Shown: piece by piece, positions 1-16,233 of the stretch
How the letters are laid out: the number at the start of each line of letters is the position of its first letter
How positions within the stretch are numbered: the first letter of the stretch is position 1
DNA from: a virus
DNA length: 16,233 nucleotides
Virus record (IMG/VR): IMGVR_UViG_3300035703_002363
Coordinates: 1-16,233 of that record
Reading direction: 5' to 3' (one strand)
Notes under the pieces: model-generated
Databases searched by the model: none
The model's input: the letters and a program-made list of their open reading frames with translations, nothing else
Told to the model about the DNA's origin: nothing
Translations under genes and position numbers: made by a program

Positions 1-127
1 GGGGGACCACGGGGGCGGCGGCCTGGGTGGGGGTGCCGGTTGCGGCGAGGTCGGCGACGGGCGCCGGGTCGCTGTTGCCGGTGACCTCGGCGCGCTGGGC
101 GGCGAGGTGGGCCTGGAGCTGCTCGTC
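1..127. repeat. Terminal overlap copy 1 (identical to 16107-16233); most likely an assembly circularisation overlap
   Basis: Base-by-base comparison shows 1-127 equals 16107-16233 exactly. The match stops at 16106. 127 is a common maximal assembler k-mer. Confidence 0.9.
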
Positions 128-784
128 GTGCTGCTCCTTGGTGATGGTGCCCGCGCGGAGAGCCGCGGCGAGCTGTGCGGGGTTCATGTGGTGCTCCTTT
201 TCAGGGTCGGTGATGATGGTCGCGGAGATGCTGCTGACTCCCGCTTCGGCGACGGCAGGGACCGCGCAGAGGGAGAGCTCGTACCAGTCCGCGCGAAGAA
301 CGTGAAGGTTCCAGTCCTCGTCGAACTCGTAGTCGTAGATGGAGAAGCCGACGGAGACGCCGTCGCGCAGCTTCTGCTCGTATTCGGTTTTGACTCGCTC
401 GGCCTCGGAGTCGGCGATCTCGAAGCTGGCCGACTGCACGGCGTCGTCGACCTCGATGCAGTAGCCGACGGGCTGCGCGTGGTCGTGGTCGCGCAGCATC
501 TTGACCGCCGAGAGGGGCGTGCGGGGCACGAGGGCACCGGCGTGGATGATGGCGCCGTGCGACTCGATGAGCTCGTCGTAGCGGGTGATCGTGTCGCACT
601 TGACGGTGAGTTTTCCGTTGCCGTCGACGGCGAGGGTCACGGGGCGCGCGGCGGTGCGCAGGCTGATCTCGGGAAGCTTGGTGAGAGTGCCGGCGGCGAG
701 TTCCGTGCAGGCCTGCACGTAGCGGGGGCCGGTGAGGAGCCCGGCGCGGTTGAGGGCGTCGAGTTGGCGGCGGTTGGGTTTCAC
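1..784 (-). CDS. 5' part of a 594-aa prohead protease (HK97/S78 family)-major capsid fusion ORF, join(15106..16106,1..784) on the circle
   Basis: Absent from the ORF track because it runs off the window edge. Manual minus-strand translation from GTG 784-782 (GTGA overlap with portal stop) is open down to position 1: VKPNRRQLDALNRAG...SAVKMLRDHDHAQPVGYCIEV...KLRDGVSVGFSIYDYEF...ADWYELSLCAVPA... It shows the His motif (HD..PVG) and the GxSxGF Ser motif of HK97-type proteases. The frame (position mod 3 = 1) matches the GTG at 10, which equals 16116. Confidence 0.85.
   Translation of the reverse strand, partial: MKPNRRQLDALNRAGLLTGPRYVQACTELAAGTLTKLPEISLRTAARPVTLAVDGNGKLTVKCDTITRYDELIESHGAIIHAGALVPRTPLSAVKMLRDHDHAQPVGYCIEVDDAVQSASFEIADSEAERVKTEYEQKLRDGVSVGFSIYDYEFDEDWNLHVLRADWYELSLCAVPAVAEAGVSSISATIITDPEKEHHMNPAQLAAALRAGTITKEQHDEQLQAHLAAQRAEVTGNSDPAPVADLAATGTPTQAAAPVVP
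185..199 (-). promoter_or_regulatory. Internal ribosome-binding site plus in-frame ATG at the protease/capsid boundary
   Basis: Minus strand reads GAAAAGGAGCACCACATG. AAGGAG lies at 199->194, a 6-nt spacer follows, and ATG lies at 187->185 in the fusion ORF frame. Translation then reads MNPAQLAAALRAGTITKEQHDEQLQ... (395 aa to the stop at 15106). Confidence 0.6.
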
Positions 785-1905
785 GGGGTCTCCTGCGTGG
801 TCGGGGTCCAGCCCTCTTGAGCTGCGATCCAGTCGGTCGTGATGTAGCCGCCCTCGAGGCCGAGGTTGTAGGTCTCGAAGCGGGTCTTTTGGTCGGGGCG
901 GGTGAGGGAGTCGATGTCGATCTCGACCTGCCATCCGCGCGGGGTCACGTCTGACATCGAGAGGCGGTCTTTCACTGCCTGGTGGAACGGCGCGAGGCTG
1001 AGGTCGATGAGTTCCCAGTTGCGGAGGCTGCGGTTGTCATAGGTGAGCGTCGCGCCGTCGACGGCCGTGGATGCCGCCCATGCCGGGAGGGACATGTGGC
1101 GCACGAGTTCGAGGCTGAGAGCTCGGCGCCCCTCGATGAGCAGCTGCGGGGTGTGCTGGCCGTGGGCGATGGCCTTGAGGTTCTTGGAGGTGTAGGCGAC
1201 GCCGGTCTGCTTGCGTCGGGTGGTCCATCGCTCCATGAGCGCGTCGATCTGTGTGTCGTCGAGGTCGGGGCCTTCGTTGTGGAGCTCGAAGGCGGGGACG
1301 GGGTTGTCTTCGGCTAGGGCTGCGGCGAGTTCGATCGCCATGCCTCGGCGGATGGTCTTGTTCGCACGGTCGAGCAGACCTTCGCCGTGGGGTGAGTCGA
1401 ACCGAATGACATCGCGCGGTGCGATGGGCGTGGTGCCGTCGTGGGTGATGGTCGTGCCGTCGGCGCTGGGTCGGGCGTTGCCGGGCGAGACGCGCAGGAC
1501 CTTGGATGGCCAGTCGTAAGAGTCGCGTTCGATGACGCGCCACCAAGCGACGCCGTAGAAGAGCAGGTCGTCGTAGAGCCAGGTGTAGGTGATGCTGCGG
1601 GGGATGCCGGGCTCGGGTTGCTGGAAGAGTGCGGGCTGGCGGGGCGCTCGGGCGCCGTTGATCTTCAGGTAGTGCTCGAGTCGACCGCAGGTGCCGGCGA
1701 TGACCTGGCGGCCGGTGGCGACGGTGCCGATGGTGAGGGCGTTGCGGCGACTGACGGGGATGTAGTCGCCGAGTTCGTAGAGTTCGGCAAGAGTGACGAC
1801 GGAGAGGATGTCGTCGGCGCGCCAGGGTGAGGCGACGCCGAGGCGCTGTGTGCGGCGCGGCGTGAGGCCGATGCGGTTGGCGAGGCGAGCGAGAGGTCCG
1901 GGCAC
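781..1905 (-). CDS. Portal protein (HK97-family-like)
   Basis: 374-aa ORF between TerL and the protease-capsid gene. Portal-like sequence: ...TYTWLYDDLLFYGVAWWRVIERD... The only in-frame start after an upstream TGA is GTG at 1905. Confidence 0.85.
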   Translation of the reverse strand: MPGPLARLANRIGLTPRRTQRLGVASPWRADDILSVVTLAELYELGDYIPVSRRNALTIGTVATGRQVIAGTCGRLEHYLKINGARAPRQPALFQQPEPGIPRSITYTWLYDDLLFYGVAWWRVIERDSYDWPSKVLRVSPGNARPSADGTTITHDGTTPIAPRDVIRFDSPHGEGLLDRANKTIRRGMAIELAAALAEDNPVPAFELHNEGPDLDDTQIDALMERWTTRRKQTGVAYTSKNLKAIAHGQHTPQLLIEGRRALSLELVRHMSLPAWAASTAVDGATLTYDNRSLRNWELIDLSLAPFHQAVKDRLSMSDVTPRGWQVEIDIDSLTRPDQKTRFETYNLGLEGGYITTDWIAAQEGWTPTTQETP

Positions 1906-1972
1906 GTGGCCAGGGTGAACGATCTGTCAAGAACTCGCACATTGCACGGCGTGTCGCGGCAACTTTGCGCAC

Positions 1973-3457
1973 TTAGTAGACGCGGGCGGTTTCTGCCGGC
2001 GCTCCTCGGTGGTCGTAGAGCCAGATGCCGACGGCTGAGCCGATCGGGAAGATGATGGGGCCGGTCGATTCTGATCGTGAGAATCGAGTGAGGTCGCCGA
2101 CGCGCTTGAGCACGAGGTGGGCGAGGCCGAGGGTCATGGTGCGGGATCCATCGAGCTTGAGTTGGCGATCGCGGAACATGGTCACCCAGCCTTCGCAGCT
2201 GGTGCCGAAGTCTCGCGCGCCGACGGTGGTGATGGCTTCGTCGCCGAGGGTGCGGCGTAGTTGATCGGTGAGTCGTCGTGTTGCGCCGCCGTCATCGCCG
2301 CCGACGACGATGGGCGCGTGCTTGTGCACGAGGTCGACGATGTAGTCATGCATCCACATCGAGCCGGGCGCGACGTGCAGCACGCGGGTCACGGGTGCGT
2401 CGTCGATGTCGCGCCAGGTGGCAAACACGCCGCCGAGCTCATTGTCGGGCGCGATCTCGTAGGTGAGCGCGATCTCGGAGAGGCTCGGGATGCTCTCGGG
2501 GTCGCGGGTGTTGGCGGTGACCTCTTCGCTGCTGAACAGGGGGTCGGATGCTTCGAGCCAGACGTTGCAGAATGCACGCAGCCACGTCGCGCGCGAGACC
2601 TGCCCGCTGATCTCCATGAGCGCGTCGAGCGACATCGTGTGCCCGACTGCAGGGTGGAATGCGGCGATCGCGCGGCGGTCGTATGGGTCTGCGCCGTCGG
2701 GCAGTGCGGCCTCGAAGTAGGCGAGGCGCTGGTTGCTGCCGGGCTTGAGCACCGACTCGCGGCCACGCTCGACCCACTTGCGCATGAACGTCGAGCGGGC
2801 ATCGCCCGCGGTGGAGAGCAGCCATATCTGTCGCTGCCCTGCGAGGGTCACCTGAGCGGGAATGATGGCGCCCTCGAGTATCGCGTCGCCGAGGGCTTCG
2901 TCGAGTTCCCAGATTTCATCCATGCCGACGAGGGGCGGGGTCTCGCCGTGGAGGGCTGCGACGACGGGGGCGAATAGCTTGAGTGCTGAGCCGTTCGGGA
3001 ACAGGATGCCCTCGTCGCCTGCCGAGTATCGGTAGCGGAGCATGCTGTCGAGGGGCGAGTCCTGCACGAGTGAGACGAGGTCGCCGAATCGTGAGCGTGC
3101 GTCTTTGCCGGTTTGCGCCGTGTAGAACGTCTTGATGGCGGGCATCGTGATGCATCGGTCGAGCTGCACGGGCCCGTAGAGCGTGGTCTTGCCGGATTGG
3201 CGGGGAACGGTGACGAACACGATCTCGTAGACGAGCTCGCCGAACGAGCCGCGCTCGAGCGCGGTATCCCAGACTTGCCGCTGCCAGGGCATGCCGGGCT
3301 TGCCGATTCCGGCCGCGATCTTGGCCACTCTGCCGCCGTCGGTTCGGGCGCCGGCGTTGCGAGGGGTGGCGTATTTGAAGCCGCTCCACTGGATGCACTC
3401 GTCGTCGTGCCCGGGTTCGAGCACGCAGTCGTCGAGTGCGCAGCGTGGCACGGTCAC
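1973..3457 (-). CDS. terL: Terminase large subunit
   Basis: Trimmed from track ORF 1973..3988 to GTG 3457, which overlaps the upstream stop as GTGA (494 aa). Walker A motif VTVPRQSGKTT is present, followed by the ...LVGMDEIWE... Walker B region and a C-terminal nuclease-like half. The upstream extension is Arg/Pro-rich out-of-frame-type sequence overlapping TerS and HNH. Confidence 0.93.
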   Translation of the reverse strand: MTVPRCALDDCVLEPGHDDECIQWSGFKYATPRNAGARTDGGRVAKIAAGIGKPGMPWQRQVWDTALERGSFGELVYEIVFVTVPRQSGKTTLYGPVQLDRCITMPAIKTFYTAQTGKDARSRFGDLVSLVQDSPLDSMLRYRYSAGDEGILFPNGSALKLFAPVVAALHGETPPLVGMDEIWELDEALGDAILEGAIIPAQVTLAGQRQIWLLSTAGDARSTFMRKWVERGRESVLKPGSNQRLAYFEAALPDGADPYDRRAIAAFHPAVGHTMSLDALMEISGQVSRATWLRAFCNVWLEASDPLFSSEEVTANTRDPESIPSLSEIALTYEIAPDNELGGVFATWRDIDDAPVTRVLHVAPGSMWMHDYIVDLVHKHAPIVVGGDDGGATRRLTDQLRRTLGDEAITTVGARDFGTSCEGWVTMFRDRQLKLDGSRTMTLGLAHLVLKRVGDLTRFSRSESTGPIIFPIGSAVGIWLYDHRGAPAETARVY

Positions 3458-3777
3458 GCGCTGTCTTTCAGGCTGTCGACGAACGCATCGAACCGATCCA
3501 TGATGTCTTTGTCGGCGGGTGCGGGTAGTGCCATGAGGGTCTCGCGCAGCTGGGCGGCTGCCATGGCGGCGGCGGATGCTCGGCCGCGGCTGTTGCCGTG
3601 GGCGACGGCGTCGGCGAGCTCGAGCGCGAGTTGGGCCAGGCCAGCGTGCCGAGGTTGGAGCAGCTTGTCGTCGTGCAGGGCTTGGATCGTGGTGATGACG
3701 GCGTCGCGGAGGGCGCTTTGACGTGAGCCGAGTTCTAGGCCGTCGAGCATCGGCTGGTTCGGGTTGTCGGTCGTCAT
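3454..3777 (-). CDS. Putative terminase small subunit
   Basis: 107-aa helical protein immediately upstream of TerL and translationally coupled to it. Called from position and composition only. Confidence 0.5.
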   Translation of the reverse strand: MTTDNPNQPMLDGLELGSRQSALRDAVITTIQALHDDKLLQPRHAGLAQLALELADAVAHGNSRGRASAAAMAAAQLRETLMALPAPADKDIMDRFDAFVDSLKDSA

Positions 3778-3860
3778 CGTTTTCTCGTCTTGGTCGTTTT
3801 CGGGGTTTTTCTGGGCGGTGTGGGGAGAAATGGAAGGGGCTGCGCGCGGGTTTCCAGGGG
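3778..3860. other. Non-coding gap between HNH and TerS; candidate cos/packaging-site region
   Basis: The largest non-coding gap in the late region. It is locally T-tract rich (tttt 3780-3783, tttt 3797-3800, ttttt 3806-3810). In HNH-dependent cos phages the HNH gene sits at one genome end and terS at the other. Confidence 0.25.
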
Positions 3861-4163
3861 CTAGCGGCTAAAGAACGCGAGGCCGTCCTCCACGATGTGG
3901 TTGGCATCGGTGGCGTCGCGATTGCCTCGTGCGCTGTTGCATGAGCGGTGTGAGGGTCCGAGGTTGACGAGGTCGTAGACCGCGCCACCCTTGGAGCGGG
4001 GGATGATGTGGTCGGCGCTGTTCGACCCGGGCAGACCGCAGAGCCAGCACGTCGTGCCGTACTCGGCGAGTGTCATGCGCACGTACTGCTGAGCCTTCCG
4101 GCCACCCCACTTCTCTTCGGGTGCTTCGGGGTCTGCGTACCTGCCCGGGCCTCGGCGGATCAC
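3861..4163 (-). CDS. HNH endonuclease (terminase-associated type)
   Basis: 100 aa with CWLCG...ADHIIPRSKGG...NLGPSHRSCNSARGN (CxxC, DH, N and HxxCN elements of the HNH fold). GTG start overlaps the upstream stop as GTGA. Confidence 0.9.
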   Translation of the reverse strand: MIRRGPGRYADPEAPEEKWGGRKAQQYVRMTLAEYGTTCWLCGLPGSNSADHIIPRSKGGAVYDLVNLGPSHRSCNSARGNRDATDANHIVEDGLAFFSR

Positions 4164-4339
4164 AGTGCGTCGCCGCTTGCCCGTCGCCAGGTCGTGCCGC
4201 TCTCAGCGTCGAGGTGCTGGTCGTCATGCCCTGCGTGGAGTTGACAGGTGACGGTGCGACCTCGACGGAACGCGGTGGCGCCGCATGCTGTGAATGGCTT
4301 GGGCTTGGGCGGTGCCTTCGGCTTCGGCTTGGTGGTCAT
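4160..4339 (-). CDS. Small hypothetical protein (59 aa), Lys/Pro-rich N-terminus plus C-X12-C-X2-H-X2-H zinc-finger-like motif
   Basis: Below the track size cutoff. Manual translation: MTTKPKPKAPPKPKPFTACGATAFRRGRTVTCQLHAGHDDQHLDAESGTTWRRASGDAL. ATGA coupling at 4336-4339, an AAGGAAGGA SD upstream, and high GC3. Confidence 0.55.
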   Translation of the reverse strand: MTTKPKPKAPPKPKPFTACGATAFRRGRTVTCQLHAGHDDQHLDAESGTTWRRASGDAL

Positions 4340-4659
4340 GCTGGTGTTCCTTCCTTGGTTGAGCGGCGTGAGGCTCGGCGCTCGTGCACGATGCGATCGG
4401 CATGCTCGGCCATGGCTTCACGTTGCTCGGGGTGGGCGGCGAGGTAGTTCAGGGAGTTGGCCTTGACGATGACGAGGAACGCGATCGCCTGTTCGCCTGG
4501 GCTCATGCGCAGGTAGTCGCCGAGAATGTTGATGGCCTCGGTGTCGTATCGGCCTGGCTCGAGCGTTTCTTCCATCAGCTGCGCGGCGACGGCTCGTTGC
4601 AGGATCTTCTCTGTGCGGCTCTCGACCTCGGCGAGGTGCTGCGTGTGGTCGATGGTCAT
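4336..4659 (-). CDS. Hypothetical protein (107 aa)
   Basis: C-terminal part of track ORF 4336..4794, starting at MTIDHTQHLAEVESR... ATGA overlap with the upstream stop at 4656-4659. Confidence 0.6.
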   Translation of the reverse strand: MTIDHTQHLAEVESRTEKILQRAVAAQLMEETLEPGRYDTEAINILGDYLRMSPGEQAIAFLVIVKANSLNYLAAHPEQREAMAEHADRIVHERRASRRSTKEGTPA

Positions 4660-4886
4660 GCGGCTCGCACCTCGATGAGGCTTGTGATGCCAGCACGGGG
4701 CCAGGTCACGCCGCCGCCCTGGTGGTTGCCGACGTGCATGACGGGCAGGGTGCAGGTGACTCGGACGCTGGCCGTGATGCTGGTGATGCCGCATCGTGCT
4801 TTGCCGCGGCGGGCGTGTGGGGTGTCGAGTTCGGGCAGGTCGTCGCGGCTGTTGACGGCGGCGCGTGCGCGTTCGAGGTGGCTCAT
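4656..4886 (-). CDS. Hypothetical protein (76 aa)
   Basis: C-terminal part of track ORF 4656..5066, starting at MSHLERARAAVNSRDDLPEL... ATGA overlap at 4883-4886. Confidence 0.55.
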   Translation of the reverse strand: MSHLERARAAVNSRDDLPELDTPHARRGKARCGITSITASVRVTCTLPVMHVGNHQGGGVTWPRAGITSLIEVRAA

Positions 4887-5179
4887 GCTGCGGTGCCTTC
4901 CTGCTGGAGTTCCGGGGTGCGGATGAGGGTTGCTGTCACGAGTGCGTCGATCGCGGCGTGGTAGATCGCGTCGGCTGCGTCGATGGTGGGTTGGACCGCT
5001 GACATGGCGAGCGAGGTGGCCGGAATCTTGGCGAGGTTGCCGACGCTGATCGCGGCGGCTGCGCATTGCTGCGCGGCTCGTGTGAGGGCGGCGCGTCGTT
5101 CGGCCGGGTGGCGGCTGGCCTCGTCGATGAGTTCGGATGCGATGAAGCGCAGGCGGCTCGCGGGTGCGGTGATGTTCAT
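4883..5179 (-). CDS. Hypothetical protein (98 aa)
   Basis: Track ORF with ATGA coupling at both ends. Ala-rich helical sequence. Confidence 0.6.
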   Translation of the reverse strand: MNITAPASRLRFIASELIDEASRHPAERRAALTRAAQQCAAAAISVGNLAKIPATSLAMSAVQPTIDAADAIYHAAIDALVTATLIRTPELQQEGTAA

Positions 5180-5511
5180 GCGGCTGCCTCCTGGCTGCTC
5201 TTGTTGGTGATCTGGTGCCAGTGGTTGGCGACGGTCGAGCGAGAGACGCCGATGGTCACTGCGATCTCGACTTGGCTGTAGCCGAGTTCGGCGAGCTGGC
5301 GTGCGTAGCCCATGCGTTCGTCAGTCATGCGAACCCACGTGCGTCGTCGCTCGGGTGCAGTCGGCGGGGTGCTGGGGCGCTTGACGGACTCGATGGCTTT
5401 GGCTGCGATCAAGCCGCCGACATCCGTGCCCTGCTCTCGTGCGGGGCGCTCCCAGGCTCGGTAGACCGATGCGGGAATGCTCACCCTGACGGTGATCGTG
5501 TCCTCGGTCAT
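5176..5511 (-). CDS. DNA-binding protein, RHH-like N-terminus plus HTH C-terminus (possible Cro/early regulator)
   Basis: N-terminus ITVRVSIPASVYRAWERPAREQG resembles a ribbon-helix-helix strand and helix. C-terminus YARQLAELGYSQVEIAVTIGVSRSTVANHW is a clear helix-turn-helix. Confidence 0.65.
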   Translation of the reverse strand: MTEDTITVRVSIPASVYRAWERPAREQGTDVGGLIAAKAIESVKRPSTPPTAPERRRTWVRMTDERMGYARQLAELGYSQVEIAVTIGVSRSTVANHWHQITNKSSQEAAA

Positions 5512-6074
5512 GCGCTCACCCGCTCTCGAAGGTCAGCGCCGCAGTTCAGACAGCATCCGGTGTCGAGTCGCACGTGCTCGCCCGTGGGCGAGATACGTGC
5601 CGAGACGGGGCACTCGCGCGCGCGCGCGAGATGGTGAGGTTCTTTGTTAAGTCTTGTGGTTGGTTTAGTGGATGGTTCGGGTGTCGCTACCGACACCCCA
5701 CTCGCGTCGGATTCGACACCGGGTGTCGGATTCGACACCCCTCCTTCGAACAAGTTGAGACGAGCTGCAGAACGGTGACGGTGGTTCTTTGACCGGTCGC
5801 ACGTGGAGGGGCATTCGAGAATGACCCGATAGAGGTTTGGGCGGTGGCTGTCGGCGATTGAGCTGGGCCCGCCGCCTTGTAGCACGACCTCGATCTCGCG
5901 CAGTCGCACGAGAGTCTCGATGGCCTTCTGCACGTTGCGACGGGTGACGTTGGCGTATCGGGCAAGCGTGTCGATCGAAGGCCAAGCGCCACCGTCGCCG
6001 TCGTGGTTGGCGATGCCGAGCAACACGACCTTGGCGGTAGCAGTGGCTCGACTGTGGTGGAGGCACACGGTCAT
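5508..6074 (-). CDS. Winged-HTH DNA-binding protein, putative replication initiator (lambda O-like logic)
   Basis: Trimmed to ATG 6074 (188 aa). N-terminus AKVVLLGIANHDGDGGAWPSIDTLARYANVTRRNVQKAIETLVRLREIEVV...RPNLYRV is a wHTH of the type seen in phage/plasmid initiator-like proteins. A palindrome array and an AT-rich patch lie in the linker region. The C-terminus is Cys-rich (CPVS...CCLNC). Confidence 0.6.
   Translation of the reverse strand: MTVCLHHSRATATAKVVLLGIANHDGDGGAWPSIDTLARYANVTRRNVQKAIETLVRLREIEVVLQGGGPSSIADSHRPNLYRVILECPSTCDRSKNHRHRSAARLNLFEGGVSNPTPGVESDASGVSVATPEPSTKPTTRLNKEPHHLARARECPVSARISPTGEHVRLDTGCCLNCGADLRERVSA
5679..5740. repeat. Cluster of three related palindromic sites (iteron-like) inside the initiator-like gene
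   Basis: 5679-5698 reads GGGTGTCGctacCGACACCC. 5721-5740 reads GGGTGTCGgattCGACACCC. A degenerate copy lies at 5702-5720 (tcgcGTCGgattCGACACC). A 15-nt direct repeat gtcggattcgacacc occurs at 5706-5720 and 5725-5739. Confidence 0.85.
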
Positions 6075-6085
6075 GGATTCGACGC

Positions 6086-6202
6086 TCACGGCACGATCTG
6101 CCAGTTGATGAGGGCGAGCATCCAGAACACGGCGGCGATTGAGAACGCAGCCACGGTGAGAGTGCTGATGACGAGCGCCGGGTGAGGGGTCTTCTGCTTC
6201 AT
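6086..6202 (-). CDS. Small membrane peptide (38 aa, one TM helix), first ORF of the leftward operon
   Basis: Not in the track. Manual translation: MKQKTPHPALVISTLTVAAFSIAAVFWMLALINWQIVP. High GC3. The ATG sits 7 nt downstream of a candidate -10, so the transcript looks leaderless. Confidence 0.5.
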   Translation of the reverse strand: MKQKTPHPALVISTLTVAAFSIAAVFWMLALINWQIVP

Positions 6203-6290
6203 GCGGCCATGATGGCACATTTCACCACTCTGACAAATGCAGATTTGGCGGCGTGTTGTGCAGAGGGTGGCAATCTGCCAAACTTCTCAC
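6203..6290. promoter_or_regulatory. Divergent early/immunity control region with candidate promoters and a palindromic operator
   Basis: Non-coding and locally lower in GC. Leftward: TTGTCA (rc of 6231-6236), 16 nt, then CATCAT (rc of 6209-6214), 6 nt before ATG 6202. Rightward: TTGTGC 6256-6261, 18 nt, then AAACTT 6280-6285, 5 nt before ATG 6291. Palindrome TGGCAatcTGCCA at 6268-6280. Confidence 0.3.
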
Positions 6291-6611
6291 ATGACGATGA
6301 CAATGCTCCAATTCGAGACGCATGACTACGTTCGAAAGGCCGTCGAGGTCGCTGGGCTTAGTGCCGGCGACTTCGCGAGTGCGTTGGGGGTCTCTCGAAA
6401 CACCGTTAGCCGATGGCTGAACGGGCGAGCTCGCCCCAGTACCGCGCAGATGATCGCCATCTCGGTCGTGACGGGAGTGTCACTAGAATGGCTGACTCAA
6501 GGTGTGGCGCGCCCGGAGGGACTCGAACCCCCAACCTTCTGTTCTGTAGCCGACGACGACCTCGCGCTCGAGCTCGCCTTCCTCACCATCGTCGAGCCGG
6601 TGATGGCATGA
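6291..6611 (+). CDS. Cro/C1 (XRE)-type HTH repressor, full-length 'viral' form (106 aa; alternative start 6237)
   Basis: HTH motif LSAGDFASALGVSRNTVSRWLNGRARPSTAQMIAISVVTGVSLEWL. Transcribed divergently from the early operon. The 3' end contains the tRNA-like attP core, which encodes ...VARPEGLEPPTFCS... Confidence 0.8.
   Translation: MTMTMLQFETHDYVRKAVEVAGLSAGDFASALGVSRNTVSRWLNGRARPSTAQMIAISVVTGVSLEWLTQGVARPEGLEPPTFCSVADDDLALELAFLTIVEPVMA
6505..6549 (-). other. 3' fragment of a tRNA-Arg(ACG)-like gene; candidate attP common core
   Basis: Minus strand reads CTACAGA-ACAGA-AGGTT-GGGGG-TTCGAGT-CCCTC-CGGGCGC-G-CCA. That order is anticodon-loop-like, stem, variable loop, T arm with canonical TTCGAGT loop, acceptor 3' strand, discriminator and CCA. 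No matching 5' acceptor strand (GCGCCCG) lies upstream, so it is a fragment and not a gene. Confidence 0.75.
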
Positions 6612-6853
6612 CCTACATTCTGCCCGGCTTCCCCGACGAGAACGCTGACGGATGCCCCGACAACCTCATGCCCGACCCTGCCTGGCCGGACGGCGTGGGC
6701 TGGCCCTGCATCGAGATCGTCGTCACTCCTGGACCGCCGACCATCACCGTCGACTCACTGGCCGACACTGGGGCGGTTGAGGTCACTGGGGCGCTCCTGG
6801 GCGCGATCGTACTGATCTGGGCCGGGCTAGTGCTGCGAGGTCGACGCGCATGA
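6608..6853 (+). CDS. Small protein (81 aa) with C-terminal LAxTG-like motif, hydrophobic helix and basic tail
   Basis: Trimmed from track ORF 6413..6853 to ATG 6608 (ATGA overlap with repressor stop). Sequence: MTYILPGFPDENADGCPDN...TVDSLADTGAVEVTGALLGAIVLIWAGLVLRGRRA. Confidence 0.6.
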   Translation: MTYILPGFPDENADGCPDNLMPDPAWPDGVGWPCIEIVVTPGPPTITVDSLADTGAVEVTGALLGAIVLIWAGLVLRGRRA

Positions 6854-7332
6854 GCGTGCCGGCCGCTTTGCTCGATGCCGTGCCACGGCCTGGTCACCCG
6901 CACTATCGCCGCTCCGGTCACCAGCAAGCCCTGACCGACATCGCGCGCGACATTCGCGCACGAGTGCCGATCGCGGGCGAGCTCGCCGTCGATGCTGAGT
7001 GCCGCGCACGCCGCGAACTCGTCGACGAGGCGCTCGCCTTGCTCGGAGTGCAACTTGAGGCTAGAGAGTGGTGGACTCTTGTTTGCGAGACGCGGCCAGA
7101 CGATCGAATGCCGGTTTTCGCAGGCATTTGGGCCCACAGCATGGAAGAGGCCGTGATCGAAACCGTGCTCTGGCGCTCCGAGTTCGATGGCCGGCACATC
7201 GCCACCATCGCGCCCGACGAGAACTGCGAGCACCACGAGCAGCTTTCGGCAGCTCGACGCAAGTTCGAGCTCGCTGACGAGCGCAACACGCGACGCGTCG
7301 CCGAGATTGAGGCGAGCGTGACCCTGTGGTGA
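6850..7332 (+). CDS. Hypothetical protein (160 aa)
   Basis: Track ORF with ATGA coupling at 6850-6853. Good GC3 and acidic/helical composition. The antisense 257-aa ORF is judged a shadow. Confidence 0.6.
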   Translation: MSVPAALLDAVPRPGHPHYRRSGHQQALTDIARDIRARVPIAGELAVDAECRARRELVDEALALLGVQLEAREWWTLVCETRPDDRMPVFAGIWAHSMEEAVIETVLWRSEFDGRHIATIAPDENCEHHEQLSAARRKFELADERNTRRVAEIEASVTLW

Positions 7333-7372
7333 GCATCCGCAGTTCACACGATTCCGAGAGGAGCACGGATTG

Positions 7373-7540
7373 ATGAGCATTGACATCGTGGAAGTCGCTG
7401 GCTACCAGTGGCAGTGCAGCGACTGCAATGACTCGGGCCACATCGAAGTCAGCCCCGAGTTCTCCCAAGAGAGCGCACAGGAGCACCGCTGTTCGCCCAC
7501 TTCCAGCACCACGACGACAGGAGAGCAGCCCAATGGATGA
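7373..7540 (+). CDS. Small hypothetical protein (55 aa) with CxxC...H...C pattern
   Basis: Not in the track. GAGAGGAG SD lies 8 nt upstream. Sequence: MSIDIVEVAGYQWQCSDCNDSGHIEVSPEFSQESAQEHRCSPTSSTTTTGEQPNG. Confidence 0.5.
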   Translation: MSIDIVEVAGYQWQCSDCNDSGHIEVSPEFSQESAQEHRCSPTSSTTTTGEQPNG

Positions 7541-7811
7541 CGACCCGTACCGCCCGTACCCCTGGTGGACTCGCGTGTGGCCGCTGAGCCGCATCTACTT
7601 CGCGGGCTGGCAGCGAGGCGAGGAGGCCGGGATTGCGCGCGGTCGGTTCCAGATGGGCGACCCAGCATCGCCCGATTTCAGCAAAGAACCGGAGCCCGGA
7701 ACGTTAGACGCTCGGGGCTCCGGTGAGATGTCTTTGCGAGACCCCGTAAGCATACCAAATACTCCTGATTCCGGGGCGGTGTCGGGGGTTCCCGATACAA
7801 ACTCACCATGA
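7533..7811 (+). CDS. Hypothetical protein (92 aa), Trp-rich N-terminus and disordered C-terminus (possible RDF, unproven)
   Basis: Trimmed from track ORF 7380..7811 to ATG 7533 (AGGAGAG SD, ATGGATGA overlap). Sequence begins MDDDPYRPYPWWTRVWPLSRIYFAGWQRGEE... It ends in an ATGA overlap with the int start. Confidence 0.5.
   Translation: MDDDPYRPYPWWTRVWPLSRIYFAGWQRGEEAGIARGRFQMGDPASPDFSKEPEPGTLDARGSGEMSLRDPVSIPNTPDSGAVSGVPDTNSP
7688..7724 (+). promoter_or_regulatory. 10-bp perfect inverted repeat (stem-loop or protein-binding site) about 85 nt upstream of int
   Basis: ACCGGAGCCC at 7688-7697, a 17-nt spacer, then GGGCTCCGGT at 7715-7724. A lower-GC stretch follows with a weak sigma70-like pair: TTGCGA 7734-7739, 18 nt, then AATACT. 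Confidence 0.4.
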
Positions 7812-8620
7812 CTCTTTCGCAATCATGGTGCCAGGCGATCGACGAATACCTCGAGCACGCCACCGCTGCGGGAGCACCGCAGACAACCCGCTACACACGA
7901 GAGCAACACCTGCAACACCTAGCCCGACGCGTCGAGGCCGAACCGTGGGCGCTCACCGGGGCTGAACTCGTCACCTATGCCGCTGCGCAGACTTGGGCCG
8001 CTGAGACTCGACGCGGGCGCCGCTCGACCTTCCTGTCGTTCTACCGGTGGGCGATCGCAACAGGCCGCACCGACACCAACCCTGCGCTCTCCCTGCCCCG
8101 CGTGAAGGCCGCAATGGGCAAGGCTCGACCCACGCCCGAACTCGTCTACCGTGAGGCCGTCGCCGCGGGTGACGTGCGCGCCCGCCTCATCCTGAGACTC
8201 GCCGCCGAGGTCGGGCTGCGCCGTTCCGAGATCGCGCGCATCCACTCACGAGACCTCATGCAAGACCTCGTCGGCTGGTCGCTCGTCGTGCACGGCAAGG
8301 GAGACCGTGAGCGCATCGTGCCGCTCCCTGACGGCCTCGCACGAGTGCTGCGCGCGCTCCCCTCGGGGTTCGCGTTCCCGGGCGACGACGGCGGGCACCT
8401 GTCCCCGCGCTGGGTGGGCAAGATCGCCACCCGACTACTGCCCGGCGACTTCACCCTCCACACGTTGCGCCACCGGTTCGCGACGCTCGCCTATCAAGTC
8501 GACCGTGACGTGTTCGTGGTGCAAGAGCTGCTCGGCCATTCGAGCCCGGCGACGACGAGGCGCTACGTGCAAACCCAGCACGAGCACCTACGCCGCACGG
8601 TGGTCGCTGTCGCCGACTAG
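7808..8620 (+). CDS. int: Tyrosine integrase (short XerC/D-like; no obvious arm-binding N-terminal domain)
   Basis: 270 aa. SAM-like core-binding N-terminus (...FLSFYRWAIATGRTDTNPA). Catalytic set present: R (GLRRSEI), K (VHGKGDRER), HxxR (HTLRHRFAT), H (LLGHSS) and Y (TTRRYV). Confidence 0.93.
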   Translation: MTLSQSWCQAIDEYLEHATAAGAPQTTRYTREQHLQHLARRVEAEPWALTGAELVTYAAAQTWAAETRRGRRSTFLSFYRWAIATGRTDTNPALSLPRVKAAMGKARPTPELVYREAVAAGDVRARLILRLAAEVGLRRSEIARIHSRDLMQDLVGWSLVVHGKGDRERIVPLPDGLARVLRALPSGFAFPGDDGGHLSPRWVGKIATRLLPGDFTLHTLRHRFATLAYQVDRDVFVVQELLGHSSPATTRRYVQTQHEHLRRTVVAVAD

Positions 8621-8859
8621 CGGTTGTCGGGTACGAGGTAGCCGAGCACGAAAGCCACGACGAGAGCGAACGACGTCTCGACTGTCACGGGCACGTCGAT
8701 CGCGAAACCGCTCTCTACGCCCCACACGGCGATCGTTGCGACGGCTGCGCCGAGCGCGCCCGCTGTCACCTTCGGGCTCACGTCGTTCCACTCGCGGCGA
8801 GGGTCGTAGACGAGCTCGACGGTGGGCGTGAACTCTGCTTCTTGCTGGGTGTCACTCAT
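8617..8859 (-). CDS. Membrane protein with two TM helices (80 aa), holin-like second lysis component
   Basis: Trimmed to ATG 8859 (8-nt overlap ATGAGTGA with the upstream gene). Sequence: MSDTQQEAEF...VTAGALGAAVATIAVWGV...TSFALVVAFVLGYLVPDNR. Last gene of the lysis cassette. Confidence 0.55.
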   Translation of the reverse strand: MSDTQQEAEFTPTVELVYDPRREWNDVSPKVTAGALGAAVATIAVWGVESGFAIDVPVTVETSFALVVAFVLGYLVPDNR

Positions 8860-9094
8860 GAGTGTGCTCCTGTTCTGGTTCGATTCCGAGGTGTCGCTCG
8901 ATTCGGTCGAATCGGCGGTGGTACTTCTCATCTCGCGCGTCGAGCTCGTCGCGCAGGTTCGTCTTGTGCGAGTTCTTCACCTGGTAAACGGCCTCTTTTG
9001 CGTGGCGGCGCGTCGACAGCAAGATGGGCACGAGACCGAGGGTGAGCAGGGCTGTGGCGCTGTTGATGAGGCCGACGATGACTGTTTCGCTCAT
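8852..9094 (-). CDS. Holin-like protein (80 aa; one N-terminal TM helix, highly charged C-terminus)
   Basis: Sequence MSETVIVGLINSATALLTLGLVPILLSTRRH followed by a charged tail. ATGA-coupled to the endolysin stop. Confidence 0.6.
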   Translation of the reverse strand: MSETVIVGLINSATALLTLGLVPILLSTRRHAKEAVYQVKNSHKTNLRDELDARDEKYHRRFDRIERHLGIEPEQEHTHE

Positions 9095-9816
9095 GCCTTC
9101 ATCCGCTGCGCGATCTCGTCGGCAACCTGCTCGGCTGAGGCGCCACCCGAACCGCCGTTCACAGCAAGAGCCAGGTGCGCGTCGCGGATGCTCTTGAACA
9201 CCTCAGGACCGACCGGGCGGTGTGGTCCGTACAGGCGCGACATTTGCACGGCAAACTCGACCTCGCTGGCAGGTGTCGGAATGCGACGCTCATAGAGCTG
9301 CACCGCACCTGACGGCCAGACCGTCATGCATACTGTGCCGTTCACTGCCTCGCCCTTGGCGTTGCGGGTTGATGTGTCTAGAAAGTTCTGCGGTTGCATT
9401 TCTTCCTCCTCGTCGGGTGTTGCCGAAATGTTGAACGCCAAAGTGAAATAGGGGGCTGGGTTCACCCGCGCGCCGTCGACCCACACCTCAACGTGAAGGT
9501 GCACGCCCTCGACCTGTGCGCCGGTGGCGCCCATTTCGCCGAGATAGGTTCGACCGAGCTCGACGGTGTCGCCGGTCTTGACGGCGATCGTGTTGAAGTG
9601 TGTGAGTCGTAGCGTGGCGGTCGGCGTGAAGATGCGGATGAAGTTGCCCACGAGGTCGTGCCATCCGACCATGACGGTGCCCGATGCCGGCGCGTACACC
9701 TTGCGCGACTCGGCGGCGTTCGCCTTGAGCCATCCGTAATCGACCCCATGGTGAAAGCCTCGCTTGCGTTGCCCCCACGGTGAGGTGATCGGCCCGGGGA
9801 CTGGGTGCATGAACAT
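9091..9816 (-). CDS. Endolysin, M23 (LytM-type) metallopeptidase with uncharacterised C-terminal domain
   Basis: HxxxD motif (GFHHGVDYG) and HxH motif (GVHLHVEVW) with typical M23 spacing. Sits after the tail genes and before the holin-like genes. Confidence 0.88.
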   Translation of the reverse strand: MFMHPVPGPITSPWGQRKRGFHHGVDYGWLKANAAESRKVYAPASGTVMVGWHDLVGNFIRIFTPTATLRLTHFNTIAVKTGDTVELGRTYLGEMGATGAQVEGVHLHVEVWVDGARVNPAPYFTLAFNISATPDEEEEMQPQNFLDTSTRNAKGEAVNGTVCMTVWPSGAVQLYERRIPTPASEVEFAVQMSRLYGPHRPVGPEVFKSIRDAHLALAVNGGSGGASAEQVADEIAQRMKA

Positions 9817-9837
9817 TAGCGAGGCTCGCTCTCAGGG

Positions 9838-10464
9838 CTACGCATAGCGGGTTGCCTTGACTGTGTAGGTGCCCGTCACGGTGGTCACTCCTGAGCAGGT
9901 GAATCGGATGCCGTCGAAAGACGCTGCCGAACGGTGACGCAAAGCCGAGAACACGGCGCCCGAGTTCGCTGTTGCGTCGAACGCGCGGCGGCGCACTTCG
10001 GCGATCGTGCGACGGGTTGCGTTGAGGCCGAAAAGTGTGAGGGTGATGTGTCGATCGGTTCGGGAGCCCGGCTGATCTAGTCCCCAGTTCGCCGCCGCCA
10101 ACGCAGAAGTGGCTACCGCGGTGGAGACTGAGCCAACGAGGTCTTGCCGGTCGTAGTTGCTCGTCGCGTTGGGCGTCGTGCCGCTGAGCAGCTGCGCGGT
10201 GATGGTGTTTGCTGTGCTTGCGGTCGGCAAGTCGAGCACGATCTCGTACTCGTCAAACCCAGTCAGACCTTCGAGCGAGATGATGTTCTGCGCTGTGATC
10301 GTGCCCGAAGCCAGAGCGACCATGGCGTGGTTAGCCTTCGCGCCGATGACCTCGGAGATCTCTTCTAGACCGAGGTTCATGTATTCGGGCCAGTCGAGGC
10401 CTACGGCGGTCGCTTCGGTGTAGCGACGAATCCCGTTAGCGTCGGGGCCGCTAAGTTCTCCCAT
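9838..10464 (-). CDS. Minor tail protein / candidate receptor-binding protein (208 aa)
   Basis: Last tail-module ORF, with an AGGAG SD. Ser/Thr/Ala-rich beta-type composition. Called from position only. Confidence 0.55.
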   Translation of the reverse strand: MGELSGPDANGIRRYTEATAVGLDWPEYMNLGLEEISEVIGAKANHAMVALASGTITAQNIISLEGLTGFDEYEIVLDLPTASTANTITAQLLSGTTPNATSNYDRQDLVGSVSTAVATSALAAANWGLDQPGSRTDRHITLTLFGLNATRRTIAEVRRRAFDATANSGAVFSALRHRSAASFDGIRFTCSGVTTVTGTYTVKATRYA

Positions 10465-10477
10465 GGTTGTGTGCTCC

Positions 10478-11656
10478 TTATGCCCAGATATTCATTTCGA
10501 ACCGGCCTGACAGTTGCCAGGTGATCGCGTCGATGATGGTGGTCACTGCGTCGTCGCCGGGCAGTGTGTAAGTGATCGACGACCACGGCATGACCGAGTA
10601 GTCGGGTGGTGTCGTGAGTCGCACGGGCGAGAGGTCGAGCCCTGCGCGTGTGGCGTAGCTGGCTGCTGGCGTGGGAAAGCCCAGCGGCGGCGGGGCGTCG
10701 GTGGGGGGCCATCCGATGAGCGGCGCTGGAACGTCGATGAGGCGGGCGACGACGTTGGTGAACGATATGCCGCCGATGGATGTGGGCCACACGGGGCGCG
10801 CGTTCGGGTCGGTCTGGCTGCCACTCCACCGCACGAGGGTCTTTGTAGCGAGATCGCGAGCGTATTCGTAGTCGATGAGGTTCACGCCATCTTCGACGAT
10901 GATGTCGCCGGGGGTCGGCGGGTTATCTTCGGCGTGAATGAGTGCCCAGTCACCGCGCGAGTAAAGGCGCTGCGCGACGCTGACGAGAATGCCAACGACC
11001 GCGGCCCAGACGTTGGCCAACGGTTCGACATTGAGCGGCGCGCCGACTCCTGCGCGGCGGGCTTGGGTAATGAGTACGGGCTCGTCGAGGTCTGGGTATC
11101 CCCCGGCGACGTGGTGCCCGACTGTGGTGGCTGAGAAGAATGCGAAGCGCACGAGGGCCTGTGTGTGGTCGCCCGGGATTGCGCGCGCGATCGCGTCATT
11201 GTTGCCGTCGAGGTCTGGATTGAGCGCGTCGAGATAGAGTGCTTCGGCTGATGCGACATCGAGGGTCCATGAGTCGCGCCGTTCGCGCACTTTCGTGACC
11301 ATGAGCTCGAGGCGGCGGCCGGTGCCCGCTCGTGGTGGGTCGTTCCATGACCCTGCCGCGATCAGGGCGGGCATGTCGGCGGGCAAGATGCCGTTGAAGT
11401 CCTCGGTGAGTGTGCCGGTTTCGTCGCCGAACAGTGTGGTGAGGTCTCGGCTTATTGAGATGTCACCGAACCGCTGGGTGAGTTCCACGATGACTCGTTT
11501 GCCGGGGCCCATGGCCACCGATGGCGGGGCGATCTCGATGCGCCCTTGGATGTGTGGAGTCCATGCGCGGTCGGCGGTGATCGTGGAGCCGTCGAGCACG
11601 GTGAGGCGGTCACCGGTAGATGTGTAGACGCGGGCCTCGGGGTCGTTGACGGGCAT
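10478..11656 (-). CDS. Minor tail protein (392 aa; Tal/baseplate position)
   Basis: Trimmed from track ORF 10478..12223 to ATG 11656 (TAATG overlap). Sequence begins MPVNDPEARVYTSTGDRLTVLDG... It is the second ORF after the tape measure. Confidence 0.6.
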   Translation of the reverse strand: MPVNDPEARVYTSTGDRLTVLDGSTITADRAWTPHIQGRIEIAPPSVAMGPGKRVIVELTQRFGDISISRDLTTLFGDETGTLTEDFNGILPADMPALIAAGSWNDPPRAGTGRRLELMVTKVRERRDSWTLDVASAEALYLDALNPDLDGNNDAIARAIPGDHTQALVRFAFFSATTVGHHVAGGYPDLDEPVLITQARRAGVGAPLNVEPLANVWAAVVGILVSVAQRLYSRGDWALIHAEDNPPTPGDIIVEDGVNLIDYEYARDLATKTLVRWSGSQTDPNARPVWPTSIGGISFTNVVARLIDVPAPLIGWPPTDAPPPLGFPTPAASYATRAGLDLSPVRLTTPPDYSVMPWSSITYTLPGDDAVTTIIDAITWQLSGRFEMNIWA

Positions 11657-12018
11657 TAGCTGACCTCCCTGAATGGGATGCGCACGACCCAGTAGCGGCG
11701 GTCGCGTTGCAGCTCGACGTCGAGCGAACCGCCGAATACGGCAAAGGTGAACTCGAGCGTCGTGCGGGCGGGGTAGGTGATGGCGAACAGTTCTGGACCG
11801 CCGAGCATGGCTCGGGCGGCTTCGGCTGCAGCCTCGGTGCTGTAGAGCGCGGCTAGGGTGCCCTGGCGGCTCTTGGCTGCGCTCAGGTTCACCCATAGGT
11901 CTGTGGCGCCGGGAATGTCGTGCACGATGGTGCCGAGTTCTTGGCTTGTGCGCCACGGCTGCAAGAGAACGGGGTTGGTGACTCCGCTCGTGATAACGCC
12001 GGTGATTGCGATGGTCAC
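11656..12018 (-). CDS. Small tail protein (120 aa) in the distal-tail-protein position
   Basis: GTG start with GTGA overlap on the tape-measure stop. Called from position only. Confidence 0.5.
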   Translation of the reverse strand: MTIAITGVITSGVTNPVLLQPWRTSQELGTIVHDIPGATDLWVNLSAAKSRQGTLAALYSTEAAAEAARAMLGGPELFAITYPARTTLEFTFAVFGGSLDVELQRDRRYWVVRIPFREVS

Positions 12019-13121
12019 GTGCCCACTTCCCTTCCCTCACGAGTGACGAGGCGAGCGCGCACGACGAGCGGATTGCGGTCGAAACTGCCTTGTGTGCTGC
12101 GTCTGATGGCTTCGGTGTCGGGTTCTGCGAGTTCCGTGCGGATGGTGATCGGGGCGCGGCCAGCGGCCTCGCTGTAGCGGCGCCCCAAGGCATCCCAGCG
12201 CTGTTCTTCGACTGATCGCACACGAGCCACCTCGTCGCGCTGTTCGGCGCTCTGCTCGACGATGAGGTCCTGATATTGGCTTGCGGCGTCGCGGTTTTCT
12301 GCGTGGGTGTCGCTAAGGCCGATGAGTTTGTCGCGCACGGTGTCGATCGCGATCACTGCGGGCGACCATGACTCACCACCTCGCGCCGAGTCGAGCTCGT
12401 GGACGAGGTCGCCGCTGGCGCTGGTTGCTTGCGCGATCGCGTACTCGAGCGCATCGGCGTCGCCCGCGAGCGCGCGAATATAGGTGTTCGTGTCGACGCC
12501 GATCTTTGCGGCGTCGGCGGCGGCGGCGTCTCGTTTGCTTGAGTCGAAGAGGATCTCGGCGGCGGCGGCAATGATGGTGGCCTCGTCGAGGTAGTTGCGG
12601 CCTTCTTCGGCTGCGGCCTTGTATGCCTCGGCGAGTGACTCCTTTAGTTCTTTGGCACTGTCGAGTTGATTGACGATCGTCGTGGTGACGAGGCCAAGCC
12701 CTGCGGCGCCTGCGGCGACTGCGGCAATGGCGGGGATGCCTCGGAGACCACCGACGAGACCACCGAGGGTGCTTTGCGCTGCGTCGGCGATCGATTCGAA
12801 TGAGCCGTCGAAGCTAGAGAACATCTCGGCGGCGTTTTGTTTGGCCTCGTTGGTGACCTCGTCGAGTTGGCTCTCGACGCGATCGCCAGACCTCTTGAAG
12901 TTGCGGACCATCTTGTCGCCCGCTTCATCGCTCTCGCGGTCGACGACCTTGGTTAGGTCTTTAAAGCTGCGCTCTAGTTTCTCGGTGGCCTTGTCGCCGT
13001 CGCGGGCGACATCGTCGAGGCTGTCGGAGACTTGGTCGAGGGCTTCGCCGATGTCGTCGGTGCCTTTGAGAAACCGGCGAATGTCAGAGATGAAGTTGAT
13101 GACGATACCTTTACCGGCCAT
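12015..13121 (-). CDS. Tape measure protein (short, 368 aa)
   Basis: Trimmed from track ORF 12015..13514 to ATG 13121 (ATGA overlap). Long helical, Ala/Asp/Glu-rich sequence with a Gly-rich hydrophobic segment LGGLVGGLRGIPAIAAVAAGAAGLGLVTTTIV, typical of tape measure proteins. Confidence 0.78.
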   Translation of the reverse strand: MAGKGIVINFISDIRRFLKGTDDIGEALDQVSDSLDDVARDGDKATEKLERSFKDLTKVVDRESDEAGDKMVRNFKRSGDRVESQLDEVTNEAKQNAAEMFSSFDGSFESIADAAQSTLGGLVGGLRGIPAIAAVAAGAAGLGLVTTTIVNQLDSAKELKESLAEAYKAAAEEGRNYLDEATIIAAAAEILFDSSKRDAAAADAAKIGVDTNTYIRALAGDADALEYAIAQATSASGDLVHELDSARGGESWSPAVIAIDTVRDKLIGLSDTHAENRDAASQYQDLIVEQSAEQRDEVARVRSVEEQRWDALGRRYSEAAGRAPITIRTELAEPDTEAIRRSTQGSFDRNPLVVRARLVTREGREVGT

Positions 13122-13630
13122 CAGCTGCTCCCTTCTGCATCGGCGAGGTCTCGGAGGGTGTCGACGATTGCGACGACGGATCCGGCCACGTAGGCGCGGC
13201 CCACTTGGCTGGCTGCGTCGAATGCGATGCGGCCTTGTTTCACTCGTCCGGGGAATTGGCGGTTGAGTGTTCGGGTGACGGTGTGGGTGCCGCCGTTCGG
13301 GTTGCGGCGGGTGTAGCGGGCTCGGAAGTTGCGGGCTCCGAACTCGATACCAGGCCAGTCCTGAGCGGGTACGAACCCGCCCCGTAGGGCTCGGCGGCTG
13401 GTGGCGGCGCGGACGCCGATGCCGTTGGTCGACACCGAGGCGCCCGCGCCGCGCAGCATGACGAGGCGTTCGAAACCACCGCTCTTGGTTCTGCTCTCGA
13501 GTTCTCGACGCCACCGTGGGGTGACTTCCTGCCGTGCGGCTGCGGTCATCGCGCTGCGCACGGTTGAGGGGGCACGCTTCATCGCCAGGATGGTTGCCTG
13601 GAGTGGAGCGTTGTCGAGGATGGAGAGCAT
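13121..13630 (-). CDS. HK97 gp10-like tail-completion/neck-type protein in the slot usually held by tail assembly chaperones
   Basis: 169 aa. N-terminus LQATILAMKRAPSTVRSAMTAAARQEV and an IEFGARN (EFG) motif resemble the HK97 gp10 family as I recall it. No slippery sequence was seen. Confidence 0.4.
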   Translation of the reverse strand: MLSILDNAPLQATILAMKRAPSTVRSAMTAAARQEVTPRWRRELESRTKSGGFERLVMLRGAGASVSTNGIGVRAATSRRALRGGFVPAQDWPGIEFGARNFRARYTRRNPNGGTHTVTRTLNRQFPGRVKQGRIAFDAASQVGRAYVAGSVVAIVDTLRDLADAEGSS

Positions 13631-13636
13631 CGGGCG

Positions 13637-14302
13637 TTAGGCGGTGTAGGTGTACTCGCTACCGGCCGAGCCGTCGACGCTGTTGGTGACGATGACGTCG
13701 ATCGCGCCCGCGGCGTGTGCGGGTGCGTAGGCGTGGATCAGCGTCGGGCTGATGACGAAGAAGCTCGTGGCGTCGGTGCCGTCGAACGTGACGGCGGTGA
13801 CCTGGCGGAATCCGGTGCCGACGATCGCGACGAGGGTGCCACCGGCTGCGGCGCCTTCGTCGGGGGTCAGGGTGGTGATGACCGGTGCGACGAGGGTGGC
13901 GAAGGCGGCGACGGGCTTGCTCGACATGCAGGCGATCGTCTGCTGGTGGTACTGACCGCGCGCGCCACCGATGGTGAGGTGCGGGAAGGTGATCGTGGCG
14001 GTCTCGGTGTACGGGCTGTCGGGGTTCGGCTGCCATTCGATCTCTGCGGTCTCGCCGGCGTTGGCTCGGATGAGGTGGTAGAGGCTGTCGGGGTTGTCGT
14101 AGTCGTTGCCGAGGTCGATGCTGGCGGTGTAGCCGGTGAGGTCTTCGCTCTCGATGAAGCTGTCCTCAGTGCCGCCCTGCCACGATTGGCGCGAGACGGT
14201 CGGGGTGAAGGTCACGTTGCTCACGTGCTTTTCGAAGTTGTCGGTGCCGATGCGCACGCGCAGGTTGGCCGCGCGCCGCATCTGGTGGTTGATCTGAGTC
14301 AT
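13637..14302 (-). CDS. Major tail protein with C-terminal Ig-like (IPT/TIG-type) domain
   Basis: 221 aa with a strong AGGAGAAAG SD. C-terminus PVITTLTPDEGAAAGGTLVAIVGTGFRQVTAVTFDGTDATSFFVISPTLIHAYAPAHAAGAIDVIVT matches the IPT/TIG pattern. Position fits a major tail protein. Confidence 0.7.
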   Translation of the reverse strand: MTQINHQMRRAANLRVRIGTDNFEKHVSNVTFTPTVSRQSWQGGTEDSFIESEDLTGYTASIDLGNDYDNPDSLYHLIRANAGETAEIEWQPNPDSPYTETATITFPHLTIGGARGQYHQQTIACMSSKPVAAFATLVAPVITTLTPDEGAAAGGTLVAIVGTGFRQVTAVTFDGTDATSFFVISPTLIHAYAPAHAAGAIDVIVTNSVDGSAGSEYTYTA

Positions 14303-14313
14303 GGTGCTTTCTC

Positions 14314-14685
14314 CTAGCTGCTCGTGGTTGTGATGGTCTGCGCGGTGACGCGCACGGCCTGGGGGCCGTCGGGGTGTGCGGTGATCTCGGCTGCAGTCCA
14401 GTCGATCCAGCCGATGCCGTTGATGAGCTCGTGCACCTCAGCCCAGAGGCTTTCGAGTTGGTCTTCGACGATCTCGGGGTCGGTGCTTTCGATGTAGAGC
14501 CAGAGTTCCCAGTTGGCGACCATCTGCCCCTCGTAGGGGGCGGGTGCCCATCCGGCGCGCACGATCTGGATGCCGCCGATCATTGACGGGTCGAGGGTCG
14601 TGAGGTTGCCGGCGTCTGCGGTGACGAGGATGGTTTCGGGCATCTGCTCCTGGAGAGCGGCCTTGAGTGCTTGGCGCGAGCTCAT
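14314..14685 (-). CDS. Head-tail joining / tail terminator-type protein (123 aa)
   Basis: Trimmed from track ORF 14314..14991 to ATG 14685 (ATGA overlap). Sequence begins MSSRQALKAALQEQMPETILV... Lies between the connector and the major tail gene. Confidence 0.5.
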   Translation of the reverse strand: MSSRQALKAALQEQMPETILVTADAGNLTTLDPSMIGGIQIVRAGWAPAPYEGQMVANWELWLYIESTDPEIVEDQLESLWAEVHELINGIGWIDWTAAEITAHPDGPQAVRVTAQTITTTSS

Positions 14686-15029
14686 CAGCCGACTCCGGGG
14701 TGCGGGGGGAAGGCGAGGCGCATGAGGGCGGCGCTGAAGTCTGAGGATCGGGGCGGGCTGGCGTTGCCTTCGATGCCGATCGAGCCGTCTGCGTTGCCCG
14801 CCTTCGATGACTCGTGGAGGGCTTGCGCCTGTCGCCAGTGAAGGCGGGCGATGCGCGCGGGGATCTCCTCGTCGTCGTCGCCGGTGAGTGGTGCGTCGAG
14901 TCCGGCTGGCTTGATGGCGATGATCTGCTCTTGCGCGGTGTCGAGTAGTTCGGTGAGGGTGGCCTCGCTGAGGTTCTTGGCGTCGCTCCACACTTGCTTG
15001 ACGGTGGTGGTGGTGTGCCAGGTGCTCAT
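14685..15029 (-). CDS. Head-tail connector/adaptor (gp6-like) protein (114 aa)
   Basis: First ORF after the capsid gene, with a GAGGAGGA SD. Size and N-terminal helical region fit head-tail adaptors. Called from position and composition. Confidence 0.55.
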   Translation of the reverse strand: MSTWHTTTTVKQVWSDAKNLSEATLTELLDTAQEQIIAIKPAGLDAPLTGDDDEEIPARIARLHWRQAQALHESSKAGNADGSIGIEGNASPPRSSDFSAALMRLAFPPHPGVG

Positions 15030-15055
15030 GATGTCCTCCTCGTGGTGTGTGGGGT

Positions 15056-15090
15056 GCTCGCCCCGGCCGGTGCCGTCGGCCGGGGCGAGC
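15056..15090 (-). terminator. Strong GC-rich hairpin just downstream of the capsid gene (attenuator or stabiliser; no U-tract)
   Basis: GCTCGCCCCGGCCG-gtgccgt-CGGCCGGGGCGAGC gives a perfect 14-bp stem and a 7-nt loop. It lies 16 nt after the capsid stop (15106) and before the next gene's SD. Confidence 0.5.
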
Positions 15091-15105
15091 GGTGAGAGGT
15101 GGCTG

Positions 15106-16233
15106 CTAGGTGGGCAGGACCTCGTCGTAGGTGCGCTTGACGATCAGACGGGGGTCGTGGTCGTCGAGACGCAGGTACGAGAACACGCCGATGTCGACGC
15201 CGCCCTTGGGCACGTTGTCCGCGTAGACCTGGAACGGCGCGCGCTCTTTGACCATGAGGGCCCGGTTGTCGAAGGCGACGACCTGGTTGGCGGCGAGCGT
15301 GGAGTCGTGCTCGAGCACGGTGCCGCCGATGGTGCCGGTCTCCTCAGAGAAGTCCATGCCCACGTTGGCGGTGCGCAGCCACAGCGGCAGGGTGTCGCTG
15401 TTGAGGTCTTCGAAGGCGTCCCACATCGTGGTGCCGAGGAAGAACCGGTTGGCGCGGCCTCCGTCGATGCTGTTGACATCGCGGCGCAGCTGCTTGAGCA
15501 GCGCGAGCACGCTACCCGTGCCGACGGTCTCGGTGCCGCCGACGGTGGCGCCGGGGGCCTGAGCGGCGGCGAGCACGCGGGTTCGGATGCCGGCGTTCGA
15601 CTTCTGGCGGTAGCTCTTGGCGACAGCCTCGAGGAACGATGCGGTGAACTCGGGGTCGGCGAAGTCGATAAACGCGCGGTCGACATCCCATCCGGCCGCG
15701 ATGCGGAAGGCCGTGAAGGTGTCGGAGACGGTCGAGATGTCGTTCGAGGGCACCTCGGTCTTGTTGCCGCTGTACTCGTCGACCTCGGGTGCTTCGCCCT
15801 CGGTCCAGCGCCACCCCTTGCCCTTGAGGCTCGTGAGGGGGCCGGGGGTGCCGATAGCGTCGATCCAGGGGCGGCGCGCGTCCTCGGCTTCGAACAGTTT
15901 GCCGAGCCACTCGGTGCGCAGGAATGCCTCGCCCGCGTCGTCGGCGGGGATCACGTCGCTGATCGCGAGCATGACGCGCTGCGGCTGTCCAGTCTGCGCG
16001 GCGGCGGCGATGTGCTGCGCTGCGGTCTGGAGCGAGAAGCCGCGGTCGCGGGTCTCCAGTTGGGGGCGGTGCGGCGCGACGGGCTCGGGTCCGGCCGCGA
16101 CGTTGAGGGGGACCACGGGGGCGGCGGCCTGGGTGGGGGTGCCGGTTGCGGCGAGGTCGGCGACGGGCGCCGGGTCGCTGTTGCCGGTGACCTCGGCGCG
16201 CTGGGCGGCGAGGTGGGCCTGGAGCTGCTCGTC
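15106..16233 (-). CDS. Major capsid protein (HK97-fold type), 3' part of the protease-capsid fusion ORF
   Basis: Track ORF 15106..16116 remains open upstream to the window end. It continues in frame into 1..784 through the 127-bp overlap. Capsid-like sequence: ...KGKGWRWTEGEAPEVDEYSGNKTEVPSN...RIAAGWDVDRAFIDF...LGTTMWDAFEDL... Confidence 0.88.
   Translation of the reverse strand, partial: DEQLQAHLAAQRAEVTGNSDPAPVADLAATGTPTQAAAPVVPLNVAAGPEPVAPHRPQLETRDRGFSLQTAAQHIAAAAQTGQPQRVMLAISDVIPADDAGEAFLRTEWLGKLFEAEDARRPWIDAIGTPGPLTSLKGKGWRWTEGEAPEVDEYSGNKTEVPSNDISTVSDTFTAFRIAAGWDVDRAFIDFADPEFTASFLEAVAKSYRQKSNAGIRTRVLAAAQAPGATVGGTETVGTGSVLALLKQLRRDVNSIDGGRANRFFLGTTMWDAFEDLNSDTLPLWLRTANVGMDFSEETGTIGGTVLEHDSTLAANQVVAFDNRALMVKERAPFQVYADNVPKGGVDIGVFSYLRLDDHDPRLIVKRTYDEVLPT
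16107..16233. repeat. Terminal overlap copy 2 (identical to 1-127)
   Basis: Same as copy 1. Confidence 0.9.

Follow-up and report, generated by a model that had tools for sequence, protein, structure and literature searches.

Where a prohead protease and a major capsid protein are encoded by a single open reading frame, it is natural to ask whether that frame yields one polyprotein or two nested products. We examined such a locus in the window, by which we mean the whole 16,233-nt stretch of viral DNA analyzed here (IMG/VR record IMGVR_UViG_3300035703_002363). Positions 1-127 of the window are identical to positions 16107-16233, identifying a circular phage contig with a unit of 16,106 bp, in which terminase, portal, tape measure, endolysin and integrase genes are found. 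The element is a 16.1-kb temperate siphovirus of Microbacteriaceae that carries an integrase and a repressor; relatives were found in Microbacterium, Rhodoglobus, Gryllotalpicola and Protaetiibacter, and they include prophages. We propose, with a probability of roughly three in four, that the locus is a nested in-frame gene pair encoding a protease-delta-capsid protein and, from an internal start, a delta-capsid protein.

The protease and capsid domains share one unbroken ORF, located between the portal and head-tail adaptor genes, and no separate scaffold or protease gene was found between the portal and head-tail genes of the window. The ORF (594 aa, minus strand) runs stop-free from the GTG at 784 across the circular junction to the TAG at 15108-15106. 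The absence of a stop between the protease and capsid regions and the continuity of the frame over the circular junction to 15106 had both been noted in an earlier, sequence-only reading of this DNA; both points are borne out, and the first is conserved among relatives. The GTG at 784 aligns with the MNRxQL N-termini of homologues and, at 784-782, overlaps the TGA of the portal ORF (781-1905) as GTGA. The locus comprises the following features, in the order of translation.

781 to 1905, minus strand: portal gene (PHROG 12 portal, 3.9e-15), with its TGA stop at 783-781.
782 to 784, minus strand: GTG at which the 594-aa protease-delta-capsid ORF starts, with AGGAG-N5 before it (ΔG -7.4).
692 to 784, minus strand: SHOCT-like two-helix motif, residues 1-31 (AF2 helices 5-13 and 19-30), which repeats the motif after Met200.
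260 to 667, minus strand: prohead serine protease domain, residues ~40-175, from PHROG 80, AF2 and Foldseek.
188 to 256, minus strand: disordered inter-domain linker, residues 177-199 (AF2 pLDDT ~30), encoded by A/C-rich, G-poor RNA that includes the candidate internal ribosome-binding site.
194 to 202, minus strand: internal Shine-Dalgarno sequence GAAAAGGAG, with its AAGGAG core at 199-194 (ΔG -8.5); a purine-rich GGA/GAGG core is present in 39/39 relatives.
185 to 187, minus strand: internal in-frame ATG, Met200, the proposed start of the 395-aa delta-capsid protein.
1 to 187, minus strand: residues 200-261, the beginning of the delta/scaffold-like region (AF2 helices 202-210 and 216-236, then disordered).
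15976 to 16106, minus strand: rest of the delta-like region, residues ~262-305, past the circular junction, with the 15976 edge placed from the PADDAG motif.
15106 to 16032, minus strand: HK97-fold major capsid body, residues ~287-594, from Foldseek and PHROG 2263, with the TAG stop at 15108-15106.
16107 to 16233, no strand: 127-bp terminal duplicate of window positions 1-127, an assembly overlap of the circular contig that adds no sequence.

A search of the PDB by sequence with the family profile returned nothing useful, and the folds were therefore taken from AF2 models and Foldseek. For the protease half, the window protein matches PHROG 80 'head maturation protease' (7e-14), and its match to Pfam S78 (PF04586; E 0.0023, 18.5 bits) falls under the 21-bit gathering cut-off, with 26 of 44 aligned homologues matching this family at E <= 1e-3 (best 9e-9). 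The AF2 model of residues 1-199 has a pLDDT of 86. The top Foldseek matches of the protease domain in BFVD are HK97-family proheadases (E 4e-10 to 1e-6), and those in the PDB are almost exclusively herpesvirus assemblins (E 5e-3 to 0.2, probability <=0.99); as modeled, the protease domain thus has an assemblin-like fold. Neither H100, in an RDHDH motif, nor S144, in DGxSVGF, varies among 44-46 homologues, and we take them to be the catalytic pair by analogy with H65 and S114 of HK97 gp4. The SHOCT-like motif that precedes the protease resembles the sequence following Met200, with an hhalign probability of 97.6% (E 3e-12) between the two profiles, and the SHOCT Pfam family is matched by 18/44 homologues.

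In the AF2 model, Met200 falls exactly at the end of the disordered linker, ahead of a confident helix, and residues 238-283 are again of low confidence and disordered. A D-V-x-P-A-D-D-A-G block is conserved among homologues, and we presume that the delta boundary drawn from PADDAG corresponds to the mature N-terminus of HK97 gp5. The capsid body matches the PDB structures of the D3, phiXacJX1, SaPI1, HK97 and Bxb1 capsids in Foldseek (E 1e-11 to 1e-8), with target-normalized TM scores of 0.55-0.68, and matches the PHROG 2263 major head protein at 1e-56. Of the domain assignments made previously from the letters alone, the S78-like protease in residues 1-199 and the HK97-type capsid are supported by both the profile and the structural matches, and residues 200-236 of the delta/scaffold-like N-terminus are predicted to be helical.

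The AAGGAG-N6-ATG reported by the sequence-only reading at 199-185, in frame and giving a 395-aa product, is present as described, with a 6-nt spacer (193-188) between AAGGAG and the ATG. This motif occurs once in the window against 0.08 expected occurrences, and at least one match was seen in 16 of 200 dinucleotide shuffles, so the window by itself cannot show that the motif exceeds chance. An anti-SD ΔG of -8 or lower was reached before 111 of the 1136 ATG or GTG triplets on both strands of the window. Since the ΔG criterion is unspecific on the G-rich non-coding strand, we used same-strand, same-gene backgrounds across homologues. The comparison set consists of 39 non-redundant loci from IMG/VR, GTDB, JGI and Logan with 29-93% aa identity; these loci share a phylogeny, such that a count of 39/39 overstates the number of independent observations, a bias mitigated by the several codon solutions for the motif and by its recurrence in four cultured lineages that are unrelated, as described below. 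The close relative L037 (93% aa) was set aside for synonymous constraint, being too similar to inform.

Across this set, all 39 loci have 175 or more open codons in frame ahead of the protease/capsid junction, and the codon at the identical alignment position of the junction is ATG in 33 and GTG in 6, with no other codon observed. The anti-SD duplex at the junction has a median ΔG of -9.8 (range -12.9 to -6.6), comparable to the medians of true starts, which are -9.5 for the fusion N-terminus (n=13) and -8.7 for the downstream gene (n=24). At the remaining in-frame ATG or GTG codons, 728 in all, the median is -2.5, and only 3.2% of them reach -8.3. Codon choice in positions -7 to -1 relative to the junction is strongly skewed: arginine is encoded by CGA in 25/43 cases versus 7% elsewhere, glutamate by GAA in 29/43 versus 14%, and glycine by GGA in 5/6 versus 8%. 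Furthermore, the GGA/GAGG core is kept under the peptides RKE, EKE, REE, QEG, QRG, QEE, GKD, KGE and TKEE, in several codon registers. This use of otherwise rare CGA, GAA and GGA codons in several registers indicates selection on the internal SD at the nucleotide level. With the internal SD-ATG under such selection family-wide, two products are the best reading of the locus.

The RNA around the junction has related properties. Family-wide, the 30 nt before the junction contain 32% A versus 16% in the capsid body, and the 60-nt MFE at the junction is -13.8 versus a background of -19.4. The junction ranks among the least-structured 10% of segments in 17/39 loci (median rank 0.13). Junction RNA is thus less structured than background, a moderate difference that lends slight support to an internal start. 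The junction also appears in relatives with a non-homologous, ClpP-type protease (PF00574), which retain KExxM-NRAQLAAAL at this position. Judging from these sequences, the junction is independent of the protease module, being unchanged where the ClpP-type enzyme replaces S78.

The same arrangement was observed in cultured phages. Internal SD-starts are present at the protease/capsid border of Mariposa gp7 (residue 160, ΔG -9.2), Root gp6 (residue 178, ΔG -9.8), RRH1 orf7 (residue 274, ΔG -9.3) and gp5 of the cluster EE phage Anseraureola (residue 166, ΔG -9.6), and in none of the four is another internal SD-start as strong as the border site, where a second strong one exists at all. When 118 fused proteins were surveyed at the protein level, 108 carried a Met, or a Val leading into the NRAQL motif, at a distance of 9-40 residues past the S78 C-terminal motif; in the ~10 others, which are distant, neither residue is obvious at the border. 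Stand-alone capsid genes starting at the junction Met were sought as signs of a separate-gene state; the best candidate, a 400-aa protein (P0065), was rejected, as its frame is open upstream into an S78 C-terminus on a 1.3-kb contig. A gene caller had independently taken the internal SD-ATG as the start on this truncated contig. Two distant short matches (P0139 and P0200) are apparently stand-alone capsid genes, and their N-termini differ.

The sequence-only reading had proposed two products, with the fusion in the minority and the capsid protein abundant. Two translation products are likely given the sequence, with the internal start signal conserved in 39/39 loci, but SD strength gives no ground for an excess of the short product. 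We rejected SD strength as evidence for a minority fusion because the SD of the upstream start is equally good (median -9.5 vs -9.8). In 37/39 loci, the upstream start and the portal stop share an (A/G)TGA, and it is plausible from this arrangement that the fusion is kept at low copy by translational coupling to the low-copy portal gene. We envisage that ribosomes initiating at GTG 784, where translation would be coupled to portal termination, would produce the 594-aa polyprotein, consisting in order of the SHOCT-like motif, the S78/assemblin-fold serine protease, the delta (scaffold-like) region and the HK97-fold capsid body. Ribosomes initiating on the internal GAAAAGGAG-N6-ATG in the unstructured linker would start at Met200 and produce the 395-aa delta-capsid protein as the bulk building block. 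The delta and capsid parts are common to both products, which would allow the fusion to co-assemble with the short one, and a few fusion subunits, their protease domains pointing into the interior, would be built into the procapsid shell. The enzyme would subsequently remove the delta regions and itself, at cleavage sites that would leave each subunit as mature capsid protein.

The main alternative to a nested gene pair is a single polyprotein, in which every subunit is a protease-delta-capsid protein that processes itself after assembly and the K-E...M at the border reflects an amino-acid requirement, for cleavage or as a hinge. All public annotations give one CDS, in agreement with this alternative and with the description of such genes as a 'protease-scaffold-capsid fusion' (PMC7302621). 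P2 gpO, with protease and scaffold as one protein, provides a precedent, the upstream start has a good SD, and by a rough volume estimate a capsid built only of fusion subunits is sterically possible. However, an amino-acid constraint leaves the rare CGA, GAA and GGA codons unexplained, and the GGA core survives changes of both peptide and register. The junction codon is strictly ATG or GTG, and the pattern recurs in lineages with unrelated flanking peptides, in a region that is predicted to be disordered and is variable save for the SD-encoding residues and the Met. We consequently regard the single polyprotein as unlikely.

The SD-like sequence might instead act as a programmed translational pause that lets the protease fold first, with the adjacent Met being incidental. 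A pausing effect of internal SD-like sequences on bacterial ribosomes has been suggested; the suggestion is disputed, and later work put the effect largely down to a profiling artefact. A pause would suit the position of the motif, exactly at the domain border and in a disordered linker. It would need no start codon 6-10 nt downstream, yet ATG or GTG is found there in 39/39 loci, nor would it require locally unstructured, A-rich RNA, and we consider a pause very improbable. The chances are equally slim that the internal SD and start are an unused relic of a once-separate capsid gene whose upstream stop was lost. An ancestor with separate genes would fit the apparently stand-alone capsid genes among the weaker matches (P0139 and P0200). 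However, synonymous sites are saturated at 30-50% aa identity, so an unused relic would decay, whereas the rare codons are kept and none of the lineages examined lacks the motif, even where the protease belongs to a different family. Finally, an assembly or sequencing artefact, conceivable for an ORF that spans the contig junction of a window with a 127-bp assembly overlap, is effectively refuted by an identical 594-aa protein in the Logan protein collection (P0001), a 93%-identical unbroken ORF within a Microbacterium MAG contig (L037), and unbroken ORFs in 38 more assemblies made independently and in four cultured phages finished by Sanger or Illumina sequencing.

The proposed nested gene pair can be compared with several known systems. 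The fusion phages of clusters AN and EE are among the closest, with a single ORF for protease, scaffold-like region and HK97 capsid that follows the portal gene and precedes the head-tail adaptor gene in a 14-18 kb siphovirus of an actinobacterial host; the window protein is ~33% identical to cluster AN gp7 over 89% of the protein (E 1e-57). These phages are lytic, whereas the element in the window is temperate, and their genes are published as one CDS without an internal start, though the nested SD-ATG is present there too. The sequence-only reading had likened the locus to lambda C/Nu3 with a different partner, and the locus would indeed work in a similar way, as a variant of that scheme. 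In lambda, the protease ORF likewise holds an in-frame internal start with its own RBS, and Nu3 is a scaffold that shares the C-terminal part of the long product, which brings the protease into the procapsid. In contrast to the window, where the shared part would be the delta region and capsid protein, the part shared in lambda is a free scaffold and the capsid protein E has a separate gene. Lambda C is an S49/ClpP-like protease; the protease in the window is of the S78 type, and the relatives with ClpP-type enzymes are closer to lambda in this respect.

HSV-1 UL26/UL26.5 has the protease fold in common with the window, as the top PDB matches in Foldseek are herpesvirus assemblins, and similarly combines a long protease product with an abundant short product that is in frame and 3´-coterminal, the protease being incorporated via the shared part. 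UL26.5 differs in having its own promoter and mRNA rather than an internal RBS, and in that the shared part is the scaffold, not the major capsid protein. HK97 also has an S78-type protease, and a capsid protein of the HK97 fold with an N-terminal delta of ~100 residues that the protease cuts off, but gp4 and gp5 are separate genes. A C-terminal tail of its own directs HK97 gp4 to the procapsid; with no stop between protease and capsid in the window, targeting would be by covalent linkage. A re-annotation of the kind we propose has been made for gp17/gp17.5 of HFTV1, annotated as a single protease-scaffold fusion, for which ribosome profiling and LC-MS/MS revealed an internal in-frame start that yields the scaffold (bioRxiv 10.64898/2026.09.13.751334). 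HFTV1 is an archaeal virus whose partner is a free scaffold and whose internal start is experimentally proven; the internal start in the window is a predicted one. P2 gpO resembles the long product in joining an N-terminal protease and an assembly domain in one self-cleaving polypeptide; as summarized in bioRxiv 10.64898/2026.09.13.751334, gpO is reportedly made as the full-length protein only, and it stands for the fusion-only model.

The sequence-only reading had treated the fusion as something of a curiosity and mentioned similar fusions in small Microbacterium phages. Such fusions do occur there (PMC7302621, PMC9671004), but genes of this kind are routinely annotated as fusions in small actinobacteriophages, and protease-capsid fusions have been described as a hallmark of the smallest siphoviruses. 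In the literature searched (subscription journals excepted), the fusion is much described, an internal start in a protease-capsid fusion is nowhere proposed or tested, and neither the ratio of protease to capsid nor whether all subunits carry the protease is addressed. The fusion itself is well known, and the nested start is the apparently new element, unrecorded in published annotations; if used, this conserved start would account for the stoichiometry.

On balance, we lean toward extending the nested arrangement to every gene annotated as 'major capsid and protease fusion' in small actinobacteriophages, and to those of related prophages. This extension may cover more than 100 sequenced phages (AN, EE, RRH1-like and others) with S78 or ClpP-type proteases, each of which may make a low-copy polyprotein coupled to the portal gene and a high-copy delta-capsid protein from the conserved internal RBS. 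Such loci would represent a third solution to protease encapsidation, in which the protease rides covalently on a capsid subunit and two starts set the stoichiometry. The capsid protein would then be a new partner in the nested protease/scaffold scheme of lambda, herpesviruses and an archaeal tailed virus, and a gene in many SEA-PHAGES genomes would need re-annotation. If the internal start is unused, its strong nucleotide-level conservation would need another explanation. In the S78 subfamily, the SHOCT-like sequence MNRxQLxALxAG opens both the fusion and the sequence starting at Met200 and, were nested genes the rule throughout these phages, may serve as an assembly signal that has to stand at a free N-terminus.

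The 594-aa fusion ORF, which joins a protease, a helical scaffold-like region (delta) and a capsid protein in one frame, runs on the minus strand from GTG 784 across the circular junction to TAG 15108-15106, and an identical 594-aa protein (P0001) is present in the Logan protein collection. Residue 200 is encoded by an ATG in frame (187-185), with gaAAAGGAG lying upstream across a 6-nt spacer; on re-reading the sequence, the coordinates that the sequence-only reading had given for the ORF, the circular crossing and this internal SD-ATG were all correct. In this one window, the AAGGAG-N6-ATG arrangement is statistically unremarkable (0.08 expected by chance, present in 16/200 shuffles), and K-E dipeptides alone yield SD-like hexamers in high-GC genomes. 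A second AAGGAG (134-139, minus strand), 55 nt 3´ of the internal ATG, encodes K-E in the conserved 'TITKEQHD', with no start codon following it there. PHROG scans of the window detected no separate protease or scaffold gene.

Features of the window (PHROG scan unless noted)
3861-4163, minus strand: HNH endonuclease
1973-3988 (longest ORF, 671 aa, GTG 3988), minus strand: large terminase
781-1905, minus strand: portal
GTG 784 to TAG 15108-15106 across the junction, minus strand: fusion ORF (read from the sequence)
692-784 and 98-187, minus strand: SHOCT-like repeat 'MNRxQLxALxAGxIT' (hhalign)
minus strand: small head-tail genes, then a major-tail-like gene
13121-13630, minus strand: chaperone-like gene, 169 aa
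12015-13514 (longest ORF), minus strand: tape measure
minus strand: 581-aa protein, endolysin, small holin-like and minor-tail-like proteins
5508-6218, minus strand: replication-initiator O-like gene
6237-6611, plus strand: repressor
7808-8620, plus strand: tyrosine integrase, 270 aa

Conservation of the internal start was assessed at the nucleotide level for 39 non-redundant junctions (29-93% aa identity) from IMG/VR, GTDB genomes, JGI metagenomes and Logan contigs. In 39/39 loci, no stop codon interrupts the frame in at least the 175 codons before the junction, and the Met200 position of the alignment holds either ATG (33 loci) or GTG (6). SD strength, calculated as the energy of pairing with the 16S 3´ end, had a median dG of -9.8 at the junction (range -12.9 to -6.6; n = 39), compared with -9.5 at the fusion N-terminal start (n = 13), -8.7 at the start of the downstream gene (n = 24) and -2.5 at other in-frame ATG or GTG codons of the same ORFs (n = 728), 3.2% of which reach -8.3. 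Over the seven codons before the junction start, Arg is encoded by CGA in 25/43 cases (7% elsewhere in these genes), Glu by GAA in 29/43 (14% elsewhere) and Gly by GGA in 5/6 (8% elsewhere). The commonest solution is CGA-AAG-GAA, reading GAAAGGA; the junction peptides of other lineages are EKE, REE, QEG, QRG, QEE/QED, GKD, KGE and TKEE. Since a GGA/GAGG core is kept 6-12 nt before the start under all these peptides, in differing codon registers, the pattern is characteristic of selection acting on the RNA rather than the peptide. The junction is preceded by 30 nt that are G-poor with 32% A (versus 16%), and RNA folding is somewhat weaker there than elsewhere in the gene (60-nt MFE -13.8 versus -19.4). 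Internal initiation is thus strongly supported by comparative evidence.

The arrangement also persists where the protease itself differs. In ~15/39 loci (relatives of this kind are L010, L014-L016 and L018-L027) and in the proteins P0052, P0054, P0055 and P0057, S78 is replaced by a non-homologous ClpP/S49-type protease domain (PF00574/PF01972). The ClpP-type fusions have a homologous delta-capsid part and exactly the same SD-ATG junction ('...RKExR' followed directly by 'MNR(A/E)QLAAALAAG'), a protease module swap that preserves both the no-stop frame and the internal start. In four cultured phages with unrelated flanking peptides, the protease/capsid border again carries the internal SD-start that is strongest in the gene or the only strong one.

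Internal SD-starts at the protease/capsid border of cultured phages
Mariposa gp7, residue 160: AGGAAAGAGGcagtaATG, dG -9.2
Root gp6, residue 178: CGAAAGGAActgcacgacATG, dG -9.8
RRH1 orf7, residue 274: CCGGAAGGAAccccagccATG, then MNRDQLIAQL, dG -9.3
Anseraureola gp5 (cluster EE), residue 166: CGAGAGGAcacccccaacATG, dG -9.6

A library-wide search with the capsid part gave 520 relatives; most of the best 150 measure 480-640 aa, and their capsid match begins at residue 150-250. Among 118 fused proteins with an S78 C-terminal motif, 99 have a Met 9-40 residues after that motif, typically preceded by K/E/G-rich tripeptides, and 9 more have Val followed by the NRAQL motif. For P0065, encoded on a truncated 1339-bp Logan contig (L064, SRR20614907; gene 117-1319), the collection's gene caller took the internal SD-ATG (gatGGAGGGaacaggATG) as the start, even though no stop interrupts the frame between there and the contig edge and an S78 C-terminus is encoded in it. 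An algorithm has thus independently judged the site to resemble a true start.

A fusion-only gene giving a single polyprotein, like P2 gpO, is an unlikely reading of these junctions, failing on the rare-codon SD, on the restriction of the junction codon to ATG or GTG and on the recurrence of the site in unrelated linkers. We consider it very improbable that the SD-like sequence is a pause site, which needs no start codon, and give equally little credence to a decaying relic, which is contradicted by upkeep of SD and start at saturating divergence. An assembly artefact is ruled out by independent assemblies and finished phage genomes.

The domain assignments of the sequence-only reading, an N-terminal protease and a C-terminal HK97-type capsid protein, were borne out. 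An AlphaFold2 model from a 44-sequence alignment predicted a beta-rich domain well (residues ~40-175), followed by a disordered linker (177-199, pLDDT ~30), confident helices (202-210 and 216-236), a disordered stretch (238-283) and an HK97-type body (287-594). Foldseek matched this body to the capsid proteins of D3, phiXacJX1, SaPI1 and HK97 (E 1e-11 to 1e-9), and the PHROG scan matched it to PHROG 2263 'major head protein' (1e-56). Modelled alone (pLDDT 86), the N-terminal domain matches HK97-family prohead proteases (Foldseek BFVD, E 4e-10); its PDB matches, weak but consistent, are almost only herpesvirus assemblins. The Pfam S78 check suggested earlier succeeded for 26/44 homologues, whereas the window protein itself falls below the cut-off. 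Given these Foldseek matches, the PHROG 80 match (7e-14), Pfam S78 in homologues and invariant H100 and S144, the predicted protease and capsid identities are confirmed as sound.

The S78 subfamily carries a conserved repeat: residues 1 to ~29 of the long product (MNRxQLxALLxAGLITxxQ) share homology with the 29 after Met200 (MNRAQLAAALAAGTITQEQ; hhalign probability 97.6%, E 3e-12), which would give both proposed products one and the same two-helix motif at the N-terminus. Pfam SHOCT matches this motif in 18/44 members, and ClpP-type fusions have no N-terminal copy. Because the nucleotide sequences of the two copies are unlike, the repeat is old and kept at the protein level. One possibility is that the motif is a free N-terminal assembly or oligomerisation signal.

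The best reading of the locus is a nested gene pair, in which the long product would be a protease-delta-capsid polyprotein and the short product a 395-aa delta-capsid protein from the internal start. Because the delta and capsid parts are common to both, the long form could occupy a site in the capsid lattice while its protease is enclosed by the shell, and cleavage would turn both forms into an identical mature subunit. By its resemblance to the corresponding part of HK97 gp5, the mature N-terminus may lie shortly before the conserved PADDAG block (~residues 300-310). SD strength is equal at the two starts and so says nothing on the relative abundance of the products. The one indirect argument for a rare long form is an (A/G)TGA overlap between the fusion-ORF start and the end of the portal gene in 37/39 loci (GTGA at 781-784, minus strand, in the window), which suggests coupled expression of the long form at the low level of the portal, a 12-copy protein; the internal site, in contrast, looks like a free-standing RBS in unstructured RNA. 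The pair would operate as do lambda C/Nu3, HSV-1 UL26/UL26.5 (with the same protease fold) and HFTV1 gp17/gp17.5 (recently demonstrated experimentally), except that here the shared part would be the capsid protein itself. The internal start would thus be a capsid-sharing variation on a nested protease/scaffold scheme already known rather than a novel type of system.

The protease-capsid fusion as such is known and common. In tblastn against GenBank phages, Arthrobacter phages of cluster AN, Curtobacterium phage Root and others were matched at ~33% identity. Fused genes have been described in clusters AM, AU and AN and in RRH1 (Klyczek et al. 2017, PMC5513430), by Jacobs-Sera et al., in cluster EE (PMC9671004) and in thaumarchaeal proviruses (PMC6563490), and the parallel with small Microbacterium phages drawn in the sequence-only reading was right. 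Our searches of the literature found no description of internal initiation in such fusions; it bears on annotation and assembly stoichiometry and is testable in the cultured phages.

Window positions 1-127 recur exactly at 16107-16233. Such a direct terminal repeat is what an assembler using k=127 leaves at the ends of a circular contig; without the duplicate, the unit measures 16,106 bp (65.7% G+C). An ORF listing without wrap-around misses the fusion ORF and gives only a 336-aa piece (15106-16116). Given its repressor, tyrosine integrase and replication-initiator O-like gene, the phage is a very small (16.1 kb) temperate siphovirus, whereas the cultured AN and EE small-genome phages with the same fusion are described as lytic. 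Relatives were found in Microbacterium, Rhodoglobus, Gryllotalpicola and Protaetiibacter genomes and MAGs, some inside large Microbacteriaceae contigs (L038, 225 kb; L041, 554 kb; L042, 133 kb). One relative (42% identity) lies on a 41-kb contig (L043, DATLXE010000350.1) of a 'Gemmatimonadaceae' MAG, whereas all other host assignments are Microbacteriaceae; this contig, from a phage or prophage, may have been mis-binned. The 671-aa terminase ORF has no SD at GTG 3988 and overlaps the HNH gene; with homologues of 472-495 aa and a PHROG match from residue 214 onwards, its true start probably lies well downstream. There is an overlap of ~390 nt between the longest tape-measure ORF and the 169-aa chaperone-like gene, and a strong SD-ATG at 13121 (dG -12.3), overlapping the stop of that gene, is the likelier tape-measure start.

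Follow-up and report, generated by a model that had tools for sequence, protein, structure and literature searches.

A module of three palindromic iterons, an AT-rich patch and a GC palindrome, embedded in the gene for a predicted winged-helix protein of a small phage, is read here as a theta-type replication origin that lies, as in phage lambda, within its own initiator gene, in the stretch coding for the linker. We put the probability of this reading, which draws on sequence comparison and structure prediction, at about 0.72. The computational analysis shows the anatomy of the module, the conservation of its position, selection at the nucleotide level and co-variation between the sites and the recognition helix of the encoded protein. 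Every computational test that could be run was consistent with the original prediction, in which a lambda-like origin inside the initiator-like gene is bound by the protein that the gene encodes.

Genomic setting of the module

The window (the whole 16,233-nt stretch of viral DNA that was analysed, IMG/VR record IMGVR_UViG_3300035703_002363) is a very small (about 16 kb) temperate actinobacterial phage genome with an overall GC content of 65.8%, and it encodes both an integrase and a cI-like repressor. No close sequenced phage was found, a comparison of positions 4500–7500 with 50,697 phage records giving one 43-bp near-identity match only. The features of the module and its gene are as follows.

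6209–6236, minus strand: promoter-like site of the leftward early operon (TTGTCA-16-CATCAT with TG; 1 found versus 0.1 expected)
5508–6074, minus strand: initiator-like gene, an open reading frame for a protein of 188 aa (Pfam HTH_36; PHROG 8540)
5904–5945, minus strand: recognition-helix codons, residues 44–57, with T44 as the helix N-cap and residues 45–57 as the predicted recognition helix (AF2)
5721–5740, unstranded: iteron 1, first in the gene direction, perfect 20-bp palindrome GGGTGTCG-GATT-CGACACCC
5704–5719, unstranded: iteron 2, degenerate palindrome GCGTCG-GATT-CGACAC with one arm mismatch
5679–5698, unstranded: iteron 3, adjoining the AT patch, perfect 20-bp palindrome GGGTGTCG-CTAC-CGACACCC
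5631–5678, unstranded: AT-rich patch, candidate DNA-unwinding element, core 5635–5669 with 37.1% GC
5613–5630, unstranded: perfect 18-bp GC palindrome CTCGCGCGCGCGCGCGAG, (CG)n, directly beyond the AT patch and absent from the original prediction
5541–5612, minus strand: codons of the Cys/His cluster, conserved C...H...CxxCG, residues 155–178

The sites are part of the early leftward transcription unit: transcription from its promoter-like site runs through a small ORF (6220..6086), then the initiator gene and with it the candidate origin. The cI-like repressor gene (6297–6611) is approximately 560 bp from the palindromes. Downstream of the sites are the gene in the position of the small terminase subunit (3454–3777), an HNH gene, and the large-terminase and structural genes, with the terminase genes at a distance of 1.7–3.7 kb.

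Genes for a helicase, helicase loader, primase or polymerase are absent from the phage, so the host replisome must be recruited. No P-like helicase loader was detected: ORFs 5511..5176, 5179..4883 and 4650..4336 were scanned and yielded no replication-family match. One of these three ORFs gives weak HTH matches only and the other two have no match. A second replication gene is likewise absent from the family of phages that carry the initiator. A DnaA-dependent origin is not indicated, as a search of the whole window for DnaA boxes returned none within one mismatch; CCATCCACT, in the AT patch, was considered as a possible DnaA-like core and dropped because it is conserved in the closest clade only. 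GC skew, confounded by gene orientation, was uninformative as an indicator of the origin. No tRNA was found, and the interval 5300–6500 has no intrinsic terminator.

Iterons, AT-rich patch and GC palindrome

The two perfect 20-bp palindromes with identical 8-bp arms that had been predicted at 5679–5698 and 5721–5740 were read directly from the sequence and matched by search, and the degenerate third palindrome proposed between them is placed at 5704–5719. The iteron centres, at 5688.5, 5711.5 and 5730.5, give spacings of 23 and 19 bp, exactly as claimed, and place the outer pair 42 bp apart. Half-site orientation alternates along the array, and adjacent arms also make 7-bp palindromes with a 1-nt gap. 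When the genome was simulated 100 times with a first-order Markov model, no run produced two palindromes with the same 8-bp arms within 100 nt. The genome contains eight perfect palindromes (arm of at least 8, gap of at most 8) versus 3.9 ± 2.1 expected, three of them within 5613–5740. Paired sites are confined to this one locus, and the divergent promoter region is without them.

The interval 5641–5675, for which a GC content of about 40% had been given, is at exactly 40%. Its description as the lowest-GC patch held in part. The 35-bp minimum at 5635–5669 is equalled by 13079–13113, and the patch is therefore one of the two lowest at this scale rather than the sole lowest; at a scale of 100 bp, the divergent promoter region 6200–6300 has the lower GC content. 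The gene-sense strand of the patch is A-rich and G-poor, and its GC3 is 0.25, compared with 0.73 in the rest of the gene.

The encoded winged-helix protein

The gene and the peptide quoted from it in the original prediction are correct, with the gene on the minus strand. The 188-aa protein comprises an N-terminal winged helix, a disordered linker in whose codons the origin module lies, and a C-terminal Cys/His-rich tail. Residues 12–58 match Pfam HTH_36 (PF13730; E-value of 2.3e-10, 40.6 bits against a cut-off of 25), and residues 1–155 match PHROG 8540, 'replication initiation O-like' (2.8e-32). A search at E ≤ 1e-10 gave 945 homologues. In an AF2 model built with database homologues, helices are composed of residues 12–23, 34–41 and 45–57, and the wing strands of residues 61–66 and 80–84. 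Most of the stretch from residue 111 to residue 151 has a pLDDT below 50 (111–114, 116–127 and 137–151). The iterons and the AT patch occupy the codons of residues 112–148, past the winged helix and in the linker as had been proposed, and the disordered linker of the model exactly spans these codons. A sequence-profile search of the PDB with the protein gave nothing significant (best E-value of 0.084, a GntR regulator), and Foldseek against the PDB gave generic winged-helix matches only, none at E ≤ 1e-3.

The Cys/His cluster (pLDDT of approximately 84) has the consensus C-x7-H-x5-G-x-C-xx-C-G among 57 homologues, with C155 and C175 nearly invariant. No family match was found for the cluster, which would be a candidate module for recruitment of the host replisome.

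Conservation of the module and selection on its DNA

The module is found at the same position of the gene in most of approximately 130 relatives, including the Arthrobacter cluster AN phages. At least one perfect palindrome (arm of at least 7) is present in the linker of 100 of 128 distinct homologues, as against 26 for an N-terminal stretch of equal length, and the density of perfect palindromes in the linker is ten times that of the N-terminal stretch. Three of the 28 homologues without such a palindrome were inspected (L029, L011 and L122), and all three carry two to four repeats at 19–25 or 42 bp; some relatives (L122) have repeats that are direct rather than inverted, with a spacing still of 19–24 bp. 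The density of the half-sites of each lineage is 40-fold higher in the linker than in the remainder of the loci, and spacings among the relatives peak at 19, 23–24 and 42 bp. The lowest-GC stretch of 12 codons begins between −6 and 30 nt from the last palindrome in 78 of 128 homologues. The GC element is more restricted: of 128 relatives, only 31 have a (CG)n or GC palindrome in the 100 nt downstream of the patch.

The original prediction had proposed to weigh conservation of the palindromes against synonymous drift, and the comparison shows dyads maintained by compensatory changes alongside frozen synonymous sites. The equivalent of iteron 1 in the relatives shows compensatory changes in its arms. 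In one relative (L001), the GGGTGTCG/CGACACCC pair of the window is replaced by GGGTGGCG/CGCCACCC in all five intact half-sites, turning the peptide GVSVATP into GVAVAPP. Where the five closest relatives share an amino acid, they also share the codon at 21 of 22 positions in the iterons and AT patch, compared with 29 of 96 elsewhere (Fisher p = 1.1e-8); in the AT patch the figure is 11 of 11. The patch is 100% identical in nucleotide sequence to that of L001, with which protein identity is 83%, and it is kept in L196 though the iteron specificity there differs. These comparisons indicate that selection acts on the DNA of the module rather than on the peptide.

Co-variation of the recognition helix with the half-sites

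The half-site type was compared with approximately 110 N-terminal protein columns over 44 independent sister pairs. The columns that track it best are K50 (p = 4e-6), T44 (1e-4) and N47 (1e-3), which fall at i, i+3 and i+6 where the recognition helix begins, and these residues are candidate specificity determinants of the protein. Site type and residue N47 or K50 change together in 21 of 23 pairs (44 sister pairs; Fisher p = 2.8e-5). K50 is paired with GGTGTC in 31 of 32 cases; R50 occurs with GGTGAC (29), GGTGGC (8) or GGTGTC (9), and Y50 with GGTGCA. The co-variation suggests that the encoded winged-helix protein is probably the binder of the iterons.

Alternative roles of the sites

Binding by the encoded protein could serve a purpose other than replication, the sites being only operators or a roadblock for autoregulation or for timing the packaging and structural genes. 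Co-variation speaks for binding and not for what binding does, and the location of the sites in the early leftward unit, upstream of the small-terminase-position, HNH, large-terminase and structural genes, would suit such a role. Regulation of this kind leaves unexplained, however, both the codon-frozen, strand-asymmetric AT patch with its GC palindrome and the match to the lambda origin in order and spacing, and these genomes would then be without any candidate origin or initiator. We regard it as unlikely.

The palindromes could instead act as hairpins in the early mRNA, in translation pausing, RNase processing or attenuation, rather than as DNA sites. Compensatory arm changes suit an RNA stem as well as a DNA dyad, the region folds as RNA with a z-score of −2.5, and at mismatched arm positions G:T exceeds A:C on the sense strand, the G:U-compatible mismatches numbering 30 against 11 of the antisense kind. 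This excess is confounded by shared ancestry and codon choice. Hairpins do not predict co-variation with three recognition-helix residues, the 7-bp palindromes formed with a 1-nt gap by neighbouring arms cannot be RNA hairpins, some relatives (L122 among them) have direct repeats at 19–24 bp, and no Rfam match was found over 5300–6900. An exclusively RNA-based function is accordingly improbable; given the G:T excess and the RNA fold, the region may nevertheless have an added or alternative role at the RNA level.

Operators or 'stoperators' of the cI-like repressor, the alternative offered in the original prediction, did not survive the comparison and are highly improbable. The repressor is encoded nearby and, according to the original prediction, the GTCG/CGAC cores loosely resemble the BPs operator. 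The recognition helix of the repressor, SRNTVSRW, is nevertheless identical in the window and in L192, L193 and L194, while the iterons differ (GGTGTCG versus GGTGGCG). The sites are held at a single locus, with no pair in the divergent promoter region and without the genome-wide dispersal of stoperators, and the module is also present in the cluster AN phages, which have no integrase and no known stable lysogens.

A recognition site for packaging (pac or cos) or an attP-type recombination site is just as hard to sustain. Repeated protein-binding sites near packaging genes are typical of pac, and the terminase genes lie downstream at the distance given above. In Arthrobacter phage Decurro, however, the linear record ends at 1 and 15524 and the iterons are at approximately 14.41–14.49 kb in gene 23, roughly 1 kb short of the right end; recombination is opposed by the retention of the module in cluster AN in the absence of an integrase, and by the probable attP core of the window, which is elsewhere (6503–6549).

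That the repeats, whose translation is indeed a recurring peptide (GVSxxTP) in a disordered, low-complexity linker, are a by-product of that peptide with no nucleic-acid function is contradicted by the change to GVAVAPP with dyad symmetry kept, by the frozen synonymous sites and by an arrangement that no simulation reproduced, and its probability is negligible.

Proposed mechanism of initiation

For a replication origin within the initiator gene, we infer binding, melting, helicase recruitment and initiation at the module in the following way. Dimers of the 188-aa winged-helix protein would bind the three palindromic iterons of 16–20 bp (5679–5740), which are approximately two helical turns apart (19 and 23 bp, with 42 bp between the outer two). 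The resulting nucleoprotein complex would melt the adjacent strand-asymmetric AT patch of approximately 40 bp (5631–5678), aided by transcription through the site from the early promoter, and the melted patch would be bounded by the (CG)n palindrome (5613–5630). The conserved Cys/His tail at the C-terminus would then plausibly serve to recruit the host replisome; because neither a helicase loader nor another partner is encoded, this last step is one that we purely infer.

Comparison with known systems

The module is analogous to lambda O/ori, and thus represents a known principle with an initiator that lacks detectable homology to O. In lambda the order is iterons, AT-rich region and inverted repeat, within the initiator gene (PMC5043065, PMC7466680). 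In both systems the initiator gene contains the origin (a candidate origin in the window) within its linker-coding stretch, after the N-terminal DNA-binding domain and before the C-terminal part. Both have inverted-repeat iterons of 18–20 bp, which bind dimers in lambda and are proposed to do so in the window, approximately two helical turns apart (20, 24 and 23 bp in the lambda record; 19 and 23 bp in the window), followed by an AT-rich region of approximately 40 bp, A-rich on the sense strand, and then an inverted repeat. The (CG)n palindrome occupies the same relative position as the lambda inverted repeat to the right of the AT-rich region (TCAGAGAATTC-TGGC-GAATCCTCTGA in the lambda record). 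Transcription of the origin from an early promoter (a promoter-like site in the window) and lengthening of the linker by additional iterons are shared with the lambdoid phages, including Stx phages.

The differences are as marked. The window has three sites rather than four to six, GC-rich iterons (GGGTGTCG arms) in place of TCCCTC arms, no gene for a P-like helicase loader, a 188-aa protein with a C-terminal Cys/His cluster in place of the 299-aa O, and a high-GC actinobacterium as host. Its protein belongs to Pfam HTH_36, whereas lambda O belongs to Phage_rep_O (PF04492); the latter family gave no match to the 188-aa protein even at E ≤ 10, compared with 5.7e-36 for lambda O itself, and hhalign of the protein profile with lambda O returned a probability of 0.3%. 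Homology to lambda O was rejected on these grounds, and the parallel is therefore one of architecture only.

Semi-palindromic iterons are the targets of the N-terminal winged helix in initiators of the RepA_N type (RepA of pSK41 and pTZ2162, and PLE RepA), whose C-terminal domain is host-specific and recruits by a chemistry given as unknown (PMC7145576). The 188-aa protein also has an N-terminal winged helix, that of RepA_N being DnaD-like. PDB entries 4pql and 4pt7 and DnaD-N (2v79) are among its top structural matches, at non-significant E-values of 8e-3 to 3e-2; the fold matches as a whole (5e-3 to 3e-2) reflect generic winged-helix likeness. There is no Pfam match to RepA_N (PF06970), and DnaD_N is below threshold (E-value of 0.023). 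RepA_N origins are often within repA; their iterons, unlike those of the window, converge on a poly-A tract.

In mycobacteriophages of cluster A, stoperators lack symmetry and are spread over the genome, where the repressor binds them. Together with the BPs operator they resemble the sites of the window in being short, GC-rich protein-binding sites of an actinophage; the window sites differ in being palindromic, clustered at one locus and tracking the initiator instead of the repressor.

The gp23 proteins of the Arthrobacter cluster AN phages (Decurrovirus; PHROG 8540) are true homologues with 45–50% identity, encoded at the same gene position in siphophage genomes of 15 kb. Their in-gene palindromes are GGTGTCG-N4-CGACACC and TACCCCCGGGGGGGTA twice, followed by an AT patch. 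These phages have no integrase and no known stable lysogens; the window phage carries an integrase and the cI-like repressor. The publications searched report no replication genes in cluster AN phages and leave the start of replication unclear (PMC5679792, PMC5513430), and the searchable literature on these phages contains no description of an origin.

Implications for small tailed phages

The smallest tailed dsDNA phages include those of Arthrobacter cluster AN, along with their many relatives from metagenomes and prophages. A concrete candidate initiator and a candidate origin of approximately 130 bp are now named for them, and the question of where their replication starts is therefore directly testable. 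The module would also provide a minimal replicon for vector construction in Microbacterium, Arthrobacter and Curtobacterium, and the co-variation of helix residues with half-site bases is a ready data set for winged-helix DNA recognition and for the study of how phage replicon specificity diversifies.

A broader proposal is more tentative, with odds that we place slightly short of even. The 188-aa protein and its in-gene origin of approximately 130 bp may be all that a large clade of the smallest tailed phages (15–18 kb; Microbacteriaceae and Micrococcaceae hosts) encodes for its replication; the host replisome would be recruited without a loader through the Cys/His module. The clade would then form a natural series of orthogonal initiator–origin pairs in which positions 44, 47 and 50 re-program half-site base 5. 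If so, it would hold a readable winged-helix recognition code, in which T44/K50 reads T, H44 reads G, S47 or T47 with R50 reads A, and Y50 reads C, and a system of replicon specificity ('incompatibility type') diversifying among co-circulating phages. In the closest clade, H44 occurs with G at half-site base 5, and T44 or N44 with T.

Architecture of the in-gene module

The linker-coding part of the putative initiator gene (6074..5508, minus strand), which encodes a 188-aa winged-helix protein, contains a candidate replication origin with the following elements, in gene direction.

5721–5740: first iteron, a perfect palindrome, GGGTGTCG-N4-CGACACCC
5704–5719: second iteron, a degenerate copy of the palindrome
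5679–5698: third iteron, a second perfect copy
5631–5678: AT-rich patch, a candidate DNA-unwinding element, with a 35-bp minimum at 5635–5669 of 37% GC (genome, 65.8% GC)
5613–5630: perfect 18-bp palindrome, CTCGCGCGCGCGCGCGAG, last in gene direction

The palindromes lie in the initiator gene as described in the original prediction, in which the 18-bp palindrome had gone unnoticed, and none of 100 Markov simulations gave two same-arm palindromes within 100 nt. The adjoining patch had been taken for the lowest in GC content; its minimum is indeed low, but is tied with one other place. Paired iteron-type sites occur only at this locus in the window genome, with none in the divergent promoter region.

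Conservation among relatives

Of approximately 190 gathered loci encoding homologues, 26 are from genomes, 80 from viral contigs (many of 15–17.5 kb) and 80 from metagenome contigs; Arthrobacter cluster AN phages and a Curtobacterium phage together supply five, and another five are close relatives fetched by protein identity. The module occupies the same place in the gene among relatives. In a set of 128 distinct genes of full length, the linker has ten times the density of perfect palindromes (arm of at least 7) found in the N-terminal domain, and at least one is present in the linker of 100 genes and in the N-terminal stretch of 26. Of the 28 genes that lack perfect palindromes, three were inspected (loci L011, L122 and L029, the last being phage Kels), and each has two to four repeats with a spacing of 19–25 or 42 bp; palindrome centre-to-centre spacings in the relatives peak at 19, 23–24 and 42 bp. 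The 12-codon stretch of lowest GC, whose sense strand has many A and few G residues, starts −6 to 30 nt from the last palindrome in 78 of the 128 genes (median distance of 9 nt), and a (CG)n or GC palindrome then follows in 31 of the 128.

The iterons of L011 (6344–6405) are asymmetric, with GGTGGCG in one arm and CGTCACC in the other, and L122 (3342–3425) has four direct 18-bp repeats at spacings of 19, 23 and 24 bp; repetition and spacing are thus better conserved than dyad symmetry. Gene 23 of Arthrobacter phage Decurro (approximately 14413–14485) has one GGTGTCG-N4-CGACACC palindrome and two copies of a TACCCCCGGGGGGGTA palindrome 25 bp apart; Kels has only the TACCCCCGGGGGGGTA kind, which may be a further class of site or reflect another specificity. 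The Curtobacterium phage Barebow has palindromic units TTCCGTCCACGGAA, with three CCGTCCACGG cores 13–14 bp apart, at 16418–16472. They lie inside gene 21 (15968–16738, ‘hypothetical protein’), in the linker of a different protein, where they encode FPSTEFPSTESPST. This product also has a C-terminal Cys/His cluster, and the gene appears to have the same in-gene-iteron layout.

Selection on the DNA

In L001, a relative with 83% protein identity, all intact half-sites (single palindrome arms) are changed from GGTGTCG to GGTGGCG with dyad symmetry kept, which alters the peptide from GVSVATP to GVAVAPP. The 48-nt AT patch of L001 is 100% identical to that of the window, and its flanks have diverged. 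Where the five closest relatives all share an amino acid, they also share the codon at 10 of 11 iteron positions and 11 of 11 AT-patch positions, as against 21 of 73 winged-helix positions and 8 of 23 C-terminal ones (Fisher p=1.1e-8). The comparison with synonymous drift suggested in the original prediction thus favours constraint at the nucleic-acid level: selection acts on the DNA of the module.

The putative initiator protein

The protein matches Pfam HTH_36 (2.3e-10) and PHROG 8540, ‘replication initiation O-like’ (2.8e-32). An AlphaFold2 model built with 57 homologues predicts a winged helix, with helices at residues 12–23, 34–41 and 45–57 and wing strands at 61–66 and 80–84. Model confidence drops past residue 105; most of residues 111–151 have a pLDDT below 50, and this stretch coincides with the codons of the iterons and AT patch. 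The C-terminal tail is better defined. Fold searches returned only generic winged-helix proteins, including DnaD-N and staphylococcal RepA N-domains, none of them significant. Conserved Cys/His clusters lie on either side of the disordered linker.

5778–5813, minus strand: CPxxCDRxxxH cluster after the wing (C88, C92, H98)
5541–5612, minus strand: C-terminal C...H...CxxCG cluster (C155, C175, C178)

No family match was found for these clusters; they could make up one or two zinc sites, with the linker looped out.

Co-variation of protein and site

The sites are probably bound by the encoded protein, whose predicted recognition helix varies in step with half-site type. Of 32 genes with K50, 31 have GGTGTC; R50 occurs with GGTGAC (29), GGTGGC (8) or GGTGTC (9), and Y50 with GGTGCA; at half-site base 5, N47 is found mostly with T or G, and S47 or T47 with A. 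As a control for shared ancestry, 44 non-overlapping closest pairs were compared: in 21 of 23 pairs with differing site types the residues at 47/50 differ too, and in 15 of 21 pairs with a single site type they are alike (p=2.8e-5). The best three in a scan of all N-terminal columns were K50 (4e-6), T44 (1e-4) and N47 (1e-3), and these positions follow an i, i+3, i+6 pattern at the beginning of helix 45–57. Within the closest clade, H44 accompanies G-type iterons, and T44 or N44 accompanies T-type iterons.

Less probably, the same sites serve purely as autoregulatory or roadblock elements, a role that would leave the frozen AT patch unexplained. The palindromes may also act, in a minor or additional role, as RNA hairpins, as suggested by a modest RNA fold z-score and by an excess of sense-strand G:T over A:C mismatches (30 versus 11) at non-Watson–Crick arm positions of 91 distinct sites in relatives; this excess could reflect an extra RNA-level constraint, or codon choice and shared ancestry. 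The co-variation of half-sites with the recognition helix, the overlapping palindromes with 1-nt gaps and the direct repeats of some relatives argue against an RNA role. Repressor operators or stoperators, the alternative offered in the original prediction, are contradicted by the confinement of the sites to one locus and by the recognition helix of the cI-like repressor (SRNTVSRW), which is identical in the window and loci L192, L193 and L194 despite their differing iterons. A pac/cos or attP site is likewise contradicted by the data, as is a mere peptide repeat, given the changed peptide with retained dyad in L001 and the frozen codons.

Comparison with lambda and proposed mechanism

The lambda record has, in gene O, four 18-bp inverted-repeat iterons separated start to start by 20, 24 and 23 bp and followed, still inside the gene, by an A-rich stretch of approximately 40 bp and an inverted repeat, TCAGAGAATTC-TGGC-GAATCCTCTGA. 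The window module matches this arrangement in its parts, their order and their scale, and the lambda AT-rich region shares with the relatives’ low-GC stretch a sense strand rich in A and poor in G. In lambda, the iterons are bound by O dimers, the adjacent AT-rich region opens, and unwinding needs only two iterons and this region (PMC5043065; PMC7466680). The window initiator has no homology to lambda O detectable by sequence comparison: Pfam Phage_rep_O gave no match even at E<=10 (lambda O itself, 5.7e-36), and the initiator profile against lambda O gave a probability of 0.3%.

Anatomy, conservation, selection and co-variation of the module are computed results, alongside which we infer binding, melting and replisome recruitment. 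Dimers of the winged-helix protein would occupy the three iterons, this complex would open the AT patch with help from transcription, and the host replisome would then be recruited; the last step is proposed because the phage encodes no helicase, loader, primase or polymerase.

The principle of an in-gene origin is textbook lambda biology, and the ‘O-like’ label pre-exists in PHROGs and RefSeq. No description of the origin of this clade was found in the searchable literature: the cluster AN papers identified no replication functions and left initiation unclear (PMC5679792, PMC5513430), and two later papers, on small actinophages and on Curtobacterium prophages, make no mention of an origin. 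Beyond the lambda principle, the chief interest lies in the apparent recognition code and in the putative orthogonal initiator–origin pairs among very close relatives.

Genome context

The window ends are identical over 127 nt (1–127 and 16107–16233), which marks the window as the circular assembly of a complete genome of 16,106 bp; a protein identical to the initiator is on record for one metagenome contig only, of 16,233 bp. The genome is that of a small temperate siphophage. Its closest relatives come from genomes of Microbacterium, other Microbacteriaceae or Micrococcaceae, and the host probably belongs to this group.

Minus strand: structural, lysis and packaging genes
6297–6611, plus strand: cI-like repressor gene
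7808–8620, plus strand: tyrosine integrase gene
6236–6209: promoter-like site, which would drive transcription through the origin module

Within the repressor gene, the plus-strand segment 6503–6549 contains GTGGCGCGCCCGGAGGGACTCGAACCCCCAACCTTCTGTTCTGTAGCC, the reverse complement of a tRNA 3′ half (T-arm, acceptor stem and CCA), and encodes ARPEGLEPPTFCSVAD, a motif largely invariant in relatives’ repressors. This segment looks like an attP core; a core placed inside the repressor gene is the layout of integration-dependent immunity of the BPs/Brujita type. ARAGORN found no complete tRNA. A 44-aa ORF (6086–6220, minus strand), hydrophobic by eye, separates the early promoter-like site from the initiator gene, and similar genes of 38–44 aa precede the initiator homologue in loci L194, L195 and L196. 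The longest perfect hairpin of the genome (15056–15090, 14-bp arms, GCTCGCCCCGGCCG-GTGCCGT-CGGCCGGGGCGAGC) lies just downstream of the capsid-like gene (16116..15106, minus strand), where it may mark a terminator or a processing site.

Follow-up and report, generated by a model that had tools for sequence, protein, structure and literature searches.

In mycobacteriophage BPs and the other Cluster G phages (int gp32, rep gp33, cro gp34), whose genomes are 41-42 kb, the phage attachment site attP lies in the 3′ part of the repressor gene rep, the 3′ end of a tRNA-Arg gene is targeted, and rep and int share one strand with the other operon divergent (Broussard et al. 2013; PMC3694055, PMC4557955). 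The bacterial attachment site (attB) of BPs is the tRNA-Arg gene Msmeg_6349 (PMC3029335), in agreement with what an earlier, sequence-only reading of the DNA studied here had stated. The published gp33^136 and gp33^103 forms (PMC4557955) equal the length and the PPTF end of gp33 of phage Angel, a 136-aa protein in which residue 103 is the last of PPTF. Integration-dependent immunity has also been described in the temperate Gordonia Cluster CW phages GMA5, GRU3, Jeanie and McGonagall (17.1-17.7 kb), which have tiny siphoviral genomes of mostly virion genes, an attP core of ~37 bp inside rep, a tRNA-Lys target and no ORF between int and rep, or one, as in GMA5 (PMC5559632). In the small Bifidobacterium prophages Bb423phi2 and 689b-1, int lies at attL and rep at attR, and in-silico excision gives the repressor a C-terminal extension (PMC6109161). 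The sequence-only reading had considered such a switch to be new for a minimal non-mycobacterial phage, a claim that these two reports overturn.

The DNA analysed here (the window, positions 1 to 16,233) is the complete circular genome of a small siphovirus-type phage with a unit length of 16,106 bp; it is taken as circular because positions 1-127 are repeated exactly at 16107-16233 as a 127-bp terminal direct repeat. The same genome is present as Logan contig SRR11566518_114461 (16,136 bp), which is opened at about window position 6507; this length equals 16,106 + 30 bp, and we read the extra 30 bp as a k-1 overlap with k=31. The GC content is 65.8%, and the host would be a high-GC actinobacterium different from that of BPs and from the host genus of the Cluster CW phages. 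The portal protein is 37-39% identical to the portals of 15-17 kb Curtobacterium, Arthrobacter, Microbacterium and Gordonia phages, with 17 matching Gordonia phage records counted without checking each record. A scan of genome collections found no close relative of the window phage. Neither a host attB nor a prophage identical to this phage turned up; the nearest integrated relative has a Rep that is 73% identical.

The rep gene (6291..6611, plus strand) encodes the immunity repressor in its viral form, which has 106 aa when started at MTMTM (other candidate ATG codons are at 6237, 6297 and 6303). Rep matches HTH_3 (1.8e-12), HTH_31 and Phage_CI_repr (4e-9) in Pfam and phrog_2328 'transcriptional repressor' (3.6e-19) in PHROG. 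The HTH domain spans residues ~10-70, which AF2 models as a fold of five helices (pLDDT 85-92); pLDDT is below 50 at residues 81-106, and the C-terminal tail is predicted to be disordered. Rep is 33% identical to the BPs-type gp33 of Angel (E 3e-11), and it matches annotated repressors of the Cluster P mycobacteriophages Purky and Phayonce and of the Gordonia phages McGonagall and Jeanie (37% identity to their immunity repressors), the latter two being Cluster CW phages by name (PMC5559632).

The minus strand of 6505-6549 reads CTACAGAACAGAAGGTTGGGGGTTCGAGTCCCTCCGGGCGCGCCA and consists of a T arm (GGGGG/TTCGAGT/CCCTC), the acceptor 3′ strand CGGGCGC, the discriminator G and CCA. No 5′ tRNA half lies beside it, ARAGORN called no tRNA in the window, as had been foretold, and Rfam gave only a tRNA-clan match below threshold, as expected for half a tRNA. 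The attP common core (6505..6541, minus strand) corresponds to the 3′-terminal 37 nt of tRNA-Arg(ACG), positions 40-76 including CCA, and agrees in every nucleotide (37/37) with the tRNA-Arg(ACG) found at attR of relative L002, which bears out the proposed tRNA-Arg 3′ fragment lacking a 5′ half. The fragment also aligns with the ARAGORN-called tRNA-Arg(acg) of relative L009, and a match of this extent is not due to chance. The fragment lies in frame within the last quarter of rep, where the frame encodes ...VARPEGLEPPTFCSVA... and the plus strand of the core encodes ARPEGLEPPTF. Window Rep and Angel gp33 have RPEG(F/L)EPPTFC in common, and in Cluster G, as in the window, the T-arm frame RPEG(F/L)EPPTF is followed by TGT where the host has TGA. 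Relatives found as complete prophages have the equivalent block, 36 bp long, as their attL/attR direct repeat. Between the window and relative L150, the core block has no substitution, while the upstream part has 17 synonymous changes. A compensatory T-stem change in L151 and L152 indicates that the core follows host tRNA variants.

Beyond the core, the tRNA similarity continues in degenerate form into the anticodon arm (6542..6549, minus strand), with 6/7 of the positions 6542-6548 matching the host in the attP/attR alignment. At base 6542 the phage has T and the host has A, giving TGT (Cys84) and TGA (stop), respectively. The sequence-only reading was right about this Cys codon but placed it at 6541-6543; the codon occupies 6540-6542, with 6542 as the deciding base. 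The continuation TGT TCT GTA GCC GAC is nucleotide-identical across the window, L150, L151 and L152.

In the integrated relative P0003/L002 (rep 73% identical), rep encodes exactly 83 aa, ends with ...PPTF and is followed by TGA TCC GTA GTC AGA TGC TCT A and by the tRNA-Arg anticodon and D arms. The host anticodon-arm sequence given in the sequence-only reading (...CTACGGATCAGAAGGT...) exactly matches the integrated relatives. In L009, the rep stop codon lies within the ARAGORN-called tRNA-Arg(acg). Both junctions are present in two complete prophages, each flanked by a 36-bp attL/attR repeat: int lies 115-180 bp inward of attL, and the rep at attR is truncated; in one the intact tRNA is at attR only, and in the other the contig ends directly after TGA. 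In-silico excision of these prophages restores the tails ...WSVVSALPQAA and ...GRRVA. The predicted TGT-to-TGA change, with the rep stop at attR directly after ...PPTF, is therefore seen in P0003, in L009 and in both complete prophages. The 24-mer core occurs 115 times in viral contigs, and the base after TTCTG is A in 75/75 copies from host tRNAs or attR, while 38 copies from free genomes or attL have G or T there; the proposal that the phage departs from the tRNA at exactly the base that keeps its ORF open thus extends to the family. In the free forms the codon at the TGA position is always TGT or TGG, and in two free forms the stop-deciding base is the sole difference from the host anticodon arm. 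An integrase homologue lies downstream on the same strand in 31/32 evaluable free or attL copies, and the viral-contig scan yielded dozens more 14-19 kb examples of the system. Taken together, these results show the anatomy of the locus, its homology to the cassettes of BPs, Cluster P and Cluster CW, and, in integrated relatives, truncation of rep at the codon of Cys84.

The closest isolated phage for the cassette is Curtobacterium phage Barebow (PQ868957, 18.3 kb). Its gene 19, labelled only as an HTH protein in the record, holds the same tRNA-Arg-derived segment (43 bp, 95% identical) with the continuation TGT TCT GTA GCC, and a Barebow-like prophage is integrated exactly as predicted; one of the two complete prophages is 79-92% identical to Barebow in nucleotide sequence. 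The acceptor-stem core is GCGCTCG in Barebow and GCGCCCG in the window, so the host tRNA variants differ. Unlike in the window, only 65 bp separate the adjacent rep and int of Barebow, which also has a small divergent HTH (gene 20); elsewhere in the genome the two phages have no nucleotide similarity. The Bifidobacterium prophages belong to a different host phylum branch and are likened to the window by organisation, not by sequence. Lambda-type switches likewise combine a tyrosine integrase and an attB of tRNA type or similar with a CI-like HTH repressor that diverges from the early lytic operon, but they contain cI, cro, cII and xis, and their attP lies in non-coding DNA next to int, whereas attP of the window interrupts the repressor ORF. 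No xis, cII or cIII homologue was recognised in the window.

The tyrosine integrase gene int (7808..8620, plus strand; PF00589 2.1e-19, phrog_1) lies downstream of rep on the same strand, so that the architecture proposed earlier, an attP core in frame within rep followed by an integrase, holds. The ORF is intact, with the PF00589 match covering residues 120-259. Int has 270 aa (398 are annotated in Angel) and, unlike lambda-type integrases, is too short for an N-terminal arm-binding domain. Over 99% of its length, Int shares 46-47% identity with gene 32 of Cluster G (the BPs group); it is 57% identical to Barebow gp18, 47% to Int of Gordonia phage UmaThurman and 92% to the L151 integrase. Unlike in Cluster G, rep and int are separated by four ORFs (1.2 kb). 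The first, o81 (6608..6853, plus strand), has a start codon that overlaps the rep stop (ATGA) and encodes 81 aa with a C-terminal hydrophobic segment that by eye resembles a membrane helix; it is 84% identical to the post-rep ORF of L151 and is also present in L150. The others, o160 (6850-7332), the Cys-rich o56 (7370/7373-7540) and o92 (7533-7811), occupy a variable cargo slot (6850..7811, plus strand). None of the four matched a family in Pfam, PHROG or PADLOC. In L151 the slot holds four unrelated ORFs, while rep, o81 and int stay 80-92% identical. Within 5900-8900, the only terminator-like hairpin is on the minus strand (7830-7804), and no internal plus-strand promoter was found with a sigma-70 consensus that may not suit an actinobacterial genome.

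The control region (6203..6290) that separates rep from the operon running leftward, presumably the lytic one, carries one P_R-like and one weak P_rep-like promoter together with inverted repeats that resemble operators (GCAGATT/AATCTGC and TTTGGC/GCCAAA), and it is kept in L150, L151, L152 and L002. On the minus strand, the promoter-like TTGTCA-16-CATCAT (6236..6209) is followed at 6 nt by the ATG at 6202; on the plus strand, TTGTGC (6256-6261)-17-CAAACT (6279-6284) was seen by eye 6 nt upstream of the ATG at 6291. Since the boxes lie 6 nt from both ATG codons, both transcripts are probably leaderless. Unlike in BPs, the divergent genes start with a 38-aa hydrophobic peptide (6086..6202, minus strand; MKQKTPHPALVISTLTVAAFSIAAVFWMLALINWQIVP), probably a membrane peptide and called at the corresponding place in L151 and L152, and an HTH_36 protein (5508..6074, minus strand; PF13730 3.2e-10) of 188 aa (ATG 6074) or 193 aa (GTG 6089). 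The HTH_36 gene sits at the expected Cro-like position and is conserved in L150 and L152; a small Cro-like HTH gene adjoining rep on the opposite strand is absent.

These features make it likely that the window phage uses a BPs-type integration-dependent immunity switch. While the genome is free, rep, o81, the three cargo ORFs and int would be transcribed as one unit, from left to right, by a promoter immediately preceding rep, and the viral 106-aa Rep would bear a flexible tail of 23 codons (6540..6611 with the stop, plus strand; CSVADDDLALELAFLTIVEPVMA). The small integrase would recombine attP with the 3′ end of a tRNA-Arg gene. Phage-host identity ends at 6541, and therefore any crossover would bring the host A to 6542, convert Cys84 (TGT) to TGA and rebuild the intact tRNA at attR. 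The prophage repressor would then have 83 aa with the whole HTH domain retained, truncated at the residue homologous to that in BPs (83 of 106; 103 of 136 in BPs); the sequence-only reading had counted both the 83 aa and the 23 residues lost correctly. The tail, present only in the viral form, would be left behind at attL together with o81, the cargo ORFs and int, ~16 kb from the rep promoter; that int and the four ORFs part from this promoter had also been proposed, and it follows from the site geometry. By homology to BPs, the short form would be stable and active as the immunity repressor, and the long form would be inactive, its tail directing it to proteolysis, so that lysogeny would depend on integration. 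The rep-to-int operon, the operators and the instability of the long form are inferred, and it is from homology that the 106-aa and 83-aa forms are expected to differ in activity and stability.

It is unlikely that the overlap of attP with the rep 3′ end, which is itself real, lacks a regulatory role in this phage, with both forms stable and active, the decision made elsewhere and the tail a neutral read-through. An ssrA-like -AA tag is reported for BPs-type systems, and tags of this sort can be stabilised with residues such as a terminal Asp. The C-terminal degradation determinant proposed for the window phage is not evident: Rep ends in -EPVMA and Int in -VAVAD, and neither C-terminus is clearly ssrA-like, unlike in the BPs type. 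Between the window and the 91%-identical L150, the tail has 3 synonymous and 7 non-synonymous changes, compared with 17 and 2 in the HTH part; such a fast-evolving tail would fit a tag and would equally fit a dispensable extension. Family tail lengths (8-75 codons) are also close to the estimate for random open frames at 66% GC, and the in vitro DNA binding of BPs gp33^103 resembles that of gp33^136 (PMC4557955), which means that binding need not be blocked by the tail. However, the stop-creating base is replaced in 38/38 free or attL copies, which implies selection for reading on, and the -AA ending, although missing from the window tail, is strongly enriched across the family (17/36 distinct tails, with Ala at 12.7% of tail residues). 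Moreover, the tail has been shown to matter in a homologous cassette, and close relatives of the window phage retain the motif ...(A/L)xIVE(P/H)... in the tail.

Also improbable is an integration-dependent switch whose tail inactivates Rep by a route other than ssrA/ClpXP, through another degron and protease or interference with oligomerisation, with the P_rep-linked cargo ORFs part of the establishment programme. The non-canonical C-terminus of Rep would fit this, as would the hydrophobic LAF(L/Y/W)x(I)VE(P) conserved in the window, P0001 and P0004 (similar in L130, L039 and L101), a weak AF2 helix at residues 89-99 and the conserved o81 overlapping the rep stop; BPs gp33^103 is a tetramer (PMC4557955), which makes oligomerisation a plausible target. 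In contrast, the helix is low-confidence (pLDDT <50), overall tail conservation is poor, and neither experiment nor family data point to another mechanism; Angel gp33 ends in -DKAS and is yet called ssrA-like in the literature, so -VMA may be a tolerated variant. That the tRNA fragment is a relic of a former integration site, in a phage that is now effectively lytic or extrachromosomal, is scarcely credible. Two assemblies gave a circular genome and the exact phage was not found as a prophage, which would fit this reading, but the core keeps its full identity to a functional tRNA-Arg 3′ end amid many flanking synonymous changes, the integrase ORF is intact and conserved in L151, and the relative with 73% identity has integrated precisely here.

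Taken together, the window phage appears to be a small-genome temperate actinobacteriophage with a BPs-type integration-dependent immunity cassette, which departs from the canon in its four ORFs between rep and int, in lacking a clear ssrA-like tag and in lacking an adjacent Cro-like gene. The type of switch itself is already known from mycobacteriophage BPs and other small phages.

The minus strand of 6505-6549 had been read as the 3′ part of a tRNA, and this reading holds: the variable loop, the T arm, the acceptor strand CGGGCGC, the discriminator G and CCA are all present, and ARAGORN gives no intact tRNA in the window, as expected. The Rfam search of 6200-6900 returned just a sub-threshold match to the tRNA-Sec model (15.9 bits), which is uninformative for half a tRNA. 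The fragment lies inside rep (6291-6611, plus strand), which encodes an HTH_3/Phage_CI_repr protein with a PHROG match to 'transcriptional repressor', and codes for …VARPEGLEPPTFCSVA… in the rep frame. The attP common core (6505-6541, minus strand) is identical to the 3′ end of tRNA-Arg(ACG) at 37/37 positions and, in the rep frame, spans codons 72-84 of 106, so that the attP core is found within rep near its 3′ end, as in the BPs type of integration-dependent immunity. A tyrosine integrase of 270 aa (Int, 7808-8620) is found 3′ of rep on the same strand, as also proposed in the sequence-only reading.

The window is identical over 6505-6541 to the tRNA on the contig of P0003, a homologue of the window repressor, and departs from it at 6542. 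Since the identity between phage and host ends at 6541, the prophage must carry TGA wherever in the core the crossover takes place. It follows from the sequence that integration would shorten the window rep by changing TGT to TGA at 6540-6542, with HTH residues 10-70 kept. This Cys codon had earlier been placed at 6541-6543, which is off by one base; the critical base is 6542. AlphaFold2 predicts a confident five-helix HTH at residues ~10-70 of Rep and gives pLDDT <50 for residues 81-106, so the truncation would take away a flexible tail only. L150, a 91%-identical relative from run SRR32481702, differs from the window by 17 synonymous and 2 non-synonymous changes in the HTH part and by 3 and 7, respectively, in the tail, with no change in the core. 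A folded domain in the tail was rejected because of the low pLDDT and the high share of non-synonymous changes.

The predicted truncation is seen in integrated relatives. Five full-length proteins came up in the homologue search with Rep, each with …(A/V)RPE(G/R)LE(P/L)PTFCSV…, as did P0003, a protein of 83 aa that is 73% identical to the window Rep and whose last residues are exactly …PPTF. The contig of P0003 reads …CCA ACC TTC TGA TCC GTA GTC AGA TGC TCT A, the reverse complement of the anticodon arm and D arm of a tRNA-Arg(ACG), and the TGA stop that had been foreseen after …PPTF is present at this attR-type junction. At another locus (L009), the rep stop falls inside a tRNA-Arg(acg) called by ARAGORN. 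Two viral contigs hold complete prophages bounded by 36-bp attL/attR direct repeats; int is placed 115-180 bp inside attL, and rep is truncated at attR. In one of them an intact tRNA-Arg is present at attR alone, and the other contig stops straight after TGA. In-silico excision of these two prophages gives longer repressors, …WSVVSALPQAA and …GRRVA, and one of the two has 79-92% nucleotide identity to Curtobacterium phage Barebow. A shorter prophage repressor that keeps its DNA-binding domain, as in the BPs type, is thus found in P0003/L002, L009 and the two attL/attR prophages. An integrated copy of exactly the window phage was not found in viral contigs, the genome collection or metagenomes. 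Its expected host target would be a tRNA-Arg(ACG) with the 3′ end CAGAAGGTTGGGGGTTCGAGTCCCTCCGGGCGCGCCA and T at position 39; on the rep side of the prophage …CCAACCTTCTG would join ATCCGTAGTCAGATGCTC, and on the int side the flank downstream of the tRNA would join …TTCTGTTCTGTAGCCGAC.

The core itself also varies among relatives. L151 (582-971) and L152 (2449-2763) carry a paired T-stem change, GGGAG…CTCTC in place of GGGGG…CCCTC, and their core codons are GAG AGA CTC GAA CTC CCA. Such a compensatory pair is expected of a phage copy that keeps in step with a working tRNA variant in the host, which indicates that the core in these two loci would follow a different host tRNA-Arg allele. Four relatives have exactly the same nucleotides in the 5 codons 3′ of the core, and Barebow has the first four of these codons, which suggests a constraint at the DNA level, probably core-type binding by the integrase. 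The BPs type has no xis/RDF, and its integrase lacks the arm-binding domain and arm-type sites. Int of the window is only 270 aa long, and a search for its arm-type sites around the core gave only short scattered repeats, none of them convincing.

We found the same arrangement across a family of viral contigs. An exact search of viral contigs for GGGACTCGAACCCCYAACCTTCTG gave 115 occurrences in 113 stretches, and ~45 of the 80 contigs among the matches listed are 14-19 kb long. The base after TTCTG is A (TGA) in 75 occurrences, which are host tRNA or attR; it is G (TGG) in 30 and T (TGT) in 8, which are free or attL, and C in 2 unrelated sequences. In two free forms, this base is the sole mismatch to the host anticodon arm. 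An integrase homologue (41-87% identical) is found 3′ of the core on the same strand in 31/32 free or attL copies whose sequence extends far enough, at an offset of 87-1,226 bp compared to 1,268 bp in the window, and about one third of the family members have some insertion between rep and int. The final residues are -AA in 17 of 36 distinct tails and -AS in 3 more, while Ala makes up only 12.7% of the tail residues, and as motifs the -AA-rich endings match the ssrA-like tags reported for such systems. Repressor relatives L025 and L026 in the metagenome scan use tRNA-Lys likewise, and other tRNA fragments are found in the rep of L012-L017 and L027, the last of which is another free form.

Several further loci were noted alongside this family. 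On ~60-kb IMG/VR prophage contigs (L013-L017, ~10200-10360), a related repressor reads in frame through a tRNA-derived piece, …CARRDSNPKPSV…, and its tail ends -EPAAA, which points to the same switch design in large genomes too. A second, unrelated protein family with …QNP(R/D)RWIAP(T/S)GAAAR(P/S)KGLEPPTF… (L003/L040, L051, L065, L081, L096, L109, L116, L140) shares the tRNA-Arg core, translated in the frame that rep uses, and also alternates TGA with TGG/TGT, which suggests that the attP-in-ORF arrangement may be coupled to different regulators. In L005-L008 (IMG/VR, 16.5-16.9 kb), repressor homologues that are ~45% identical end in -LVAA, -SLAA, -ALAA or -GAAA; their rep has no tRNA-like piece and has a GC-rich hairpin in its 3′ part (e.g. 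GAACCCCCGGCGATCGATATCGACGGGGGTT), ~150-260 nt beyond position 10001 or 1638 of the locus. This hairpin may be the attP for a non-tRNA target in the same kind of switch.

Both proteins of the cassette are homologous to characterized members of the BPs type. Int aligns over 99% of its length at 46-47% identity with gene 32 of the Cluster G mycobacteriophages, to which BPs, Angel and Liefie belong, and is 47% identical to the Int of Gordonia phage UmaThurman, whose attB is reported to be a tRNA-Arg (PMC5559632). Rep is 33% identical to gp33 of Angel, a BPs-group phage (E 3e-11), and its other matches include proteins annotated as immunity repressors in Purky and Phayonce, two Cluster P mycobacteriophages, and in the Gordonia phages McGonagall and Jeanie. 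Angel gp33 has 136 aa, reads …VRPEGFEPPTFCLGA…, and its PPTF ends at residue 103; these lengths, 136 and 103 aa, are those published for BPs gp33 in its viral form and its prophage form (PMC4557955), and BPs integrates at the tRNA-Arg Msmeg_6349 (PMC3029335). The window phage and BPs have in common the target tRNA, the T-arm reading frame and the truncation codon. The window cassette is thus homologous to the BPs cassette. The stability and immunity that we attribute to the window phage are taken by homology from BPs (PMC3694055, PMC4557955): Rep106, the free form, would be unstable or inactive through its tail, Rep83, the form in the prophage, would be the active immunity repressor, and Int alone would carry out integration and excision. 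If only the short form is active, lysogeny would require integration.

Three features set the window apart from BPs. First, int is adjacent to rep in the BPs-type canon and is co-transcribed with it from P_rep, whereas in the window four ORFs (o81, o160, o56 and o92; 1,197 bp) with overlapping or closely spaced starts lie between them; GMA5, with one extra ORF between int and rep (PMC5559632), is a precedent for insertion in this interval. In this interval the promoter/terminator scan detected neither a promoter nor a terminator on the plus strand. The start of o81 (6608-6853) overlaps the rep stop, and its product is conserved with a hydrophobic C-terminal segment. L151 is 80-92% identical to the window in rep, o81 and int, while the interval that follows o81 holds three ORFs in the window (6850-7811) and four unrelated ORFs in L151 (1210-2237). 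The presence of unlike ORFs between conserved o81 and int defines a variable cargo slot. None of the four window ORFs has a family match in Pfam, PHROGs or PADLOC, and a recognizable defence system or excisionase among them was dropped as a candidate for that reason. No Pfam or PHROG match to an excisionase was found among the ORFs of 6608-7811, where the small ORFs could hide an RDF. In the slot of L151, the ORF immediately 5′ of int encodes an HTH protein (phrog_664), a candidate excisionase-like factor.

Second, the window Rep and Int end in -EPVMA and -VAVAD, in which no clear ssrA-like tag is seen. Close relatives of Rep end in -HVDA, -PAHV and -GDAA, and Angel gp33 ends in -DKAS, which shows that the motif at the tail end is loose. 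The full Int ending, -RRTVVAVAD, is the same in L151 and has no -AA-type ending, and Int ends in -MMAAA in UmaThurman and -EAIAS in Barebow; judged by motif, the C-terminal degradation signal of BPs-type integrases appears to be lacking in the window Int. Third, a divergent Cro-like gene over a control region of ~200 bp is a BPs-type feature, and no obvious Cro-like gene lies beside the window rep. The divergent control region is 88 bp (6203-6290), is conserved among relatives, and has a leftward promoter-like site as well as the inverted repeats GCAGATT/AATCTGC and TTTGGC/GCCAAA, which are candidate operators; by eye, a weak rightward promoter lies just before the rep ATG, and both divergent transcripts look leaderless. 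The first gene of the divergent, presumed lytic operon (6086-6202, minus strand) encodes a conserved 38-aa hydrophobic, probably membrane peptide that is not Cro-like, the second (5508-6074, minus strand) encodes an HTH_36 protein of 188 aa, and a 111-aa HTH protein is encoded further on in the leftward operon; there is no obvious Cro among these three. These departures in the interval ORFs, the C-termini and Cro do not contradict the mechanism. In a further reading, this sub-lineage would have a variation not described for BPs-type systems, in which o81, a putative membrane ORF, and the cargo are expressed from the rep promoter only when the phage is unintegrated, and are cut off as the repressor is activated, and in which the Rep tail inactivates without an ssrA-like end, possibly via the hydrophobic LAFxxIVEP motif as another degron or an inhibitory segment; we consider this combined proposal unlikely.

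The window carries an exact terminal direct repeat of 127 bp (1-127 = 16107-16233), which makes it a circularly closed assembly with a unit of 16,106 bp. A second copy of this genome is a Logan contig of 16,136 bp from run SRR11566518, whose ends fall at ~6507 of the window, at the att core; the arbitrary break of a circular contig explains this equally well, and the break was therefore rejected as a sign of host reads in that run. The ORF map is compact and of siphovirus type (portal, terminase, HNH, M23 peptidase lysin, TIG-domain tail protein), with a GC content of 65.8%. The portal is 37-39% identical to its counterparts in Curtobacterium phage Root and in the Maggie group of Arthrobacter phages, it also has matches in Microbacterium and Gordonia phages, and the matched phages are 15-17 kb. 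Like other small-genome actinobacteriophages, the window phage falls in the ~14-18 kb range, has mostly virion genes, and has a related portal and terminase; the small unit, layout and related portals thus place it among these known phages, which we take to include the Arthrobacter AN, Microbacterium EE, Gordonia CW and Rhodococcus RRH1 groups. The host would be a high-GC actinobacterium. A scan of the genome collection with a 5-sequence profile of the Rep N-terminus gave only an unrelated Bacillota HTH protein, with no close relative and no host attB, and the metagenome scan with the same profile gave no nearer integrated relative than those already found.

In a megablast of the whole window against phage records, the sole match was the 43-bp core in Barebow, so no close sequenced relative is deposited. 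Barebow is the sole deposited phage with the window's core, which lies in its HTH gene 19 beside the tyrosine integrase gene 18. GenBank labels gene 19 (L001 15296-15697) just 'helix-turn-helix DNA binding protein'; it has every feature of an integration-dependent immunity repressor. A Barebow-like prophage, IMGVR_UViG_3300048856_000014, lies in a tRNA-Arg and has the truncated form of rep.

The sequence-only reading held that this architecture was undescribed in a minimal non-mycobacterial phage. Integration-dependent immunity is found in about half of the tyrosine-integrase Gordonia phages with an identifiable attP core, in the temperate Cluster CW Gordonia phages of 17.1-17.7 kb (PMC5559632), in small Bifidobacterium prophages (PMC6109161), and in Streptomyces phages and 'prophages of various bacteria'. 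The claim is incorrect given these reports, since Cluster CW and the Bifidobacterium prophages are already known minimal cases, and what is new is modest: the variable slot that separates rep from int, and the non-canonical C-termini. The window phage leaves the understanding of the BPs-type mechanism unchanged, and provides a clean, checkable case in which site-specific recombination edits a repressor gene, and extends the BPs-type cassette, its tRNA-Arg target and truncation codon unaltered, to a 16-kb phage from outside Mycobacterium and Gordonia. The family scan suggests that the attP-in-rep design is common in metagenomes among actinobacterial phages and prophages of 14-19 kb, and the rule that TGG or TGT marks free forms and TGA marks integrated forms after …CCAACCTTC is useful for prophage annotation and host assignment.
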